64,000 nt of DNA from Alphaproteobacteria bacterium (lineage in GTDB: Bacteria; Pseudomonadota; Alphaproteobacteria; SP197). Within the stretch, counting starts at the first letter, position 1. Every line of letters begins with the position of its first letter. The notes below the pieces were generated by a model. That model saw only the letters and a program-made list of their open reading frames with translations, made no database searches and had not been told where the DNA came from. The position numbers and the translations under genes are program-made. Positions 1-64,000 of this stretch are shown here, piece after piece. The stretch is taken from NCBI GenBank assembly GCA_965200495.1, contig CBDAUG010000001.1, forward strand, positions 2,324,885 to 2,388,884, given 5' to 3'.

Positions 1-3000
1 ACGAGATTCTCGACGAGGGTCTCGAGGGCGTGTTCCGTTCGGTGTTCCCGATCAGTGACGTCTCCGACCGCGCCGATCTCGAGTTCGTGCGCTACCAGAT
101 TGAACCGCCCAAGCATACGGAGATGGAGTGTCTGGCGCGGGATCTGACCTATGCGGCGCCCTTGCGGGTGAAGCTGCGCCTGGTTCTCTATGACGTCGAC
201 CGGGAGATCGGCAAGAGGGAGGTCCGCAACGTCAAGGAGCAGGACGTCTACATGGGCGATATTCCGCTCATGACGGACAAGGGCACGTTCATCGTCAATG
301 GCACCGAGCGCGTCGTGGTCTCGCAGATGCACCGCTCACCGGGAGTTTTCTTCGATCACGACAAGGGCAAGACCCACGCCTCGGGAAAGTTCCTGTTTGC
401 CGCCCGCGTCATCCCCTATCGCGGTTCCTGGCTGGAGTTCGAATTCGACGCCAAGGACATCGTTCACGTGCGCATCGACCGGCGTCGCAAACTGCCCGCC
501 ACGACGATGCTCTTTGCCCTGGGCTATGCGTCCGAGGACATTCTCGAGACGTTCTACGACACGGTGCCCTTCGTGCGCGTCCACCAGGAGTGGACGCTGC
601 CTCTCGAGGACGCCGCCCGGGCGGGCGGCGTCCTCGCATACGATGTCATCGATCTGGCGAAGGAACGTGTGGTGGCCGAAGCCGGCGCGACCCTGCCCAA
701 AAGGGGAAGGACGTCGCGGAATCTTGCCAGTCACGTCAGGGATGACGCCCTTGAAGGGCGCTGCCTTGCCGAGACCGTTGCCGATCCGGAAACCGGCCTC
801 GTCATTGTCGAATCCGGGACGGTGCTGACCCGTCGCGAGCTTTCCGCCCTGGGCTCCCTTGACCTCGACGAGATCACCATGTTCGGCGGTGATTCGCCGA
901 CTGTCATCCTGCGCTCGGGCGAACACAAGAAGTGGTTCGTCCTCTTCGATGTCGCCGCTGCGAGCGGTGGCGAGCTCGCTCACGATCTTCTTGACGTCCG
1001 CTCGGGCGCGGTTGTCGCCCCGGCAGGAACCCCGATCACGGACGCATGGCGTGACGACATCCTGGCAAGGGCCGGGGAGGGGCCTCTCGGTGTCGAGGTG
1101 GCCCGCGACGAGCTCGAAGGGCGCACTGTGGCCGCTGACGTTCCGGGTTCCGGCGACTCGGTGGTTGCCACGGCCGGAACCCGTGTCGACGGCAAGCTGC
1201 TCAACAAGCTGGTGCGCTCCGGCATCGAGAGCATGACACTGTTCGAGCAAGGCGGCACCGTGACCGCCAGGCGTCTCGTCCGGCCGGGCTGGAAGGTGCC
1301 GTTCGACGCGTCGGAATCGTCGGCCCTGCTGGGCACCAAGCTGACGCGTGATCTCGTCAATGCCGCCGATGGCGCCGTCATGGCGACAGCCGGCACCAAA
1401 CTGACCAGGCTGCAGCTGCGAAAACTGGCAAAGACCGGACTTCAGGAGCAGTTCGTCGGTGATGACCTGCTTGTCGGCAGGTTCCTTGCCGGAGATCATA
1501 TCGATGAGACGAACGGGCTGGTTCTCGCCGAGGCCGGCGCCGAAATCGATCGCGAACTGCTCGATCTTCTCGCCAGCCATGGCAACGACGAGGTGACGAC
1601 CCTCGACATCGATCACGTCAAGGTAGGCCCCCATATCTGCAAGACTCTCGGTGTCGACAAGGCTTCGAACCGCGAGGAGGCGCAGATCGAGATCTACAAG
1701 GTGATGCGACCGGGTGATCCGACCACGCCGGAAGCCGCTGCGACTCTTTTCAGGGGCCTCTTCTTCGATGCCGACCGCTATGACCTGTCGACAGTCGGTC
1801 GCGTCAAGATGAACGAGCGCCTTGGTCCCGATCATGGTGAAACCGGTCGCGTGCTGACGCCCGCCGACATCATGGCCTGTCTCAAGACACTGGTGGAACT
1901 GAGGGACGGCAGCGGTGACATCGATGATATCGATCACCTCGGCAACCGGCGCGTACGCTCGGTCGGCGAATTGCTCGAGAACCAGTACAGGGCGAGTCTG
2001 CTGCGTATGGAACGGGCGGTGCGCGAGCGCATGAGCCAGGCCGAACTCGACAAGGAAGTGCCGCACGATCTCATCAACGCCAAGACCACGGCGGTGGCGG
2101 TGCGCGAGTTCTTCGGAGCCTCCCAGCTCTCCCAGTTCATGGAGCAGACCAATCCGCTTTCGGAACTGACCCACAAGCGCCGCCTGTCGGCGCTTGGGCC
2201 GGGCGGGCTGACACGCGAGCGCGCCGGCTTCGAGGTGCGGGACGTGCATCCGACCCACTATGGCCGGATCTGCCCGGTGGAGACGCCGGAAGGACCCAAC
2301 ATCGGTCTGATCAATTCCCTGGCCACCTTCGCCCGTATCAACCAGCACGGATTCATCGAGAGCCCCTACCGCAGGGTCGAGCTGGTTGATGGCGAGCGCC
2401 GGGTGACCGGCGAGATCGAGTACCTCACGGCCATGCAGGAGCGCCTGCATACCATCGCCCAGGCCAATGCCCGGCTCACCGAGGACGGCCGTTTCGCTGA
2501 CGAGCTTGTGTCGTGCCGCCGCAACGGCGAATTCGTCATGGCAGAATCGTCCTATGTCGACATGATGGACGTGTCACCCAAGCAGTTGGTGTCGGTTGCC
2601 GCCGCCCTCATTCCGTTCCTCGAGAACGACGATGCCAACCGCGCCCTCATGGGATCCAACATGCAGCGTCAGGCCGTGCCGCTGATGCGCGCCGAGGCAC
2701 CGCTCGTCGGAACCGGCATGGAAGACGTGGTGGCGCGGGATTCGGTCTCCACCATTGTTGCCCGCCGGGGTGGTGTTGTTGACCAGGTCGACTCCCAGCG
2801 GATCGTCATCAGGGTCAATGAGGCGGAAGCTCTCAACACTCTCAATGTCGACATCTATCCGTTGCTGAAGTTCCAGCGCTCCAACCAGAGCACGTGCATT
2901 CTCCAGCGTCCGCTGGTCAAGACCGGCCAGCGGGTGGAAAGGGGCGAGATTCTCGGCGACGGACCATCGACCGATCATGGCGAGCTGGCGCTTGGCCGCA

Positions 3001-4700
3001 ACGTGCTGTGCGCCTTCATGCCGTGGAACGGCTACAACTTCGAGGATTCGATCCTGATTTCCGAACGCATCGTCAGGGACGATGTCTTCACCTCGATTCA
3101 CATCGAGGAGTTCGAAGTCGTGGCCCGCGACACCAAGCTTGGACCCGAGGAGATCACACGCGACATTCCCAATGCCGGTGACGAGGCGTTGCGCCATCTC
3201 GACGAGGCGGGCATCGTCTACATCGGCGCCGAGGTCGAGGCCGACGACATTCTTGTCGGCAAGATCACCCCGAAGGGCGAGAGCCCGACAACGCCTGAAG
3301 AGAAACTGCTGCGCGCCATCTTCGGCGAAAAGTCCTCGGATGTGCGCGACACCTCGCTTCGCGTGCCTCCCGGGGGACAGGGAACGGTGGTCGAGGTGCG
3401 GGTCTTTTCGCGTGCAAGCTACGATACCGACCAGCGCGCCGAGACCATTCACAGCGCCGAAGTCGACCGCCTCGAGCAGAACCGGGCCGACGAGCACTCG
3501 ATTATCGAGCGAACGGTTCAGGCGCGCCTCCTTGATTTGCTCGACGGCGGCACCGTCAAGCGCGGACCCAAGGGTGTGGCGCGCGGCAGTGTGCTTGACC
3601 GCGAGCGTCTGGACTCCCTCACCCACGGCCAGAGATGGCAGATCGTCGTCGCCGACCGTGACACCATGGAGGCTGTCGAGGAACTCAAGGCGCGCTATGA
3701 CGACAGGATGGCGGATCTCGAGAGACTGCACCGGGGCAGCCTGGAGAAACTCGAGGCGAGCGACGAATTGCAACCTGGTGTGCTCAAGATGGTCAAGATC
3801 TTTGTCGCCGTGAAACGCAAGCTCCAGGCGGGCGACAAGATGGCGGGCCGGCACGGCAACAAGGGGGTCATTTCCCGCATCGTGCCTATCGAGGACATGC
3901 CCTATCTTCAGGATGGGACGCCGGTCGACATCGTGCTCAATCCGCTCGGTGTGCCCAGTCGCATGAATGTCGGGCAGATTCTTGAAACCCACCTTGGCTG
4001 GGCCTGTGCCGGTATCGGCAGGAAGATTGGCCGCATGGTCGACAGCATGACCATCGAGATGCCTCTCGACGGCGACAGGGTGTCGACCCGCGACGACCTG
4101 CGCACCCTGCTCTCCGGGGTCTATGGCGAGGCTCCGGAAAGCGGCCGTTTTTCGGCGATGAAGGATACCGAGCTCATGGAGTTCGCCAACGAGCTGAGGT
4201 CGGGCATTCCCGTCTCCACTCCGGTGTTTGATGGTGCCGGAGAAAGGGAGATCACGGACATGCTCGAGCTTGCCGGCTTTTCCGCCAGCGGCCAGGAGAT
4301 CCTCATCGACGGGCGGACCGGGGAACCCTTCGACCGGCCGGTCACCGTGGGCTATCACTACATCCTGAAACTGCATCACCTCGTCGATGACAAGATTCAC
4401 GCCCGCTCGGTCGGCGCCTACAGTCTTGTCACGCAGCAGCCGCTTGGCGGCAAGGCGCAGTTCGGCGGCCAGAGATTCGGCGAGATGGAGGTGTGGGCCC
4501 TGCAGGCCTACGGTGCGGCCTACACGCTCCAGGAAGTCCTCACCGTCAAGTCGGACGATGTCGCCGGCCGTACGCGGATCTACGAATCCATCGTCAAGGG
4601 TGATCAGTATTTCGAGGCGGGCATTCCGGAGAGCTTCAACGTTCTGGTCAAGGAAATGCAGGCGCTCGGCCTCAATGTCGAGCTTGAACAGGCAGGCTGA
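1..4700 (+). CDS. rpoB: DNA-directed RNA polymerase beta subunit, 5' partial (reading frame open from nt 3)
   Basis: 1556-aa ORF with RpoB motifs throughout; it is followed by rpoC. It contains an expanded lineage-specific insertion (see findings). Confidence 0.97.
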
Positions 4701-4724
4701 CCGCCGGTCAACGGGAGACAGGGC

Positions 4725-7700
4725 ATGAATGAGTTGATGCGCATATTCGGTCAGGCAACCGGTATCGAAAGCTTCGACCAGATCAGGATTTCAATCGCCA
4801 GTCCCGAGACCATCCGGTCGTGGTCCTTTGGCGAGGTCAAGAAGCCGGAAACCATCAACTACCGAACGTTCAAGCCGGAGCGCGATGGCCTGATGTGCGC
4901 CCGTATCTTCGGCCCGACCAAGGATTACGAGTGCCTGTGCGGCAAGTACAAGCGCATGAAGTTCAGGGGTATCGTGTGTGAGCGCTGCGGGGTCGAGGTC
5001 ATCAAGGCGAAGGTGCGCCGTGAACGCATGGGACATATCGATCTTGCGGCTCCGGTTGCCCACATCTGGTTCCTGAAGTCGTTGCCGAGCCGCATCGGTC
5101 TGCTGCTCGACATGACCCTCAAGTCTCTGGAACAGGTTCTCTACTTCGAGCAGTACATCGTCACCGATCCGGGGCTGACGCCGTTTGAACGCGGCGAGTT
5201 GCTGACCGACGCCGAGTATGACGAGGCGGTCGACGAGTACGGCGAGGACGCCTTCAGTGCCGGCATGGGCGCCGAGGCCGTGCGCAGCATGCTGTCCATG
5301 ATCGATCTGCATGACGAGAGCGCGGCGCTGCGCGAGGAGCTCGCGGAGACGAATTCGGAGGCCAAGCGCAAGAAGATTGTCAAGCGGCTCAAGCTCATCG
5401 AAACCTTCCGTGAGTCGGGCAACAGGCCCGAGTGGATGATCATGGAGGTCATCCCGGTCATCCCGCCCGAACTGCGGCCTCTGGTGCCGCTCAACGGCGG
5501 GCGTTTTGCCACCTCTGATCTCAACGATCTCTATCGCCGCGTGATCAACCGCAACAACCGGCTCAAGCGTCTCATGGAACTGCACGCACCGGAGATCATC
5601 GTGCGCAACGAGAAGCGCATGTTGCAGGAAGCGGTCGACGCGCTGTTCGACAATGGCCGGCGTGGCCGCACCATCACGGGCGCAAACAAACGGCCGCTGC
5701 GCTCGCTTTCGGACATGCTCAAGGGCAAGCAGGGACGTTTCCGCCAGAACCTGCTCGGCAAGCGGGTCGACTATTCCGGGCGTTCGGTGATCGTCGTCGG
5801 ACCGGAGCTCAAGCTTCATCAGTGCGGCCTTCCCAAGAAGATGGCCCTCGAGCTCTTCAAGCCCTTCATCTATTCCAGGCTCGAGATGTACGGCAAGGCG
5901 TCGACGATCAAGGCAGCCAAGCGTCTCGTCGAGCAGGAGCGGCCCGAGGTCTGGGACATCCTCGAGGAGGTGATTCGCGAGCATCCTGTGCTGCTCAACC
6001 GGGCGCCCACGCTGCACCGGCTTGGCATCCAGGCCTTCGAGCCGGTTCTGATCGAGGGCAAGGCGATTCAGCTCCACCCCCTGGTCTGCGCCGCCTTCAA
6101 TGCTGATTTCGACGGCGACCAGATGGCGGTCCACGTGCCGCTGTCGATCGAATCGCAACTCGAGGCCCGGGTCCTCATGATGTCAACCAACAACATCCTG
6201 TCGCCGGCCAATGGCAAGCCGATCATCGTGCCGTCGCAGGATATCATTCTCGGGCTCTATGACCTTTCGCTCGAGATTGCCGGCCAGACCGGCGAGGGCA
6301 TGGTGTTCCGCGGCATCGGCGAGATCGAACATGCCCTGCATGTCGGCGCCGTGCGGATGCATGCGAAGATTCGCGCACGCCGCTACGTCGATGATGGAGA
6401 GGGCGGCCGGACCTCGATCATTGTCGAGACCACGCCCGGACGCATGATGCTCGCACGGTTGCTTCCCGACCATCCCGAGCTCCCCTTCGATCTCGTCAAC
6501 CGGGTCCTCACCAAGCGCGAGATTTCGGGCCTCATCGACAGGGTCTACCGCTACTGCGGCCAGAAGGAGACGGTGCTCTTCTGCGACCGCATCATGAACC
6601 TCGGATTCCGCCACGCCTGCGATGCCGGCATCTCCTTCGGCAAGGATGACATGGTGATCCCCGACGGCAAGGAATCCCTGGTGCGCGCCACCCAGGAGAA
6701 AGTGCGCGAGTACGAGAAGCAGTACATGGACGGCGTCATCACCCAGGGCGAGCGCTACAACAAGGTCATCGACGAGTGGTCTCACTGCACCGACAAGGTG
6801 GCGGACGCGCTGATGTCCGGACTCTCGCAGCCGGGCGGCGAAGACGACAGCCGGCGGATGAACGCGATCTACATGATGGCCCATTCCGGCGCCCGTGGCG
6901 CACCGGCGCAGATCAGGCAGCTTGCCGGCATGCGCGGTCTCATGGCCAAGCCCTCGGGCGAGATCATCGAAACGCCGATCATCGCCAACTTCAAGGAGGG
7001 TCTTTCGGTTGGCGAGTACTTCAACTCGACCCACGGCGCCCGCAAGGGACTGGCCGATACGGCTCTCAAGACAGCCAATTCCGGCTATCTGACGCGCCGC
7101 CTGGTGGATGTTGCGCAGGACTGCGTTGTCGTCACCGAGGATTGCGGCACCACCGAGGGAATCGATGTCAAGGCCGTGGTTCAGGGGTCGGAAGAGATCG
7201 TCTCCCTGGCCGAACGGGTGCTTGGCCGGTTCACGCTGGGCGCGGTGGTCAACCCGAAGGACGACACGGTGCTGGTCGAAGCCGACACGATGATCGAGGA
7301 ACGTCACATGGAGGCGATCCGGGATTCGGGACTGGAGCAGATCCGCATCCGCTCGGTGTTGTCGTGCGCAACGCGGCTCGGGGTCTGTGCGCGGTGCTAC
7401 GGACGTGACCTTGCGCGTGGCACGCCCGTCAATATCGGCGAGGCCGTCGGCGTCATCGCGGCGCAGTCCATTGGCGAGCCGGGCACCCAGCTGACGATGC
7501 GGACCTTCCACATCGGCGGTTCTGCCCAGCGCGGTGACGAGACGTCATCCATCGACACCCCGGTCGCCGGCGCCGTCGGTATCCGCAACTCCCAGCTCGT
7601 GACCGACAGCGACAACAACATCATCGTCCTGGCGCGCAACAGCGAGGTCTTCATCATCGACGATGACGGCCGCGAGCGGTTTGCCAAGCGGCTGCCCTAT

Positions 7701-8921
7701 GGATCGCGTCTGCTGGCCGGGGCCGAGACGTCAGTCGAACGGGGCGACACCCTGGCGCGATGGGATCCCTACACCCGCCCGGTGATCACCGACCGCAGCG
7801 GCCAGGTCGCCTTCAGGGACCTGACGGAGGGCAAGACGCTGCGCGAAACTCTCGACGAAACCAGTGGCATGAGCAGCCAGGTCGTTGTCGACTGGGCGCA
7901 GCAGTCGCGCGGCGCCGGCCTGCGGCCGCGCATCGTCGTCAGTGCGGATGGAGACGATGAATCCAAGGATTTCGAACTGTCGGTAGGCGCGGTGCTTTCC
8001 GTGGAGAACGGTCAGCAGGTGCGGCCGGGAGACGTGCTGGCGCGAATCCCCCGGGATTCCGTCACCAACACGGATATCACCGGTGGTCTGCCACGGGTGG
8101 CCGAACTCTTCGAGGCGCGCAAGCCCAAGGACCACTGGATCATCGCCGAGAACGATGGCCGGGTGGCCTTTGGCAAGGACTACAAGAACAAGCGGCGCCT
8201 CCACGTCAAGTCGGAGGATGATGAGGAGTCGCGGGAGTATCTGTTGCCCAAGGGCAAGCACATCGTCGTCAACGATGGCGATGAGGTGCGGCGCGGCGAC
8301 ATTCTCATCGATGGCAGTCCGGTGCCGCATGACATTCTCCGGGTCCTCGGCACCGAGGCTCTCGCCAACTATCTCATCGACGAGATTCAGGGTGTGTACC
8401 GCCTTCAGGGCGTGCGGATCGACGACAAGCATATCGAAGTGATCTGCCAGCAGATGCTGCAGAAGGTTGAAATCAGCACGCCGGGCGACACCATGTTCCT
8501 CGTGGGCGAGCAGGTCGACAAGAACGAGTTCGAGGATGCCAATGCAACGATAAGGGAACGCAACGAGAGGGATGCGGACACGGCAGAGCGGGTTCTCGAG
8601 GAGGCGACGGCAACGCCGGTTCTCCAGGGGATTACCAAGGCCAGTCTGCAGACCGGTTCGTTCATCTCTGCTGCCTCGTTCCAGGAAACCACGCGGGTGC
8701 TGACCGAGGCCGCCGTGACGGGCAAGCGCGACACGCTTGCCGGCCTCAAGGAAAATGTCATCGTCGGCCGTCTCATTCCTGCCGGGACCGGACGCGTCAC
8801 CCAGCGTTTGCGCAGCATCGAGGAGATGAACCGCCCCCGGTTGCCCCTCGAGGACGAGGACATGCCCGATGGCGGCCATCTGTCGCTGGAGAGCGACGCA
8901 TCACATCTGGTTGCGGAATAG
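4725..8921 (+). CDS. rpoC: DNA-directed RNA polymerase beta' subunit
   Basis: 1398 aa. It has the zinc-binding CxxC...CxxC N-terminus and the NADFDGD catalytic motif. Confidence 0.97.
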
Positions 8922-9126
8922 GAGCCGGAATTTTCGCCGCTGCAGGGACTTGACCGCGTGATGGGCGGGCTCTATGGTGCGCGTCCCCTTGCCGCCCTTC
9001 GGGGGAGGGGAAGGGGAAACCCTTGAACACACTCCCACGATCCCGGGGCGCGGGCCACACGGGAGAACGGGCAGTGTCGTGTTTGTGTGAGTGTCGTGTT
9101 CGTATGAAGGAACGGAAGCCAGGCGC

Positions 9127-9498
9127 ATGCCGACAGTGAACCAGCTCATCCGCAAGCCGCGCAAGCCGCGGCGGCCGCGCAACAAGGTGCCGGCCCTCGA
9201 GGCCTGTCCGCAGAAGCGCGGCGTGTGTACCCGTGTCTACACGACGACGCCCAAGAAGCCGAATTCGGCCCTGCGCAAGGTGGCGCGCGTCCGTCTGACC
9301 AACGGCTTTGAGGTCACGAGCTACATCCCGGGTGAGGGGCACAATCTGCAGGAGCATTCGGTGGTCATGATCAGGGGGGGGCGCGTCAAGGATCTGCCCG
9401 GGGTGCGCTACCATATCATTCGCGGCACTCTCGATACCCAGGGTATTGCCGCGCGCCGCCAGAGCCGTTCCAAGTACGGCGCCAAGCGCCCCAGGTAG
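9127..9498 (+). CDS. rpsL: 30S ribosomal protein S12
   Basis: The product begins [13 protein letters not shown]. The internal Met of ORF 9091-9498 was taken as the start. Confidence 0.95.
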
Positions 9499-9513
9499 GA
9501 GAGGGACCCCGCC

Positions 9514-9984
9514 ATGTCACGCCGCCGCGCCGCCGAAAGGCGGGATGTCCTTCCCGACGCACTCCATGGTGACATCGTGCTCACCAAGTTCATCAACAGC
9601 GTCATGCGCGATGGCAAGAAGGCGGTCGCCGAGGGCATCGTCTATGGCGCCCTCGACAGGATTCGCGACACCACCGCGCAGGATCCCATCGGCGTCTTTC
9701 ATCTGGCCTTGAACGCGGTCAGGCCGGCTGTCGAGGTGCGTTCCCGGCGTATCGGCGGGGCCACCTACCAGGTGCCTGTCGAGGTCGGTCCCGACAGGCA
9801 GCAGGCGCTGGCCATCCGCTGGCTTATCGGCGCCGCGCGGGCGCGTTCCGAAACCACCATGGTCCAGCGCCTTTCGGGCGAGTTCCTGGATGCCTCGCGG
9901 CAGCGTGGTGCTGCCGTCAAGAAACGTGAAGACACCCACCGGATGGCGGACGCAAACAAGGCGTTTTCGCATTACCGCTGGTAG
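9514..9984 (+). CDS. rpsG: 30S ribosomal protein S7
   Basis: 156 aa, S7-like and ending HYRW, in the rpsL-rpsG-fusA order. Confidence 0.95.
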
Positions 9985-10038
9985 CGGTCGACGCTGGTAA
10001 CCCGGGGCCCTCCGAAGCGACCCCAAGGACGAGCAGAA

Positions 10039-12114
10039 ATGACACGACGTCACCCCATAGAGCGCTATCGCAACATCGGCATCATGGCCCACATCGATGC
10101 CGGCAAGACGACCACGACCGAGCGTATCCTCTACTACACCGGCCGATCACACAAAATCGGCGAAGTCCATGAGGGCACGGCCACCATGGACTGGATGGAG
10201 CAGGAACAGGAGCGTGGCATCACGATCACCTCTGCGGCGACCACCGCCCACTGGCGCGACCATCGGATCAACATCATCGACACCCCCGGTCACGTCGACT
10301 TTACCATCGAGGTCGAGCGCAGCCTGCGCGTCCTTGACGGTGCCGTGGCGGTCTTCGACGCCGTCTCGGGAGTCGAGCCACAGTCCGAAACCGTGTGGCG
10401 CCAGGCTGACAAGTACGGTGTGCCGCGCATCTGCTTCGTCAACAAGATGGACCGTGTCGGTGCCGATTTTTTCCGTTGCGTCGCCATGATCGTCGAACGT
10501 TTCGGCGTCAGGCCGGCGGTGCTGCAACTGCCTGTGGGGACGGAAGGGGACTTCCGCGGCGTCGTCGATCTCGTGACCATGAAGGCCCTGATCTGGCACG
10601 ACGATGTCAAGGGAGCGCGCTTCGAGGAAACGGACATTCCCGCAGCGTTGCAGGCTGACGCCAGCGAACGGCGCTCGCAACTGGTCGAGACCGTTGTCGA
10701 ACATGACAACGACGCCATGGAAGCCTATCTCGATGGGGTCGATCCCGACGCCGAAACCCTCGTGCGGTGCATCCGCGCGGGAACGCTCGAGAGAACCGCT
10801 GTTCCGGTGCTGCTCGGCAGCGCCTTCAAGAACAAGGGTGTCCAGCCACTGCTCGACGCCGTGACCTGCTATCTGCCATCACCCCTCGATGTGCCGCCGA
10901 TTCGCGGTGTCGCAGCGAAAACCGGTGAAGACGTGACACGGGAAAGCAGTGACGATGCGCCGTTCGCTGCTCTTGCCTTCAAGGTGATGGCCGACAAGTA
11001 TGTCGGCACGCTCACCTTCGCCCGGATCTATTCCGGGGTCCTCAAGACCGGTGATCAGCTGTTCAACGCCGCCAAGGAATCCCGTGGACGCGCCGGACGC
11101 ATGCTGCTCATGCACGCCAACAGCCGCGAGGATATCGACGAAGCGCGCGCCGGCGACATTGTTGCCCTGTGCGGGCTCAAGGGGACGACCACGGGCGACA
11201 CCATCTGTGCGCCGAAGGAACCGGTGGTCCTCGAGCGCATGGAGTTTCCCGATCCGGTCATCGAGGTCGCGGTGGAACCGAAGACCCGCGCCGACCACGA
11301 CCGCATGGGGATGGCGTTGACCAGACTGGCTGGCGAGGACCCGTCCTTCAGGGTGTCGACGGACGAGGAGTCGGCGCAGACGATCATCAGGGGCATGGGT
11401 GAACTGCACCTCGAGATCATCGTTGACAGAATGCGCCGTGAATTCAATGTCGAGGCCAATATCGGCGCTCCCCAGGTTGCCTACCGGGAGACGCTGACAC
11501 GACCCTTTGACGTCGACTATGTGCACCGCAAGCAGACCGGCGGCGCCGGTCAGTACGCCAGGGTGTGCATTCTCTTCGAGCCGGGGGACTCCGGTTCGGG
11601 AATCGAATTCGTCAGCCAGATTGCCGGCGGCAATGTGCCGAGGGAGTACATCCCCTCGGTCAAGGCCGGGATCGAGAGAGCGGCGGTTTCGGGTGTCCTG
11701 GCAGGTTTTCCGATGACCGACTTCAGGGCGACACTCCATGACGGCGCCTTCCATGCTGTCGATTCCAGCGCCATGGCCTTCGAGGTGGCGGCGCGCGCAG
11801 CATTCCGCGAAGGCGCCCTCGCAGCGGCGCCGAGGCTGCTTGAGCCGGTCATGCGGGTCGAGGTCGTGACACCCGAGGAGCACATGGGAGACGTCATGGG
11901 CGATTTCAACAGCCGCCGCGGGCAGATCCAGGGTCTCGAGCCCCGGGGCAATGCCCAGGTGGTGCGGGCCCGGGTGCCGCTCGGGACGATGTTCGGGTAT
12001 GTCAATGATCTGCGCTCGATGAGCCAGGGACGGGCGACCTTCACCATGCATTTCGATTCCTATGAACCCGTGCCCGACATGGTTTCTGAAGAGCTGCGGG
12101 CCCATATCGCCTGA
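10039..12114 (+). CDS. fusA: elongation factor G
   Basis: 691 aa with the GTPase motifs AHIDAGKTT and DTPGHVDF. Confidence 0.96.
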
Positions 12115-12152
12115 ACGCGAGCCACCCTGAAAGGACAGACAGAGGCAACCTC

Positions 12153-13343
12153 ATGGCCAAGGAGAAGTTTGAGCGTACGAAGCCGCATGCGAACATTGGG
12201 ACGATTGGGCATGTGGATCACGGCAAGACGACGCTGACGGCGGCGATCACGCGGATTCTGTCGCGCACGGGGGGTGCGACGTACACGGATTATGCGTCGA
12301 TTGACAAGGCTCCTGAGGAGCGTGAGCGCGGGATTACGATCAACACGGCGCATGTTGAGTACGAGACGCAAGGTCGTCACTACGCGCATGTCGACTGTCC
12401 TGGTCATGCTGATTATGTGAAGAACATGATCACGGGTGCGGCGCAGATGGACGGTGCGATTCTGGTTGTGTCGGCGGCGGACGGCCCGATGCCGCAGACG
12501 CGCGAGCATATTCTTCTGGCGCGTCAGGTGGGTGTTCCGGCGATTGTGGTGTACCTGAACAAGGTTGACCAGGTTGACGACGAGGAGCTTCTGGAGCTTG
12601 TGGAGCTGGAGGTTCGGGAGTTGCTGGACGAGTACCGTTTTCCTGGCGACGAGATTCCTGTGGTGCGTGGTTCGGCCCTTGCGGCGATGGAGGATGGCGA
12701 TGCGGCGACGGGTGAGCAGTCGGTTCTTGCGTTGATGGCGGCGGTTGATTCCTACATTCCGACGCCGGAGCGTGCTGTTGACCGTCCGTTTTTGATGCCG
12801 ATTGAGGATGTGTTTTCGATTTCGGGTCGCGGCACGGTTGTGACGGGTCGGGTGGAGCGCGGGATTGTGAAGGTTGGCGACGAGGTTGAGATTGTTGGTC
12901 TTCGCGAGACGTCGAAGACGGTGTGTACGGGTGTGGAGATGTTCCGCAAGCTTCTTGATTCGGGAGAGGCGGGGGACAACATCGGCGTTCTTCTGCGTGG
13001 CACGCGTCGCGATGACGTGGAGCGTGGCCAGGTTCTGGCGCGTCCGGGGACGATCACGCCGCACACGCGTTTCAAGGCGGAGACCTATGTTCTCACGAAG
13101 GAGGAGGGCGGCCGTCACACGCCGTTTTTCACCAACTACCGTCCGCAGTTTTACTTCCGGACGACGGACGTGACGGGTCATGTCCAGCTTCCCGAAGGGA
13201 TCGAGATGGTGATGCCCGGAGACAACGTGACGATGGATGTGGAACTGATTGCGCCGATTGCCATGGACGAGGGCCTGCGTTTTGCCATACGCGAGGGTGG
13301 CCGTACCGTCGGTGCCGGCGTCGTCGCCGACATCGTCGATTGA
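12153..13343 (+). CDS. tuf: elongation factor Tu
   Basis: 396 aa with [10 protein letters not shown] and DCPGHADY motifs. Confidence 0.97.
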
Positions 13344-13368
13344 GAATCGGGGCAGGGGAACGAAGGCC

Positions 13369-13677
13369 ATGGCGGGACAGAACATCAGAATCAGGCTCAG
13401 GGCCTTCGATCATCGTCTGCTCGACCAGTCGACCAGCGAAATCGTCTCCACGGCACGGCGCACCGGCGCCACGGTCAAGGGTCCCATTCCCCTGCCGACA
13501 AGGATCGAGAAATTCACGGTCCTGAGAGGGCCCCATATCGACAAGGAGTCACGCGAGCAGTTCGAGATTCGCACCCACAAACGCCTTATCGACATCGTCG
13601 AACCCACACCGCAGACCGTCGATGCGCTCATGAAGCTCGACCTCGCGGCCGGAGTCGATGTCGAGATCAAGCTGTGA
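13369..13677 (+). CDS. rpsJ: 30S ribosomal protein S10
   Basis: The product begins [19 protein letters not shown]. The internal start of ORF 13249-13677 was used. Confidence 0.93.
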
Positions 13678-13687
13678 GGTGAGGGCG

Positions 13688-14407
13688 ATGCGTTGTGGCA
13701 TGATCGCCAGAAAGCTGGGAATGAGCAGGATATTCACGCCTGACGGCGGCCATGTCCCGGTCACCGTGCTCGAGGTCAGCGCGAACCGCGTGGTTGCCCG
13801 GCGCTCCACGGAGCGCGATGGATACACGGCCCTGCAGGTCGGTGCCGAAGACGCGCAGGCCCGGCACCTCAACCGGCCCCGTCGCGGGCATTTCGCTGCA
13901 GTCGGCCTCGAGCCGCTGCGCAAGCTTGTCGAGTTCCGCGTCAGCGATGAGGCCGTGTTGCCGGTTGGCGCAAGGCTCTCCGTTGAGCACTTCGTGCCCG
14001 GCCAGAAGGTCGATGTCACCGCCGTGACGCGGGGCCGCGGGTTCGCCGGCGCCATGAAGCGTCACAACTTTGGCGGCATGCGCGCCACCCACGGTGTCTC
14101 GGTGTCCCACCGCGCCCATGGTGCAACAGGCAACAGCCAGGACCCGGGCCGTGTGTGGAAGGGCAAGAAAATGGCCGGGCACATGGGCGACGTGAGAGTG
14201 ACGGTACAAAATCTTGAGGTCATTGCGACCGACGCCGGCAAGGGCCTCATCATGGTCAGGGGCGCCGTGCCGGGTGCGCCCTCCGGCTGGGTGTTGATCC
14301 GGGATGCGGTGAAATCTCCGCCCGGAGACGATGTTCCCTTTCCCGGCGCCCTTGTGGGTGATGACGATCGGGTGGGTGATGACGATCAGCCGGATCAGAC
14401 GTCATGA
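13688..14407 (+). CDS. rplC: 50S ribosomal protein L3 with acidic C-terminal extension
   Basis: The product begins [17 protein letters not shown]. The C-terminus carries a [12 protein letters not shown] duplication. Confidence 0.92.
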
Positions 14408-15024
14408 AGATCGACCTGCTTTCCTTTGACGATGGCGCAAGGGGCGATATCGAACTGCCCGAGGACCTGTTCAGCCTTCCCGTCAGACCGGACATCCTTG
14501 CCCGCGTGGTGCGCTGGCAGCTGGCCAAACGGCGCCAGGGCACCCACATGACGAGGACGACCGGCGAGGTCACCGGGACCACGGCCAAGTCCCGGCGCCA
14601 GAAGGGTGGCGGCGCCGCCCGCCATGGCAGCCGCAAGACCAACATTTTCCGCGGCGGAGCCGTGGCCCATGGGCCGCGCCCGCGCAGTCATGCCCACGCG
14701 CTGCCCCGGCGCATCCGCGCCCTGGGACTGAAGACGGCGCTTTCCCTCAAGGCAGGGCAGGGCAAGCTTGTCGTGGTTGACAGCACCCGGATCGGCGAGG
14801 CCAGGACGGCCCGTCTCAGGTCCCGCCTGAAGGAGATGGGCATCACCAATGCGCTCGTCGTCGATGGACGTGAGGTTGACGCCGGTTTCCGGCGCGCCGT
14901 CTCCAACATTCCCGGGATCGACGTGCTTCCCTCCCGCGGCATCAACGTCCATGACATTCTGCGTCACGACACGCTGGTTCTGACCAGCGATGCCGTGACG
15001 GCGCTGAAGGATCGACTCCAATGA
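14404..15024 (+). CDS. rplD: 50S ribosomal protein L4
   Basis: 206-aa L4-like protein. Its start overlaps the rplC stop by 4 nt. Confidence 0.93.
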
Positions 15025-15314
15025 CGCCCGAGAAGTGCTACGACATCATTGACCGGCCAGTCATCACGGAAAAGTCGATGCGCGGCGCCGCGTGGAACCA
15101 GGTCACCTTCCAGGTGGACCGCAGGGCAACCAAGCGAGAAATCCGCCAGGCCGTCGAAACCATCTTCGGTGTCACGGTCAAGGCGGTGAACACCATGAAT
15201 CAGGCAGGCAAGGTCAAGAGATTCCGTGGCCGCCCGGGCCGTCGCAAGGCCGTCAAGAAGGCGGTGGTGACGCTGGCCGAGGGGCAGCGGATTGATGTGA
15301 CCGGGACACTTTGA
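15021..15314 (+). CDS. rplW: 50S ribosomal protein L23
   Basis: 97 aa, in the canonical S10-operon position. Confidence 0.92.
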
Positions 15315-15316
15315 CC

Positions 15317-16150
15317 ATGGCGCTCAGACCCCACAAACCCGTGACACCAGGCAGGCGCGGCCTCGTCCAGGTTGACCGCCGCCATCTTCACAAGGGGCCG
15401 CCGGTCAAGGAATTGACCGAGGGACTCAACGGGAAGGGCGGACGCAACGTCCACGGCCGCATCATGACCCGCCGGCGTGGCGGCGGGCACAAGCGTCGCT
15501 ACCGCAAGGTCGACTTCCGCCGGACAAAGTTTGATGTACCGGCAACGGTTGAACGGCTGGAGTACGATCCCAACCGTTCTGCGCATATCGCTCTTGTGCG
15601 CTATGAGGACGGGGAACAGTCGTACATCCTTGCTCCCCAGCGTCTCGCTGTCGGCGACCGCGTGGTGTCGGGTTCGCGGGTTGATATCCAACCGGGCAAT
15701 GCGATGCCGCTGCACAATATTCCGGTGGGTACCGTGGTGCACAACATCGAGTTCAAGACCGGCGCCGGCGGCAGGATCGCCCGCTCGGCCGGCGCCTATG
15801 CCCAGCTGATCGGCAAGGACCAGGGCTACGCCCAGCTGCGCCTGAAATCGGGCGAAATGCGCGTGGTGCGCGGCGAGTGCATGGCCACCATCGGTGCGGT
15901 ATCGAACCCCGAACACCAGAACCGCAAGCTCGGCAAGGCCGGAAGGTCGCGCTGGCTCGGCAAGAGGCCGTCGGTGCGTGGTGTCGTGATGAACCCGGTG
16001 GATCATCCCCATGGCGGCGGCGAAGGGCGTACAAGCGGTGGCCGTCATCCCGTGACTCCCTGGGGCAAGCCGACCAAGGGTGCGCGCACGCGCTCGAAGA
16101 AAGCCAGCGACAAGCTGATCATCGCCCGTCGCCACCGCAGAAAACGCTAG
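15317..16150 (+). CDS. rplB: 50S ribosomal protein L2
   Basis: The product begins [15 protein letters not shown]. The ORF track starts 6 nt earlier at a TTG. Confidence 0.94.
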
Positions 16151-16160
16151 GAGATCCGAC

Positions 16161-16439
16161 GTGACCCGATCTGTCTGGAAAGGCCCCTTCGTCGACGGCT
16201 ATCTGCTGAGGAAGGCCGATGCCGTGCGCGAGTCCGGGCGCAAGGAAGTGATCAGAACCTGGTCCCGGCGCTCGACGATCGTGCCGCAGTTCGTGGGCCT
16301 CACATTCGGCGTCTACAACGGTCGCCGGCACATTCCCGTGCTGGTGACGGAGAACATGGTGGGCCACAAGTTCGGTGAGTTTTCGCCGACCAGGACCTAC
16401 TACGGACATGCCGCCGACAAGAAGGCGCGGAGAGGCTGA
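16161..16439 (+). CDS. rpsS: 30S ribosomal protein S19
   Basis: 92 aa beginning [12 protein letters not shown]. Confidence 0.95.
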
Positions 16440-16443
16440 CGCC

Positions 16444-16827
16444 ATGGCGAGACGGCACACACTGACCGATCCGGACGATGACCGGGTGTATGCCCGGGCC
16501 CGTTCCCTCAGGGTCAGTCCGCGCAAGCTCAACGAGGTGGTGGCGCCGATCAGGGGCAAGGCCCTTGACCGGGCGCTCAACGACCTGCTGTATTCCCGCC
16601 GCCGTATCGCCGGTGATGTGCGCAAGGTCCTGCTGTCGGCGATGGCAAATGCCGAAAACAATCACGGCCTTGATGTTGATCGCCTGGTCGTCAGTGAGGC
16701 CACGGTGGGCCCGGGCCTCACAATGCGCCGTTTCCGGCCAGCTGGCCGCGGCCGCGTCCACCCTTATCGCAAGTCGTTCTCGAATCTCGAGATTGTGCTG
16801 CGCGAAAGCCAGGAAGGTGAAGACTGA
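16444..16827 (+). CDS. rplV: 50S ribosomal protein L22
   Basis: The product begins [30 protein letters not shown]. The internal Met of ORF 16375-16827 was used. Confidence 0.92.
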
Positions 16828-16828
16828 T

Positions 16829-17518
16829 ATGGGACACAAGGTCAATCCTGTCGGCTTGCGTCTCGGCATCAACCGGACATGGGATTCGCGCTGGTATGCC
16901 AGTGGCGCGGGCTATGCCCGAATGCTGCACGAGGATCTGGCCATACGCCGCATGGTGCGCAGCCAGCTGTCGCAGGCAGGCATCTCCAAGGTTGTCGTCG
17001 AACGCCAGGCATCCAGGGTGCGGGTCCTGATCCATACGGCGAGGCCCGGTGTCGTCATCGGCACCCGCGGCAAGGGCATCAAGTCGCTGAGCGAGAGTCT
17101 CCAGACGCTGACCGAATCGACCGTTGCGGTGAACATTGTCGAGATTCGCAAACCCGAGGTGGACGCCTACCTGATTGCCGAGAACATCGCCCAGCAGCTG
17201 GAACGGCGGGTCTCCTTCCGTCGTGCCATGAAGCGGGCCGTGCAGTCGGCCATGCGGCTGGGAGCCGAGGGGATTCGCATCAACGTCGAGGGACGTCTGG
17301 GTGGCGCCGAGATAGCCCGCGCGGAATGGTATCGCGAGGGCAGGGTGCCGCTCCACACCCTGAGAGCCGATATCGACTTCGGCCGGGTCACGGCCAAGAC
17401 CGCCTACGGAACGCTCGGCGTCAAGGCCTGGGTCTTCAAGGGCGAGGTGTTCACCCACGATCCAGGGGCCCATGAGCGTCGTGAAACAGAGCTTCACGGT
17501 ACACAGGCGAGGGTGTAA
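16829..17518 (+). CDS. rpsC: 30S ribosomal protein S3
   Basis: The product begins [24 protein letters not shown] (KH domain). The internal Met of ORF 16478-17518 was used. Confidence 0.93.
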
Positions 17519-17523
17519 CAGTC

Positions 17524-17946
17524 ATGCTTTCTCCGAAGAAGACGCGTTACCGCAAGGCCCAGAAGGGTCGTATCCACGGCAATGCCAAGGGATACACGAG
17601 CCTCAATTTCGGTGCCTACGGCATGAAGGCCCAGGCCGCAGGCCGTATCACCGCGCGGCAGATCGAGGCGTCCAGGCGTGCCATCACCCGTTACATGAAA
17701 CGTGCCGGGCGTGTCTGGGTGACGGTCTTCCCCGATGTGCCGGTGTCGACCAAGCCGGCCGAGGTGCGCATGGGCAAGGGCAAGGGCTCGCCCGAGTACT
17801 GGATGTGCCGGGTCAAGCCTGGGCGGGTGATGTTCGAACTCGACGGCGTTGACGAGACGACAGCCCGTGAAGCCATCAGGCTGGGGGCCGCGAAGTTGCC
17901 GATACCGGTGCGTTTCATCCAGCGTCATTCCGGAGGCATGGCATGA
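17524..17946 (+). CDS. rplP: 50S ribosomal protein L16
   Basis: The product begins [17 protein letters not shown]. Confidence 0.94.
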
Positions 17947-18149
17947 AGGCTGTCGAAGTCCGGGCCCTGAGCGTCGACGAGAGGCGCGAGCGGTTGCTTT
18001 CCCTGAAGAAGGAGCTCCTGAACCTGCGCTTTCAGCAGGCCAACGGCCGCGAGGGCAACACGGCGCGTGTGCGGCAGATCCGCCGCGACATCGCGCGCAT
18101 CAAGACTGTTGAAGGTCGGTCCAGGGCCGGCCATGAAGGAGGTGCCTGA
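17943..18149 (+). CDS. rpmC: 50S ribosomal protein L29
   Basis: 68 aa, between rplP and rpsQ. Confidence 0.9.
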
Positions 18150-18152
18150 GTC

Positions 18153-18389
18153 ATGCCGCGACGTACGATGCAGGGAGTGGTGACAGGCAAGTCGGGCGAC
18201 AAGACCGTCGTCGTCAGGGTCGACCGGCTTATGAAGCATCCGCTCTACAAGAAGACAATCCGCCGATCCAGGCGCTATCACGTCCACGACGAGACCAATG
18301 AGGTCCAGGTCGGCGACAGGGTTCGCATCAGTGAAAGCAGGCCGCTTTCGAAGCTCAAGCGGTGGACGGTTCTCGAACCTGCAGTCTGA
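18153..18389 (+). CDS. rpsQ: 30S ribosomal protein S17
   Basis: 78-aa S17-like protein. Confidence 0.92.
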   Translation: MPRRTMQGVVTGKSGDKTVVVRVDRLMKHPLYKKTIRRSRRYHVHDETNEVQVGDRVRISESRPLSKLKRWTVLEPAV

Positions 18390-18417
18390 CCGGCGTGACC
18401 GTTGGGAGAAGTGATCG

Positions 18418-18801
18418 ATGATCCAGGCTGAGACCAATCTCTTTGTGGCCGATAACTCCGGCGCGAGGCGTGTGCAGTGCATCAAGGTGCTCGGCGGCTC
18501 GAAGCGCAAGACCGCCAGTGTGGGCGACATCATTGTCGTCACGGTCAAGGATGCCGATCCCCGGTCACCGGACCGCAGCGCCAAGATCAGGAAAGGCGAT
18601 GTGGCACGCGCCGTGATCGTGCGTACCGCCAAGGAGATCCGCCGACCGGACGGTAGCGCCCTGCGCTTCGATCGCAACGCCGCGGTGATCATCAACCGGC
18701 AGAATGAACCGGTGGGCACACGCATCTTCGGGCCGGTCACGCGGGAACTGCGTTCGCGCCATTTCATGAAGATCATTTCGCTCGCTCCCGAGGTGCTGTG
18801 A
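18418..18801 (+). CDS. rplN: 50S ribosomal protein L14
   Basis: The product begins [27 protein letters not shown]. Confidence 0.95.
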
Positions 18802-19118
18802 TGGCTGCACGGATCAAGCATGGCGACCGCGTGGTCGTGCTCGCCGGTCGCGACCGGGGACAGCAGGGTGAGGTTCTCAAGGTCCTGCCGCGCCAGGGCA
18901 CGGCCATTGTCTCCGGAATCAACGTGGCACGGCGCCACGTCAGAGCGACGGCAAGAGACCCGGGTGGCATCGTGACCAAGGAACTCGCGATCAATCTTTC
19001 CAATCTGGCGGTGGCTGATCCCGTCGACGGCAGACCCACCCGTGTCGGATTCCGCACGCTCGACGATGGCCGCAAGGTCCGCGTGGCCAAGCGTTCCGGT
19101 GAAGTGATTGACGGATGA
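18798..19118 (+). CDS. rplX: 50S ribosomal protein L24
   Basis: 106 aa, in the spc-operon position. Confidence 0.92.
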
Positions 19119-19132
19119 AGGAGAGCAACGCC

Positions 19133-19681
19133 ATGGCTGCGCCGCGTCTCAAGGCAATGTATGACAGCACCATCCGTCCGGCAATGATGGAAACGTTCGG
19201 TTACAGGAACATCCACGCCGTGCCCCGGCTCGACAAGATCGTCCTCAACATGGGTGTGGGCGATGCCGTGCAGGATTCGAAGCAGGCCGATGCCGCCGCC
19301 GGGGAGCTGACACTGATTGCCGGACAAAAGGCGGTCGTCACAAGGGCCTCGCGTTCCGTCTCGAACTTCAAGCTGCGCGAAGGCATGCCTGTCGGCGCGC
19401 GGGTCACGCTGCGCGGACGCCGCATGTACGAATTCCTCGACCGCCTCGTCACCATAGCCCTGCCCAGGGTGCGTGACTTTCGCGGCGTCAGTGCGAAGAG
19501 CTTCGACGGCAGGGGCAATTTTGCCATGGGCCTGAAGGAGCAGATCGTGTTCCCGGAGATCGACTACGACCGGGTCAGCCGCATTCGTGGGCTCGATATC
19601 GTGATCTGCACCACAGCCGGGACCAACGATGAAGCCTGGCGCCTGCTTGACGGCTTCCGCATGCCATTCAACAGAACGTGA
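19133..19681 (+). CDS. rplE: 50S ribosomal protein L5
   Basis: The product begins [16 protein letters not shown]. The internal Met of ORF 19115-19681 was used. Confidence 0.92.
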
Positions 19682-19717
19682 ACATCTGTCGAGGGAGTTC
19701 CCAACGAAAGGACCATC

Positions 19718-20023
19718 ATGGCAAAGAAGAGCGCCATCGAAAGAAACAAGCGACGCAAGAAACTGGTCGCACGCTTTGCTGCCAGGCGGGCTGCACTCCG
19801 CGCCCAGGCGAACGCACAGGACCTTCCCGTCGAAGAGCGTTTCCAGGCGCGACTGAAGCTCGCCAAGCTGCCGCGCAACTCATCGAAGGTCAGGGTGCGC
19901 AACCGCTGTGCCGTGACCGGCAGGCCGCGCGGTTATCACCGCAAGTTCGACATGTCCCGGGTGATGCTGCGCGAACTGGCCTCCGATGGCCTGATTCCCG
20001 GCATGATCAAGTCAAGCTGGTGA
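19718..20023 (+). CDS. rpsN: 30S ribosomal protein S14
   Basis: 101 aa containing [28 protein letters not shown]. Confidence 0.93.
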
Positions 20024-20042
20024 GCGAGGTGAGACAAGCGTC

Positions 20043-20441
20043 ATGACGATGACCGATCCCCTGGGCGACATGCTGGCCCGCATCCGCAACGGACATATGC
20101 GCGGCAAGTCGCGCATCAACTGTCCGGCGTCGAAACTCAAGGAAAACGTGCTCGGTGTGCTCAAGCGCGAGGGCTACATTCGTGATTGGCGCCGCACCAG
20201 CGAGATGTCGTCGCGCCCCGAACTTGTCATCGAGCTCAAGTACTACGAAGGCGAACCGGTCATCCGGGAGATCGGCAGGATATCCACACCCGGACGCCGC
20301 ATCTATAGCGGTGTCAGGGGCATGCCCGGCGTCTACGGCGGTCTGGGCATTACCATCATGTCAACGCCAAAGGGCGTGATGACCGATGACGAGGCACGGG
20401 CCGCCAATGTGGGCGGCGAAGTGCTGTGTCGCGTCTTCTGA
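20043..20441 (+). CDS. rpsH: 30S ribosomal protein S8
   Basis: The product begins [17 protein letters not shown]. Confidence 0.93.
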
Positions 20442-20470
20442 CGCTGTCTGCGCGGAAGGAAAGGCAAGCC

Positions 20471-21004
20471 ATGTCCCGGATCGGAAAGAACGCGATCGCC
20501 GTGCCCGAGGGAGTCGATGTCACGGTTGGCGAGTCCTCGATCGAGATCTCCGGAGCGAAGGGATCGCTCATGCGGTCCTTTCTGCCTGAGGTGTCCGTTG
20601 CCGTCGAGGGGGCCACTGTGGTGGTCACACCGAATGCGTCATCGCGACAGGCGACGGCCCTGTGGGGGACAACGCGCTCCAGCATTCAGTCGATGGTGAC
20701 GGGGGTCTCGTCGGGATTCCGTCGCACACTCGAACTCCAGGGCGTCGGTTACCGGGCGCAGATGCAGGGCAATGTGCTGCGACTCCAGGTCGGCTACAGT
20801 CACGACATCGAGATCCCGGTGCCCGAGGGTCTCGCCATCGAGTGCCCGAGCCAGCAGGAGATTGTCATCAGTGGTATCGACAAGCAGCGTGTCGGCCAGC
20901 TCGCCTCCGAAATCAGGCGTGTGCGGCCACCCGAGCCATACAAGGGCAAGGGGATTCGCTACCACGGTGAACTCGTGCTGCGCAAGGAAGGCAAGAAGAA
21001 GTAG
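20471..21004 (+). CDS. rplF: 50S ribosomal protein L6
   Basis: The product begins [15 protein letters not shown]. The internal Met of ORF 20426-21004 was used. Confidence 0.92.
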
Positions 21005-21012
21005 GGGCGGTC

Positions 21013-21375
21013 ATGAAGACGGCAAGAGAACTCGAGGCGCGCCGCAGGGTGCGCACGCGCCTCAAGGTAAAGGCACGGGCTGCCGGTCGGCCGCGGCTCT
21101 GTGTCTTTCGCTCGTCACGAAACATCTATGCGCAGATCATCGAGGACGGCGCCGGGATCACCCTGGCTTCGGCCTCCAGCATCGACAGCGGGATCAAGGG
21201 CGAGATTGCAAACGGCGCCACGATCGATGCGGCGTCGCATATTGGCAAGGCCATTGCCGAGCGCGCCATCGCCGTCGGCGTGACCGAGGTGATCTTTGAT
21301 CGCGGCGGTTACCGCTATCACGGTCGCGTCAAGGCACTTGCCGACGCCGCCCGTGAGAGCGGCCTCAAACTCTAG
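21013..21375 (+). CDS. rplR: 50S ribosomal protein L18
   Basis: 120-aa L18-like protein. Confidence 0.92.
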
Positions 21376-21400
21376 AACGTGTTCTGGAAGGAGTATGCGG

Positions 21401-21952
21401 ATGGCATCATCGGGTCGTGAACGCAGCGGCGGACGCCGGGGCGGCGGTGACAACCGGGAAGGGAGCGAGTTTCTCGAGAAGCTCGTCAGCATCAACAGGG
21501 TCGCCAAGGTCGTCAAGGGCGGCCGGCGCTTCGGGTTTGCTGCGCTCGTCGTTGTCGGTGACCAGAAAGGGCGCGCCGGTCATGGCGCCGGCAAGGCGCG
21601 CGAAGTGCCCGAGGCGATTCGCAAGGCCACCGAACAGGCTCGCCGCAACATGATACGGGTGCCGCTGCGCGAAGGGCGGACACTGCATCACGATGTGACC
21701 GGACGCTATGGCGCCGGGCGCGTGGTCCTGCGTTCCGCGCCACCGGGCACCGGCGTCATTGCCGGCGGTCCGATGCGCGCCGTCTTCGAGGCCCTGGGCG
21801 CCCAGGACGTGGTCTGCAAGTCGACCGGCAGCGCCAATCCGCACAACATGGTCAAGGCGACCTTCGATGCGCTGGCGCGTACGATGTCGCCACGGCAGGT
21901 GGCGGCCAAGCGCAACAAGGCGATTCGCCCGATCCAGGGCTCGAGGGCATGA
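21401..21952 (+). CDS. rpsE: 30S ribosomal protein S5
   Basis: The product begins [11 protein letters not shown]...[22 protein letters not shown]. The internal Met of ORF 21296-21952 was used. Confidence 0.92.
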
Positions 21953-22164
21953 TGGAACAGGCAGCAACCGGGCGCATCAGGGTCACGCAGACCGGCAGCC
22001 CCATCGGTCGTCCGGCGGACCAGCGCCAGACACTCGTCGGCCTGGGCCTGGGGCGCATGGCGAGAACGCGTATCCTCGAGGATACGCCCGCGGTGCGCGG
22101 CATGCTGAGGAAGGTGCATCATCTTGTGGACTGGGAAGAGATCGGCGGGGACACCGACTCATGA
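21949..22164 (+). CDS. rpmD: 50S ribosomal protein L30
   Basis: 71 aa containing [27 protein letters not shown]. Confidence 0.9.
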
Positions 22165-22622
22165 AACTCAACGAGATCCGTGACAATCACGGCGCCACCC
22201 ACGCGCGCAAGCGCCGCGGACGTGGCATCGGTTCCGGCCTTGGCAAGACAGGTGGACGTGGCCACAAGGGTCAGAAATCACGTTCCGGCGTGGCCCTTGC
22301 CAGCTTTGAGGGCGGCCAGATGCCCATCTATCGTCGCCTGCCGATGCGCGGATTCAAGAACCCGTCGCGCAGGCGTTATGTGGAAGTGACACTGGAGCGC
22401 CTGCAGCGGGCCATCGATTCGGGCAGACTCGACGCCAGCCAGGCCATGACCGGGGAAACCCTGCACGCGGCCGGCGTCATCAGGCGGCTTCGCGATGGCG
22501 TGAGCCTTCTTGGTTCGGGCGAACTGGCGGCGCGCATCGAGATCACGGTTGCCCGGGTCACGAAATCGGCGCGTCGGCAGATCGAGGAACGCGGCGGCAC
22601 GGTCAACGTGACCGCCGGTTGA
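22161..22622 (+). CDS. rplO: 50S ribosomal protein L15
   Basis: The product begins [38 protein letters not shown]. The internal ATG of ORF 21708-22622 was used. Confidence 0.92.
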
Positions 22623-23980
22623 CGACAAGGGGCATGGCAATCCGTCAGGATCAGTTCGCCGGCCAGCTCAATCTGGGGGCTATCGGCAAGGCGACGGAAC
22701 TCAGGAAGCGCCTGTGGTTCACCCTTGGCGCACTGGTGGTCTATCGATTGGGCACCTACATCCCCATTCCGGGTGTCGATCCCTCGATCCTGGGCGATAT
22801 CTTCCAGCAGCAGGCCGGCGGCATCCTGTCGATGTTCAACATGTTTGCCGGCGGCGCCCTGGAACGCATGACGATCTTCGCGCTCAACGTCATGCCCTAT
22901 ATCTCTGCAGCCATCATCATGCAGCTCATGACGGCGGTCTCGCCGCGCCTCGATCAGCTCAAGAAGGAAGGCGAATCGGGACGCAAGACGATGAACCAGT
23001 ACACCCGTTACCTGACGGTGGCCCTGTGCATCGTCCAGGGCTACGGCATCGCCGTCGGTCTCGAGGCGATGGCGGGAAGTCAGGGTTCGGCGGTCATCGA
23101 ACCCGGGCTCTTCTTCCGCTTCACGACGGTCGTCACCCTGGTGGGCGGCACCATGTTCCTGCTGTGGCTTGGCGAGCAGGTGACCCAGAGGGGTGTCGGC
23201 AACGGTGTGTCCCTCATCATCTTCGCCGGTATCGTCGCCAGCTTCCCGGGCGCCATTGCCCAGCTGCTGGAACTGGGCCGGGTGGGCTCGCTTTCCGCGT
23301 TCACCATCATGGCGATCTTCATTGGCGCGGGCCTGATCATCTACTGGATTGTGTGGATGGAACGTGCCCAGAGACGCATCATCGTTCAGTATCCCAAACG
23401 CCAGGTCGGCAATCGCATGTTCGGCGGCGAGAGTTCCTATCTCCCCCTCAAGCTCAACACGGCCGGCGTCATTCCTCCCATCTTTGCCAGTTCCATCCTT
23501 CTGATGCCTGCGACCTTTGCCAGCTTCTCGGCAGTGGGAAGCGGTTCGAACTGGTTGACGGAAATCACCAGACTGCTGGGTCGCGGCGAGCCCCTCTACC
23601 TGCTGATCTTCGGTTCGGCGATCATCTTCTTCTGCTATTTCTACACGGCGGTGGTCTTCAATCCGGCAGATACCGCGGACAACCTGAGAAAGAACGGCGG
23701 CTTCATTCCGGGCATCAGGCCGGGCAAGAACACCACCGAGTACCTTGATTTCGTTCTCACCAGGCTGACCACCGTCGGCGCGCTCTACCTGGCCTTCGTG
23801 TGCCTGCTGCCCGAGTACCTGATCGGCAGCCTTGCCATTCCCGTCTTTCTCGGCGGCACGTCGCTTCTCATATGCGTCACCGTGACCATGGACACGGTTT
23901 CCCAGATCCAGTCTCATCTGCTGGCGCACCAGTACGAGGGACTTATCCGAAAGGCCAAGCTCAAGGGGAGGCGGCGATGA
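22619..23980 (+). CDS. secY: preprotein translocase subunit SecY
   Basis: 453 aa with 10 TM segments and a SecY-like N-terminus. Confidence 0.95.
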   Translation: MTTRGMAIRQDQFAGQLNLGAIGKATELRKRLWFTLGALVVYRLGTYIPIPGVDPSILGDIFQQQAGGILSMFNMFAGGALERMTIFALNVMPYISAAIIMQLMTAVSPRLDQLKKEGESGRKTMNQYTRYLTVALCIVQGYGIAVGLEAMAGSQGSAVIEPGLFFRFTTVVTLVGGTMFLLWLGEQVTQRGVGNGVSLIIFAGIVASFPGAIAQLLELGRVGSLSAFTIMAIFIGAGLIIYWIVWMERAQRRIIVQYPKRQVGNRMFGGESSYLPLKLNTAGVIPPIFASSILLMPATFASFSAVGSGSNWLTEITRLLGRGEPLYLLIFGSAIIFFCYFYTAVVFNPADTADNLRKNGGFIPGIRPGKNTTEYLDFVLTRLTTVGALYLAFVCLLPEYLIGSLAIPVFLGGTSLLICVTVTMDTVSQIQSHLLAHQYEGLIRKAKLKGRRR

Positions 23981-24663
23981 AGCTGCTTCTGCTCGGTCCT
24001 CCGGGGGCGGGCAAGGGAACCCAGGCGCATCGTCTGATGGCGCGCTACGGCGGCATCCCCCAGCTTGCGACGGGGGACATGCTGCGCAAGGAAGTGGCCG
24101 ATCGCAGCAAGATCGGCCTGACCGCGGCCGCGTTCATAGAACGCGGCGAGCTTGTCAGCGATGACCTTATCATTGCCATGATCGCGGGACGCATCGAACA
24201 GGAGGAATGCCGGAATGGCTTCATCCTGGACGGATTTCCCCGGTCTCCGGTTCAGGCCAAGGCTCTTGACGCCATGCTGTCGTCGCACTCGAGCGCCCTT
24301 GATCGCGTCATCGAGATCGGTGTCGATGAAGACATTCTCGTCAGCCGCATCACCGGACGTTTCACCTGCCGCGCCTGCGGGGCAGGTTACCACGATGTTT
24401 TCCACAAACCCGCCACGAGCGGCGTGTGCGACGTCTGCGGCGCAACGGACTTCGTCCGGCGCGCCGACGACAACGAGGAAACGGTGCGCTCGAGGCTGGC
24501 CGTCTACCACTGCCAGACGGAGCCCCTCCTGCCGTACTACGCGTCCCGCGGCATTCTCGTGACAGTCGACGGCATGGCGGCCATTGATGCGGTGACCGAG
24601 CAGATACTCGCGGCGCTTCCGGCGTCTTCGACGATTGACAGCGACGGCGCAAGCCGACTATGA
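23977..24663 (+). CDS. adk: adenylate kinase (zinc-lid type)
   Basis: The product begins [17 protein letters not shown]. The lid carries a CRACG...CDVCG zinc motif. The start overlaps the secY stop in an ATGA sequence. Confidence 0.94.
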
Positions 24664-24730
24664 TGGCGATCTCGTCCGCCAATCAAATTCATCCATATCC
24701 CCTTCAGTTACTGGCCAGGGAGAGACGGCT

Positions 24731-25099
24731 TTGGCGCGCATTGCAGGAGTGAACATCCCGACGTCCAAACGGGTGGAAGTGGCGCTCACCTATATTCACG
24801 GGATCGGCCGCACGAGTGCGCGCCAGATCTGCCGTGTGGCGCGCATACCCGATACCAGGCGTGTCAACGAACTCACGGACGCGGAAGTCGTGCAGATCCG
24901 CGAACTGATCGACCGCGACTACAGGGTGGAAGGTGATCTGCGTCGCGAGGTGGCCATGAGCATCAAGCGGTTGATGGATCTCGGATGCAACCGCGGTATC
25001 CGTCACCGCAAGGGACTGCCTGTCCGGGGCCAGAACACGCACAACAATGCGCGAACCCGCAAGGGCAAGGCGCGGCCGGTCGCCGGCAAGAAGAAGTAG
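24731..25099 (+). CDS. rpsM: 30S ribosomal protein S13 (TTG start inferred)
   Basis: The product reads (M)[25 protein letters not shown]. No ATG is present, and a TTG lies at the expected start. Confidence 0.88.
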
Positions 25100-25109
25100 A
25101 GTCCCGAGC

Positions 25110-25499
25110 ATGGCACGTGAAGCAACCCGCGTCAGGCGGCGCGAGAGGAAGAACATTACATCGGGCCTCGCCCATGTGACCGCTTCGTTCAACAACACGA
25201 TGATCACGATCACCGACGCCCAGGGCAATGCCATCTCCTGGTCGTCAGCGGGGTCCATGGGTTTCAAGGGATCACGCAAGTCAACGCCCTATGCAGCACA
25301 GATGGCCGCCGAAGATGCTGGCCGCAAGGCCCAGGAACACGGGGTCCAGACTCTGGAAGTCTATGTCAAGGGCCCGGGTTCGGGACGTGAATCGGCCCTG
25401 CGCGCCCTCTCTGCAATCGGTTTCCAGATCACGGCCATCCAGGACGTGACCCCCATCCCGCACAACGGGTGCCGACCGCGCAAGCGTCGCCGGGTCTGA
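25110..25499 (+). CDS. rpsK: 30S ribosomal protein S11
   Basis: The product begins [23 protein letters not shown]. The internal Met of ORF 25047-25499 was used. Confidence 0.92.
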
Positions 25500-25569
25500 C
25501 CCTTAGACATCGTGACCCTGATGGACGCCGCGATGATGGCAGCGTCACCAATGAGGTAGTGGACAAGCA

Positions 25570-26595
25570 ATGGACAAGAACTGGACGGCTCTGATCAAGC
25601 CCAGGAAATTGCAGATCATTCCGGGAGTGGATGCTTCGCGAGAAGCGGACATCGTTGTCGAGCCTCTCGAAAGGGGTTTCGGGACAACCCTGGGCAATGC
25701 CCTGAGAAGGATTTTGCTGTCATCGCTGCGCGGGGCCGCGGTGGTCGGCGTGCGCGTCAACGATGTCGTTCACGAGTTCTCCTCGATTCGCGGTGTGCAC
25801 GAGGACCTGACCGACATCATCCTCAACATCAAGGCGCTGGCCATCAAGATGCACAGCGACCATACCCCCGATCAGCCGCGGCGCGTCTTTCTCAACGCCA
25901 GCGAACCCGGCGCCGTGCTGGCTGGCCGCATTGACGGTGGTGCGGACTTCGAGGTGCTGGACCCCGATCATGTCATCTGCACACTTGATGCAGGAGCCAA
26001 CCTGGAAATGGAACTCCATGTGGCAACAGGAAACGGCTATGTCCCGGCGTCGCGCAATCGCGACGAGGAGACGCAGATCGGGCTGATCCCCATCGACGCC
26101 ATCTACAGTCCGGTGCGCAAGGTTGCCTTCAAGGTGGAGAACAGTCGCGTCGGACAGGTGACGGACTACGACAGGCTTGCCATGTCGGTGGAGACCAACG
26201 GCGCTGTGAATCCGGAGGACGCAGTGGCTCTGGCAGCGCGCATTCTCCAGGAGCAGCTGCAGCCTTTCGTCAATTTCGAAGAGCCTCAGGATCTTGTCGA
26301 CCACGACGCACGCGAGCCGGAATTCAACAGGCACCTGCTGCGCAAGATCGAAGAACTGGAGCTCTCGGTGCGCTCGGCCAACTGTCTCAAGGGAGACAAC
26401 ATCGTCTACATCGGCGACCTCGTGCAGAAGTCCGAGGCGGAGATGATGCGCACACCCAACTTCGGTCGCAAGTCGCTCAACGAAATCAAGGAAGTGCTCG
26501 CGCAGATGCACCTCGGCCTCGACATGAACCTGCCGGACTGGCCGCCGGAGAACATCGAGGAACTGGCGCGGCGCTACGAGAATCCCTTCAGCTGA
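25570..26595 (+). CDS. rpoA: DNA-directed RNA polymerase alpha subunit
   Basis: 341 aa, rpoA-like in N-terminus and length. Confidence 0.95.
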
Positions 26596-26608
26596 CGAGG
26601 ACAGGGTC

Positions 26609-27022
26609 ATGCGACACCGGCATTCGGGGCGCAAGCTCAATCGAACGAGCGCACACCGTCGCGCCATGCTGCGCAACATGGCAGCGGCGCTGATCAAGCA
26701 CGAGCAGATCACCACGACCCTTGCCAAGGCGAAGGAAGTTTCTCCCTATGTCGAGAAACTCGTCACCCTTGGCAAGCGCGGTACGCTTCATGCCCGACGC
26801 CTTGCTCATGCGAGGTTGCGCGACGACGCCATGCTGATGAAGCTGTTCGATACGCTGGCACCGCGCTATGAGGATCGCGCAGGCGGCTATACCAGGGTTC
26901 TCAAGGCGGGTTTTCGCTACGGCGACAGCGCGCCTCTGGCGGTCGTTGAGTTCGTCGACCGGGACGAAGGTGCCAAGGGCCAGGATTCGGGCCCGCCGCC
27001 GCAGAGCCGGGACGAAGACTGA
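26609..27022 (+). CDS. rplQ: 50S ribosomal protein L17
   Basis: 137 aa beginning [24 protein letters not shown]. Confidence 0.94.
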
Positions 27023-27047
27023 GTTTTCCTGCACACGCTCGCTCTCG

Positions 27048-27371
27048 TCAGCGTACTCCGTCAGGGAAGATGCCGCCGCTCCGCCCCGCGCGGTCGTCAA
27101 CCTCGATGATCCAGAGATCGGGATCGTAGGTCTCCTGGCGCGCCAGATAGTGATCTGCGCCGGCTTCATCGAGGACCTTGTGCATGGTGAACGTGTCATC
27201 GTCGCGCGACACCTGCAGGATGCTGACCTCATCTGTTTCCCTGACCAGTTTGAGCCAGATTGCTCCGGCGCCCGCATCGCCGCGCCGCAGGATGTAGACA
27301 GGCACGGCCGCCAGGTCACAGCGGCGCAGGAAGGCCTGGACCCAGACAACAGAGGCAATCCGGACGGACAA
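27048..27371 (-). CDS. conserved hypothetical protein (DUF1491-like, tentative)
   Basis: 107-aa ORF convergent on rplQ. The family assignment comes from memory of alphaproteobacterial synteny only. Confidence 0.45.
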   Translation of the reverse strand: MSVRIASVVWVQAFLRRCDLAAVPVYILRRGDAGAGAIWLKLVRETDEVSILQVSRDDDTFTMHKVLDEAGADHYLARQETYDPDLWIIEVDDRAGRSGGIFPDGVR

Positions 27372-27534
27372 GGGTTCAGACTTTCCGGCAAGCGTGGTTC
27401 ATGCGTGCAGCAATCCTTGCGGCAGAACGGCGCCATGATGACCGTTTGCAGCGCCAGGGGCCAGCCGGCCGGTTGCCGCCTTGACCGCGGTCAGTGCACC
27501 ATGGCGCTCTGCCGGTTGAGGAAGGACGAGGTGC

Positions 27535-28830
27535 GTGACAGGTCTCTTTGAAGACGGGATGCCACGGCCACTGGCCGATCGCATGCGTCCGGCAGCGCTG
27601 GAAGAGGTTGTTGGCCAGGACCATCTGCTCAACGCGAGCGGTCCGCTGGGCCGCATGGTCGCGCAGGCGCGTCTGGCCTCGATGATCCTCTGGGGACCGC
27701 CGGGTACCGGCAAGACCACCATTGCCCGGCTCATCGCCGAACGGGTCGATCTCGCATTCGACCCCGTTTCGGCGGTGTTTTGCGGTGTGGCGGACTTGAG
27801 GAAGGTCTTCGAACGGGCTCGCTCGAGACGCGCCACGGGTCTTGGCACACTGCTGTTTGTCGATGAAATCCACCGCTTCAACAAGGCGCAGCAGGACGCC
27901 ATGCTGCCCGTCGTCGAGGACGGCACCGTTGTTCTTGTCGGCGCCACCACCGAAAATCCCTCCTTCGAGGTCAATCAGGCGCTGGTATCGCGATGCCAGG
28001 TGCTGGTGCTTGCGAGGCTGTCGCTGGACGCGCTGGGTCAGCTTCTGCGGCGGGCCGAGACACGCCTGCAACGGACCATGCCGCTCGACGATGACGCCCG
28101 TCTGGCCCTTGCCGCCATGGCCGATGGCGATGGCCGCTTCCTGCTCAACATTGCCGAGGAACTCCTGGCCCTGGATGTGCCGACACTTCTGGACCGTCAT
28201 GGCCTGGCGGACGTCGTGCAGCGCCGGGTCCCGGTCTACGACAAGGCCGAAGAGGGCCATTACAACCTCATCAGCGCCCTTCACAAGTCAGTGCGGGGAT
28301 CTGATCCGGACGCCTCCCTCTACTGGCTCGCCCGCATTCTCCAGGCAGGAGAGGATCCGCTCTTCGTTGCCCGCCGCGTCATCCGCATGGCGGTCGAGGA
28401 CATCGGTCTCGCCGATCCCGCCGCGCTCACCCAGGCCGTGGCTGCGAAGGACGCCTTCGCCTTTCTCGGATCGCCGGAAGGGGAACTGGCCATCGCCCAG
28501 GCCGTGCTCTACTGCGCCACCGCTCCCAAATCCAACGCCGTCTACCGCGCCTATGGGGCGGCCGACAGGACCGCACGTGTCGGGGGAAGTCCGATGCCGC
28601 CGAAGATCATTCTCAATGCGCCGACACGCCTCATGGAGGATCTGGGCTACGGCGAGGGCTACGCCTATGACCACGACACGCCGGCCGCCTTCTCCGGACA
28701 GGACTACTTTCCTGAAGGCATGGCGCGCCAGCAATTCTACCGACCTGTGGAACGGGGATTTGAGCGCGAGATCACAAGGCGCCTCGCCTACTGGGAGCGA
28801 CTGCGCCACCGGGCGGGAGAGGATGCATGA
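27535..28830 (+). CDS. rarA: replication-associated recombination protein A (AAA ATPase RarA/MgsA)
   Basis: Walker A motif GPPGTGKTT, a DEIHRFNK box and a MgsA-like C-terminal domain. Confidence 0.9.
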   Translation: MTGLFEDGMPRPLADRMRPAALEEVVGQDHLLNASGPLGRMVAQARLASMILWGPPGTGKTTIARLIAERVDLAFDPVSAVFCGVADLRKVFERARSRRATGLGTLLFVDEIHRFNKAQQDAMLPVVEDGTVVLVGATTENPSFEVNQALVSRCQVLVLARLSLDALGQLLRRAETRLQRTMPLDDDARLALAAMADGDGRFLLNIAEELLALDVPTLLDRHGLADVVQRRVPVYDKAEEGHYNLISALHKSVRGSDPDASLYWLARILQAGEDPLFVARRVIRMAVEDIGLADPAALTQAVAAKDAFAFLGSPEGELAIAQAVLYCATAPKSNAVYRAYGAADRTARVGGSPMPPKIILNAPTRLMEDLGYGEGYAYDHDTPAAFSGQDYFPEGMARQQFYRPVERGFEREITRRLAYWERLRHRAGEDA

Positions 28831-29210
28831 TCAAGGCCTGCCTCGTCGTTGCCGCCGGTGGCGCACTGGGCGCGATTGGCCGCTATCTGGTGACGGCCGG
28901 CGCCGCGGCGTGGCTGGGAGGCGGATTTCCGTGGGGCACTCTCATCGTCAATGTCGCAGGCTCTTTCGTTCTTGGCATGGTGGTCGGGGTGCTGTCGGTT
29001 GCCTGGACGCCGCCCGCAGAGATGAGGCTCTTTCTCGTCACCGGCTTTCTGGGGGCATTCACCACGTTCTCCGCCTTTTCCCTTGATGCGGTGAGCGTGT
29101 TCGAGCGCGGGCACTACCCGCTTGGAGTTCTCTACGTCGTTGCCTCTGTGGCGCTCTGCGTCCTTGGACTTGTGGCCGGACTTCGCCTCATGCGTCTGAT
29201 TCTCGCATGA
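28827..29210 (+). CDS. crcB: fluoride ion channel CrcB/FluC
   Basis: 127-aa 4-TM protein. A GTLIVNVAGSF...GFLGAFTTFSAF pattern is present. Confidence 0.85.
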   Translation: MIKACLVVAAGGALGAIGRYLVTAGAAAWLGGGFPWGTLIVNVAGSFVLGMVVGVLSVAWTPPAEMRLFLVTGFLGAFTTFSAFSLDAVSVFERGHYPLGVLYVVASVALCVLGLVAGLRLMRLILA

Positions 29211-30166
29211 CCGCTGTGATGTACCTCAGTATCGCCGGCCCTGAGGCCGGAATGCGCCTTGATCGCTGGTTTCGCCGGCGATTTCCCCATGTCACCCACG
29301 GCCATCTCGCGAAACTCCTGCGTACGGGCCAGATTCGCCTCGATGGCGCTCGATGCAGGGCGGGAACACGGTTGCAGGCGGGTCAGGCGGTACGCCTGCC
29401 GCCTCTTGCGGAGGCGCCGGAGAGGCCCCGGCCGGCCCGCTGGTTGCCCGACAGCGCCGACCTCAAGGACATCGCCGCACGGATCATTCATGTCGACGAG
29501 TGGGTCATGGCCATCGACAAGCCGGCAGGTCTCGCCGTGCAGGGCGGCAGTGGATTGTCGCGCCACCTCGACGCCCTGCTGGACGGGCTGCGCTTCGGCG
29601 CAGCCGAGAGGCCACGCCTGGTGCATCGTCTCGACAGACAGACCAGCGGTATCCTGCTGCTCGCGCGCCATGCGCCGGCGGCGCGCGCCCTGCACGCCTG
29701 CTTCAGGGCCGGCAAGGTCGAAAAGACCTACTGGGCACTCGTCGCCGGTGTCCCGGACCTGCCACGGGATGGCCGCCTTGCCATGCCGCTCGTCAAGAGG
29801 GGCAAACCGGGACGCGAGCGCGTCGAGGTTGCCGAGCAGGGGGGGCGTCGCGCCGTGACACATGCGCGTATCGTCGCAACCGCCGGCCGCGTCGCGGCCT
29901 GGCTGGACTTGCGTCCGCTGACCGGGCGCACCCACCAGCTCAGGGTCCACTGCGCCGCCATCGGCCATCCCATTGTCGGTGACGGCAAGTACGGCAGTCA
30001 TATGCCAGGGCGGATCACGCATGTGCGGCGCCTTCACCTCCACGCACAGTCGCTCTGCCTGCCTCACCCTGATGGCGGCGTTCTGACTCTGGGCTGCGCC
30101 TTGCCGCAGGATCTTGCACAGACCTGGCATGCACTGGGGTTCAGCGTGAACGGGGAGGGTCCATGA
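29207..30166 (+). CDS. RluA-family 23S rRNA pseudouridine synthase (RluC/D-like)
   Basis: S4-like N-terminus. The catalytic motif HRLDRQTSGILLLAR is present. Confidence 0.85.
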   Translation: MTAVMYLSIAGPEAGMRLDRWFRRRFPHVTHGHLAKLLRTGQIRLDGARCRAGTRLQAGQAVRLPPLAEAPERPRPARWLPDSADLKDIAARIIHVDEWVMAIDKPAGLAVQGGSGLSRHLDALLDGLRFGAAERPRLVHRLDRQTSGILLLARHAPAARALHACFRAGKVEKTYWALVAGVPDLPRDGRLAMPLVKRGKPGRERVEVAEQGGRRAVTHARIVATAGRVAAWLDLRPLTGRTHQLRVHCAAIGHPIVGDGKYGSHMPGRITHVRRLHLHAQSLCLPHPDGGVLTLGCALPQDLAQTWHALGFSVNGEGP

Positions 30167-30864
30167 AACGCCGGTACGCGGCTGTTGCCGTCGCCGGGAA
30201 TGAAGGAGACTACCGCATCGAACTCGACGGCCGGCCGGTGATGACGCCAGCACGGCAGCTCCTGAGTATACCCTCAAGGCCCCTTGGCGACGCCATTGCC
30301 GGGGAGTGGGCCTGCCAGGCAGATCGCATTGATCCCGTCACCATGCCCCTGATGCGTCTTGCCGCAACGGCCATCGACCGCGTCGCCGGCGATCCGGAAC
30401 GCGTCGTTGCCGGTCTCCTCGCCTGGGGCATGAGCGATCTCGTGTGCTTTCGCTCTGATCATCCGGTCGAACTGGTCAGGCGCCAGGAGGCGCGCTGGCA
30501 GCCTCTTGTCGACTGGGTCGCGGCAGAGCACGCAGCGTCGCTCGCCGTCACCAGCGGAATCATGCCGCAGGAACAGTCTCCTGAAGCAATTCTCGCTCTT
30601 CGCTCCGTCCTCGCGGATCTTGACAGTTTCCGCCTCGTTGCGGTCCACAGTGTCGCGAATACGACGGGTTCTCTTGTCATTGCCCTGGCCCTCCTTGCCG
30701 GGCGCCTGGGCGCACAAGAGGCCTTCTCTGCCGGCGCCCTCGACGATCTTTGGTCTCTTGAAGTGTGGGGCGATGACGCCGAAGCACGCCGCCGGCTGGG
30801 TGTCAGACAGACGGACATACGTGAGGCTGAACGGTTTCTCGGTCTGCTTCGTCATCAGTCATGA
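30163..30864 (+). CDS. ATP12-family ATP synthase F1 assembly chaperone
   Basis: 233 aa with an ATP12-like pattern (KRRYAAV..., ELDGRPVMTPARQLL, IAGEW). Confidence 0.7.
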   Translation: MKRRYAAVAVAGNEGDYRIELDGRPVMTPARQLLSIPSRPLGDAIAGEWACQADRIDPVTMPLMRLAATAIDRVAGDPERVVAGLLAWGMSDLVCFRSDHPVELVRRQEARWQPLVDWVAAEHAASLAVTSGIMPQEQSPEAILALRSVLADLDSFRLVAVHSVANTTGSLVIALALLAGRLGAQEAFSAGALDDLWSLEVWGDDAEARRRLGVRQTDIREAERFLGLLRHQS

Positions 30865-30908
30865 AGCTTGCTATGCTGGACACGTGAGCTCGCAGCAGGC
30901 GGAACCGG

Positions 30909-32444
30909 ATGATGCAGCACGTGATCGATGAACTGACAAAGCGCCGCACCCGCGCCCGTGAGGGTGGTGGAGAAGGGCGCCTTGCACGTCAGCACGCCAC
31001 GGGAAAACTGAGCGCACGCGAACGCATCGAGTTGCTGCTGGATGAGGCCTCCTTCGAGGAATGGGACATGTTCGTCGAACATCGCTCGGCGGAGTTCGGC
31101 ATGGCCGACCAAAGGGTGCCGGGTGACGGGGTGGTGACCGGATGGGGGACCATCAATGGCCGCCTGGTCTTTGTCTTCAGTCAGGATTTCACCGTGTTCG
31201 GAGGCTCGCTTTCGGAATCCCACGCCACGAAGATCTGCAAGATCATGGACCGCGCCATGCAGGTGGGAGCTCCGGTGATCGGTCTCAACGACAGCGGCGG
31301 TGCGCGCATCCAGGAGGGTGTGGACTCGCTTGCCGGATATGCCGAGGTTTTCCAGCGCAATGTTCTTGCCTCAGGTGTCGTGCCGCAGGTGTCGCTGATC
31401 ATGGGCCCCTGTGCCGGAGGAGCGGTCTACTCCCCGGCGATGACCGATTTCATCTTCATGGTGAAGGAGACCTCGTACATGTTCGTGACCGGTCCCGACG
31501 TGGTCAAGACGGTGACCCACGAGATGGTCAGTCACGAGGATCTTGGCGGTGCCGTCACCCACACCACGCGATCCGGCGTCGCGGATCTCGCCTGGGACAA
31601 CGACGTCGAGGCCCTGGCGCAGACACGGCGCCTGATGAGCTTCCTGCCCGCCTCGAATCGCGAGACTCCCCCGGTTCTCGAGACCGCCGATCCCGCTGAT
31701 CGGGTCGAACCTGCGCTGGACACGCTGGTGCCCTCCAATCCGAACAAGCCCTACGACATCAAGGAACTCATCGGCAGGGTGGTGGATGAGCGGGATTTCT
31801 TCGAGATCCAGCCGGCTCACGCGGCCAATATCGTTGTCGGGTTCGGGCGGATGGAAGGCTCGACGGTGGGCTTCGTCGCCAACCAGCCCATGGTGCTGGC
31901 CGGCTGCCTCGATATCGAGGCGGCGCGCAAGGCGGCGCGCTTTGTGCGCTTTTGCGATTGCTTCAACATTCCCCTTGTCACCTTCGTCGATGTTCCGGGA
32001 TTCCTGCCCGGAACCGATCAGGAACACGGCGGGATCATCAAGCATGGCGCAAAGCTCCTCTATGCCTACGCAGAGGCAACGGTCCCGAAACTCACCTGCA
32101 TCACGCGCAAGGCCTATGGCGGCGCCTATGTCGTCATGGCGTCGAAGCACCTGCGTGGCGATATCAACTATGCCTGGCCGACGGCGGAGGTGGCGGTCAT
32201 GGGATCGAAAGGGGCAGTCGAGATCATATTCCGTTCCGATCTCGACGATGCCGGGCGCATGGAGGTGCGCACGGCAGAGTACCAGGAGCGCTTCGCCAAT
32301 CCCTTCATTGCGGCGTCACGGGGATTCATCGACGATGTCATCATGCCCCGAAACACACGCCGCAGGCTGTGCAACGCGCTTCGCATGCTGCGCCGCAAGG
32401 AATTGCGTAATCCCTGGAAGAAACACGATAACATTCCCCTGTAA
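30909..32444 (+). CDS. pccB: propionyl-CoA carboxylase beta subunit (carboxyltransferase)
   Basis: 511-aa AccD/PccB-family protein. It is followed by a biotin carboxylase gene. Confidence 0.88.
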
Positions 32445-32462
32445 TCAACCTGGTACCGTGAC

Positions 32463-34451
32463 ATGTTCAACCGCATTCTCATCGCCAATCGCGGGGAAAT
32501 CGCCTGCCGGATCATCACCACGTGCAGGGCGCTGGGCATCGCCACGGTCGCGGTTCATTCGGAGGCCGACGACGATGCGCTCCATGTGCGCATGGCTGAC
32601 GAGTCCTTTCCCATCGGACCGCCGCCGCCCGGTGAAAGCTACCTTGCCGTCGACAGGATCATCGATGTACTCGTGAGGTCGGGTGCCGAGGCGGTCCACC
32701 CCGGGTTCGGTTTTCTTTCCGAGAACGCGCGTTTCGTCGAAGCGGTCGAGACCGCCGGGGCTGTCTTCATCGGTCCACCCGCCAGCGCCGTGGCTGCCAT
32801 GGGCGACAAGATCGAATCCAAGAGGATTGCGAAGGCGGCGGGAGTCAGCGTGGTTCCGGGCAGCGAGTCCGAGTCGCGTGATGCAGACGCTGCGCTCGCC
32901 GCTGCCCGCGACATTGGCTATCCGGTCATGATCAAGCCTGCGGCCGGTGGCGGCGGCAAGGGGATGCGGGTGGTCGGTGACGACGATGAACTCATCGAGG
33001 GTTTCCGGGCCTCGCAATCGGAGGCGGCCACGGCCTTCGGTGACACCAGGGTCTTTCTCGAGAAGTTCATCACCCGTCCCCGCCATGTGGAGATCCAGCT
33101 TCTCGCGGACAGTCACGGCGCCGTGGTGACCCTGAACGAGCGCGAGTGCTCGATCCAGCGGCGTCATCAGAAGGTTGTCGAAGAAGCGCCAAGTCCGCTC
33201 ATCGACGGCGCGACGCGCCGGGCGATGGCCGGCGAAGCGAGCGCCCTGGCGCGGGCCGTCAACTATCGTTCGGCGGGCACCGTCGAGTTTGTCGTCGACC
33301 CCGACAGGAACTTCTACTTCCTGGAGATGAATACCCGTCTCCAGGTCGAACACCCGGTGACGGAGTTCATCACCGGCGTCGATATCGTCGAACAGATGAT
33401 CCGCATTGCTGCCGGCGAGCCCCTCGCGTTCACCGCCGATGATGTCGGTATCGACGGCTGGTCCATCGAGGCGCGGGTCTACGCCGAGGACTCACGCCGC
33501 GGTTTTCTGCCTTCGATCGGCCGTCTCGGCACCTACCGGCCGCCGCAGACGAGTCCGGTGCTGAGGATCGACAGCGGTGTGGAGGAGGGTTCCGAAGTCA
33601 CGATGTTCTACGACCCGATGATCGCCAAGCTCGTGGTGCACGCCCCGGACCGGCCGGCCGCCATCTCTGCGATGCGCCAGGCGCTCGATTCCTTCGAGAT
33701 CAGGGGTGTGCAGCACAACATCGACTTTCTGGCGGCGATCATGCGCAATCCGCAGTTTGCCGCAGGCGACATGACCACCGCCTTCATCGATCAAACCTGG
33801 CCCGAGGGTTTCTCGGGCGCGCCGGTGACGGAGCGTGAGAGGACGGTGCTGACCGGTGTGGGCCTCCTTGCCCACCTCAGGGTTCTCGAGCGCGGGCGCA
33901 GGATCACGGGCGCCTTGCGCGCTCCGGGCCCGCTGGCCCGTGACTGGGTCGTGCAGTTTCTGGGCGAGCAGTTCGAGGTGTCGGCCTGGCTGACGCACGA
34001 TGGCATCATCTGGCGGAGCGGCGCACGTGATGTCATGGTCGAGAGTTCCTGGAAGCCGGGCCAGACACTGTTCCAGGGCGAGGTCGATGGTTGCCCGGCC
34101 ACCGTCCAGGTGGAGCGCATGGGCATGTCGTGGGAACTTGTGCATGCTGGCGTTGCCGGGCAGATGACCGTGCTCTCAAGGGGAGAGGCAGCGTTGATGG
34201 CGCGGATGCCGTCAAGGCCCATGGAAGATCGTTCCCGCCTTGTCACGTCACCGATGCCCGGGCGGATCGTCGATCTTGCAGTCGCAGAAGGTGACGGCGT
34301 CGAGATCGGCCAGGTGCTTGTCGTCATCGACGCCATGAAGATGGAGAACGTGCTGCGCGCCGAGCGCGCCGGAGACATCGCGAAGGTCCATGTCGCCGTC
34401 GGCGACCTGGTTTGCGTTGATTCGCCTCTCCTCGCATACGCCGCTTCGTGA
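32463..34451 (+). CDS. pccA: acetyl/propionyl-CoA carboxylase alpha subunit (biotin carboxylase + BCCP)
   Basis: 662 aa. The N-terminus reads MFNRILIANRGEIACRII. The C-terminal biotinyl motif reads IDAMKMEN. Confidence 0.88.
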   Translation: MFNRILIANRGEIACRIITTCRALGIATVAVHSEADDDALHVRMADESFPIGPPPPGESYLAVDRIIDVLVRSGAEAVHPGFGFLSENARFVEAVETAGAVFIGPPASAVAAMGDKIESKRIAKAAGVSVVPGSESESRDADAALAAARDIGYPVMIKPAAGGGGKGMRVVGDDDELIEGFRASQSEAATAFGDTRVFLEKFITRPRHVEIQLLADSHGAVVTLNERECSIQRRHQKVVEEAPSPLIDGATRRAMAGEASALARAVNYRSAGTVEFVVDPDRNFYFLEMNTRLQVEHPVTEFITGVDIVEQMIRIAAGEPLAFTADDVGIDGWSIEARVYAEDSRRGFLPSIGRLGTYRPPQTSPVLRIDSGVEEGSEVTMFYDPMIAKLVVHAPDRPAAISAMRQALDSFEIRGVQHNIDFLAAIMRNPQFAAGDMTTAFIDQTWPEGFSGAPVTERERTVLTGVGLLAHLRVLERGRRITGALRAPGPLARDWVVQFLGEQFEVSAWLTHDGIIWRSGARDVMVESSWKPGQTLFQGEVDGCPATVQVERMGMSWELVHAGVAGQMTVLSRGEAALMARMPSRPMEDRSRLVTSPMPGRIVDLAVAEGDGVEIGQVLVVIDAMKMENVLRAERAGDIAKVHVAVGDLVCVDSPLLAYAAS

Positions 34452-34504
34452 CCGCCGCCGAGGGTCATGACACGCGTGTCCTGGTGACGGTCACCGGCCC
34501 AGGT

Positions 34505-34570
34505 TCGAAGATATCTGTGATTGACTCACACAACTATATAAAAACATTAGAAAATAATTCCCTGGCCCGG
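34505..34570. other. AT-rich island-junction segment with a TGTGA-N5-TCACA dyad and a TATAAA box
   Basis: gatatctgtgattgactcacacaactatataaaaacattagaaaataattcc within 65% GC DNA. Confidence 0.5.
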
Positions 34571-34615
34571 ATCGTGCATGCGCGCCTTTCCACGGCGCAC
34601 ATGAGAAAAGGCGGC

Positions 34616-34790
34616 TAATCCTCCGCATGGAGGTCGGCCACCAGGTCGTCGATGTCGCCGACCGTGACCTGTTCGCCCCGCCGCGCGGCCTCCTGCCTGG
34701 TCTTCTCGTCGATGCGGGCGCGAACGACGGTGAGCATGCCCCGATCCTCCGAATTGAACCACAATGCAGCCCGGCTGCATGACGGATATC
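34616..34790 (-). pseudogene. dinJ/relB-family antitoxin remnant (internally deleted copy of the 45431-45688 gene, no toxin partner)
   Basis: About 88% identical to 45432-45733, with a roughly 135-bp internal deletion at a gcggcctcc microhomology. It encodes MLTVVRARIDEKTRQEAARRGEQVTVGDIDDLVADLHAED. Confidence 0.75.
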
Positions 34791-34841
34791 CACGTCGCGA
34801 CGTTCCGGCGCCGGCGCGGCGGGAATCGTGCAGGGGGCAGG

Positions 34842-35126
34842 TCAGGCCGCTGCGAACTTGCGGACCGCGACCGGATCGCGGCCCTGCCGGACGTGCCAGA
34901 GGTCGTACTGCATCTGCTGTGTGAGCCAGCTCTCCGGGCTGCCGCCGAATGCCTCCGACAGCCGGATCGCCATTTCGGGCGAGATGCCGAGACGGCCGTT
35001 GAGCAGCATCGACAGCGTGTTGCGCGAGACCGCGAGCCCCTTGGCGGCCTCGGTCACGGTCAGTCCCAGGGGGTCCAGGCACTGACGCCGGATGAAGGCG
35101 CCGGGATGGGGCGGATCGTGCATCAG
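34842..35126 (-). CDS. higA: HigA antitoxin (HTH XRE)
   Basis: The product begins [46 protein letters not shown]. It lies downstream of higB. Confidence 0.88.
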
Positions 35127-35142
35127 CATGGGCGTTGCCTCC

Positions 35143-35421
35143 CTAATGGTAGTCCAGGTAGTCGACATCGGCGGCGTGGCCGTCCTCGAAGCGGAAGACA
35201 ACCCGCCAGTTGGCGCTGACCGTCACCGCCCAGTAGCCGGCATACTCACCCCTCAGGCGGTGCAGCCGGAAGCCGGGCAGGTCCATGTCGTCCGGGCTTG
35301 CGGACGCATTCAGGCGAACCAAGATGTCGCGCACTCGCTCGCGGTGCTCCGGGCGGATGCGGCGCTCGTCGCCGCGTTCCATGAGGCGCCTGAGCGCCCG
35401 GCTCCTGAAGCTCTGTATCAT
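35143..35421 (-). CDS. higB: HigB toxin (RelE/ParE superfamily)
   Basis: The product begins [26 protein letters not shown]. The sequence [43 protein letters not shown] closely matches HigB. Confidence 0.9.
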
Positions 35422-35730
35422 GGCCGACCGTAAAGCGCCCTATGGCGGTTGTCAAAGTGCCGCGACGGTCCGGCGTTCGCAATCATGATGACGCCGCAAT
35501 GTCGATGCGCTCGCCCCAGGGCTTGCGGTTCCAGTCGCCGGGGACATCTCCGTAGTTCACCCAGATCACGTCGAATGCGGGCTCGGCGTCGGGATGGCGC
35601 GAGCATTCCATGTCGGTGAGAGAGAGGCAGACGCCCGGCCGGACATCGTGTTCCTCCAGCACGGCTTGGCAAGAGGCTGTGCGAAAAAACTCCCCTGCGT
35701 TGGAACCCGCGCAATATCAAGGAGTTGCGC

Positions 35731-36153
35731 TCAAAGAAAAATCACCCCCGAAACAGCAAACCTATCCGAATACCATGGCCCGGCGAACCCGTCCGGCCCC
35801 AGCCCCGCGCAATACCCCGCCGCCACGATGCGGCGGTGGAGGTCCGCCATGCCCGTCTCGATGAACCGCCTCGGCTGGAACCAGCTGCCGTCCTTGGCGA
35901 TCCCGACTGTGCGGACCTTGCCCGCCCAGGCGTCAACGTCCTGGAACAGTTGGCGGTGGATCGACTTCAGGTTGGCAAGATCAAAGTCGCCCGCCGGGAC
36001 GGGCTCAAGAAGGCGCTGGGCGACCAACTCGCGCTCGGCTGCCTCCAGTTCTGGCGCGTCCCGGATGCCCAGCCTGTTGCGGAGAACGGTGTAGAGCACA
36101 TCGCTGGTCTTGCGGTCTGTGCGCAGCTTAACGATCCATGTCGGTGAAGACAT
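35731..36153 (-). pseudogene. Fic/DOC-family protein, truncated before the HPFx(D/E)GNGR active-site motif
   Basis: It aligns with E. coli Fic through IHRQLFQDVDAWAGKVRTVGI and AAGYCAGL, then reaches a stop. The downstream reading frames are scrambled. Confidence 0.6.
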
Positions 36154-36769
36154 CGCGGAACGTCTCTTCCATGGCCGAGCGCACCGCATCGCCGTCAACC
36201 TCGACACCGAGTGCCGCCAGGGAGGTCACGCCATGAGATCTGACGCCGCATGGCACGATACGTGAATAGGGAGCGAGATCAGGGGCGCGGTTGATGCTGA
36301 CGCCATGAAACGTCACCCAGCGGCGCACGCGTATGCCGATGGCCGCGATCTTGTTCTCCCGGCCGCAGGAGTCGACCACCCAGACCCCGATACGGTCCGC
36401 TCGGCACACACCTTCAACCCCGAAACGCGCCAGCGTCCGGATCAACCAGGTTTCAAGGTCGGCGACAAAGGCATGCAGATCGCGTCCCCGGCGGGCGAGA
36501 TCGAGCATGACGTAGGCAATCTGCTGACCTGGCCCATGCCATGTATAGCGACCGCCGCGCCCGGCAGGAAAGACCGGGATGTCTCCGGCATCGATGAGCT
36601 CGTCCTTGCGCGCGCTCGTTCCCGCCGTGAAGAGGCTCGGGTGTTCGAGCAGCCACACCGTTTCCGGCGCCTCGCCGGCGCGAATGCCGGCAGCCGTCTC
36701 TTCCATGGCCCGCACCGCATCCGGATACGCCACCGGCCGTTCACTCACCTTCCAGCAAACAGATGTCAT
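36128..36769 (-). CDS. lipB: lipoyl(octanoyl) transferase
   Basis: 213 aa with a LipB-like pattern (WLLEHPSLFTAG...GRGGRYTWHGPGQ...KIAAIGIRV). Confidence 0.88.
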   Translation of the reverse strand: MTSVCWKVSERPVAYPDAVRAMEETAAGIRAGEAPETVWLLEHPSLFTAGTSARKDELIDAGDIPVFPAGRGGRYTWHGPGQQIAYVMLDLARRGRDLHAFVADLETWLIRTLARFGVEGVCRADRIGVWVVDSCGRENKIAAIGIRVRRWVTFHGVSINRAPDLAPYSRIVPCGVRSHGVTSLAALGVEVDGDAVRSAMEETFRDVFTDMDR

Positions 36770-37151
36770 GGAAGCCAGCCTAGCAGATCACCCCCATAAC
36801 CCGGAACCCGGCCTCTCCTGGCGCTCCTGAACCGCCGCCGACAATGCGACGACTGATGGTCCGGTCGGGTGGTGATCGAAGGACGTTTCGTCCTGTTTTG
36901 CCGGGATTCGTGGCTGCGGGGCCGACCACGCCCCGGTGCCGGCCGATTCGTTTTCGCGATCATGTGCCCTGGCGGTGGCGCCCGCCCGGATGCTCATCAC
37001 TCAGGGCTGGGCCAGGACGGCGATGGCTGCGCTACGGCAGAGCCGCAGCCGACGGCGAGACTCTCCGCTTCGCGGCGGCTGGCGAAGACCACTTGAGAGC
37101 GCTATGGTATCGAGGCTGCCCCGGTGCCCCTATAGCCATGGAGAGAACGTC

Positions 37152-37930
37152 ATGAACGTGACAATATTGCCCCCAATGCCATTTGCCCCCCCCGGAATTC
37201 TGGCAAACGGCCGCTGACGCTCGTCGCCGCCACGCTGGCGGTACTGACACTGGCTGCCCCCACCTTCGCCCAGACGCCGACGGCTGAAATGCGCAATTTT
37301 CTCATTGGTGAATGCGCTGGAAGTACATGCGCAGAGAACATCACGGCCTGTCCGCGCCAGATCAGTGTGAGGTTACGCCCACCTCCGACGACGGACACAG
37401 AAGTGCGCCTCATCGCCCTGACGCGCTCCGGCCACAACCGGCTCTACGACTATGGTGTGCCAGTCTATGTGGACGAAACAGACACCCGGATGATCCGTTC
37501 CAGCACGATGGTGACCATACCGGCCGGAGACTCAAGTTTTTGGCCCTCTAACATCTGCTGGAGAAACGACCACCTCGTCACCGGCGACAGCGAGGTCGAG
37601 ATCGTCATCGTCGGCGGGGCGGGCTACCGGGTGGACCCGGCGCGAAACAGCCTGGTCTTCACCATCATCGAGGATGATGACTGCGCCAATCCGGGCAATC
37701 ACACGGTCTACGTGCCGGTGGGCGGCAACATGAACAATACCTGCGTCTGCCGGACCCGTGCGGTGGCGGCGGAACTGTATCCGGGATCGGTTCAGCAGGC
37801 CGACGGTCAGGACTGGGATCACACCATCGATGATTACTACGTCACGATCAACGGCAACCGCTCCCTGCGCTCGTCCACGGACTATTCGAACTACTGTCCG
37901 GAATCGCCCTATCAGGGGCCGGGGACCTGA
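37152..37930 (+). CDS. cysteine-rich secreted protein of unknown function; the SD+ATG (37152) is out of frame with the signal peptide and mature region across a poly-C(8) tract
   Basis: The continuous frame from 37136 encodes KRPLTLVAATLAVLTLAAPTFA/QTP (a Sec signal) plus a 213-aa Cys-rich lower-GC body (the tracked ORF 37289-37930). The only ATG with an SD (GGAGA-8nt-ATG 37152) is in the +1 frame upstream of C8. Confidence 0.5.
37186..37193 (+). repeat. homopolymeric C(8) tract inside the 5' coding region (candidate slipped-strand phase-variation site)
   Basis: tttgCCCCCCCCggaatt. A tract of 9 or 6 C would fuse ATG 37152 to the signal-peptide frame. Confidence 0.6.
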
Positions 37931-37948
37931 GCGCAGACCAGGTCTGAC

Positions 37949-37978
37949 GCAAGGGGCGACCGGTGGGCCGCCCCTTGC
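37949..37978 (+). terminator. GC-rich hairpin after the secreted-protein gene (gcaaggggcg-N10-cgccccttgc), no U tract
   Basis: 10-bp perfect stem 19 nt after the stop codon. Confidence 0.35.
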
Positions 37979-38382
37979 CTGTCGACCAGGGCCTTGCCAC
38001 GCGACGGTGATCGTGTCGTTTGGCGGTCAGGATCGCGTACCGGGATCGTCAGCGGTGCCTGTACGGACACCGCCGGTAGCGGCTTTCCGGACCGGTGTGG
38101 CGCGGCTGGCAGTCAGGAAAAACCAGCCGGGGTGAACCTCAGGGTCATCCCATGCTCGTTCTTCTTGACAGCGAACCATCCCCCGGCCCGGAAGCCTGGA
38201 AAACGAATCGCCTTTCAAGCCCGAAAGAAGCCGTTTCGGCGCTCGAACGCCCATCGCTGACGGTAACGCCTTGATGCCTCATCCGGCTGCCAAAGGGCAC
38301 GTTCACCGTAGCGTGGGAAAGTCCTGACCTCGTCTTGCGGCGTCTTGGAGGATTGGCTATAGGTGCGGATCTGCCCGTCAAT

Positions 38383-38469
38383 GCGGTCGTGGCGGAATTG
38401 GTAGACGCGCAGCGTTGAGGGCGCTGTGGGCGAGAGCCCGTGGAAGTTCGAGTCTTCTCGACCGCACCA
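38383..38469 (+). tRNA. tRNA-Leu (anticodon GAG), 87 nt, CCA encoded
   Basis: Acceptor stem gcggtcg/cgaccgc. The D-arm GGCGGAATTGGTAGACGCG is identical to E. coli tRNA-Leu. Anticodon stem cagcg/cgctg with loop ttGAGgg. Long variable arm. T-loop TTCGAGT. 3' ACCA. Confidence 0.9.
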
Positions 38470-38500
38470 TTTCAGCACGCGCACCCAGGGGACGTGTGCC

Positions 38501-39876
38501 ATGACCCATGCATCATTCCCGGCAACCCAGGATCTCCACGGGCTGAATCCCGCCCTCCTTCGGGCGATCATCGATGCTGTTGATGCTGAGGATCTCGTGC
38601 GTCTCGAAGCGCTGGTGGTTCCCCTGCATGCTGCCGACAAGGCGGATCTCCTCGAACAGATGGGCGCCGCACAGCGCCGCATCGTGATCGAGGCTCTTGG
38701 TCAGGAGATCGACGCCGAGATCCTTCCCGATCTCGATGACGCTGTTCTCGGCGACATACGCAAGGAACTCGGCCTTGAGACCTTTGGCCGGCTGGTGGGC
38801 AGGCTCAATTCGGATGATGCCGTCGACGTTGTTTCCGACCTTGACGACACAGTCCGCCGGGAAGTGCTCTGGATGCGGTACCGGCGCCCGAACGCCGGGT
38901 GGTGGAGCAGGGACTCACCTTTCCTGAAGACAGCGCCGGACGTCTCATGCGCCGCGATGTCGTGGCGCTGCCGGTGTTCTGGAACGTCGGTCAGACCATC
39001 GACCATCTGAGAGGTGCAGGCGATCTCCCCGATGAGTTCTATGCCGTCCTTGTCGTCGATCCCGGTCACCGGCCCCTGGGTGTCATCGCCCTGGCAACGC
39101 TGATTCGCAGTGACCGTCAGGTTCGACTGACCTCACTCGTCGAGGGTGATCCCCTGACCGTGAAGGCCGACACCGACCAGGAAGAGGTTTCCTGGCTCTT
39201 CCAGCAGTACGGGCTTTCCGAGGTGGCTGTCGTCGACGACAACGACCGGTTGCTGGGCACCATCACCTTCGACGACATGGTGGACGTGTTGAGCGAGGAA
39301 TCCGAGGAGGATGTGCTGCGCCTTGCCGGCGTGGCCGGCACCGACCTCAATCAGGGGGTCATCGACACCACGCGCAAGCGCTTCTGGTGGCTCTTCATCA
39401 ACCTTGGGACCGCCGTCATGGCGTCCATGGTCATCGGCATCTTCGAAGGCACGATCAGGGAAATCGTTGCCCTTGCGGTCCTCATGCCTATCGTCGCCTC
39501 GATGGGGGGCAATGCCGGGACCCAGACGATGACGGTGGCGGTGCGGGCCCTGGCGACACGCGATCTCACCCGGGCCAATGGCGTGCGGGTGATTGCCAAG
39601 GAGATTCTGGTCGGCGCCCTGAACGGCATCCTGTTTGCCTCCATCACCGGGCTGGTCGCCTGGGTATGGTTCCAGAGTCCCATGCTCGGCGCCGTCATCG
39701 CCATGGCCATGGTGGCCAACCTCGCAGTCGCCGGATTCATCGGCGCCGCCATACCTCTGGTGCTCGACAGGTTCGGTATCGATCCCGCAGTTGCCGCGAG
39801 CATCCTGCTCACCACGGTGACGGATATCGTGGGCTTTTTCGTCTTCCTCGCCCTGGGAGTCATGTTCCTGATCTGA
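38501..39876 (+). pseudogene. mgtE: magnesium transporter MgtE, interrupted by a -1 frameshift near 38868
   Basis: The N-terminal domain lies in the frame of ORF 38426-39010. The CBS pair and TM domain lie in ORF 38899-39876. The expected ...RREVLDAVPAPERRVVEQGLTFPEDSAGRLM reads across the two frames. Confidence 0.8.
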
Positions 39877-39927
39877 GGCGCCGGGGAGCGCGTGTCAGGT
39901 GGGCCCGGTCACGTATCGGATGCGGCG

Positions 39928-40884
39928 TCAGGTGTTCTGGAGGATACGGGCGAAAACGTTGCGGTCGATGTTGCCGCCCGACAGCACGAGAACGACCTTA
40001 CGTCCGGCCATGCGGTCGCGCTCACGCAAGAGGGCTGCCAGGGGTGCGGCGCCGGCACCCTCGGCCACGTTGTGGGTGTCGGTAAAGTAATGCCGCATGG
40101 CAGCAGCGATATCGTCCTCGCTCGTGGTGACGATGCGCTCGGCGCCTGCATTGATCTCGCCTACCGCATCATCGTGAGGCACACGCACCGCCATGCCGTC
40201 GGCGATGGTGTCGCAATGGTTGGTGGTCACGGGTGCGCCGGTGGCAAAGGAACGGGCATAGCAGGGGGCGTTGTCGGCCACCACGCCAACCACGGCGGCG
40301 CCGGACGCCAACGCATCGCGCGCCCTCAGGGTGCCGCACAGGCCCGAGCCCAGACCGATCGGCACATAGACCGTGTCGATGTCGTCGTGACGTCGGAAGA
40401 TCTCGAGGCCGTAGCTTGCGACACCGCAGACAAGGTCGTCGTGGAACGAAGCCAGCATGTGAAGTCCGTGGCGCGCGGCAAGATCCCGCGCGTGAACCAG
40501 GGCCTCCTGAAAATCGCGTCCATGTTCGATCAATGTCGCACCAAGTGCGCACATCGCTCTGTTTTTTTCGACAGAATTTCCGTAAGGCACGACGATGGTT
40601 GCCGGGATGCCCGAGAGACCGGCGGCAAGGGCGACACTCTGGCCGTGGTTGCCGCGGGTTGCCGCGATGACCCCTGGAACGTCGCCTTCGCGCGCCTTGA
40701 GCCTCTCCATGTAGACGAGCCCGCCGCGAATCTTGAAGGCTCCGATCCGGGTGTGGTTTTCGTGCTTGACCCAGACTTCGGCGCCGCTGCGCCGACTGAG
40801 CAGCGGCCAGTGGTGAAGAGGGGTTTCGTCAACGTGGCGGCGCACCAGCCGCTCGGCCGATAACAGGACATCAAGAGAGGTCAT
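39928..40884 (-). CDS. PLP-dependent serine/threonine dehydratase family protein
   Basis: 318 aa. The PLP-lysine region reads ...ENHTRIGAFKIRGG. It has the fold-type II pattern. Confidence 0.8.
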   Translation of the reverse strand: MTSLDVLLSAERLVRRHVDETPLHHWPLLSRRSGAEVWVKHENHTRIGAFKIRGGLVYMERLKAREGDVPGVIAATRGNHGQSVALAAGLSGIPATIVVPYGNSVEKNRAMCALGATLIEHGRDFQEALVHARDLAARHGLHMLASFHDDLVCGVASYGLEIFRRHDDIDTVYVPIGLGSGLCGTLRARDALASGAAVVGVVADNAPCYARSFATGAPVTTNHCDTIADGMAVRVPHDDAVGEINAGAERIVTTSEDDIAAAMRHYFTDTHNVAEGAGAAPLAALLRERDRMAGRKVVLVLSGGNIDRNVFARILQNT

Positions 40885-42173
40885 GCATGATGTTCCGCCA
40901 TGATGGCATCGAGAGCCGTGGTCAGGCGGTCCACTTCGTCTGGCGTGTTGTAGTGAACGAGTGAACAGCGAACGACGCCGTCGGCGGGATCGATTCCCCT
41001 GGCCTCCAGAACCCTCGGGGCATAGAAATCACCGGCGCCGGCAACGATGCCGCGGGACTCAAGAAGGGCGGGAAGCTGCTGGCTCGCCATGCCGTCGACG
41101 GTGAAGCTGAATGTGGGCGCCCTGCCGGCGTTGTCGGCCTGCCGGCGGCCGACAAGACGAATCCGGGGGCGGTCTGCAGCCCACGCCAGGAACCGGCCGC
41201 AGAGAACAGCTTCATGATTCCGGATCAGGTTGAAGACCTGGCGATAGCGGATGACCGGATCGCCGGCAGGCTCGTCGAGATGATGCCCGGCCAGGGCGTC
41301 GAGATAGGTACCGACTCCGGCTGTTGCCGCTGTCAGCTCGTGATTGGGCGCCCCGGGGTTGAGCTTGAGCGGGATATCGCCCTCGCCATGAAAATGGAAG
41401 TACTGCCCGGGCAATGCGAGAAGATGCTCCCGCTTCCCGTACATGACGCCAAGATGTGGTCCGAAGGTCTTGTAAAGACTGAACAGATAGTAATCGACAT
41501 CGAGCGCGCGGACATCGATGGACTCGTGTGGCGCCATCGCGACGCCGTCAACGCAGGCCCAGGCCCCGGCGGCATGCGCCATGGCGGCAATCTCACGCAC
41601 TGGATTGGGGCCACCGGTAATGTTGGAGCAGTGGGAAAAGCACACCAGCCTTGTTCTTTCATTGAGCAGGGCCTCAAGGGAGCCCGTCTCCAGTTCCGCC
41701 GTCTCCGGATTGACCTGCCACTCCCTGATGACGAAGCCACACTCGCGAAGACGCCGCCAATGGTTGTTGTTGGCCTCGTGATCTAGGTTGGTGACGATGA
41801 TCTCGTCGTTCTGGCGAAGCCGGGAGCGCATGGCCATGGCCAGGGTCTGCACGTTGCGCGTCGTCGAGGGGCCGACGATCACCTCGTCGGCCGACGCGTT
41901 GAGCAAGGCGGCAGCCACCGCCTGACCGTCGGCCATGCGCTGTCGCGCGTCGCGCGCAATCGCTGCGTTGTCGCCGGGCTGGACCTGGCACTCGCTCATA
42001 TAGGCGCTGACCGCCTTGATCACCGTGTGGGGAACAAGACTGCCGCCGGCATTCTCCATGAAGGCCCACGAATCGTTGAGCGCAGGAAAGAAGGACCGGA
42101 CGTAACCGGTGTCGAGCGGGAGAGGGGCCACCTGAGATGTTCCTTGGCAATGGGGGCCGCCATGTCGCCACAA
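40881..42173 (-). CDS. class V aminotransferase-fold PLP enzyme (cysteine desulfurase/SufS-like)
   Basis: The N-terminus has the FPAL...FMENAGGS pattern. A HCSNITG segment follows. 430-aa ORF. The true start may lie downstream of 42173. Confidence 0.75.
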   Translation of the reverse strand: MWRHGGPHCQGTSQVAPLPLDTGYVRSFFPALNDSWAFMENAGGSLVPHTVIKAVSAYMSECQVQPGDNAAIARDARQRMADGQAVAAALLNASADEVIVGPSTTRNVQTLAMAMRSRLRQNDEIIVTNLDHEANNNHWRRLRECGFVIREWQVNPETAELETGSLEALLNERTRLVCFSHCSNITGGPNPVREIAAMAHAAGAWACVDGVAMAPHESIDVRALDVDYYLFSLYKTFGPHLGVMYGKREHLLALPGQYFHFHGEGDIPLKLNPGAPNHELTAATAGVGTYLDALAGHHLDEPAGDPVIRYRQVFNLIRNHEAVLCGRFLAWAADRPRIRLVGRRQADNAGRAPTFSFTVDGMASQQLPALLESRGIVAGAGDFYAPRVLEARGIDPADGVVRCSLVHYNTPDEVDRLTTALDAIMAEHHA

Positions 42174-42451
42174 CAGTCACGCAACATCAAGAGTCTTGCC
42201 GCCACACCCGCACGTCCACGGCCCGGTTCAACGCCTCCTCCGCCCTGGAACGGCGCTCCTCGATCAGGCCCTGGAGGCCCGCGACATCCGCGGCGCGGAG
42301 CGTGTGCAAGCCAATCTTCTCGCCCTGCGGGCTCTTGATCCCGACCCCCAACTCTTCCGGCTGATCTCGATCGCGCCATACACTGTGGTAGCCTCGGCAC
42401 CGGTCAGTGCCGCGGGGTCGATCCCTGGGGACATCGTGAGGTCTCCTCTTC

Positions 42452-43300
42452 ATGAGTGAAAGGACGGCACTGTCGCGCCGACCGCACAGCGGCCCTCATA
42501 GGATCTATGACCACCATTGCTTCCTGCCGCTCTTTGTCACCTGCGGCGAGCACGTCCTGTGCTGCCGCTTGCGGACGGCTGACAGGGGCGCGGCGGATGG
42601 CTCGCTTGAGGAGCTGTCGCGGATCGTGGCGCAGATCCGTTGCGCGTGGCCCTCGACCCGGATCATGGCCCGCGGCGATACCGGCTTCGGCAAGGACGAG
42701 ATCATGGTCTGGTGCGAGGCGCATGGCGTCGACTATGTCTTTGGATATCCCCAGAACACCCGGCTGAACGCCATGATCGCGAGGACGCTCGAGAGGTCGA
42801 GGCGGCGCTGCCTGGTGTCGGGCAAGGCCTCCAGGCGGTACCGGGACCTGCGGTATCGCACACGCACCTCACGGTCCCGCGCGCGCCGCGTGGTGGCCAA
42901 GGCCGCATGGCTGTAAGGGACTGCGCGGCAAGAACGCCCGCTACGTGGTGACGAACATCTCGAGGAAGAAGGGGACTCATCGGCCGCGTGCTCGACGCCG
43001 AGCAGGTGCAGGCCGTGTGCGCCGGCTTCGGTCTCGACGGCGGTCCCGCCATGACCGGCGCGGAGGCCTTCGAGGCCGTCATGGGACGCGGCAACGCGCT
43101 CTCCCTCGCCAACGGCTGGCGGCTCGCCCGCCGCCGGCTCATGGGCGCCGACCGCATCAAGATCGAGGGGCCGGCCGACACCGACCTGCCGGCGCTGCGG
43201 CGAGTGGGGTGCACGGTTGAGATCGTCTCGTTCCGCGCCCGGATGTTCACGCCCAACGCCGGCGCTATGGGACGCATCCTCGACCGCTGGCCGCTCGCCG
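42452..43300 (+). mobile_element. IS1380-family transposase remnant (middle portion only, multiple frameshifts)
   Basis: ...WPSTRIMARGDTGFGKDEIMVWCEAHGVDYVFGY... and RYRDLRYRTRTSRSRARRVVAKA | GKNARYVVTNISRKKG in a shifted frame. The N-terminal third is missing. Confidence 0.7.
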
Positions 43301-43425
43301 CCTGATCCTTGCCCGTGCCGCCGGCCCGCCGTCATCGACGGGCCCGGCGCTTCCACCGTCGGCGCGGGCGGGATAGACAGTCTCGACGCGCCGGCCCCGC
43401 ATTCCCGACAAAGGATAACGCCGCC

Positions 43426-43695
43426 ATGACCGCGCAGACCCTGCCGGACTGCCCGAACTTCTGCTTCGTGCCGGCCTACGATGTCGAGACCGACGTGCAG
43501 CAGATCCGCATCGTGATAGAAGACCTGGCCGGACACGTTCCGACCGCGCTCATCGCGCTCACGCTCGAAGATGCCCAGTCTATCTGCGACAAGCTGAACC
43601 GGAGGCTCGGCTACGATCGCGAGGCCTGGACCGCCATGGCCGCCTCCTCCATGCGCGCCGAGGACGATGATCCCGAGAGCAATCCCTGGCACTGA
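43426..43695 (+). CDS. hypothetical protein (89 aa)
   Basis: AAGGA-N10-ATG start. The product begins MTAQTLPDCPNFCFVPAYDVETDVQQIRIVIEDLAGH. No family was recognised. Confidence 0.45.
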   Translation: MTAQTLPDCPNFCFVPAYDVETDVQQIRIVIEDLAGHVPTALIALTLEDAQSICDKLNRRLGYDREAWTAMAASSMRAEDDDPESNPWH

Positions 43696-43754
43696 TGCGC
43701 CGATCTGCTTGTCCGAGTATGGCGAAACCCCTATAGTGCGGAGATGGCAGCGGC

Positions 43755-44111
43755 ATGATGAAACCGGTCGAATGGGTCGGCTCCAGCAAGGCGGATCTGA
43801 AGCGATTCCCGGACCCCGTACAGAACCGCATGGGGTTTGCGATCTACCGCGCCCAGCTCGGACGCCAACATCGGGACGCGAAGCCGCTGAAGGGCTCCGG
43901 CTCGGGTGTCGTGGAAGTCGTCGCGCGCCACGACAGCGACACCTTCAGGGCCGTCTACACGGTCCGGTTCGAGGCCGCCGTCTATGTCCTGCACGCCTTT
44001 CAGAAGAAGGCGAAGCGCGGCATCGCGACACCGAAACGGGAGCTCGACCTGGTCCGCCGCCGATTGCAGGTCGCCGAGCGGCATTATCGTGAAACCCATC
44101 GTGGAGACTGA
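43755..44111 (+). CDS. type II toxin, Gp49/HigB-like (RelE/ParE superfamily, PF05973-like)
   Basis: The product begins MMKPVEWVGSSKADLKRFPDPVQNRMGFAIYRAQLG. It contains VYVLHAFQKKAKRGIATPKRELDLVRRRL. Confidence 0.85.
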   Translation: MMKPVEWVGSSKADLKRFPDPVQNRMGFAIYRAQLGRQHRDAKPLKGSGSGVVEVVARHDSDTFRAVYTVRFEAAVYVLHAFQKKAKRGIATPKRELDLVRRRLQVAERHYRETHRGD

Positions 44112-44115
44112 CGCC

Positions 44116-44454
44116 ATGGAATCCAAAGATACCGCCGTCGAACGCGGCAGCGGCAATGTCTTCGCCGATCTCGGCTTTCCCGACGCCGACGCCCACATCG
44201 TCAAGGCCGAACTGGTCAGCCGCATCGACGACATCGTGCGCGACCGCGGCATCACCCAGACCGAGGCCGCACGGCTGCTCGGCCTGTCCCAGCCCGACGT
44301 GTCGCGGCTGCTGCGCGGCGACTTCCGCGAGTATTCGCTGGAGCGCCTGTTCCGACTGTTGACCGCGCTTGGGCGCGACATCGACATCGTTGTTCGCCAG
44401 CCGCGATCCGCGGAAGGCGGCAAGCTGCGCATCGCCGCCGCCGGACCCGCCTGA
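44116..44454 (+). CDS. HTH XRE-family antitoxin partner
   Basis: The product begins MESKDTAVERGSGNVFADLGFPDADAHIVKAELVSRI. It contains GITQTEAARLLGLSQPDVSRLLRG. Confidence 0.85.
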   Translation: MESKDTAVERGSGNVFADLGFPDADAHIVKAELVSRIDDIVRDRGITQTEAARLLGLSQPDVSRLLRGDFREYSLERLFRLLTALGRDIDIVVRQPRSAEGGKLRIAAAGPA

Positions 44455-44459
44455 CGCCC

Positions 44460-45030
44460 TGCAAGGGAACACCGCAGGGGGCGATTGTCTCGGCCTGCCT
44501 TGCGAACGTTTGCCTGCACCACGTGCTCGACGACTGATTCCACAACACATGGCGCAAGCGGATGGCCGGAGGCGACACCATCATCGTGCGGTACGCCGAT
44601 GACTTTGTGTGCGGCTTCCAGCATCCGGGCGATGCGAAGCGCTTCCTCCGGGACCTCGGGGAGAGGCTGGCCCATTATGGACTGGCACTGCATCCGGACA
44701 AGACCCGGCTCATCGAGTTCGGCAGGTTTGCGAGAGTGAACCGCCGCAAGCGGGGGCAGGGCAAGCCGGAGACGTTCGACGTCCTCGGCATGACGCATTT
44801 GTGCGATCAGTCGAGGACGGGCAAGTTCAGGGTCAGTCGCAAGCCCTCCCGGAAACGGGCGGGTCAGCCGCACCCTGCGGCGGATCAAGGAAGAGCTGCG
44901 CATGCGGTGGCACGACAACCGGCACAAGACGGCCAAGTGGATGGGGCGGGTCATCACCGGCTGGCTCAATTACTATGCCGTGCCGGGGAGCGGCCCGGAC
45001 TTGCAGAGGTTCCCATACCACTGCAGGTGA
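44460..45030 (+). pseudogene. group II intron reverse transcriptase/maturase remnant (5'-truncated: RT domains 4-7 plus X domain, frameshifted)
   Basis: QGNTAGG / SACLANVCLHHVLD ... IVRYADDFVCGF ... LALHPDKTRLIEF ... RRIKEELRMRWHDNRHKTAKWMGRVITGWLNYYAVPG, spread over three frames. Confidence 0.8.
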
Positions 45031-45162
45031 TGGCTTCTGCGTGCCCTTCGGCGACGGTCCCACGTGCGGCCTGCCTGCGTCGAAGCTGCGCCGGCCGCTC
45101 TCCGGCAGCGCGGGTCGTTTACCGGGTGGCGGAGACCGCGGCCCCGCGGGCGACGCAGCCGG

Positions 45163-45444
45163 TCAGAGACCGAGTTCGCTGTGCGAGCCGAGGCGCACGA
45201 GATCGAGGTGCTCGGCGTCGGGCCTGCCGTAGATCAGCACCAGGTCGGGCCGGACATGGCAGTCCCGGTGGTCCTTCCATTGCCCGCCAAGCGCGTGGTC
45301 GCGGTGGCGCGGCGCGAGCGCCCGGTCCTCCGCCAACTCGGCCACGACACGGGCCAACTCGGCGTCCATGGTCCTGGCGAAGCGGCCTCTCTTCTCGCGC
45401 CGGTAGTCCCGTTTGAAGGCCGCGGTCCGCCTAATCCTCCGCAT
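45163..45444 (-). CDS. yafQ: YafQ-family toxin (RelE superfamily)
   Basis: The product begins MRRIRRTAAFKRDYRREKRGRF. It contains RDHALGGQWKDHRDCHVRPDLVLIYGR and ends HLDLVRLGSHSELGL. Confidence 0.88.
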   Translation of the reverse strand: MRRIRRTAAFKRDYRREKRGRFARTMDAELARVVAELAEDRALAPRHRDHALGGQWKDHRDCHVRPDLVLIYGRPDAEHLDLVRLGSHSELGL

Positions 45445-45688
45445 GGAGGTCGGCCATCAGGCCGTCGACGTCGCCGACCGTGACCAGATCGCCCCGCCGC
45501 GCCGCCTCCATGGCCGCGACGGTCTCCGCGTTCGGCACCAGGGGCTCGAAGGGCAGGCGTTTCTCGGCCGCGATCCGCACCATCATCAGGCGGAAGGCGT
45601 CCGAGACGGTGAGGCCGATCGCGTCGAGCACGGCGGCGGCCTCCTCCTTGGTCTTCTCGTCGATGCGGGCCCGAACGACGGTATGCAT
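45431..45688 (-). CDS. dinJ: DinJ/RelB-family antitoxin
   Basis: The product begins MHTVVRARIDEKTKEEAAAVLDAIGLTVSDAFRLMMVRIAAEKRLPFEPL. It overlaps the yafQ start. Confidence 0.88.
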   Translation of the reverse strand: MHTVVRARIDEKTKEEAAAVLDAIGLTVSDAFRLMMVRIAAEKRLPFEPLVPNAETVAAMEAARRGDLVTVGDVDGLMADLHAED

Positions 45689-45790
45689 GCCTCGATCCCC
45701 CCTGTTGGGCCACAATGTAGCCTGTTCGGATCGGCGGTGTCCATGCCGCCAGCGGCAGCAGGCCCCGGCCCTGCTTCGCAGCGACCGCGA

Positions 45791-46576
45791 TCAGATCCGG
45801 TTCGCCGCGGCCTCCATATATCGCAACCGGTCCACGATCCATCCGAACGTCGGCGCGTCACCCAGGATCATGTCGCGCATGGCCCGGTAGTCCCGCGCGA
45901 CGGCCGCGTGCAGTTCGGGTTGCGGGACCAGCCGGAGCGATCCCGGAATGGCTTCCTCGAACCGTTTCCAGGCCTGTCGGAAGGCGATGAGATTGTGGGT
46001 CCGGACCGCGTCGAGCAGGGCGGTGTCGGCAAGCGCGGACTCGCCGGTTGCGGACGCCGCGATCATCGCGGCGTCGTAGTAGTGGCGCGAGACCCGGTCT
46101 CTGTCCGCCGGCAGCCACCCGGCGTCGCGACAGCGACAGTGCAGGCCGTGCAGGATGAGGAGCTTCTCCCAGAAGGTCCGCTCCGGCGCGAGCGTCGCGA
46201 CGCTGCCGACGCCGCACCGCCAGTCCGGGAGGTCGTCTGCGATGCAGGGGTAAATGTCGCGGACAACGCCGGGGTCCACGGCCGAGCGCGCCCCGGCCTC
46301 GATTTTCACGCGCGGCGGCACATAGGCGGCATCGGCGCCGGGATAGAGGGCGGGATAGGCGACCAGGAGCGTCTGCCCGCCGGCGTCGTCCGGGTCGGCC
46401 TCAAGGACGCATCCCTCCGTCAGCCCGCCGACCGCTGCCGTCAGGGCGGCTTTCAGGTCGCCCTGGACATGGCGGCCGCAGGCCCGCGCCAGCTCGTCGA
46501 ACAGCGCGCTCCGGCGCTTGTTCGACAGACCGGTGGCGGGTCGTCGGGTCGCGCTCGCCGGCGAAGCCCAGCCCAT
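45791..46576 (-). pseudogene. AbiEii/AbiGii-family nucleotidyltransferase toxin, N-terminally truncated, no AbiEi partner
   Basis: Middle and C-terminal pattern VKIEAGARS...ERTFWEKLLILHGL...SRHYYDAAMI. The NTase N-terminus is missing. It abuts the end of the IS1380 remnant. Confidence 0.6.
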
Positions 46577-46639
46577 CTTTACGCTTGATCAGCGCTGAAA
46601 CTTCGGCTAGCCGCCTTTTCTCATCGTTCCGCCAGAAGG

Positions 46640-48262
46640 CGGGTTAAGGGGCTGCATGGTGCGCCCTGGGCGGCGTCATGGCCGTGTGAGCCTGCCGCAT
46701 GGAGGCCCGGAGGCACGGAGTGACGTGTGACCGGGGTGTGCGGGGACCGGCAGAGGTCCTCTGACGGCGTCGGTGGCGTGTTCCAGGCAAGCGCATCCAC
46801 ACTCCTGGTTTCCGGGAGCATGAGGCAGAAAGACGCGTGGCGGGAAGGAAGATCAGCCCGGCGCCAGCATCTTCCATGCGGCGGCAAAGGCGGCCTTGTC
46901 GGGACAGGCGTTGGACATGGCGATGTGGATGCGGCGTGCGGAGACCCGCACTCACAGCACCGATCCGGATGAGTTTCCAAGGTGAGCGTGGCAGGGCTGG
47001 CACGACCGAGCGGGGTCCTTTGCGAGGCTGCGCCGCAGGCGGTTGGAGAGACCATGGGCGAAGGCCGACAAGACAGAGCCGGACGACGTTGGCATCAAGG
47101 AGGTTCGATGACGAGCGTGCGGCGAAGAGATCGCAACCGACCTCTTTGACACGATTGTCCGCATCGCCCCTGGCGCAGGAGAAGTCCTCGTAGAGGGCCT
47201 GGCCGGGGCGGTCGAGCGAGGTGACGATGGTACGGCTGTTCTCCTTGCAGGGCTGGCCGTCGCCCTGCCCGGCAAGCGCCTCGGCCTTGGCAATCACCCG
47301 ACGCTCGGCGGACCAGGACTCCTGCGTCCTATAGCGGAAGGTGCAGAACCGGCGGCATGCCCGGCCGGTCTCCAGGGTCTCGGCCATGGCCTCCTCCATA
47401 GCCTGTGCACGCAGCGTCGCCAGCCTGGCGTTGCGGGCCAGACCCAGCACATCGTCGACGTTCTCCTCATGCTCGATGACCGTCATGATGGCGTCGCGGC
47501 AGAAACCCGAGTCGGTGCGCACGATGATGCGCGTCGTCGGCCACCTGACGCGGATCCACAGCGATCACGCCCTCAAGTTCCTCCCTGATCCCGAAAGCCG
47601 CATCCTTCGCCGCGGTGCGCAAGCGCACCAGAACCGGGTGCCGGTCGACGCACATCAGCACCGGCAGGTAACAGGACCGCGGTAGTCACCATGGTCGAAG
47701 CGCTGCTCCTGGGTGCCGTGCAGTGCAAAGTCCGTGGCGTCGATGTCGAGGACGATCTCGAAAGGGCTCTTCCTCGTCCTCTTCATGAAGCAGCTCCACC
47801 AGAAGGTCGTCCATCTTCTCGAAGTCGGCGACGATCTTCGAGGGCCTTCGTGCCATCCATGCCCACAGGCCGCCAGTTCCAGGCGGTTCAGCGTGCTCTT
47901 GCCCGCCAGGGGTTCGCAGTCCTCGCGTCTGCTCTCCAGGCACCCCAGCACCGCTCCGGCCACAGGATCCTTGGCCGAACTCGTCTGTGGTCGTTGAGAT
48001 CGTCAAGACCGGTCAGGAGACCCAGGATGCGCTGGCCCACCAGGGTGCGCACCTCGTGGACGACCAGCGCGCGATTGCGCGCATCGTCGAAGCACGCGGC
48101 CACGCGCGCGAAGAGATCGAGCGATCTCTCGGCAAGGCCGACGAGCAGGAGCCCGCCATGGGAGGTGATGGTACCGCCCGAGACGTCGGCTTCGATGCGC
48201 CCTGGCCTGGCGCCGTGCGGGGTTGGACAGGAGAACTTGGCCGGGATACACTGTGTTGTCAT
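46640..48262 (-). mobile_element. IS1380-family insertion sequence, near full length, with its transposase split over at least 4 frames
   Basis: Minus-strand ORFs 47888-48262 (MTTQCIPAKFSC...GGTITSHGGLLL...LDDLNDH), 47655-47963 (AGKSTLNRLEL...FEIVLDIDATDFALHG), 47467-47661 and 46644-47522 (FRYRTQESWSAERRVIAKAE...YEDFSCARGDADNRVKEVGCDLFAARSSSNLLDANVVRLCL). Confidence 0.8.
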
Positions 48263-48263
48263 G

Positions 48264-48323
48264 AGGAACGCCTCTGTCTCTTGTGTTGTTGGTCTTATAA
48301 CAACAGATTACAGAGATTTCCTC
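48264..48323. repeat. 60-nt imperfect palindrome between the IS1380 start and the symporter gene stop
   Basis: gaggaacgcctctgtctcttgtgttgttgg tcttataacaacagattacagagatttcctc. The arms are gaggaa/ttcctc, ctctgt/acagag and ttgtt/aacaa. Confidence 0.55.
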
Positions 48324-48356
48324 ATGGCGCCAACAAGTTAGTATGCACAATCCGGG

Positions 48357-50228
48357 CTAGCGTTCCCGGAGCCGCGAGAGACTTGAAGCGATCCAGCCAG
48401 GAGTGCGTTCGCCCGGAAGTGATGGTTCGTCTTCGCTGCGGGCGAGTGTTCTCAGACCGTCTTCGGTGGTTGATCCCAGCCGGGTGGGGTAGGCGAGCCA
48501 CCACACCAGGGGTACGCCGATCATCCAGAAGAAGATCTGCCACACCCAGAGGGAAGAAAGGCCGAGTGCAGCCGCCTCGTCCACGAAGATCGGCTCGATG
48601 AAGAATGTATTGCCCAGAATGGCGCCTGGACCCAGCGCGAAGAACGCCCAGATCAGCACCAGGGACCATGTCGCGGTTCTCGAAGCCGGTCTGCCGAATG
48701 GCACGCGCCACGATGCCCGGAACTCGCCGTGCAGGCGATCGCGAACGTCACGTCCGGCACTGCGTCCGGTGAAGATGGAGACGAGAAGGACGGCAACGAC
48801 GTTGCACATCAGCCCCCAGGCAGCCGAATGGACTGTCAGGGGCCAGCGACCCCAGGGCAGGTCGACGAACAGCCCCTCGAAGAACACGAGTCCGGGAGGT
48901 TCGGTGAAGACGACAACAAGTCCGCCCAGTATGACGCCGGTCAGCACGGCACCGCGGCTGATCCATGGTATGAAGGCGAAGCCCAGAAGGGCAGGGGCCA
49001 GCTGCACCGACAGGGGCAACACCGCGCTGGCGAGGATTGCCGAAGTGAGCGGCAAGAATGCCGCCAGGATCGCCACTGGAATGAAGGCACCGGCCAGGGC
49101 AATGCGTGTTGCCAACCGCTGCTCTTGAGGGGTGAGCCCCGGAAGGACATCGTGAAACAGCAGGTCCCGCGCGAGCTGCAGGGTTCCCCCGGTGACGAAG
49201 AAGGCGACCGTCAGCTGGGCGGCGACGACAAGGCCGAGAATTGCGACCGCTCCGGAAAGCACATCCACCCCGGCCAGCACTGCGACAAGGGTGGCCACGT
49301 CGCCGTCCATGCGTGCAGCAAGGAAAGGGATGGCAAGCACCAGAACGGCCCCGACAAGTCCCGCCATGAGCCATACGTGCGTCACCGCGAAGGCACGTCC
49401 CGATCCGGTGGTCATGGCGAGATGGAGAAACGTCGGCGACAGCACAATGCCGACCATGATGAGGGCTGCTGACATGATGCCGACAGTGGTGAAGATACCG
49501 CCAGCCGGCATCTCCTTGCCCGCACCTGCAGCATACTGCACGACACCTGGAATGCGGTCGGCGAGAATGCCGTCGGCCACCGGGATCGACGTTGTCAGGA
49601 ACCCCGGGTCCGCAAGCATGCCTTCGCCGAAGAAGAGTGCGGTCACGATGGCGACGACGACAATGGCGGATTGCATTGCGGCGACCAGGACGACGGCGCG
49701 CCACCCGCCGATGACAGCGGGCACGAAGAGCGTGAAGGCAAGTGTCCAGATGGCGCCCTGGCGCGGTATGGCGCCATCCGTCGCCGTATCGATGATGGTG
49801 CCTGCCTCGGCCAGCACATGGGCCGCGAAGGGAAGGGTGAAGAGCGCTGTCAGTGCGACTGCGAAGAGGCGCAAGGCGGTGCTTCGGTAGTACCAGCCGA
49901 TCATCAGCCCGGGACTGGCCAATCCGGTGATGCGTGCTCCCAGCCACAAGCGCTTGAGGACAAGAATGGCGGCCAGCGCTGCGATGATGATGCCGACGCC
50001 AACATGACTGGCCTGCAGTCCGTAGCGCTCGACGAGGGCGATATGGCTTGTCAGACCGAATCCGGCGAGCACCACGCCGGACGCCGTGAACGCGAAGGCC
50101 CAACCGGGAATGTCGTTGCCGCCGTCGAGAAATGTTTCGGGTGCGCGGCCAACGCGCGTGACCATGGCGGCAATGTACACACCATAGAGTGCCAGCACGG
50201 CAGCGGCTGTGGCGAATGCTGTCGTCAC
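48357..50228 (-). CDS. sodium:solute symporter (SSS) family transporter
   Basis: About 13 TM. GTG start at 50228 overlapping the stop of the upstream gene (GTGA). The first roughly 135 codons of ORF 48357-50633 are non-hydrophobic and were rejected. Confidence 0.7.
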   Translation of the reverse strand: MTTAFATAAAVLALYGVYIAAMVTRVGRAPETFLDGGNDIPGWAFAFTASGVVLAGFGLTSHIALVERYGLQASHVGVGIIIAALAAILVLKRLWLGARITGLASPGLMIGWYYRSTALRLFAVALTALFTLPFAAHVLAEAGTIIDTATDGAIPRQGAIWTLAFTLFVPAVIGGWRAVVLVAAMQSAIVVVAIVTALFFGEGMLADPGFLTTSIPVADGILADRIPGVVQYAAGAGKEMPAGGIFTTVGIMSAALIMVGIVLSPTFLHLAMTTGSGRAFAVTHVWLMAGLVGAVLVLAIPFLAARMDGDVATLVAVLAGVDVLSGAVAILGLVVAAQLTVAFFVTGGTLQLARDLLFHDVLPGLTPQEQRLATRIALAGAFIPVAILAAFLPLTSAILASAVLPLSVQLAPALLGFAFIPWISRGAVLTGVILGGLVVVFTEPPGLVFFEGLFVDLPWGRWPLTVHSAAWGLMCNVVAVLLVSIFTGRSAGRDVRDRLHGEFRASWRVPFGRPASRTATWSLVLIWAFFALGPGAILGNTFFIEPIFVDEAAALGLSSLWVWQIFFWMIGVPLVWWLAYPTRLGSTTEDGLRTLARSEDEPSLPGERTPGWIASSLSRLRER

Positions 50229-50686
50229 AAGTGTGAGCGATCTCGGCGCACCTCGGAAGATGGCCGCGGATTGTTGTCGCGGATGATGTCGAATTTTTCG
50301 AACGCAGCGCGTGCGCCATGGCGTGTCACCATGGTCAGGGCTGCGATCACGACGAGAGCCGTCATGCCCATTGCAATGGTGAGAAAGTGGGATTCGTAGA
50401 ACCCGTCTACCAGAACCATTGCGCCAGCAAAGGCATTCAGCGCTGCAAGAAACAGGACCATACCGACACCGGTCTCCCGCGCCGTGAATCCGGTTCCCAG
50501 AGCAGCGTTGACAATGATGTGACCGGCATATCCGGCGAGGATGATGAGAAACCCTCCGGCAACCCACCACGATCCGTCGGTGGCGAACCCGTGATGGAAC
50601 AAAACAGACGAGACGAGGCCGAGAGGCAGCCAAAGGGCCATGACCAGGGCATGACGGTCAAGCCGGGCCTGTTTTCCGGACACCAC
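50225..50686 (-). CDS. small 4-TM membrane protein, probable symporter-associated subunit
   Basis: 153 aa, hydrophobic, translationally coupled to the SSS gene. Confidence 0.6.
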   Translation of the reverse strand: MVSGKQARLDRHALVMALWLPLGLVSSVLFHHGFATDGSWWVAGGFLIILAGYAGHIIVNAALGTGFTARETGVGMVLFLAALNAFAGAMVLVDGFYESHFLTIAMGMTALVVIAALTMVTRHGARAAFEKFDIIRDNNPRPSSEVRRDRSHL

Positions 50687-50697
50687 TGCTCGCTACC

Positions 50698-52896
50698 TCA
50701 GGTATCGTCGCCGTGCGTATTCTTCGGCGCGCTCTCGGGAAAGTTGCGGAAAGACATGCCGCCGGCGGATCCCAGATTCTTGAGCGGCAACCCGATCTCC
50801 TCCATCAGTCCATCGACGAACGCCACCTGCGTGCGGTACTTCATGGCCGAGTTGACCACCCGGTCCGAAACATTGTCGGACCCGCTTCCTGCCAGCCCGC
50901 CTGCGCCCTCCGACGGACTGTTCAGCCCGGGCAGGCCGTCAACCTGGAGAATCTTGATGGATTCGATATTCTCCATCGGCCTCACCGATTCGCGGATCAC
51001 TTCTGGCAGCGTCCTGACGAGGTGCTCGTAGATGGCGCTGCGACGACTCTCGTCGGTGCGCATGTTCTCGGCCTCGTTGAGCTTCCTGTGGCCGTCGGCG
51101 TCAGTCTGGTAGCGCACCTCGGCAGCTTTCGATTCAGCAATCTCGGCTTCGGCTCTCCTTTCCATGGCGACCTTGTGGCCTTCGGCATTCCGCACGAGTC
51201 GCATGTACTCGCGCTCGACCTTGGCCTCGGCGTCAATGATCTCGATACGCTTGTTGCGTGCCGCGATCTCCTCGGCCCGGACCGAATCGATCCGGGCTTC
51301 CGTGGCGGCAAGGCTGCGCCGCGCCTCGGCTTCACTGGTGAGTGCGACGGCTTCCTCGATCTGCTTGTTGATCACGGCGATCAGGCGCTCCTTGTCAGCG
51401 ATCTCGATCTGCATGTCCTGTTCGATCTCGAAGCGGTCGATGAACTTGCGTGCCGCGATACGCATTTCCTCAAGCGCCCTGTTGGCAGAGATCGCTGCGT
51501 CCTCGGTGTTTCGGAAACTTCCGGTCTCGGCGAGCTTGATGGCCTGCTGCCTCGCGATGTCGCGTTCCGACACCTCCTGATCCGTCTGGAGGCGTGCCAT
51601 TTCTACGTCGAGGCGCTTGGAGATTGCTGCGCGCTCTTGTTCGCCCGCCGCCTGCTCTGATGAGACCCGGACCTCCTTCTCGGCCTCGACTCCGAGGAGT
51701 TCGATTTGCCTCTCCTTGGAGATCCGTTCCGCTTCGACTTCCCGTTCCCTATCAAGGCGGGCCTTCTCAACCTCGGAGTGGGATTGCGAATCGAAGACTT
51801 CGATTTCCATCTGAGACCTGATGGATGCTTCACGGATCTGGCGTTCACGCTCGATCCGCTCTGCCTCGATCTGCTGGCGGCTGTGGATGCGTTCTGTTTC
51901 GAGCGTCGAATGGGTTTCGATGTCGACCAGTTCCGTCTCGCGCTGCTTCTCGATCTCCTGGGTGCGGATATGGTTCTGTGAGCGGATGCGTTCGAGTTCG
52001 ATGGCCTGTTCCTTGGTGATGCGCAGGAGCTCGCTTTCCTTGTCCGCCTTGAGTTTGGCCTCGACCACGGCGATCTCTGAACTGGAGCGCTCCGCTGCGA
52101 CCTCGGCGAGTTGCATGGCCTTGCGGTTTTCGATGTCCCGGACCTGATTGATCCGTGCGATTTCCAGGTCGCGGTCGATCTCGAGTGCTCGCTGTTCCGC
52201 CTCGAAATCCCTCATCTTGATATCGATACGGGCCTCGTTTTCGATCTTGTTGCGCAGTTTGCGGCGATCCTCGACCTGCTCGGTCAACTGTGTGAGACCT
52301 TCGGCGTCAAAGGCGTTGGAAGGGTTGAAGACCCCGATGTCTGACTGGTTGAGAGATGTCAGCGATGCGTTCTCAAGTTCGAGTCCGTTGCTCTCGAGAG
52401 TGCCAGCAGCCAGTTCTGCGGCCTGGCGGATGTATCCGCCGCGATCCTGGTGGATTTCCTCCATGGTCATGCGGGCGGCGACAGCTGCCATGGCATCGAC
52501 AAAGCGGCCGTGAATGACTTCCTTGACAGCCAGCGCGTTCTGGGTTTGGGCGCCAAGCGTGCGCGCGGCGGTGGAAACCCCGTCGCGTGTCGCGATGACG
52601 CGGACAAAGTACTCTGCGACCAGATCGATCCGCATCTTGTTCTTCGTGATCAGCGATTGTTCGCCAGTGCGCCGGACCTCGATCGGGATGGCGTTCATGT
52701 TGACGACAGTGATGTCGTGGATGATCGGGATGACGAGAGCGCCGCCCCCCATCACGACTTTCTCGCCGCCAGCGCCCGTGCGCACAAAACTCTGATCCTT
52801 CGATGAATGACGATAAAGCCAGTGCAGCAGATAAACCCCGACAGCGATCAGGATCGTCAACAGAATGATGATTGCGATAGCGTCAGCACCGGTCAT
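50698..52896 (-). CDS. flotillin-family (SPFH/band 7, YqiK-like) protein with long coiled-coil
   Basis: N-terminal TM followed by an SPFH domain. There is an extended E/R/K-rich coiled-coil region. 732 aa. Confidence 0.82.
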   Translation of the reverse strand: MTGADAIAIIILLTILIAVGVYLLHWLYRHSSKDQSFVRTGAGGEKVVMGGGALVIPIIHDITVVNMNAIPIEVRRTGEQSLITKNKMRIDLVAEYFVRVIATRDGVSTAARTLGAQTQNALAVKEVIHGRFVDAMAAVAARMTMEEIHQDRGGYIRQAAELAAGTLESNGLELENASLTSLNQSDIGVFNPSNAFDAEGLTQLTEQVEDRRKLRNKIENEARIDIKMRDFEAEQRALEIDRDLEIARINQVRDIENRKAMQLAEVAAERSSSEIAVVEAKLKADKESELLRITKEQAIELERIRSQNHIRTQEIEKQRETELVDIETHSTLETERIHSRQQIEAERIERERQIREASIRSQMEIEVFDSQSHSEVEKARLDREREVEAERISKERQIELLGVEAEKEVRVSSEQAAGEQERAAISKRLDVEMARLQTDQEVSERDIARQQAIKLAETGSFRNTEDAAISANRALEEMRIAARKFIDRFEIEQDMQIEIADKERLIAVINKQIEEAVALTSEAEARRSLAATEARIDSVRAEEIAARNKRIEIIDAEAKVEREYMRLVRNAEGHKVAMERRAEAEIAESKAAEVRYQTDADGHRKLNEAENMRTDESRRSAIYEHLVRTLPEVIRESVRPMENIESIKILQVDGLPGLNSPSEGAGGLAGSGSDNVSDRVVNSAMKYRTQVAFVDGLMEEIGLPLKNLGSAGGMSFRNFPESAPKNTHGDDT

Positions 52897-52949
52897 TGTC
52901 AGGTCCTCGTCTTGAGACTCGCGCCTCGTGCGGTTGAATGGTGATCACG

Positions 52950-53639
52950 TCAGAACCGTTCCTGACCTGCGACAGCCAGGATGATGAGCGAGGGCACAAT
53001 CAGATTGATCAGGTCAAAGAGCGTGTAGAGTGCCACGATACTCGGTGACTGCCCTGTTGCGATCACCACATCGACGAAATGCAGGATGGGATAGATCGCC
53101 CAGCCGACGGTCATGATGAGGCGGATCCAGAAGTACCCCAGACGCACCGCGCGACTCTCCCGGCGCACGGTGTCGGCCAGGGGACCGAAGTAAAGTTCTC
53201 CCAGGATATAGAGCCAAAAGCCGATTGAGAGCAGAACACCGAGAGTCGGATTGAAGAAGCCTGCATCGCCGAGATAGCGCGCGAACACCATGAGCAGCGC
53301 GGCAGCTGTCGTGCGCCAGAAGATGCCCACGGGCGGTTTCGCCAGGGCGCGCACAAAGAAGTACATGGCCGCGACCTGGAGTGGGTGCACTGTAAACCAT
53401 GCGGCAAAGCGGATGCCCCCGCTTGATCCTCCCCCGTGCAGCCAAAGGGATGCCGCGCCGGCATAGTGCAACGCCGATGCCAAGGTGGCGACGGCCACCA
53501 TTGAGACCGGAATCCGCCAGTTATCCGCAGACCAGCTCAGGCCAGCGAGACATAGGACTGCAGTGGAGAAGGTGGCCAGCGCGGCGATGACGAAGCTGCT
53601 GGCAACGACGTGCTGCGAGGTATAGAGAACTCCGAACAT
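52950..53639 (-). CDS. microbial-rhodopsin-like 7-TM protein lacking the Schiff-base lysine
   Basis: Seven hydrophobic helices. TM3 reads IRFAAWFTVHPLQV (cf. bacteriorhodopsin RYADWLFTTPLLL). TM6 reads VGWAIYPILHF (cf. LWSAYPVVWLIG). TM7 reads LFDLINLIVPSL with no Lys. The only Lys in the protein lies in a loop. Confidence 0.55.
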   Translation of the reverse strand: MFGVLYTSQHVVASSFVIAALATFSTAVLCLAGLSWSADNWRIPVSMVAVATLASALHYAGAASLWLHGGGSSGGIRFAAWFTVHPLQVAAMYFFVRALAKPPVGIFWRTTAAALLMVFARYLGDAGFFNPTLGVLLSIGFWLYILGELYFGPLADTVRRESRAVRLGYFWIRLIMTVGWAIYPILHFVDVVIATGQSPSIVALYTLFDLINLIVPSLIILAVAGQERF

Positions 53640-53649
53640 GTCCCCCTCC

Positions 53650-55068
53650 CTAGACTTGTGTCCTGATGTGCGCCAAACGTCCGTAGAGAGCAACCATCGG
53701 CAGGATCAGAAGGCCGAAAATGAACTGCTGCCATTCGTATGCAAGTCCAATGCCGATCAGAAACGAGCTCAGCACCTGAAGCACAAGGACACCGATGATC
53801 GTGAACCCGTAGCCGCCGTAGCCGCCAAGCAAGGACGTGCCGCCAATCACGACGGCTGCCAGGGTCGTAAACAGGTAAGGATCGCCGACTCCGATGAAAC
53901 CACCCCCCGACCAGCCGAGAAGCAGCGCCCCTGTCAGGGCGGCGAACACTCCGGACAGAACATAGGCGAGGGTCCAGTAGGTGAATTCCGAGACGCCGAG
54001 CAGCTTCGCTGACTGGCGGTTGCCGCCAAGGCCGTAGAGGTGGCGTCCCCATGCCGTATGGCGCAATCCGGTGATGACAACCGCGGCAATGGCCACCCAG
54101 ATCAGGATGGTGGGTGGAAAGGCCATGCCGAAGGTCTCGCCGTTCATCGCTGCCAGATTCTGAAGCCATGGGGGAACCGTGCCGAAGACGTTACCACTGA
54201 ACGCCGTGCCGATTGATGTCAGGATCTGCACAAGACCGGCGATGCCGAAGCCGATACCCAGCGACACGATCAGCGCCTGGCCCTGTAGTTTGAAGCTCAG
54301 GACCCCGTTCAGCAGACCAATGAGACCACCGACAAGAAGAACGAACCCGAAGGCCACGTAGGAAGGAACACCGAGGCTGATCAGAAACAGCAACCCGATG
54401 TTTGCGGCACCGATCACGAAGGGGATCGAAAGGTCAAGTCCGCCCATGAGGGCCACCAGTGTCTGGCCGACGCAGGCGATGCCGAGGAAGGAGGCGAACA
54501 GCAGAATCGCCTTCACGTTGGTACCGGAGAGAAACCCGTCGATGGTGAACGAGGAGATGACGATCAGGGCCGCAAGCACGATCAGCCCGATAAAGGCGCT
54601 TCGTCCGTGGGCGAAGCGCCCTGATACCTTGAAGGCGAACAAAAGGATCGCCTCCAGAACCAGGAAGGCGACGAGATTGGTCACAGTCCGGAAGGACTCG
54701 ACCGAAGCGGTGACAAGGAGGTAGGCGACAAGCAGCAGGCCCATGGCGATGATCATCACGCGGTTCGACTGCCACACGCCCCTTGCCCCGCTGGCAGGTG
54801 CCCTGCTGGCAGGTGCCCCGATGCCAGTCCTGCGAGACTCGAAGATCACCACGATGTAGTTGAGGAGCCATAACAGCACGGCCACCGACACGACAGTGGA
54901 GACGATGACGTCCTGGGCCGCCAGCCCCTGAGCGAATCCGACGCCGAAGCCGATGGCGGCCACGATCAGTGCCGCAGCCAGGTTGATCCAGATCATGAAC
55001 GTCGAACGCGGGATGGGTATCAGCTGTGTCCTTGAACCGCGTTCGGCGAAAGGCTGTTCTTCAGTCAT
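53650..55068 (-). CDS. sugar ABC transporter permease (RbsC/AraH-like core with N-terminal extension)
   Basis: 472 aa with about 10 TM. The C-terminus reads ...GGTSLLGGYGGYGFTIIGVLVLQVLSSFLIGIGL, as in monosaccharide ABC permeases. Confidence 0.78.
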   Translation of the reverse strand: MTEEQPFAERGSRTQLIPIPRSTFMIWINLAAALIVAAIGFGVGFAQGLAAQDVIVSTVVSVAVLLWLLNYIVVIFESRRTGIGAPASRAPASGARGVWQSNRVMIIAMGLLLVAYLLVTASVESFRTVTNLVAFLVLEAILLFAFKVSGRFAHGRSAFIGLIVLAALIVISSFTIDGFLSGTNVKAILLFASFLGIACVGQTLVALMGGLDLSIPFVIGAANIGLLFLISLGVPSYVAFGFVLLVGGLIGLLNGVLSFKLQGQALIVSLGIGFGIAGLVQILTSIGTAFSGNVFGTVPPWLQNLAAMNGETFGMAFPPTILIWVAIAAVVITGLRHTAWGRHLYGLGGNRQSAKLLGVSEFTYWTLAYVLSGVFAALTGALLLGWSGGGFIGVGDPYLFTTLAAVVIGGTSLLGGYGGYGFTIIGVLVLQVLSSFLIGIGLAYEWQQFIFGLLILPMVALYGRLAHIRTQV

Positions 55069-56432
55069 GGTGCCATGCCTTCCAGCAGCGTCACGTCACC
55101 CTGGACCATCACCAGCGTGAACAGCGCGATTACAAGCGCCCCAAGCAGGACGTAGGCGAAGAGACCGAGTCTCTGCCGGCGCGCCTCGGCGCTCATCAGC
55201 CTTGCCGCCAGCGTCGCTGCGGCCGCGGCGATGACGACGGCAAAGACCATTCTCTGGAGAAGCGAGAACTGCGGAGCTGCCGCCTCGACTCCCGAGGGGA
55301 CGAACAGAAGATAACGTGTCGCAAGATCGGCGCCGTGCGCGACGACGAGACCTTCCGACGGAAGGGAGGTGCTGGAGGTTGCCACATGAAGCAGGATACC
55401 GCCAACGATGGTGCCGAGAACCAGAAACGCGCTCCACGGCGAAATGAACGCAATGTGCCGGGCAACGATCGGGACCAGAAGGGTCAGCAACAGGGACAGC
55501 ACCAGGATGATGCCGTAGCTCATCTGCGTGACGAATGCCTGTATTGCGCCAAAGTTGAGCGTGGCGAGGACGTAACCGATCAGGTAGAGGTTCAGTGCAC
55601 CGAGAAGGGCGCCGGTGACACCGCCCCGGCCGCCTGCCAGGCTCACACCGCCGAGTACAAGCGCGGTGACGGCCGTCAGGGTCATGGTCGTACCCTGGGT
55701 CGGGTCCCCTGAGGCAATCAGAGCAGTATAGCAAATTGCACCCAATCCGACGAACAGGCCGGCGATGACATGGGCGCCGATGCGCACGACATAGATGCGC
55801 ACTCCGCTCGTCCAGGCCGCACGCTCGTCGTATCCCATCATCCTCAAGTTGCTGTAGAACCGCGTCAGCGTGAACAAGAGCCAGCCGACGGTGGCGATCG
55901 CGACAATCAGAAGCACCGGCGAGAAGATCGTCGTGCCGCGGCCCCAGCTTGCCATCCACTCCGGCGCCAAACCACCCGGGCGTGGGAGGATGACGAGGTT
56001 GATACCCGACAGCGCCAGGAATCCGGAGAGGGCGACGATGATCGGCTGAACCCGGACCCAGATCACCACAATCGCGAAGAGCAGCTGATAGAGAACGCCC
56101 AATCCGAGCGCCACCAGGAAGACGCCGAACGGGCCGGTCACCAGATCCAGCATGTTCAGCTTGACGATCGTGACGTTGATGAAGGCAAGTAGTGGGCCGA
56201 CGGCAAGATCGATGGTGCCGCGGCCCGCGATGGCAAGTGACATCAGCGCGTAGGTCGCAAGTGTAAGCGGAGCGGCAACGATGATGGCGCTGCCGAAACC
56301 CGACATTGAGACGAGATGCGGACCGCGGATGGCGGCTGCCGACAGCAGCACCATGATGAGCACGATCGGCACCAGGAGATAGGTGCTTGTCGTCGATGAC
56401 CGTTCCGACATCCCGTTCGGGCCCGCAGCCAT
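55065..56432 (-). CDS. sugar ABC transporter permease (second subunit, with C-terminal extension)
   Basis: 455 aa, highly hydrophobic. It overlaps the downstream permease by 4 nt. The start may be the internal Met at 56411. Confidence 0.72.
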   Translation of the reverse strand: MAAGPNGMSERSSTTSTYLLVPIVLIMVLLSAAAIRGPHLVSMSGFGSAIIVAAPLTLATYALMSLAIAGRGTIDLAVGPLLAFINVTIVKLNMLDLVTGPFGVFLVALGLGVLYQLLFAIVVIWVRVQPIIVALSGFLALSGINLVILPRPGGLAPEWMASWGRGTTIFSPVLLIVAIATVGWLLFTLTRFYSNLRMMGYDERAAWTSGVRIYVVRIGAHVIAGLFVGLGAICYTALIASGDPTQGTTMTLTAVTALVLGGVSLAGGRGGVTGALLGALNLYLIGYVLATLNFGAIQAFVTQMSYGIILVLSLLLTLLVPIVARHIAFISPWSAFLVLGTIVGGILLHVATSSTSLPSEGLVVAHGADLATRYLLFVPSGVEAAAPQFSLLQRMVFAVVIAAAAATLAARLMSAEARRQRLGLFAYVLLGALVIALFTLVMVQGDVTLLEGMAP

Positions 56433-56459
56433 GATTCAAGCGCCGGGCGGAGCCATTGC

Positions 56460-57398
56460 TCAAAGTTCAATCACGCGGCGCGGGTCCGCCTTCGAGGCTT
56501 GCTGTGGCCGGACGACAGGACCGGACAGCGAGCGACCTTCCCCGCGTCGCTGTGGATCATTCTGCAGAATCTTCTTGAGAACGGGCGCCACGACATTCTT
56601 GAACTTTTCCGGATCCTCTGAGGTCGGAAAGTGGCCACCGGAGAAGATGATGCACTCGCAGCCCTTGACCTTCTCCGCTGTGCGCTCTGTCATTTCTGGT
56701 GTACAGGCGAAGTCGTAGTCGCCGGTCATGAAGTAGATGGGCAGCCGCCCCGAAATCCTGTGCACCTTGTCACGGTAGTCGCTATCGACGGAATAGTAGT
56801 AGAGATCCCCCTTGAAGACGCCCGGTCCGCCCTGCGCATAGTACCACCACGTTTCCCAGCGATACTGGTCCGGACTCTCCGGCGACATCAGGCCGAACAC
56901 GGATGTCGCCACGGCCTCGCCTCCATGAACGTGCGGATGATGCAATGGATCGATCCACCACCCCGGTGAGTGGTCGCAGGCCTCCAGTGCAATCAGCGCC
57001 GAAAAATCGTTCTCGTGGTTGAGGGCGAGTTCAAGGCAGATGTTGCCGCCCATGGACTGGCCCATGATGACCGGCTTGTCGAGGTCGAGGGCCCGGCAGA
57101 AGGCGACAATGAACTCTGCGTAGAACCTCGACGTCAGCTTGTATTCATCCTCCATCAGGTAGAAGTCCTCGGGCGGGATCGATTTCCCGTGCCAGGGAAG
57201 ATCAAACGCAATCATGCGGAAATTCGATGAGAAGTCCGGTTCGCAAAGCTGATGGCGATACTGGCGACAGTCGGTGCCGGCGGTATGCAGGCAGACCATG
57301 GGAATACCTTCGCCAGTTTCCTCGTAATAGGTCCTGTAGGTCTTTCCTTCGCAGGTCACGTAAACGTAGCGTCCGATGATGGGATCATGCGGGTTCAT
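56460..57398 (-). CDS. alpha/beta-fold hydrolase
   Basis: GQSMGG nucleophile elbow. The product begins MNPHDPIIGRY. GC is lower (about 55%) than the surroundings. Confidence 0.75.
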   Translation of the reverse strand: MNPHDPIIGRYVYVTCEGKTYRTYYEETGEGIPMVCLHTAGTDCRQYRHQLCEPDFSSNFRMIAFDLPWHGKSIPPEDFYLMEDEYKLTSRFYAEFIVAFCRALDLDKPVIMGQSMGGNICLELALNHENDFSALIALEACDHSPGWWIDPLHHPHVHGGEAVATSVFGLMSPESPDQYRWETWWYYAQGGPGVFKGDLYYYSVDSDYRDKVHRISGRLPIYFMTGDYDFACTPEMTERTAEKVKGCECIIFSGGHFPTSEDPEKFKNVVAPVLKKILQNDPQRRGEGRSLSGPVVRPQQASKADPRRVIEL

Positions 57399-57412
57399 CG
57401 TTGTTCTCTCCG

Positions 57413-57817
57413 TCAGATTTCGCGCATGAGTGCAAGCATGCGGGTCAGTGCCCGCACGTTTTGCCAGAACGACAACTGATTGCCGTCGATAACCAGCTGC
57501 TTGTGCAGTGGATGCGCCATGGCCCAGATGTCGTTGAACATGGGCGGGGGCACAGGCTGGCTGAACTTCTCCCATGCGCTTGAGGGTGCACGCAGGGCAA
57601 ACTCGAAACCAAAGTCGTTCGGCGTCAAGCCCTCGGAGATGCGAACGATCTTGCCTTTCTGGACCTCGAACAGGAATTCGGTGTCGTCAAAGGCGATCAG
57701 GAACCGGAGATTGAAGAATCTGCCGATGGTCGGCAGGATCCGGTCTTCATTGACGCGACGCGCCCAGCGCTCGACCCATTCAATGTCGAAACTGGATCTG
57801 CGGCCATATCTGCTCAT
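57413..57817 (-). CDS. hypothetical protein (134 aa), within ABC operon
   Basis: Internal Met of ORF 57413-58309. The remainder of that ORF overlaps the PEBP-coding 3' part of the upstream gene and was rejected. Confidence 0.45.
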   Translation of the reverse strand: MSRYGRRSSFDIEWVERWARRVNEDRILPTIGRFFNLRFLIAFDDTEFLFEVQKGKIVRISEGLTPNDFGFEFALRAPSSAWEKFSQPVPPPMFNDIWAMAHPLHKQLVIDGNQLSFWQNVRALTRMLALMREI

Positions 57818-57854
57818 AAGGTCCTCCTGTCGGTTCAACAGCAACGTGCATGGC

Positions 57855-60056
57855 TCATGCAGCGGGTAACGGAGTGCGGGCGGGTCCGTAGACCGCGGTA
57901 AACGATGCCTGGTCGATTGCGACCGGGAGGACCGCTGCGCCGAAAGCGGCGAGGTCCGCGTCTGCTGCAATGTCAATTCCGGGCACCTTGAGTGCGTAAA
58001 GCGTGAAGACATAGCGATGCTGTTTGTCAGGAGGCCACGGACCGCCCCAGCCTCGGCCGAAGCCTGGAATGGCGAAGGCCACAAAGTCGCAGTTGAGTTC
58101 GATCGCGGCGCCCGGCAGCGCCTGGCCGCTGGCTCCTTCGGGCAGTTCGCGGATGTGATCGGGAATGTTGCAGACAAGCCAGTGAGCGAAACTTCGCGGG
58201 AAACTGAAGGCTTCAGGCACGTCCGGGTCGGTGACCGACAGGGCGAAACTTCGCGTGCCGAGCGGTACGCCAGACCAGCAGAGAGCGGGCGATGTGCTGC
58301 TCGATTCACAGAACCGGTCGGGTATCACCGAATCCTGGGGAATATCCGGCGCATGGAAGAGAAAGTCTGGCGGGCCCACCTGATCCTGCCAGTCGTTTGA
58401 GGACAACAGCGTCACCGGTCGGCCGTGTGGCCGTCCTTGCGCCACAAACGGCGTCGTCGTCGATGGTTGCCCTTGTCGGTCAGGATCATGACGTCGGTCA
58501 GGATCATGACGTCGGTTAGGATCATGACCGTCTGATGACGAGACCGTGCCGCCACGCCGGCCGAACATGGCATTGAGAATATCGTGACCGTTGAGCGGCG
58601 AGGAGAACTCTGCCGATATGGTGCCGTGACGGAACACATGCACCCGGTTACAGAGACCGAGAAATTCCTCGATTTCGGACGACAGGAACACCACGGCGTT
58701 GCCGCGCGCCACGAAGGCCCGGAGATTGAGATAGAGGTCACGTTTGGCACCGACGTCAATGCCGCGGGCAGGATCATTCAGTGCCAGGATCGAGGGTTTT
58801 TCTGCGAAGGCGCGCGCGATCAGGACCTTTTGCTGATTGCCGCCCGAGAGGGATGTGACAAGATCCTCGGATGATCCCATCCGCACATCAAGTCGCCCCG
58901 ATTCCCATTCGAAGACCGGGCGGAGTTTTGTGCGGTTGATCAGGTTGAGCCAGCCTCCGGCCCGGTACTCTCGGTAGACAGGCAGCAACAGGTTTTCGAA
59001 GATGTTGAGATTGCCGAAGATTCCTTCCTTCGCGCGGTCGCCGGAGACATAGGCAATGCCGCTCTCGCGAGCCGTCCGGAGATTGTCGATCGCGACTGCC
59101 GTGTTGTTTCGGACAATGGCGATGCGGCCCTCCGCCATCGTCTGTACCCCCGCAATGGCGCGGACAAAGTCGGCGTGTCCGTGCCCGTCGAGTCCTGTGA
59201 TTCCGACGATCTCGCCGGGATGGATTGTCAAGTCGAAAGAACTGGCGCCGGCCCAGACCCGTGCTTCGATAATGCGCAGAAGAGGGTGATCCGAAAGGCG
59301 GGAAACCGGGTCCTGCGATGGGCTCTGCCGGTGCTGCCCTTTCCCGGCGATCATGTCCACAATCCGCGCTTCGCTGATGTCCTGCCCGGCCAGGGTGCCG
59401 ATTGCGCTGCCGTCACGCAGCACGGTGGCGCTGTCGGCAATCCGCACCAGTTCGGCGATACGGTGGGTGACGATCATGATCGTGCAACCTCCGGCCTTCA
59501 TGCGGCGCATTTTGGTGAACAGCCGTTCCGTGGAGTCGAAGTCGAGTGCGGCCGAGGATTCGTCGAGGATCAGAACCTTGGGATCGGTCAGGATCGCCCG
59601 GGCGATGGTGACCCACTGTTTGATCGACAGGGGAAGTTCGCCAACGGCAACATCAAGGTCGAGTTCGAAACCCAGGAGTTCAATCATCAGTTCGCCCGCT
59701 GCGCGGTAGCGCTCCTCCCTTGCAACGGGAGTGCCAAGCAGGCTGTCTGCTCCGAGATACAGATTGTCGAGAACTGAGCACTCGTCGGCGACCAGAACTT
59801 CCTGGAAGACATTCGAAATGCCGAGTTCGCGGGCTTCATAGGGAGAGCTTGCGGATTTGCCGAGAATCGAGACGTGCCCACGATCCGGGATCAGCACCCC
59901 GGAGATCACCTTTGCGAGCGTGCTCTTGCCGGATCCGTTGCCGCCAATGATGGCATGAATCTCGCCTGCCGACGCGCGCAACGAGACACCGTCGAGGGCA
60001 ACGGTCGGGCCGAAGGCCTTGCTGACGTCGGAAATCTCGACGGTAGCTGCGACCAC
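57855..60056 (-). CDS. sugar ABC transporter ATP-binding protein (tandem NBDs) fused in frame, via a repeat linker, to a YbhB/YbcL (PEBP) family domain
   Basis: Two Walker A/LSGG-type NBDs (GGNGSGKST..., LSGGNQQK) cover about 495 aa. A (HDPxRR)x3 linker follows. The C-terminal 186 aa has the PEBP pattern DPDVPEA...HWLVCNIP...PPDKQHRYVFTLYAL. An alternative internal GTG start for the PEBP part lies at 58415. Confidence 0.75.
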   Translation of the reverse strand: MVAATVEISDVSKAFGPTVALDGVSLRASAGEIHAIIGGNGSGKSTLAKVISGVLIPDRGHVSILGKSASSPYEARELGISNVFQEVLVADECSVLDNLYLGADSLLGTPVAREERYRAAGELMIELLGFELDLDVAVGELPLSIKQWVTIARAILTDPKVLILDESSAALDFDSTERLFTKMRRMKAGGCTIMIVTHRIAELVRIADSATVLRDGSAIGTLAGQDISEARIVDMIAGKGQHRQSPSQDPVSRLSDHPLLRIIEARVWAGASSFDLTIHPGEIVGITGLDGHGHADFVRAIAGVQTMAEGRIAIVRNNTAVAIDNLRTARESGIAYVSGDRAKEGIFGNLNIFENLLLPVYREYRAGGWLNLINRTKLRPVFEWESGRLDVRMGSSEDLVTSLSGGNQQKVLIARAFAEKPSILALNDPARGIDVGAKRDLYLNLRAFVARGNAVVFLSSEIEEFLGLCNRVHVFRHGTISAEFSSPLNGHDILNAMFGRRGGTVSSSDGHDPNRRHDPDRRHDPDRQGQPSTTTPFVAQGRPHGRPVTLLSSNDWQDQVGPPDFLFHAPDIPQDSVIPDRFCESSSTSPALCWSGVPLGTRSFALSVTDPDVPEAFSFPRSFAHWLVCNIPDHIRELPEGASGQALPGAAIELNCDFVAFAIPGFGRGWGGPWPPDKQHRYVFTLYALKVPGIDIAADADLAAFGAAVLPVAIDQASFTAVYGPARTPLPAA
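58476..58529. repeat. 3 x 18-bp perfect/near-perfect tandem repeat in the ATPase-PEBP linker (encodes HDPDRR units)
   Basis: tcggtcaggatcatgacg tcggtcaggatcatgacg tcggttaggatcatgacc. Confidence 0.85.
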
Positions 60057-60159
60057 GTCAGATGTTCCGGCAGACCCGCAAGGCTGGACTCGCCACTGCC
60101 CGGCTTTCAGGGCAGTGGCGAGTCATGATCCGCTTCTTTGGGATAAACTGAGCCAACCT

Positions 60160-61356
60160 TTACTGTGCGGCCGGATGCGATGCCGGATCGTACATCTCCG
60201 GATCTGCCGGGCGCAGGAAGAAGTTGTCCAGATATTCCTTGCCCGCCCAGGCTTCGACGCCGACATGGTACCAGTCTGCCGAGTTCTCGTCGCAGTCTTC
60301 AGGAATAGCCGCGAGCATCTGGTCCCTGTTCATCGATATGGGCTTGGCAAGGATCGACTGAACCTTGGGGCCCTGCCCCTGAAGTGTGCGCATCATGATG
60401 TTCCAGGACATCTCGAAATCGTCACCGGGAGGCCACGCATGGATCGCGCCCGAGACGTAGTCCGGATGGTTGCGCCAGTAGCAAAGGGCGCCGAGTTCGC
60501 TGCCGATGGTCACCGGCACCATGTCGCGACCCGACTGCTTCAGGGCACGCAACGCGCCAAGTTCGGAGGCGGACTGAATAATGATGCCATCGAGTTGGCC
60601 GGGGTTGGTCGCCATCCATTTCTGGATTTCGGCCTGGGCCACCTGGTCTGTCCACATTCCGGCGATCTGGCCGACAGTCTCGATATCCGGGTAGTCGGCG
60701 AGTGCTGCCTCAATGCCAACGTTCTGACTGTCAGAGGCCGATGTACCCGGGATTCCCTCGACATTGAGAATGTTGCCGACGCCGCCGATTTCGCTGGCCA
60801 TCCACTCGCCCATCATGCGCCCACCGACGACGAAGTTGGCCGACGAGTTCACCGAGTAGGGACTGGTCAGGTAACCGACCGCTGAAAACGTGGGGACACC
60901 GCGTTCGTAGGCATAGGCGACGGTCTGGTTGAGTGCCGTGGGATTCGAGCAGCAGACGATCAGTGCATCGACACCCTGGTCGACGAGCTGGCGCATTTGC
61001 TGGATCTGAACCGAATCGTTGAGGTTCGACTGCGTGATGACGACCTCTGAGACAAGACCGAGCGCGGTCCATTTTGGAATGATCTCGTTCTGCAGCCGGT
61101 TCATGACGGCGGCGCGCCAGGTGTTGCCGGCATAACTTGAGGCATAACCGATCTTCCATGGTGGCGGGTTCGGGGCGATGAAATCGCGATAGGGGCTTTT
61201 GCCCACAGGCTGGACCGGATCCATGAATGCCGGGTCGTAGAGTTCGTCGCGGATGTCTTCAGGCAGTTCTTCGACTCCGGCCGACACCGGTGCTGCGATC
61301 ATGGCCGATACGCAAACAGCAAGTGCCGGCAAGAATGCGGTCGTGCAGCGTTTCAT
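60160..61356 (-). CDS. sugar ABC transporter periplasmic substrate-binding protein
   Basis: Signal peptide MKRCTTAFLPALAVCVSAMIAAPVSAG. It has a periplasmic binding protein type I-like body. It is the first gene of the minus-strand cluster. Confidence 0.8.
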   Translation of the reverse strand: MKRCTTAFLPALAVCVSAMIAAPVSAGVEELPEDIRDELYDPAFMDPVQPVGKSPYRDFIAPNPPPWKIGYASSYAGNTWRAAVMNRLQNEIIPKWTALGLVSEVVITQSNLNDSVQIQQMRQLVDQGVDALIVCCSNPTALNQTVAYAYERGVPTFSAVGYLTSPYSVNSSANFVVGGRMMGEWMASEIGGVGNILNVEGIPGTSASDSQNVGIEAALADYPDIETVGQIAGMWTDQVAQAEIQKWMATNPGQLDGIIIQSASELGALRALKQSGRDMVPVTIGSELGALCYWRNHPDYVSGAIHAWPPGDDFEMSWNIMMRTLQGQGPKVQSILAKPISMNRDQMLAAIPEDCDENSADWYHVGVEAWAGKEYLDNFFLRPADPEMYDPASHPAAQ

Positions 61357-61556
61357 GGGTCCTCCCTTCAAGGTTCTGTTTCAACGGACCGACATGACTG
61401 CTGACGCTTCAGCGCGATGTCACTGCCGGCCCGCCCGGGAAATCTACACCACATCTGCAACAACGGAATAGTCCGGAGTAGGACGATCCCACGCTCAATT
61501 CGGGGACTGTTGTTGATACCACCTGTTGTTGCGTTGCATGCGCGCGGGCGCGGGAT

Positions 61557-62750
61557 TTGAGGGGCCTTGCGGCAGAGGTCGCGGCGGGCGTCACCGCGGA
61601 CATCGAGCGCCTGATCGACGGTCCGGCTGATGGCCTGGACTTCGAGGTTGTTGAACGTGTGGTCCGGGAGACGGCGCTTGGCACGGCGGCCTCGCTTCTG
61701 GCGGCTCGGCTGAACGCGACCTTATCGGACGGCGAGGCGGCTGCACTGCCCTGTGACTGTGGCGGCATCGGTCGTCGCCGGGGGCGTCGTTCCAGGGTCC
61801 TTGTCACGGCTCCTGGGCCTGTGACCCTGGAGCGGGCGTGGTCTCACTGCGAGGTGTGCGGCCGCGGCTTCAGCCCGCTAGACCGGGCCCTTGGTCTGGA
61901 GGGGCATGGTCTCTCGCCCGCGGTTTGAGCGCATGGTTGCGATCACGACAGCGGAACCCGGCTTCGCCGGAAGCAGCACACTGTTGCGCGAACTGGCCAG
62001 CCTTGAGGTCGAAGCCAGACAGGTGGAACGCCAGGCTGAAGCCCTGGGTGGCGAGATCGCTCAGATGAGAGAAACGTCATCGAGGTGGAGCCGCCGACTG
62101 CGGTGACGCTCTGTCCCGGCCTTGTGCACCGGGATCCCGGTGCACAAGGAGGAAAGGGAGGGCCGTCACGGCAAGCAGGCGGGCGGCACGGCGCGGTCAA
62201 GCTTGCTATCATCTGGTCAGCCGACAGCCGCCCCAGGGAAGGCAAACCGGTCCGCGCTTGGCGGGTCTGTCACCTGCAACGCGCCATTGAATCCATCGCC
62301 ACCCGTGATACCGACAAGGAGCTTGCGGTCTTTGCCCGGCGGATCCTCACGCGAGAGGGAGCGCCGCGACTTCTTCGGCGTCGAACGCGGGTTGTCCTCG
62401 GTGATGGCGCTGCCTGGATATGAAACGTCGCCGCCAAGCATGTGCAAAGACGCCATCCAGATCGTCGCTCTCTTCCATGCCAGGGCACTCTGCGGATAAG
62501 GACAGCGATCTCGCCTGCCAGTGGGGCAAGCAGCGGCGCGCCGCACTCGACCAGGGGTGCTTCGACCTTGTCATCGCCGCGCTGGAGAAACACGCAGACC
62601 GCGGCGAGGAAGCAGCGCGCAACGTCACCTGCCTTAACAGAACAATCGCGCACACGTATGGACGACCCCCGGTTCCGTGCCCGGGGCCTGTGCGTCTCCA
62701 CCGGCGTGGTCCGAGGGAGCATGCGCGCCAGTCATCGCCGACCGTCTGAA
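61557..62750 (+). mobile_element. fragmented transposase pseudogene (ISKra4/ISAzo13-like, family tentative)
   Basis: Consecutive ORFs in three frames: 61557-61928 (...CDCGGIGRRRGRRSRVLVTAPGPVTLERAWSHCEVCGRGFSPLDRALGL), 62085-62423 (...VVLGDGAAWI), 62420-62749. Confidence 0.5.
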
Positions 62751-62955
62751 GAACGGCGGCATGCGCCGTTCACGGCAATCGCTTCGATGGCGTGTCGGGA
62801 ACGGCGCGCCGCCTGACCCAGGCAGGGTCGCCGCACAATACTGTCAAAGCACCCACTCCGCAGCTCCGCAAGGGCGCGACCGGGTGCCGAGGGAATCGGC
62901 TCTGACCGGGTGGCCTTCGTCCGTGGCACATGGTACCGTCATGTGTCGCTACCTG

Positions 62956-64000
62956 ATGACATGCCATGACCCGGGCCCCCCGCAATTCCAGGAACAAGCT
63001 CTGACACACAAGGGGCGGGCAGCACCGGCGATCCTGCTGTGCATGATGGTCTTCGGCACGGCGCCCTTGCAGGCACAGGATTGGCCTCAGCCGGACGACA
63101 GGAGCGCACTGGACGAGGGCGTCCTGAAGCTGACGCTTGACGATGCGGTGCGGCGTGCACTGGAGCACAATCGCGCGTTTGTGACGACCCGCGAGAATCG
63201 CGAGGTGCAGAAACTTCACCTGGAGATCGCAGAAGACCGCTGGGCGCCCAGCTTGAGCCTGAATTCCTCAGCCACCCGCAACCAGACGTCGAGCAGTGGC
63301 ACGGGCAGCGCGGGCGTGATGATCCCTGTTCCGACGACAGGCGGCAGTCTGACGATGAACTGGAACGAGGCGCTGTCGGACAGCAGCGGCGATACCCGGA
63401 CCCTCAGCCTGGCGTTCAGTCAGCCCTTGCTGAAGGGCGGGCCGGCGATCGCCGATCACGCGATTCGCAGCGCGCGCCTTGGCGAGCAGGCCAACATTCT
63501 GGGGCTGCACAGTGCCGCGGCGAGTCTGATTTCGCAGACCGTAGGGAAATATCGTGCCTTGATCAGTGCGGTGCGGCAGGTGGAGCTTGCCGAAGCGGCG
63601 TTGCGCCGGGCGCAGGACCAGCTGGCGACGACGCGCGCGCTGATCGAGGCCGGGCGGGTGGCGCGGCGCGAGGCGATTCGTTCCGAGGCGACGATTGCCA
63701 ACAGGGAGCTTGCGCTGGTGACGGCGCGCAATGCTCTGGATGCCGCCAACCTGGACCTGGTTGATCATCTGGCTTTCGAGGACGCCGTGCGGATTCATCC
63801 GCTGGCGTCCCTGAGGGTGGAGCGCCGGGACGTTGACCATGCGTCGGTGCTGGAGGACGCGCTGCGCCTGCGCCCGGATTTTCGCCAGGCGCAGCTGAGT
63901 GTGGAGTTGGCGCGGATCGCCCTGGAGAAAGCCCACAACAACCTTCTGCCCAATGTGAGTCTCCAACTCAACATGTCCCGCACGTATCACTTGCAGGCGA
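62956..64000 (+). CDS. TolC-family outer-membrane efflux protein, 3' partial
   Basis: Signal peptide ...AILLCMMVFGTAPLQA/QD. It carries the OMF N-terminal repeat LTLDDAVRRALEHNRAF... and a second one, LEDALRLRPDFRQAQL. It was not in the ORF track because it runs off the window. Confidence 0.8.
   Translation, partial: MTCHDPGPPQFQEQALTHKGRAAPAILLCMMVFGTAPLQAQDWPQPDDRSALDEGVLKLTLDDAVRRALEHNRAFVTTRENREVQKLHLEIAEDRWAPSLSLNSSATRNQTSSSGTGSAGVMIPVPTTGGSLTMNWNEALSDSSGDTRTLSLAFSQPLLKGGPAIADHAIRSARLGEQANILGLHSAAASLISQTVGKYRALISAVRQVELAEAALRRAQDQLATTRALIEAGRVARREAIRSEATIANRELALVTARNALDAANLDLVDHLAFEDAVRIHPLASLRVERRDVDHASVLEDALRLRPDFRQAQLSVELARIALEKAHNNLLPNVSLQLNMSRTYHLQA

Follow-up and report, generated by a model that had tools for sequence, protein, structure and literature searches.

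The gene that ends at position 37930 of the window (the whole stretch of 64,000 nucleotides analysed here) is probably a contingency locus, and the uncharacterised family of small, predicted secreted proteins to which it belongs appears, on sequence comparison, to be shared horizontally among distantly related sponge symbionts. In the proposed mechanism, a poly-C tract would part the ribosome-binding site and the ATG from the signal peptide in genes of this family, and slipped-strand mispairing during replication would change the length of the tract. One of the three length classes would join the ATG to the signal peptide and the mature protein, and the other two would give a short peptide; with one length class in three in frame, switching between ON and OFF would be stochastic and reversible for each gene. 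The window copy, with a tract of eight residues (C8), would be OFF, and the gain of one C or the loss of two would turn it ON. Slippage is expected to be frequent and reversible in the living population, the protein would be exported and act on or beyond the cell surface, and the benefit would presumably lie in varying what host phagocytic cells or phages meet.

The elements of the switch lie on the forward strand and can be read directly from the sequence. A Shine-Dalgarno (SD)-like GGAGA (37140..37144) stands 7 nt 5' of the start codon ATG (37152-37154), which opens an OFF-phase frame of 21 codons (37152..37217; translated as MNVTILPPMPFAPPGILANGR and a stop) that runs through the tract and ends at TGA 37215-37217. 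The tract, C8 at 37186..37193, begins 34 nt past the ATG and is the proposed slippage switch. The signal peptide is encoded in a different frame, open from 37136 (after TAG 37133-37135) to TGA 37928-37930, in which ATG, GTG and TTG are absent 5' of 37289 and the only alternatives are ATT 37166, ATT 37181, and CTG 37214 and later codons. The segment 37196..37270 of this startless frame translates as NSGKRPLTLVAATLAVLTLAAPTFA, a predicted Sec-type signal peptide with cleavage at TFA|QTP. The assignment was made by inspection, from a K/R n-region, a hydrophobic core and small residues at positions -3 and -1, and full-length homologues have signal peptides that align with this segment (AAPVAAQ|VPT). 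A tract of C9 (+1 C) or C6 (-2 C) gives a fused precursor of 259 or 258 aa, respectively, that includes the signal peptide, and C8 gives the 21-codon peptide. The original prediction had described this arrangement of SD, ATG, tract and startless frame, together with the effect of adding one C or removing two, and all of it is found in the sequence. The C8 thus has two of the marks of a contingency locus, namely a G/C tract of about 7-8 or more residues 5' in the reading frame, and a tract length that decides between a full-length and a truncated product.

The mature protein, encoded with its stop at 37271..37930 on the forward strand, comprises 219 aa with 8 Cys past the predicted cleavage site, and not 213 aa with 9 Cys as first proposed; the ninth Cys lies where the open frame is not translated, and it is the ORF called by the genome annotation from ATG 37289 (P0001) that has 213 aa. 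At its N-terminus lies a variable Cys segment, followed by a Calx-beta-like beta-sandwich (~37352-37666); the Cys-rich C-terminal module is conserved and ends in YCPESPYQGPGT. A GC-rich hairpin (AAGGGGCG / CGCCCCTT, 37951..37976, forward strand) is seen 21 nt past the stop, and a comparable hairpin lies 3' of the gene in two homologous loci (L003 and L004). It is a possible terminator candidate without a T tail and was not called by the consensus terminator scan; consensus scanning around the window gene gave neither a sigma-70 promoter nor an intrinsic terminator.

Comparison with homologues, more than the window itself, strongly supports the proposal of a slipped-strand phase-variable secreted protein. 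At 15 family loci (the window and 14 others) in Alpha- and Gammaproteobacteria, a tract of C8 to C20 lies between SD+ATG and the signal peptide. Its lengths in the 14 other loci are C20 (L001), C15 (L002), C10 (L003), C8 (L004), C14 (L005), C9 (L006), C12 (L008), C14 (L009), C11 (L012), C15 (L013), C19 (L014), C11 (L015), C11 (L016) and C9 (L017); the sole member without a tract is L011, a distant paralog. The search for homologues suggested along with the original prediction thus found poly-C tracts of their own at the equivalent place, and initiation at a non-ATG codon of the open frame, which would have spoken against phase variation, was not what they showed: an SD-preceded ATG stands 5' of the tract. 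The SD is of the GGAG/AGGA type and keeps the same spacing before the ATG, and ATG 37152 of the window corresponds to the start position of the homologues, followed by a short leader and the tract. The tract-bearing loci come from Paracoccaceae, Aestuariivita, Thiotrichales/Beggiatoales and several gammaproteobacterial lineages, one of the genomes having 46% GC, and several of the carriers are confirmed symbionts of the sponge Carteriospongia foliascens.

Length variation is found at the level of the family, the window locus being represented by one assembly. Over ~1,250 nt (alignment columns 143 to 1395), the one difference between L003 and L004 is C10 versus C8. One gene with at least 99.4% identity over 800 nt (0-5 substitutions) occurs with C8, C9, C10 and C11 alleles; the four copies or assemblies were produced by three pipelines (HiFi chromosome, JGI assembly, ENA megahit assembly). 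Judging from these alleles, the tract is hypermutable in comparison with the surrounding sequence. Among nine copies (the window and eight loci from the genome-collection scan, L001-L006, L008 and L009), whose phase was judged before any picking by protein length, four are in frame and five out of frame; since the assembly consensus of long tracts may err by one base, the individual ON/OFF calls are soft. Paralogs of one genome occur in different phases (L003, C10, OFF; L004, C8, OFF; L006, C9, ON). Of 83 gene calls in the family, 20 run through the tract and 6 take an alternative frame upstream; another 44 are truncated at the N-terminus. With over half of the members truncated or mis-started by gene callers, genes of this family are systematically mis-annotated in MAG catalogues.

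The module of ATG, tract and signal peptide is also found on unrelated genes for predicted secreted proteins near L012 and L014, and the gene next to L013 has a G11 tract within its signal peptide. Some relatives carry a second SD+ATG 3' of the tract, where the tract may tune expression instead of gating it. A scan of viral contigs and two scans of JGI metagenomes (one with a protein profile, one with a DNA pattern for further tract alleles) gave nothing, and exact-protein look-ups of P0001, the window lipB and P0189 returned no record.

As a statistical surprise the C8 run by itself was dismissed, because a first-order Markov model predicts about 1.25 C runs of at least 8 per 64 kb, or about one per window by chance. 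The only other C/G run of at least 8 in the window is a G8 in rpsL (9374-9381), which is in frame. In ~170 kb of fetched DNA, 17 of the 20 C/G tracts of at least 8 sit 13-34 nt past an SD+ATG, and 16 of these 17 are immediately 5' of a signal-peptide-like segment; position and conservation are the features of the tract that exceed chance. A need to encode poly-proline was also rejected, as the runs consist of CCC only, have lengths not divisible by three and leave many copies out of frame. In the source genome 51% of Pro codons are CCG, and CCC-CCC is used in none of 16 Pro-Pro dicodons of intact window genes. These patterns indicate that selection acts on the tract DNA and not on proline.

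Outside the tract, the family is marked by a conserved, Cys-rich C-terminal module (NGNRSLRS...YCPESPYQGPG) and by conserved acidic runs (EDDD, DETD), the kind of residue that coordinates Ca2+ in Calx-beta domains. Neither the module nor the family matched any entry in Pfam, NCBIfam, PHROGs or PDB sequences, and none of 21 family members matched Pfam Calx-beta (PF03160) at E <=10 or reached its gathering score. A family profile, in contrast to the single sequences, matched P0047 with an E-value of 4e-21 over 8 stretches; P0047 has 9 Pfam Calx-beta stretches, the best-matching of which scores 35 bits on PF03160 (cut-off 27). Kinship to bona fide Calx-beta repeats is therefore found at the profile level, the beta-sandwich fold of Calx-beta is found as well, and the core of the protein is divergent Calx-beta-like. 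Calx-beta proteins (PF03160) have been reported among the 'eukaryotic-like' domains enriched in sponge microbiomes (PMC9531527). Compared with these, members of the present family are small and single-domain, have an extra Cys-rich C-terminal module and lie below the Pfam model.

Synteny shows how the gene is placed in the chromosome. blastn against the corresponding loci of close relatives (L018 and L019) aligned 36147-36827 on the lipB side and 38328-39930 on the tRNA-Leu/mgtE side at 84-89% identity, which leaves an insert of ~1.5 kb (36828..38327) between lipB and tRNA-Leu that holds this gene only. At the same site the window has 1,500 bp versus 90 bp in L018, L019 holds a different, transposase-associated insert, and tblastn found no family member in either. 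The nearby tRNA-Leu was correctly predicted and is a tRNA-Leu(GAG) gene at 38383-38469. The island in which the gene had been placed stands as a single-gene insert of 1.5 kb, present here and absent from close relatives as in a tRNA-associated island, and as nothing larger. A classical tRNA-integrase island was rejected, since the insert lies 5' of the tRNA, which is the wrong side, and neither an integrase ORF nor meaningful repeats at its flanks were found. A shared mobile cassette was likewise rejected, the flanks of the insert being unlike other family loci and the rest of the window. A search for RNA families found none in the insert, only the adjoining tRNA. The visibly lower GC content that had been noted for the gene was not borne out (gene 61.0%, insert 63.2%, window 63.5%); the composition of the insert does not deviate, and the argument from low GC to a foreign origin was discarded. 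The neighbourhood bears signs of gene decay: mgtE is frameshifted near 38855-38870, and relatives at 86-89% identity encode an intact protein of 457 aa. A partial Fic domain lies close by. The window contig also carries a second paralog, P0189, which appears in the annotation as a fragment of 179 aa.

The window copy itself might switch seldom or be locked OFF, as its C8 is the shortest tract of the family, its leader has 11 codons versus 4-7 in relatives, and no second ATG follows the tract. A stronger version of this, in which the copy is a decaying or locked-OFF pseudogene that was acquired with a phase-variable tract, shortened to C8 and is heading for loss, is unlikely. The same short tract, atypically long leader and lack of a second ATG would fit it, as would the broken mgtE next door, intact in relatives, the partial Fic domain and the fragmentary P0189 paralog, but the 244-codon frame of the window copy is intact and free of a second lesion, 61 of 62 conserved residues are kept, and GC3 (0.74) and dN/dS (0.22-0.44) are gene-like. 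By these measures the copy does not appear decayed. C8 also lies within the range that is still changing, since L004, likewise C8, is distinguished from its C10 twin by the tract alone. Somewhat less probable again is an error of the consensus or assembly, with a true tract of C9 (or C6) and an ordinary in-frame ORF. Homopolymers are the main class of indel errors in long-read consensus sequences, a second frameshift lies only 1.7 kb off in mgtE, and a mixed population would make the consensus length arbitrary. The mgtE break, however, is away from any long homopolymer, the G8 of rpsL keeps its frame, and no frame breaks interrupt ~45 kb of core genes, with rpoB, rpoC, fusA, tuf and the ribosomal-protein genes intact as an assembly control, which together disfavour a systematic homopolymer error. 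Out-of-frame members occur in Illumina-based and HiFi-based assemblies alike, and even a true error here would alter the state of the window copy only, not the nature of the locus.

Explanations that leave the tract length as it is are less probable still. It is known that slippage occurs on proline codons and that polymerase slippage at homopolymers can rescue frameshifted endosymbiont genes, and the ATG frame does contain an X_XXY_YYZ heptamer (GC C_CCC_CCC GGA) on which a -1 slip would give exactly the fused protein, so that -1 ribosomal frameshifting on C_CCC_CCC or RNA-polymerase slippage could set a fixed low expression through the tract. Such recoding is very improbable as the explanation of the locus: downstream folding is no better than in shuffled controls (z 0.64 and 0.15) and thus offers no stimulatory structure, tract length varies at the DNA level, and the homologues conserve no single frame relation. 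A single programmed shift could not account for members that are off frame in either direction or, in many cases, in frame, and programmed frameshifting as the designed mechanism was rejected on the missing stimulatory structure and the mixed phases. Leaky expression in the OFF phase may nevertheless occur to some degree. Initiation at a non-canonical codon of the open frame, which would make the tract irrelevant, is barely credible. Such codons exist (ATT 37166 or 37181, CTG 37214), but no SD-like site precedes any of the three, a start at CTG 37214 would drop the positively charged n-region, and all homologues with upstream DNA have SD+ATG before the tract.

The preferred reading, a phase-variable switch at the tract, has well-known counterparts; the mechanism is classical, and it is the family and the ecological setting that are new. 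In Neisseria pilC, a poly-G tract in the 5' end of the gene, which encodes the signal peptide, causes translational phase variation. The present genes resemble pilC in having a G/C homopolymer soon after the start, in or before the signal-peptide region, whose length shifts the frame of a protein that is here predicted to be exported, and in having several paralogs per genome in different phases. They differ in carrying a coding-strand poly-C tract, in belonging to an unrelated, uncharacterised family and in residing in uncultured marine symbionts instead of pathogens; within one sponge microbiome, gene and tract recur across bacterial classes, and switching is proposed from comparison. Poly-G/C and other simple-sequence-repeat contingency loci are known from Campylobacter, Helicobacter and Haemophilus. 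Simple-sequence-repeat contingency loci also occur in Bartonella (PMC11466379). Shared with the loci of these four genera would be 5' repeats in many genes of one genome for surface or secreted proteins (the 'phasome'), with tracts of at least 8 typical, and a mixture of ON and OFF within genomes and presumably populations; those loci owe their definition to measured switching and to selection by host immunity or phages, whereas the basis here is comparative and the setting a sponge microbiome. In insect endosymbionts, frameshifted genes are rescued at homopolymers by polymerase slippage. There, too, frame breaks occur in genes of host-associated bacteria, but the tracts are poly(A), scattered within genes of AT-rich genomes, and by-products of mutational bias; those described here are poly-C, stand at a fixed site before signal peptides, are conserved in the family and show their length differences in the DNA itself. 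For sponge symbionts, the searchable literature yielded no account of phase variation through repeats, which is not proof of absence.

Repeat-tract phase variation is a hallmark of bacteria that vary what host immunity or phages see and has, to our knowledge, been worked out almost wholly in pathogens. Sponge symbionts must evade host phagocytic cells and live under heavy phage pressure, and their surface and secreted proteins are usually discussed in the frame of 'eukaryotic-like' domains (ankyrin, fibronectin III, cadherin, Calx-beta). The present family would add to these a Calx-beta-like secreted protein that is gated by a hypermutable tract and common to bacterial classes of one sponge microbiome, in which other secreted proteins would likewise be gated. 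Existing metagenomic reads already hold the tract-length spectra, which can be contrasted between individual sponges, between tissues and with relatives from seawater, and set against expression. More tentatively, and with the odds somewhat against it, the unit of SD-ATG, 4-11 codons, poly-C and signal peptide could be a community-wide expression switch in the sponge holobiont, set before several unrelated, mostly Cys-rich secreted proteins and carried by horizontal gene transfer across Rhodospirillales-like bacteria, Rhodobacterales, Thiotrichales/Beggiatoales and other Gammaproteobacteria. If so, the tract in the variants with a second SD+ATG would act as a translational volume control by way of a short upstream frame, and a mutualistic or commensal sponge microbiome would possess, where it meets host cells or phages, a 'phasome' in the style of pathogens.

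The window copy of the gene opens with an SD-like GGAGA (37140-37144, forward strand) placed 7 nt 5' of an ATG at 37152, from which a frame reading MNVTILPPMPFAPPGILANGR crosses an internal run of eight cytosines (C8, 37186-37193) and ends at TGA 37215-37217. A second frame on the same strand is open from 37136, directly after TAG 37133-37135, to TGA 37928-37930; 5' of 37289 it lacks ATG, GTG and TTG and holds just ATT at 37166 and 37181 and CTG from 37214 on. Its translation gives NSGKRPLTLVAATLAVLTLAAPTFA/QTP, followed by a mature part of 219 aa with eight cysteines, not the nine originally counted. Re-reading and translation otherwise reproduced the SD, ATG, C8 and start-less signal-peptide frame as claimed, and confirmed that gain of one C (a single 259-aa precursor) or loss of two (258 aa) joins the ATG to the signal peptide. 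The annotation of the window genome contains only a 213-aa ORF from ATG 37289 (P0001), without signal peptide. About 1.25 C runs of this kind are expected in 64 kb under a first-order Markov model, so the run alone is unsurprising.

Twenty-six relatives came from a search of the protein collection; none has a Pfam domain, and each is either unnamed or called 'hypothetical'. Scanning one genome per species gave 11 loci, the MAGs bearing the labels Gammaproteobacteria, Thiotrichales, Paracoccaceae and Aestuariivita. In several full-length homologues a proline run immediately precedes the signal peptide, and many further homologues are annotated with a start within or beyond it, in both cases because the DNA carries a poly-C tract there; distant members, found by searching 1.84 billion representatives with a profile, likewise have poly-proline before the signal peptide or a start inside it. 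Among the loci with upstream sequence (the gene 5' end is missing from the contigs of L007 and L010), only the distant paralog L011 lacks the tract. In the others it lies a few codons past an SD-preceded ATG and abuts the hydrophobic core of the signal peptide. The ATG is in frame with the signal peptide in L002 (C15), L005 (C14), L006 (C9), L008 (C12), L012 (C11), L013 (C15), L014 (C19) and L017 (C9), and out of frame in the window (C8), L001 (C20), L003 (C10), L004 (C8), L009 (C14), L015 (C11, in a 46%-GC genome) and L016 (C11). Because L012, L013 and L014 were picked via full-length proteins and L015 via a truncated call, phase is unbiased just for the window and L001-L009; of these nine copies (window, L001-L006, L008 and L009), four are in frame and five out of frame.

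One complete Paracoccaceae genome carries a 1.4-kb segment twice (loci L003 and L004), and over alignment columns 143-1395 (promoter region, gene and hairpin) C10 versus C8 is the sole difference between the two. The same gene occurs in L017 (ENA megahit assembly, C9) and L016 (JGI assembly, C11), the four copies differing mutually by 0-5 substitutions in 800 nt. A third paralog in the L003/L004 genome, L006, is 86.5% identical, with an in-frame C9. In these alignments the tract is the fastest-changing site. L006 has an additional C13 tract (4814-4826) just 3' of the family gene; at the equivalent position L003 and L004 (alignment columns 1180-1215) read ATGAAGCGGTTGTTGAACACCTCCCCCTC, resembling the beginning of a further tract-bearing gene whose tract is interrupted. 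No long ORF follows.

Within 90%-identity protein clusters, one gene gives differing products by assembly: that of the SD-ATG, that of an alternative upstream frame, with two or three prolines, or a truncated call. Counted over 83 calls for the family, the tract is read through in 20 and the alternative frame used in 6; another 44 lack the N terminus (some perhaps because the contig ends there), and the remaining 13 have a complete signal peptide but no poly-proline. One Aestuariivita gene reads MKFLYPPPPLEIL (C14 in L005) or, in other assemblies, MKFLYSPLEIL (proteins P0002 and P0221 vs P0220 of L005); the latter could be a short- or interrupted-tract allele, i.e., locked ON. In 14 intact window genes, proline codons are 51% CCG and 34% CCC, and CCC-CCC occurs in none of 16 Pro-Pro dicodons. 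The roughly 170 kb of retrieved DNA contain 20 C/G tracts of at least 8 nt; 17 of them sit 13-34 nt past an SD and ATG, and 16 of these 17 precede a signal-peptide-like segment. Selection acts on the tract DNA, not on proline. A C11 tract in L002 (5895-5905) lies 14 nt past an SD and ATG; its downstream frame has just 107 codons and no signal-peptide-like segment follows.

The same arrangement of SD-ATG, short leader, tract and signal peptide is found in a gene adjoining the family member of L012 (C9, 4012-4020) and in two genes of L014 (C12, 1805-1816; C22, 4611-4632, minus strand). In L013 a weakly Calx-beta-like protein of 175 aa has a G11 tract (3998-4008) within its signal peptide. Outside the signal peptides, the family profile did not detect these neighbouring proteins (E above 0.03); they are mostly Cys-rich, unrelated to the family and predicted to be secreted. 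A second architecture of tract, short linker and second ATG (…GSA-MKR…), present in some family members, was seen in L013 (3001-3080), L014 (3001-3080 and 1780-1860) and proteins P0229, P0234, P0045 and P0196, with a GGAGG-like sequence 5' of the second ATG in L014. Here the tract may be part of a short upstream reading frame that influences initiation, tuning expression instead of gating it. The window copy has G-K-R in place of M-K-R and is therefore wholly dependent on the upstream ATG.

No match to a named family was found in Pfam, NCBIfam, PHROGs or PDB sequences. The family profile matches Calx-beta repeats in giant proteins, and the best-matching stretch of one protein, P0047, is above the Pfam Calx-beta threshold, so the core is a remote Calx-beta relative, although it does not itself reach the threshold of the Pfam model. 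C-terminal of the core is a conserved Cys-rich module with the final residues YCPESPYQGPG. Sponge microbiomes are reported to be enriched in Calx-beta (PMC9531527). The window copy retains 61 of the 62 positions conserved at 90% or more, with a dN/dS of 0.22-0.44.

In the close relatives' regions L018 and L019 the gene order is lipB, tRNA-Leu(GAG) (38383-38469 in the window) and mgtE, the flanking genes have 84-89% nucleotide identity to the window, and no family member was found. The insertion site, on the 5' side of the tRNA, holds 1,500 bp in the window (36828-38327), 90 bp in L018 and a different, transposase-associated insert in L019. The window gene therefore arrived by insertion at a variable spot, and synteny upholds the proposed island, though only as an insert with this single gene; the lower GC ascribed to the gene was not borne out (gene 61.0%, insert 63.2%, window 63.5%). 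Neither an integrase nor flanking repeats were found at the insert, and its flanks showed no resemblance to other family loci. Nearby, about 1.65 kb (34498-36146) stands in place of the 247-bp acylphosphatase region of L018; it contains, both on the minus strand, a HigB-like toxin gene (35143-35421) and an ORF with just half a Fic domain (35731-36207). In mgtE (38501-39876) the frame changes near 38855-38870, away from any long homopolymer, with MgtE_N up to ...DDTVRREVL in one frame and the CBS and MgtE domains from ...LDAVPAPERRVVEQGL in another. The 457-aa protein is intact in relatives at 86-89% identity, and the window annotation has just a 304-aa fragment (P0254); the split reflects either gene inactivation (a pseudogene) or an indel introduced in assembly.

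Four of the MAGs, CAR2_bin_10, CAR2_bin_14, CAR2_bin_8 and CAR4_bin_12, are listed as Illumina-sequenced Carteriospongia foliascens (sponge) symbionts, with the respective classifications Aestuariivita, Beggiatoales, UBA10353 and UBA11654 (Robbins et al. 2021, supplementary file 9, PMC8163846). Four more family loci come from a single ENA assembly (ERZ25067984), on contigs differing widely in GC. The window organism is an alphaproteobacterium whose MgtE is 86-89% identical to that of unnamed relatives and at most 72% to the nearest named matches (Rhodospirillaceae and Rhodospirillales MAGs). Synonymous divergence between the window gene and Gammaproteobacteria copies is just 0.5-1.4, which fits horizontal spread, not vertical descent. 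The window genome has a second family member, P0189 (same 2,454,644-bp contig, outside the window), which shares 85% identity with the window gene across 178 aa. Its annotation gives a 179-aa fragment, and it groups in the 90%-identity cluster of a Paracoccaceae gene.

Taken with the C8-C20 tracts, mixed phases and length-only difference between L003 and L004, which support the original prediction of a phase-variable secreted protein, the window gene is probably a contingency locus. Slipped-strand events would alter the length of the tract and thereby connect or disconnect start codon and signal peptide, and the window copy at C8 would now be in the disconnected state. That this copy is instead locked OFF or decaying is unlikely: its tract is the shortest, the neighbourhood shows decay and the paralog P0189 is fragmentary, but the window gene is otherwise intact. 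Somewhat less likely still is a consensus error concealing an in-frame C9, since the one other G/C run of at least 8 in the window, a G8 in rpsL (9374-9381) taken as an internal check on how accurately the assembly renders homopolymers, is in frame and the core genes are intact.

Recoding by ribosomal or polymerase slippage would have a slippery heptamer at the tract to act on; no stimulatory structure was found, however, and family members differ in phase, which makes it very improbable. Initiation at a non-canonical codon in the signal-peptide frame deserves almost no credence; homologues carry their own tracts and start at the SD-preceded ATG 5' of them. The family-level conclusion stands whichever of these alternatives holds for the window copy.

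Phase variation by tract length is a classical mechanism, and its closest analogues here are homopolymer tracts within signal-peptide regions of pathogen genes. No description of such tract-gated loci in sponge symbionts was found in the literature searched. New here are the protein family, the range of bacterial classes that share it in a sponge microbiome, and the finding that secreted proteins unrelated to it carry the same 5' module.

Follow-up and report, generated by a model that had tools for sequence, protein, structure and literature searches.

Results

Here we provide evidence that a block of ten co-directional genes on the minus strand (48357-61356) of the window, that is, the whole alphaproteobacterial DNA stretch of 64,000 nt that was analysed, is almost certainly an alphaproteobacterial, compact form of the gene cluster of flotillin-associated rhodopsins (FARs). 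The combination of genes had been regarded in an earlier note as not a described system; this view fails, since it is the FAR gene cluster described by Haro-Moreno et al. 2023, whose Table S2 comprises a rhodopsin, a flotillin, an SCP2-like protein, an alpha/beta hydrolase, an SSS symporter, two permeases, an ATPase and an SBP (PMC10308929). Nine of the ten window proteins are homologous to proteins of the SAR11 FAR cluster (28-54% identity).

Gene organization and conservation

The content, order and strand claimed for the ten-gene cluster were borne out by ORF calls and Pfam (Table 1). The intergenic gaps, previously given as 10-60 nt throughout, are indeed 10-53 nt or replaced by overlaps, except for the 103 nt between the SBP and ATPase genes. 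The permease A and B genes are joined by an ATGA overlap, and the last two genes (153-aa and 623-aa proteins) share, as proposed, a 4-nt GTGA stop/start overlap, which is kept in other genera. The SBP gene starts with an ATG preceded by a GGGAGG ribosome-binding site. No sigma-70-like consensus above chance was found upstream of the SBP gene, and promoter and terminator scans detected no element shared among the component genes. With these scans uninformative, it is the spacing and the synteny that point to a single transcript, so that the block may be considered a putative ten-gene operon.

Table 1. Features of the FAR-type cluster and its surroundings (positions in the window)
Feature	Position	Strand	Basis or remark
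Mobile-element debris mosaic, 6.1 kb, outside the system	42202..48356	.	absent from nearest relatives
DDE_Tnp_1_4 fragment	42452-42913		in the 6.1-kb debris
HTH_37 ORF	43906-44451		in the 6.1-kb debris
RT fragment	44562-45413		in the 6.1-kb debris
AbiEii	45794-46576		in the 6.1-kb debris
IS1380-family fragments	46644-47522, 47888-48262		family match
Divergent SSS (SLC5)-fold secondary transporter, 623 aa	48357..50228	-	AF2/Foldseek and SAR11 homologue
153-aa protein, four hydrophobic segments	50225..50686	-	no family match; conserved in loci
Flotillin, 732 aa	50698..52896	-	Pfam Band_7 and Flot
FArhodopsin, 229 aa, Lys-less (L213)	52950..53639	-	Pfam Bac_rhodopsin
ABC permease B, 472 aa	53650..55068	-	Pfam BPD_transp_2
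ABC permease A, 455 aa	55065..56432	-	Pfam BPD_transp_2
Alpha/beta hydrolase, 312 aa, esterase- or lactonase-like	56460..57398	-	Pfam Abhydrolase_1, Abhydrolase_6
SCP2-like (sterol-carrier-fold) protein, 134 aa	57413..57817	-	SAR11 homologue and AF2/Foldseek
Tandem ABC ATPase with C-terminal PEBP domain	57855..60056	-	Pfam two ABC_tran and PF01161
CUT2-type periplasmic substrate-binding protein (SBP), 398 aa	60160..61356	-	Pfam Peripla_BP_4, 1e-34
Conserved 5′ leader/promoter region before the SBP gene	61357..61451	-	blastn match to nearest relative ends at 61451
ISKra4-family transposase fragment	61557..61925	+	NCBIfam NF033572, 1.5e-7

Of 60 loci that represent other species and have enough flanking DNA, 59 carry all ten genes colinearly on a single strand; among the hosts are Mesorhizobium, Roseovarius, Paracoccus, Ruegeria, Shinella and SAR116. 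This colinearity allows us to treat the ten genes as one conserved module, in agreement with the single linked system suggested earlier. A loss of linkage in relatives, named in the earlier note as what would speak against such a system, was not seen: the flotillin gene, which here follows the rhodopsin gene co-directionally after 53 nt, comes directly after it in 79 of 80 loci. That independent units, namely a sugar ABC operon, a flotillin gene and an SSS gene, came to lie together by chance might be imagined from the occurrence of each component type alone in many genomes and from the lack of a shared promoter or terminator in the scans; this reading is already refuted by synteny, its probability being negligible, since these 59 of 60 loci, which span several alphaproteobacterial orders, share identical order, strand and overlaps, and linkage of the same families is also seen in SAR11, HIMB59 and Pseudothioglobus.

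Relation to marine and freshwater FAR clusters

Just as in the marine FAR cluster (Pelagibacterales, HIMB59, Pseudothioglobus), the rhodopsin paralogue lies directly upstream of the flotillin on the same strand and is accompanied by a homologous SBP, tandem ATPase, two extended permeases, SCP2-like protein, hydrolase and SSS symporter. The marine cluster occupies about 26 kb on both strands and bears additional genes (DMFase-like, carboxylases, PxpA, Fe-ADH, lactonase, aldolase; PMC10308929), whereas the window holds ten genes in what appears to be one compact operon. Conversely, neither the PEBP fusion nor the 153-aa protein has a counterpart among the SAR11 sequences compared, which for the SAR11 ATPase comprised the first 400 of 581 residues. 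The hosts differ as well, as marine FAR hosts are streamlined and the window host has a high-GC, IS-bearing genome.

Marine FARs retain the lysine and a DTT/DTL/DNI motif, the window equivalents being Leu and A/V/A; the absence of both, along with the 30% identity to the SAR11 FAR, marks the 229-aa clade as a divergent branch. In freshwater FArhodopsins, the helix-G lysine is replaced by Q, T, L or R (PMC10308929, Fig. 3, Table S4), and the Leu found here is thus one of the reported variants. These proteins are always encoded beside flotillin if the contig is long enough, with some FAR-cluster genes kept (PMC10308929), but they come only from short metagenomic contigs whose taxonomy is unclear, whereas the clade described here provides the full operon and the hosts, isolates included; cultured hosts are found in Mesorhizobium and Shinella and as Roseovarius indicus, Ruegeria sediminis and Paracoccus haematequi.

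A rhodopsin fold predicted to be retinal-free

The lysine-less rhodopsin-like protein claimed previously was recovered: it matches Bac_rhodopsin with 31.7 bits (gathering score 24.6), L213 replaces the Schiff-base lysine in helix G (FDLINLIVP), and the sole lysine, K101, resides in a loop. The best PDB match is 9r21, ‘flotillin-associated rhodopsin’ (111 bits, E 7e-31), with proteorhodopsins reaching at most 68 bits. This entry belongs to the cryo-EM structures of PsFAR (PDB 9R21/9R23; Kovalev et al. 2025, bioRxiv 10.1101/2025.04.29.651185, later in Structure), which was found experimentally to bind no retinal owing to H84 and E120. At an overall identity of about 30%, the window protein aligns H85 with H84, R121 with E120, L213 with K213 and A80 with D79, S54 and D209 being also conserved; that is, it keeps the His that blocks the polyene site but differs from PsFAR in Arg for E120, Leu for K213 and Ala for D79. 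Across 80 species, L213, R121 and D209 vary little or not at all, and position 80 is never occupied by Asp. Given no Schiff-base lysine (L213), no counter-ion Asp (A80) and a pocket filled by H85 and R121, we predict from the sequence that the protein cannot bind retinal and is retinal-free. The blocking residues and the counter-ion loss argue against a simple restoration. Rh-noK, xanthorhodopsin-related and found in marine betaproteobacteria, likewise has the microbial rhodopsin fold without the retinal-binding lysine; in contrast to it, the window protein is nearest to FAR and proteorhodopsin, and its gene lies next to those of a permease and a flotillin.

Single-cell genomes with a marine FAR always have a proteorhodopsin paralogue too, and for these FARs a helper role was proposed (PMC10308929), whereby FAR and the proton-pumping proteorhodopsin tune dim-light harvesting in flotillin rafts, the transporters being raft-enriched bystanders; the similar pentamers of PsFAR and PsPR (Kovalev et al. 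2025) are in line with it. We consider such a role very unlikely for the present clade. The lysine, the counter-ion Asp and the donor residue are lost in 80 of 80 species, and the hosts include soil/rhizosphere Mesorhizobium, Shinella and Paracoccus haematequi. A search able to detect rhodopsins at 24% identity revealed no second rhodopsin, neither in the window nor in any of the 20-kb loci nor in the 4.6-Mb replicon of Shinella sp. PSBB067, which bears the full cluster and has no rhodopsin-like locus besides the cluster’s own. Moreover, across the loci the ABC and hydrolase genes are better conserved than the rhodopsin gene (the hydrolase being the best-conserved cluster gene, median identity 77%), so that a bystander role for the transporters fits poorly.

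The flotillin (41% identical to that of the SAR11 cluster) consists of an N-terminal TM segment, an SPFH domain, a long coiled coil and a C-terminal Flot domain. It shares this SPFH and Flot architecture with coiled coil with Bacillus subtilis FloT/FloA, the proposed scaffolds that concentrate transporters and signalling proteins (functional membrane microdomains), but it scores only 47 bits against the FloT-model cutoff of 700 and, unlike them, is encoded within a transporter operon. A Pfam search revealed no NfeD-family (PF01957) match in any of the ten cluster proteins, and the PsFAR structure has no obvious flotillin-binding surface (Kovalev et al. 2025).

Two transporters and two putative processing proteins

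The ABC genes resemble CUT2 importers (RbsABC, YtfQRT-YjfF, AlsABC, Lsr) in encoding a Peripla_BP_4 SBP, two BPD_transp_2 permeases and one tandem ATPase. The SBP is 51% identical to its SAR11 FAR-cluster homologue and has CUT2 sugar/polyol binding proteins as nearest PDB relatives, though it reached no NCBIfam equivalog. The ATPase is similar to YtfR/AlsA/XylG with scores below the NCBIfam cutoffs; its tandem ABC part (residues 1 to about 500) and the SAR11 FAR-cluster ATPase share 49% identity. The claimed ATPase-PEBP fusion is confirmed by Pfam: two ABC_tran domains are followed by PF01161 (2.8e-31; residues 578-723, nt 57888-58325), the linker containing three copies of an 18-nt tandem repeat (58475-58528) that encode HDPDRR three times, and the fusion occurs in 56 of 60 related loci. 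In permease A, a BPD_transp_2 core (residues 60-312) precedes a C-terminal hydrophobic extension of ~140 aa; in permease B, an N-terminal hydrophobic extension of ~160-185 aa precedes the core (residues 186-456). They are 54% identical to a SAR11 FAR-cluster permease and 53% identical to a 14-TM one, respectively. The cluster thus departs from the CUT2 importers named above in its scores far below equivalog cutoffs, in the ~140-185 extra hydrophobic residues of the permeases and in the PEBP domain of the ATPase.

The SSS symporter claimed earlier holds for the fold, with the family models silent: for the 623-aa protein, no Pfam or NCBIfam match was obtained even at E<10, nor a PDB profile match. 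With the Na+/solute symporter of the SAR11 FAR cluster it shares 28% identity (E 4e-27), and its AF2 model (pLDDT 80.5, pTM 0.87) has SLC5/SSS transporters as all of its top 33 Foldseek PDB matches (CHT1, DUR3, SGLT, SiaT, NIS, vSGLT; E down to 4e-11). The 153-aa protein has no family match in Pfam or NCBIfam and is kept in 75 loci (median identity 41%). SSS transporters with small accessory subunits are exemplified by SGLT2-MAP17 and ActP-YjcH. The cluster resembles them in combining an SLC5/LeuT-type fold with a small membrane protein, encoded directly upstream and translationally coupled, and differs in that the transporter is not matched by the Pfam SSF model and the small protein has four TM segments and belongs to no known family. 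The latter is a putative small subunit of the downstream transporter.

The 134-aa protein, with no Pfam, NCBIfam or PDB sequence match, is 30% identical (E 2e-24) to a SAR11 FAR-cluster protein of the SCP2 superfamily (InterPro); its AF2 model has a low pLDDT (64), and the top 22 Foldseek PDB matches of this model all belong to the SCP2 family (TM 0.35-0.63). The hydrolase, 44% identical to that of the SAR11 cluster, has GQSMGG as its nucleophile elbow and is weakly similar, mainly over the N-terminal half, to 3-oxoadipate enol-lactonase, esterases and MCP hydrolases.

An SCP2 fold, a PEBP domain and a flotillin in one cluster could also suggest that these proteins are engaged in remodelling or trafficking membrane lipids, the rhodopsin-fold protein serving as scramblase or lipid-binding hub and the ABC system moving a lipid head-group or precursor. 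Scramblase activity that does not need light has been reported for a proteorhodopsin (PMC10730872), and the 2023 paper linked the FAR cluster to membrane structure (PMC10308929). We nevertheless regard a lipid-handling machine as unlikely: the SBP, permeases and ATPase are those of typical CUT2 sugar/polyol importers, the additional SSS-fold carrier argues for solute uptake, and the recurrent neighbours of the cluster are lactonases and soluble organic-acid/CoA catabolic enzymes, not lipid-synthesis genes. In 79 loci, these neighbours are MmgE/PrpD (45), LysR (44), CoA_transf_3 (31), acyl-CoA dehydrogenase (22) and, more rarely, hydratase (13), aldehyde dehydrogenase (10) and HpcH lyase (9); in the window, the genes downstream are Aminotran_5 and PALP.

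The plasmid variants of Pararhizobium gei and Hoeflea are bordered by genes for an IclR regulator and an Fe-alcohol dehydrogenase and by attM (RefSeq name), and AttM homologues flank three chromosomal loci. The Agrobacterium att/blc operon, which serves gamma-butyrolactone and AHL catabolism, encodes an IclR-type repressor, the AttM/BlcC lactonase, an Fe-ADH and an SSADH. The plasmid variants are similar to it in carrying the first three; the window holds no att/blc-type genes, so the link to a substrate is by association only.

Composition and history of the locus

The claimed GC dip is real for the cluster as a whole, 60.9% vs. 64.2% for the rest of the window and below the minimum of 63.0% among the 13-kb stretches that precede the cluster, but positions 56.4-60.0 kb have 60.0% (500-nt windows 55%-63%), not the 52-58% reported. 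The tetranucleotide signature, proposed as a check, deviates too (r to background 0.64 vs. 0.82 +/- 0.03 for control segments). The flanking IS remnants are also present, IS1380-family fragments on one side and an ISKra4-family fragment (profile positions 7-116 of 422 in NF033572) on the other, immediately upstream of the cluster; synteny with relatives breaks off here, no blastn match extending past 61451.

All this would suit a recently acquired genomic island delimited by the IS remnants, as would the flanks that differ between genera, the plasmid-borne variant and the presence/absence of the FAR cluster as a structural variant in Pseudothioglobus. The nearest relatives, MAGs OZ242305.1 and OZ243917.1 (83-88% nucleotide identity), speak against it: both have the cluster at the same chromosomal site, beside the same Aminotran_5/PALP/MgtE genes, and both lack the IS debris. 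This absence indicates that the 6.1-kb segment at 42.2-48.36 kb, which lies in the downstream spacer between the SSS-like gene and Aminotran_5 and has a TETRA r to background of 0.48, was inserted there separately. Furthermore, no direct or inverted repeats bounding the cluster were found, nucleotide identity is 88% within the cluster and 87% in the conserved flank, cluster GC tracks host GC across genomes (52% to 68%), and the membrane and coiled-coil protein content can partly account for the composition bias. Hence, of the IS-flanked horizontal acquisition suggested earlier, the modest composition deviation stands; the data point to a recent event of this kind only faintly, and an island bounded in this way is highly improbable. 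On evolutionary timescales, the module does move, as indicated by the flanks differing between genera, the variant on a conjugative plasmid and the modest composition deviation.

Discussion

Taken together, FAR identity combined with a transport-platform function is the best explanation of the cluster as a whole, and we hold it to be probable; that the platform transports and processes its compound independently of light and of proteorhodopsin is a narrower proposal, for which we see about even chances. Since the window rhodopsin appears unable to bind retinal, it would be a structural subunit in the membrane that works independently of light, probably pentameric as is PsFAR, and co-translated with the flotillin that may scaffold a membrane microdomain. 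Two transporters would be made in fixed stoichiometry with this rhodopsin-flotillin platform: a CUT2-type SBP-dependent ABC importer with extra-TM permeases and a PEBP-bearing ATPase, and a divergent SSS-fold carrier with its translationally coupled 4-TM subunit. The imported compound, perhaps an ester or lactone of small size and polar or amphipathic character, would be processed in the cytoplasm by the SCP2-like carrier and the esterase/lactonase-like hydrolase, and the product may be handed to the catabolic genes adjoining the operon in each host. In other hosts, these are genes for MmgE/PrpD, family III CoA-transferase, acyl-CoA dehydrogenase, hydratase and lyase, or for AttM lactonase and Fe-alcohol dehydrogenase. 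The ester/lactone class is a tentative and rather doubtful assignment, hinted at by neighbours that are absent in the window.

The full operon and its hosts are now defined for a lysine-less clade of FArhodopsins, and the main value of this clade is that it includes cultured, tractable hosts.

Results

The ten-gene cluster is a member of the FAR gene cluster family

ORF calling recovered the ten co-directional minus-strand genes at 48357-61371 that had been listed in an earlier note made from the sequence alone, and Pfam confirmed seven of them; the earlier description is largely correct. The 134-aa, 153-aa and 623-aa proteins had no match to any Pfam or NCBIfam model, even at E<10. The GTGA stop/start overlap joining the genes for the 153-aa and 623-aa proteins is present in the sequence. 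The short gaps described earlier hold for most junctions, which have spacers of 10-53 nt or overlaps, but not for the one following the gene of the substrate-binding protein (SBP), where the distance is 103 nt. The rhodopsin and flotillin genes lie on the same strand and are separated by 53 nt. An Rfam scan of the window found nothing, and promoter and terminator scans gave hits at chance level only. NfeD was considered as a flotillin partner and rejected, since the Pfam scan returned no such domain for any of the ten cluster proteins. The linker between the ATPase and PEBP parts of the fusion is encoded with an in-frame, perfect 18-nt tandem repeat in three copies (58475-58528), which specifies HDPDRR three times; the whole protein has 733 aa vs. 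721 aa in the nearest relative.

Features of the cluster and of the adjacent mosaic region, with blastp identities to SAR11 FAR-cluster proteins
Feature	Coordinates	Strand	Evidence or contents	Identity to SAR11 protein
Peripla_BP_4 substrate-binding protein (SBP)	60160-61356	-	Pfam	51%
ATPase: two ABC_tran domains and C-terminal PEBP (PF01161) in one polypeptide	57855-60056	-	Pfam	49%
SCP2-like protein, 134 aa		-		30%
Alpha/beta hydrolase	56460-57398	-	Pfam	44%
BPD_transp_2 permease A	55065-56432	-	Pfam	54%
BPD_transp_2 permease B	53650-55068	-	Pfam	53%
Bac_rhodopsin-like protein	52950-53639	-	Pfam, above gathering score	30%
Flotillin, Band_7 and Flot	50698-52896	-	Pfam	41%
4-TM protein, 153 aa		-		
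SSS-like symporter, 623 aa		-		28%
6.1-kb mosaic	42202-48356		IS1380/DDE_Tnp_1_4 transposase fragments at both ends, in opposite orientations; HTH_37 ORF; AbiEii toxin ORF; reverse transcriptase (RT) fragment	

Flotillin-associated rhodopsins (FARs, or FArhodopsins) are recently recognised, abundant "blind" rhodopsins, on which work has been confined to streamlined, uncultured plankton and to heterologous expression. Their gene cluster is known from Pelagibacterales, HIMB59 and Pseudothioglobus (Haro-Moreno et al. 2023, PMC10308929). In the published cluster the rhodopsin gene always adjoins the flotillin gene on the same strand, and the companions encode an SCP2-like protein, alpha/beta hydrolases, a sodium/solute symporter and an ABC transporter (PMC10308929). 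To compare, we used the SAR11 FAR-cluster sequences of Table S2 in that paper as the blastp reference (see the table). The 153-aa protein and the PEBP domain were the sole parts lacking a counterpart among the SAR11 sequences compared. The combination had been presented as not being a described system; in fact, the pairing of a flotillin with a rhodopsin-fold protein has already been described as FAR (PMC10308929). We conclude that the cluster is a member of the known FAR gene cluster, and that it is distinguished by its compact form of ten genes, which includes a 4-TM subunit and a PEBP fusion. For Mesorhizobium or other Alphaproteobacteria, literature searches turned up no account of the cluster apart from the FAR papers.

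The rhodopsin lacks the retinal-binding lysine

The window rhodopsin scored 31.7 bits against the Bac_rhodopsin model, whose gathering score in Pfam is 24.6. When the PDB was searched with phmmer, the solved FAR structure PsFAR gave 111 bits (9r21) and 104 bits (9r23), and proteorhodopsins reached at most 68 bits. Judged from these Pfam and phmmer scores, the protein has the type-1 rhodopsin fold and would form a separate branch of the proteorhodopsin family.

In the alignment with PsFAR, the Schiff-base K213 is matched by L213 and the counter-ion D79 by A80, H84 corresponds to H85 and E120 to R121; the sole lysine of the window protein, K101, lies in a loop. Across 80 species, position 213 is occupied by Leu (once by Val), R121 and D209 are invariant, Asp never occurs at position 80, and position 85 is mostly H or Q. 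Cryo-EM and spectroscopy have shown that PsFAR is free of retinal, its pocket being filled by H84 and E120 (bioRxiv 10.1101/2025.04.29.651185). By alignment, pocket-blocking residues are present in the window protein as well, H85 at the H84 site and R121 at the E120 site near the ionone site. From the missing lysine and the blocked pocket, we infer that the window rhodopsin would be retinal-free and hence colourless.

The marine signature, i.e., the helix-G Lys and the DTT/DTL/DNI motif, is absent: the window protein has L213 and, instead of the motif, A80/V84/A91. This excludes the marine subgroup but not the FAR family, since most freshwater FARs also lack the lysine and bear Q, T, L or R in its place (PMC10308929). 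The freshwater FARs with Leu or another of these residues at the Lys site, along with the PsFAR alignment, allow us to identify the window protein as a Lys-less FAR. The earlier label "Rh-noK-like" is appropriate only in the generic sense that the retinal-binding Lys is absent, as the protein is not xanthorhodopsin-related. Rh-noK proper is related to xanthorhodopsin and is found beside a proteorhodopsin gene; membership in that group was rejected because the nearest relatives of the window protein are FAR and proteorhodopsin, and its gene neighbours encode an ABC permease and flotillin, not a proteorhodopsin.

Database entries for Lys-less members of the clade bear the names "bacteriorhodopsin", "sensory rhodopsin" or "Blue-light absorbing proteorhodopsin precursor", to which RefSeq attaches an ion-transport GO term. 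Such labels of Lys-less members are likely wrong, and they mislead because the protein has no retinal lysine.

The ten-gene order is strictly conserved in numerous Alphaproteobacteria

The window rhodopsin has more than 400 relatives in the protein database; the top 120 are all about 229 aa long, and many of them come from cultured Alphaproteobacteria. With each GTDB species represented by a single genome, a scan found a relative encoded in 152 species. The best 80 of these 152 hosts include Roseovarius, Ruegeria sediminis, Paracoccus haematequi, Cypionkella, Gemmobacter, at least 12 Mesorhizobium species, Microbaculum marinum, Pseudoxanthobacter, Pseudohoeflea and Taklimakanibacter, as well as SAR116 and Rhodospirillales MAGs.

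Synteny was examined by tblastn of the ten window proteins against the best 80 loci, 60 of which extend far enough. All ten genes were colinear on one strand in 59 of these 60 loci, and the PEBP fusion was found in 56. Flotillin directly followed rhodopsin in 79 of the 80 loci, the exception being an 872-bp contig; gene calls and Pfam searches at two loci gave the same picture. The median identity over the loci was highest for the hydrolase (77%), SBP (75%), SCP2-like protein (73%) and the two permeases (72% and 69%), followed by the ATPase (68%), flotillin (63%), rhodopsin (60%), SSS-like protein (47%) and 4-TM protein (41%). The ten-gene colinearity strongly supports the earlier proposal of a single linked system.

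Several sequences carry non-alphaproteobacterial labels: the loci L033 (Paenibacillus sp. SY21-1, an 872-bp contig) and L037 and L049 (MAG contigs labelled Gammaproteobacteria), and the protein P0241 ("Deltaproteobacteria bacterium"). The clusters on these contigs are very similar to the alphaproteobacterial ones, and in L037 each gene has its parallel in the SAR116 locus L060; the four attributions likely reflect contamination or mis-binning rather than true hosts. Two other loci, L064 and L081, lack the PEBP fusion and bear downstream of the operon, at locus positions of about 18.1-20.7 kb, a second, SAR11-like pair of SCP2 and hydrolase genes and an AttM homologue.

The cluster shares its chromosomal site with the nearest relatives but is mobile over longer times

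A GC content of 52-58% had been claimed for 56.4-60.0 kb, which was an overstatement, as we measured 60.0%. The cluster as a whole does deviate (60.9% vs. 64.2% for the rest, the lowest value when set against the 13-kb stretches sampled before it), but less than claimed. The tetranucleotide check confirmed the deviation, the correlation with the background being r = 0.64 for the cluster vs. 0.82 +/- 0.03 for control segments. The IS remnants are also real, with IS1380-family fragments at 46.6-48.3 kb and an ISKra4-family fragment at 61.56-61.93 kb.

The nearest relatives, MAGs OZ242305.1 and OZ243917.1, show 83-88% nucleotide identity to the window across the cluster and the downstream Aminotran_5, PALP and MgtE genes. 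Between the matching blocks the window alone contains the 6.1-kb mosaic (42.2-48.36 kb), which is absent from both relatives. Its tetranucleotide signature is strongly atypical, and among NCBIfam models those of the antiviral RTs Drt4 and Drt3a and of the group II intron RT/maturase matched its RT fragment weakly; the mosaic may be a remnant of a composite transposon with a defence or toxin-antitoxin cassette. Since it is missing in the relatives, the downstream IS debris represents a later insertion beside the operon and not an island boundary. Upstream, synteny with the relatives stops at 61451, and the ISKra4 fragment lies beyond. A search for repeats bounding the cluster found none. An IS-bounded genomic island was therefore rejected: there are no bounding repeats, and in the relatives the cluster sits at this site too, free of IS debris. 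The idea of a recent IS-mediated acquisition is not supported.

The operon resides in the core chromosome; rpoBC, fusA, tuf and pccAB are about 25-35 kb away. Among hosts, cluster GC tracks that of the genome, from 52% (SAR116) to 68%, regressing towards about 60% both ways. Over longer times the module is mobile, as follows from its flanks, which differ between genera, from a variant carried on plasmids of Pararhizobium gei, Hoeflea and Martelella (one of them conjugative), and from Pseudothioglobus populations, where the FAR cluster is a presence/absence variant.

As to other genes of the region, rpoB, rpoC, fusA and tuf open the window (30-13343), the EF-Tu gene accounting for a local GC dip and a GC-skew spike at 12-13 kb, and the propionyl-CoA carboxylase genes pccB and pccA are found at 30909-34448. 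A tRNA-Leu(GAG) gene (38383-38469) lies just before the MgtE gene (38501-39873). By tblastn, the latter aligned with the relative's protein in two separate pieces, at 84% and 92% identity, and its longest ORF is 325 aa vs. 457 aa in the relative, so that a disruption of the gene or a different start is possible.

The cluster combines two predicted uptake systems with a hydrolase

The AlphaFold (AF2) model of the 623-aa protein (pLDDT 80.5, pTM 0.87) was compared with the PDB by Foldseek, and the 33 best matches all belonged to SLC5/SSS (TM up to 0.72, E down to 4e-11), including CHT1, DUR3, SGLT1/2, SiaT, NIS and vSGLT. The SAR11 homologue is placed in IPR001734 by InterPro. A profile of 17 homologues had no match among PDB sequences. 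The designation "SSS symporter" is thus right at the level of the LeuT-type SSS fold, although no sequence family model recognises the protein. For the 134-aa protein, a low-confidence model (pLDDT 64) had SCP2 proteins as all of its 22 best PDB matches (E down to 2e-4), in agreement with IPR036527 carried by its SAR11 homologue; the family profile gave no match to PDB sequences. The 153-aa protein has four hydrophobic segments. Its gene keeps the 4-nt overlap with the SSS-like gene across genera, and this suggests that the protein is a small subunit of the SSS-fold carrier.

The ABC importer has the CUT2 architecture: a Peripla_BP_4 SBP, a pair of BPD_transp_2 permeases, and two ABC domains on one polypeptide. 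The SBP and permeases are of the CUT2 sugar/polyol type. None of the substrate-specific equivalogs (ribose, xylose, allose, galactofuranose, AI-2 and others) was reached, the NCBIfam scores being far below the curated cutoffs (e.g., RbsB 44 vs. 337; YtfR 329 vs. 850). The permeases have about 140-185 additional hydrophobic residues beyond the Pfam core, resembling in this the 14- and 20-TM homologues of the SAR11 FAR cluster. For the hydrolase, the closest similarities, all weak, were to 3-oxoadipate enol-lactonase, esterases and meta-cleavage-product hydrolases.

The plasmid-borne variant is exemplified by L085 (Pararhizobium gei plasmid p2, 3830-18000) and L086 (a plasmid of Hoeflea sp. IMCC20628). 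Its genes are arranged in the order IclR, SCP2-like, hydrolase, AttM lactonase, SBP, ATPase, two permeases, rhodopsin, flotillin, small protein, SSS-like carrier and Fe-ADH. The lactonase is the gene named attM by RefSeq, and the frame also includes the IclR regulator and the Fe-alcohol dehydrogenase. Unlike the window cluster, the variant has an ATPase without a PEBP match, Arg at the Lys site of the rhodopsin and a shorter flotillin, whereas its hydrolase and SCP2-like protein (79% and 64% identical to the SAR11 proteins) are far closer to SAR11 than those of the window.

To survey the neighbourhood, we clustered the flanking ORFs of 79 loci. Recurrent neighbours were MmgE/PrpD (45 loci), LysR regulators (44), family III CoA-transferases (31), acyl-CoA dehydrogenases (22), hot-dog hydratases (13), aldehyde dehydrogenases (10) and HpcH/CitE-type lyases (9); examples of neighbour genes are L053:11764-13098, L045:17386-18585 and L072:18137-19303. 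These neighbours recur in many genera, and the set resembles a dicarboxylate-CoA catabolic pathway with a link to the operon. AttM homologues flank three chromosomal loci. In the window itself, searches for homologues of MmgE/PrpD, CoA-transferase and LysR, and likewise of AttM, Fe-ADH and IclR, found none, and the other recurrent neighbours are absent from it as well. Taken with the constant pairing of the SCP2-like and hydrolase genes, the CUT2 importer and the SSS-fold carrier, the neighbour hints suggest, at low confidence, that the cluster imports a small organic compound of ester or lactone type and performs the first hydrolytic step. The product would feed host-specific organic-acid catabolism.

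Discussion

For marine FARs, it has been proposed that the protein assists a co-resident proteorhodopsin in dim light (PMC10308929). This hypothesis fits the clade studied here poorly. The clade has lost all photochemical residues, soil and rhizosphere bacteria are among its hosts, and the 4.6-Mb replicon of the isolate Shinella sp. PSBB067, which bears the full operon along with MmgE/PrpD, LysR and CoA-transferase genes, has no other rhodopsin-like locus, in a search sensitive enough to detect rhodopsins at 24% identity. Likewise, no second rhodopsin was found within the 64-kb window. At least 152 species would share the fixed ten-gene form, mostly named as non-streamlined Alphaproteobacteria, with cultured soil, rhizosphere and marine hosts among Mesorhizobium, Shinella, Roseovarius, Ruegeria and Paracoccus, and some cultured hosts appear to be devoid of any other rhodopsin. 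We tentatively put forward, as a possibility to which we would not yet commit ourselves, that the FAR core is a light-independent membrane platform and not a proteorhodopsin accessory, the rhodopsin fold having been exapted to serve as a structural subunit in a metabolon of transporters and hydrolase that the flotillin organises.

The finding extends FARs to ordinary, cultured Alphaproteobacteria: here, the FAR module, cut down to ten genes in a strictly conserved operon, is found in an ordinary alphaproteobacterium with a high GC content. This challenges the idea that FARs serve light harvesting. If the light-independent role is true, the dim-light hypothesis would be overturned for at least this branch, and genetically tractable models for FAR function would become available. 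The clade is present in many cultured bacteria, so that the role of a presumably retinal-free rhodopsin and its flotillin is directly testable.

Follow-up and report, generated by a model that had tools for sequence, protein, structure and literature searches.

The gene at positions 52950-53639 (minus strand) of the 64-kb window, by which we mean the whole analyzed stretch of 64,000 nucleotides, encodes a 229-residue, seven-helix homolog of the type-1 rhodopsins. On the strength of sequence and fold matches and of its gene context, we regard it as probably a flotillin-associated rhodopsin (FArhodopsin or FAR) of a lysine-less branch with leucine in place of the retinal-binding lysine (Leu-type). 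In conjunction with this assignment, and by analogy with its characterized relatives and the partners of other flotillins, we propose that its most likely function is to serve the flotillin scaffold, independently of light, as an integral-membrane partner or client, the two being presumably co-expressed from a single ten-gene operon. Below, we present the evidence for this proposal along with the alternatives to it.

Reading frame and family affinities of the protein

The reading frame opens with an ATG at 53639 and closes with a stop codon at 52950-52952 on the minus strand. There is an alternative upstream start, a TTG at 53693; however, the ATG is favored because the homologs are likewise 229 residues long and have an N-terminus reading MFG. 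The permease gene upstream ends with a stop codon at 53650-53652, and the 10-nt gap between it and this ATG is occupied by a Shine-Dalgarno sequence, GGGAGGGGG (53641-53649, minus strand; direct reading of the sequence). Its placement between the permease stop and the FAR start suggests coupled translation of the second permease and FAR. An AlphaFold2 model of the product displays seven long helices (mean pLDDT 86.1, pTM 0.83), and thus both the open reading frame and the seven helices reported in the initial annotation are borne out. The rhodopsin-like motifs that it had read in helices 3, 6 and 7 are all present, respectively as RFAAWFTVHPLQ (residues 77-88), GWAIYPIL (residues 179-186) and FDLINL (residues 208-213). 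So too is the single lysine of the whole protein, K100, which in the model falls within the loop linking helix C (76-97) to helix D (104-125).

Profile searches agree with the type-1 rhodopsin homology that had been proposed from these motifs: the sole Pfam match of the protein is to PF01036 (31.7 bits, E = 1.4e-7; cut-off 24.6), and neither the heliorhodopsin profile (PF18761) nor that of YhhN is matched at E-values up to 1. With neither a profile nor a fold match to them, identities as a heliorhodopsin or a YhhN lysoplasmalogenase were rejected, and no other seven-transmembrane family provides a better match. A phmmer search against the PDB recovered PsFAR (9R21) as the best match (E = 7e-31, 110.9 bits), with the proteorhodopsins at around 1e-17 (best score 68.1 bits) and xanthorhodopsin (3DDL) scoring just E = 0.43. 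Foldseek searches with the predicted structure likewise ranked 9R21 first (probability 1.00, TM 0.88); the top fold matches are all type-1 rhodopsins, with TM scores of 0.84-0.89 against FAR and proteorhodopsin structures. Going by these sequence relationships, the protein belongs to the proteorhodopsin/FAR lineage and represents a kind that was already known. Neighbor-joining analysis grouped the lysine-less proteins (Leu- and Arg-types) in 182 of 200 bootstraps and the marine FARs in 184 of 200, with the union of the two clades recovered in 29 of 200. As this crude tree unites the two clades weakly, we base the assignment to the FAR family on the best-match scores and the common gene context.

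The retinal site and the selection on the gene

Residue-by-residue alignment with PsFAR and proteorhodopsin places Leu213 at the position of the Schiff-base lysine and Ala80 at that of the counter-ion aspartate, in agreement with the initial reading of a missing retinal lysine and an alanine at the counter-ion position. The DTE-type acceptor/donor motif of the proteorhodopsins is absent, these positions being A80, V84 and A91, and the proton-donor carboxylate is missing. Further, His85 and Arg121 align with H84 and E120 of PsFAR, the residues that abolish retinal binding in that protein (10.1101/2025.04.29.651185). In the absence of the helix-G lysine, a retinal Schiff base is impossible. Together with the aspartate-to-alanine replacement, and histidine and arginine at the blocking positions, the lysine-to-leucine replacement implies that the protein is neither a photoreceptor nor a pump. 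An identity as a proteorhodopsin-type proton pump was accordingly rejected based on L213, A80, V84 and A91 at the lysine, acceptor and donor sites. Extrapolating from PsFAR, to which it is 28-30% identical, the pocket would be occluded by His85 and Arg121, and the protein is predicted not to bind retinal. Given the loss of both lysine and counter-ion and the setting in a transporter/flotillin operon, the non-photochemical role initially suggested for it is probable.

These features are shared across the clade. The lysine position is occupied by leucine in all 121 proteins and at 79 of 80 genomic loci, the remaining locus having a valine, while A, G, S or T, but never aspartate, is found at the counter-ion position. 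There is no variation at R121. H or Q predominates at position 85, with His85 giving way to Gln, Val, Leu or Ser in some members. An aromatic cage comprised of W81, W142, W180, Y183 and P184 is kept, and the core features the invariant polar residues R121, H187, D190 and N212. Conservation is highest in helices D, E and F, with helix E being almost invariant.

The intact cage and the newly-acquired invariant polar residues could be accommodated by a ligand-sensing or regulatory seven-transmembrane protein, wherein the erstwhile retinal pocket, now remodeled, would bind a small hydrophobic ligand, perhaps a lipid or the substrate of the operon, and thereby gate or regulate the ABC or the SSS-like transporter encoded alongside. 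The apparent translational coupling to a permease gene would fit such a role, and the conserved extensions of the permeases (see below) could serve as docking modules; a GPCR-like sensor has also been raised as an idea by Haro-Moreno et al. (PMC10308929). However, the operon codes for no transducer or signaling protein, and we consider such a function quite unlikely. Moreover, the FAR clusters of marine bacteria lack the ABC importer; hence, the role of FAR is not specific to it.

The disappearance of the lysine, the counter-ion and the proton-donor residues might also be expected of a decaying relic, namely a functionless former proteorhodopsin that is merely carried along. This is exceedingly improbable in light of the selection on the gene. 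Its dN/dS ranges from 0.01 to 0.13 in unsaturated pairs, each of the 80 species genomes that were fetched (of 152 with a confirmed relative) has an intact reading frame, with 227-229 residues aligned, and 53 columns are invariant in an alignment of 64 sequences with identities down to 58%. The gene is thus under strong purifying selection, and the dN/dS and conservation refute its being a pseudogene.

The ten-gene operon, its hosts and the proposed role

The FAR gene lies in a run of ten genes on the minus strand, with intergenic gaps of at most 103 nt where the genes do not overlap. In the direction of transcription, the run begins with a Peripla_BP_4 protein (60160-61371), a periplasmic substrate-binding component of CUT2 sugar type, followed by a 733-residue ABC ATPase (57855-60056) that combines two nucleotide-binding domains (PF00005, E = 4e-39) with a C-terminal PEBP (phosphatidylethanolamine-binding protein) domain (PF01161, E = 2.8e-31, residues 578-723). 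Next are a small SCP2-like protein of 134 residues (57413-57817) and a 312-residue α/β hydrolase (56460-57398). These are succeeded by two CUT2-type ABC permeases, both BPD_transp_2 in Pfam, whose genes overlap by 4 nt: permease 1 (455 residues, 55065-56432) has a hydrophobic extension of about 140 residues at its C-terminus, and permease 2 (472 residues, 53650-55068) one of about 150 residues at its N-terminus. Downstream of FAR by 53 nt, and on the same strand, begins the gene for flotillin, a 732-residue protein (50698-52896) with SPFH/Band_7 and C-terminal Flot domains (PF15975, E = 5e-30; PF01145, E = 9e-13). The transporter/flotillin setting was thus correctly recognized from the outset; the part of that account which does not stand is its oddity, as a flotillin neighbor is the defining trait of the published FArhodopsins (PMC10308929; 10.1101/2025.04.29.651185). 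The last two genes code for a small hydrophobic protein of 153 residues (50225-50686) with no significant family match and a large polytopic membrane protein of about 626 residues (48357-50237; start uncertain), termed SSS-like for its kinship with the sodium/solute-symporter (SSS) protein of the marine FAR cluster. An NfeD identity for the former was dropped, as it matches no family and looks hydrophobic throughout. The SCP2-like and SSS-like proteins have no match in Pfam or the PDB, and their identities rest on homology to annotated proteins of the SAR11 FAR cluster; for the former this homology is at E = 1e-20, and InterPro places its SAR11 counterpart in the SCP2 sterol-binding superfamily.

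Terminator-like sites within the operon were not commoner than in shuffled sequence, the counts in the promoter and terminator scan being at or below the shuffle background, and Rfam detected no RNA family anywhere in the 64-kb window. The same gene order on one strand recurs in 80 species genomes. FAR and flotillin are adjacent at 79 of 79 loci, and permease 2 (full-length, 75/75), permease 1 (74/74), the hydrolase and the SCP2-like protein (69/69 each), the 153-residue protein (75/75) and the SSS-like permease (73/73) are equally constant. The ATPase retains its PEBP fusion at all 65 loci, the permease extensions are conserved across loci, and the substrate-binding protein is found at 61 of the 63 assessable loci.

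The hosts are named and often cultured Alphaproteobacteria with genomes of 4-8 Mb; the cultured hosts of the Leu-type operon include Mesorhizobium, Roseovarius, Paracoccus and Shinella. Their origins range over soil and root nodules (Mesorhizobium), blood (the isolate Paracoccus haematequi) and, for one isolate, desert soil. These lineages are not known to use rhodopsins. Public annotations label the proteins of this clade 'bacteriorhodopsin', 'sensory rhodopsin' or 'blue-light absorbing proteorhodopsin', which misleads surveys of phototrophy.

The distribution of rhodopsins in these genomes bears on the published hypothesis for the marine FARs, according to which they form hetero-oligomers with a proton-pumping proteorhodopsin in flotillin rafts and tune or boost it in dim light (PMC10308929). 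The similar pentamers formed by FARs and proteorhodopsins are compatible with such a helper function (PMC10308929; 10.1101/2025.04.29.651185). However, no second rhodopsin was found in the window, as the initial annotation had remarked of the immediate surroundings, nor within 10 kb of FAR at the loci from 80 genomes; moreover, a proteorhodopsin query against the 4.6-Mb replicon of Shinella sp. PSBB067 returns FAR alone. Given also the above-noted soil, root-nodule and blood-derived hosts, it is very unlikely that the window protein is such a helper.

Instead, we favor its being a partner or client of flotillin. In this capacity, FAR would help assemble or organize a membrane microdomain centered on the uptake machinery of the same operon. 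Co-expressed with it and flotillin would be the sugar-type ABC importer with its PEBP-bearing ATPase, the SCP2-like protein, the hydrolase and the SSS-like permease. By analogy with PsFAR, the protein is probably an oligomeric ring. We infer a contact with flotillin and a scaffolding role from the gene context; helix G and helix E, the latter located by them at the pentamer's exterior, have been put forward as candidate flotillin contacts by Kovalev et al., who noted no obvious adaptation for flotillin-binding in PsFAR (10.1101/2025.04.29.651185).

The same gene complement could alternatively point to a retinal-independent lipid scramblase that, along with the PEBP domain, the SCP2-like protein and flotillin, builds or feeds a specialized lipid microdomain. 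In this case, phospholipids or other lipids would be transferred from one leaflet to the other by the opsin fold itself. There is precedent for this in a proteorhodopsin that scrambles lipids independently of light and retinal, with physiological effects in E. coli, and the activity is also reported for bovine opsin and bacteriorhodopsin in works cited therein (PMC10730872). The two putative lipid-binding modules (PEBP, PF01161, and SCP2-like) encoded with flotillin and the almost invariant helix E are in keeping with it. However, the activity is not universal, being absent in heliorhodopsins (PMC10730872), and the PEBP fusion is lacking in the marine FAR clusters. On balance, we deem this unlikely.

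More generally, we tentatively raise the possibility that the Leu-type FARs need neither light nor a proteorhodopsin, and constitute a retinal-free opsin-fold module, be it a client of a flotillin cage or a lipid scramblase, in a horizontally spreading ten-gene uptake/lipid-handling operon of soil, rhizosphere and marine Alphaproteobacteria. Horizontal spread is suggested by a sister Arg-type FAR cluster on a conjugative Pararhizobium plasmid, the SCP2-like protein and hydrolase of which are respectively 64% and 79% identical to their SAR11 counterparts. The lysine-less clade, in which the gene is conserved and under selection, also argues that neither light nor a proteorhodopsin is essential to the role of FARs. 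If true, the above reading would overturn the hypothesis of a dim-light helper of proteorhodopsin and provide the field with genetically tractable hosts in Mesorhizobium, Roseovarius, Paracoccus and Shinella. According to the structural study of PsFAR, the FAR producers are without exception uncultivated aquatic microbes, which made it necessary to work in a surrogate host (10.1101/2025.04.29.651185); the occurrence of lysine-less FARs in cultured Alphaproteobacteria with large genomes makes knock-outs, localization and pull-downs feasible.

Comparison with known systems

The closest structurally characterized relative is PsFAR from Pseudothioglobus, a retinal-free member of the FAR family with a solved structure (PDB 9R21; 10.1101/2025.04.29.651185). 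The two proteins share the seven-helix architecture, a flotillin gene immediately downstream, a histidine at the pocket-blocking site (H84 in PsFAR, H85 in the window protein), the conserved Q88, D209 and N212, and the lack of a proton-donor carboxylate. However, PsFAR retains Lys213 and Asp79 where the window protein has Leu213 and Ala80, and its E120 corresponds to the invariant arginine of the lysine-less Leu-type clade; the sequence identity is low, at 28-29%. PsFAR comes from a marine gammaproteobacterium, streamlined and uncultured, which has a proteorhodopsin paralog as well; such a paralog is seen elsewhere in the genomes of all marine FAR hosts.

The marine SAR11/HIMB59 FAR clusters show that the kinship extends to the neighborhood: five genes of the operon have homologs there, namely FAR (30% identity), flotillin (41%), the SCP2-like protein (30%, E = 1e-20), the α/β hydrolase (44%) and the SSS-type permease (28%, E = 2e-27), with E-values of 5e-31 to 3e-87 for the others; FAR, here too, lies on the strand of flotillin and directly upstream of it. 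In contrast to the window's operon, the marine cluster spans about 26 kb with a dimethylformamidase-like gene, carboxylases and others (PMC10308929), and has no ABC importer or PEBP fusion. The window's operon has instead a CUT2-type ABC system with the PEBP fusion and extended permeases inserted, and differs in gene order.

Lysine-less FARs have been described from freshwater, with the helix-G lysine replaced by Q, T, L or R (PMC10308929, Fig. 3 and Table S4). They are reported to be always adjacent to flotillin, and the window protein is likewise a Leu variant; they derive from short metagenomic contigs without taxonomy, whereas the clade described here occurs in named hosts within a resolved operon. 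Hence, the family itself was already known, and lysine-less variants, including those with leucine, had been reported from freshwater metagenomes. What is new here is the fixation of leucine, the purifying selection, the strictly syntenic ten-gene operon, its homology to the SAR11 cluster and the cultured hosts.

The initial annotation had compared the protein to Rh-noK, with which it shares the natural loss of the retinal lysine along with retention of the rhodopsin fold. While the description as lysine-less holds, the lineage does not: Rh-noK in the strict sense refers to xanthorhodopsin-related betaproteobacterial proteins that are encoded in tandem with a proteorhodopsin. In contrast, the window protein scores E = 0.43 against xanthorhodopsin versus 7e-31 against a FAR, is not accompanied by another rhodopsin in the window or in the flanks of the related loci, and is altered in its pocket and counter-ion too. 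Membership in that group was therefore rejected.

Finally, SPFH-family proteins can keep company with a membrane protein in their operons, as exemplified by the NfeD-type yuaF with floT in B. subtilis and by HflK/C with FtsH. The operon described here has a comparable organization, with a membrane protein encoded beside an SPFH/flotillin scaffold and putatively co-transcribed with it. By this analogy, FAR may be a client or partner of its flotillin, differing from the above cases in that the partner has a rhodopsin fold and is neither an NfeD protein nor a protease.

Fold and family identity

The 229-aa protein is encoded on the reverse strand from an ATG at 53639 to 52950, and the 10 nt separating this ATG from the TAG stop codon of the permease gene upstream (53650-53652, reverse strand) are taken up by a Shine-Dalgarno sequence read from the DNA, GGGAGGGGG. 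Protein searches recovered close homologues that are likewise 229 aa long and begin with MFG; hence, the start given in the initial annotation is right. The motifs quoted there are all found, namely RFAAWFTVHPLQ (residues 77-88), GWAIYPIL (179-186) and FDLINL (208-213), and the only lysine of the entire protein, K100, is predicted to lie in the C-D loop, in agreement with the loop position proposed for it. The AlphaFold2 model, built with 64 homologues as input, is confident (mean pLDDT 86.1, pTM 0.83) and bears out the seven helices, all of them long (9-33, 39-68, 76-97, 104-125, 131-158, 163-193 and 199-228).

The suspected rhodopsin affinity was upheld by a Pfam search, in which PF01036 (Bac_rhodopsin) was the sole family reported (31.7 bits against a cut-off of 24.6, E 1.4e-7), with no heliorhodopsin or YhhN match. 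Against all PDB sequences the best match is the flotillin-associated rhodopsin (FAR) of Pseudothioglobus (PsFAR, PDB 9R21; E 7e-31, 110.9 bits), followed by proteorhodopsins at E about 1e-17, while xanthorhodopsin reaches only E 0.43. Foldseek also ranks 9R21 first for the model (TM 0.88, rmsd 2.3 Å, 227 columns), ahead of a PsFAR double mutant and then the Pseudothioglobus and green proteorhodopsins. The protein has the FAR/proteorhodopsin fold, and its family identity, taken apart from any mechanism, is very likely. In a residue-level alignment, PsFAR R76, H84, Q87 and D209 correspond to R77, H85, Q88 and D209, M90 and E120 to A91 and R121, and D79 and K213 to A80 and L213. Since this alignment gives L213 and A80 at the respective positions, the retinal lysine and the counter-ion aspartate are truly missing, as initially claimed, and a Schiff base cannot form.

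In the study that defined them (Haro-Moreno et al., 2023, PMC10308929), FARs are proteorhodopsin-family paralogues of SAR11, HIMB59 and Pseudothioglobus whose genes are always directly upstream of a flotillin gene. The flotillin neighbor, taken in the initial annotation for an anomaly, is instead the hallmark of this published family, which that annotation in effect rediscovered. The majority of freshwater FAR relatives lack the helix-G lysine, having Q, T, L or R there, on contigs too short for classification (PMC10308929); lysine-less FARs, like the family as a whole, were already known from the literature. The solved PsFAR structure is a retinal-free pentamer with its pocket blocked jointly by H84 and E120, and every FAR producer is described as an uncultivated aquatic microbe (Kovalev et al., 2025, bioRxiv 10.1101/2025.04.29.651185).

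Conservation and hosts of the Leu-type clade

Among 5.8 billion proteins searched, 404 match at E ≤ 1e-5. The best 120 of these, 58-95% identical to the window FAR, have Leu throughout at the lysine position (Leu-type) and Ala or Gly at the counter-ion position, with R77, R121, D209 and N212 invariant; among them position 85 is mostly His (103) or Gln (16), with Leu and Tyr occurring once each. Scanning one genome per GTDB species uncovered relatives in 152 genomes, and in the 80 loci retrieved for analysis the lysine position is Leu (79/80) or Val (1/80), while none has an Asp at the counter-ion position. Pairwise dN/dS values, considering unsaturated comparisons only, are 0.01-0.13, and conservation peaks in helices D, E and F and the D-E loop. 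The gene is under strong constraint and clearly functional, and its interpretation as a decaying relic is refuted.

On clustering at 50% identity, the Leu-type clade collapses to one representative, whose closest full-length neighbor is a 236-aa lysine-less protein with Arg at the same position (Arg-type; 37% identity). A neighbor-joining tree groups the Leu and Arg types together (182/200) and the marine FARs together (184/200), but joins these two assemblages in only 29/200. In public records, lysine-less FARs go by the names 'bacteriorhodopsin', 'sensory rhodopsin' or 'blue-light absorbing proteorhodopsin precursor' and are assigned GO terms for ion transport; such misleading annotation could inflate phototrophy gene counts.

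Among genomes, the closest is OZ242305.1, a MAG of an unclassified alphaproteobacterium (88% nucleotide identity across the operon). Among the named hosts are cultured Mesorhizobium species (kowhaii, sophorae, waimense, cantuariense, robiniae, comanense, denitrificans and quangtriensis), Paracoccus haematequi, Roseovarius spp., Ruegeria sediminis, Microbaculum marinum, Pseudohoeflea, Albidovulum, Taklimakanibacter lacteus, Cypionkella, Pseudoxanthobacter and Shinella; in the literature searched, we found no papers reporting FARs in these cultured taxa. A Leu-type FAR (60% identity) on an 872-bp contig of a Firmicute assembly, Paenibacillus sp. SY21-1, is probably a contaminant rather than evidence of a true host.

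The ten-gene operon and the proposed role

The FAR gene is locked into a single operon with flotillin and transport genes. Its ten genes are all on the reverse strand, spaced by ≤103 nt or overlapping slightly, and their order and strand are identical across the 80 loci as far as each contig extends. They encode a Peripla_BP_4 binding protein (60160-61371; in 61/63 assessable loci), an ABC ATPase with two NBDs and a fused PEBP domain (57855-60056; 65/65), an SCP2-like protein (57413-57817; 69/69), an alpha/beta hydrolase (56460-57398; 69/69), CUT2-type permeases 1 (55065-56432; 74/74) and 2 (53650-55068; 75/75), the FAR (52950-53639), flotillin (50698-52896; 79/79), a 153-aa hydrophobic protein (50225-50686; 75/75) and an SSS-like membrane protein of about 626 aa (48357-50237; 73/73).

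The phosphatidylethanolamine-binding-protein (PEBP) domain forms the C-terminus of the ATPase (aa 578-723), a fusion kept in the typical related locus and, to our knowledge, not described earlier. Both RbsC-like permeases (53650-56432) bear hydrophobic extensions, ~150 aa N-terminal in permease 2 and ~140 aa C-terminal in permease 1, which the typical related locus retains in full; they could serve as docking modules. The two membrane proteins conserved downstream of flotillin match no Pfam family and no PDB sequence; the SSS-like one is a distant relative of the SAR11 cluster sodium/solute symporter.

By analogy with PsFAR, His85 and Arg121 would close the pocket of a protein that may assemble as an oligomeric ring and provide the flotillin scaffold with an integral-membrane partner, organizing a microdomain around the uptake machinery encoded in the same operon. 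Combined with the fold, Schiff-base loss, constraint and operon, this is the reading we moderately favor. A retinal-independent lipid scramblase, for which there is a proteorhodopsin precedent (PMC10730872) and with which the PEBP and SCP2-like modules are consistent, is unlikely, and a ligand-sensing regulator of the operon transporters quite unlikely. The published idea of a proteorhodopsin helper is weakened by the host range and by the absence of a nearby rhodopsin, making it very unlikely: no second rhodopsin or retinal pathway was found in the 64-kb window or, in 80 genomes, ≤10 kb from the FAR, and on the 4.6-Mb replicon of Shinella sp. PSBB067 (NZ_CP069303.1) a proteorhodopsin query matches the FAR alone. 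This replicon, listed as 'plasmid' in PLSDB and almost unannotated, carries a complete Leu-type operon.

The remainder of the window holds rpoBC, ribosomal-protein operons, secY, rpoA, pccAB, lipB, mgtE and an aminotransferase gene. About 6 kb (42200-48360) is missing from the two nearest genomes, where the FAR operon adjoins the aminotransferase gene; with a reverse-transcriptase fragment (44562-45416, forward strand), an AbiEii toxin gene (45791-46576, reverse) and a DDE_Tnp_1_4 transposase in two pieces (46644-47522 and 47888-48262, reverse), it looks like a mobile-element scar next to the operon.

What the analysis adds is an operon that is fully resolved and strictly conserved, a Leu/Arg121 signature fixed in the clade, and the occurrence of FARs in bacteria that are cultured and not streamlined, as well as on a conjugative plasmid; taken together, these open FAR function to experiment.

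Relationship to marine and Arg-type clusters

Five window proteins have homologues in the FAR cluster of SAR11 AG-390-L03 (Table S2 of Haro-Moreno et al., 2023, PMC10308929): the FAR (30% identity, E 5e-31), flotillin (41%, E 3e-87), the SCP2-like protein (30%, E 1e-20), the hydrolase (44%, E 3e-79) and the SSS-like protein (28%, E 2e-27). Pararhizobium gei carries a sister cluster of the Arg type on its conjugative plasmid p2 (272 kb; NZ_CP119410.1, 172749-191411), where the genes run SCP2-like, hydrolase, AttM-like lactonase, ABC system, 'bacteriorhodopsin', flotillin, two genes for hypothetical proteins and iron alcohol dehydrogenase. Its SCP2-like protein and alpha/beta hydrolase are 64% and 79% identical to their SAR11 counterparts, strikingly high for hosts so distant; these identities link the lysine-less clusters firmly with the marine FAR cluster and suggest horizontal spread. 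The FAR, flotillin and an SSS-type permease are common to the marine clusters and the Leu-type clade, and are the only components present in all FAR clusters compared; the ABC importer is an addition relative to the marine clusters.
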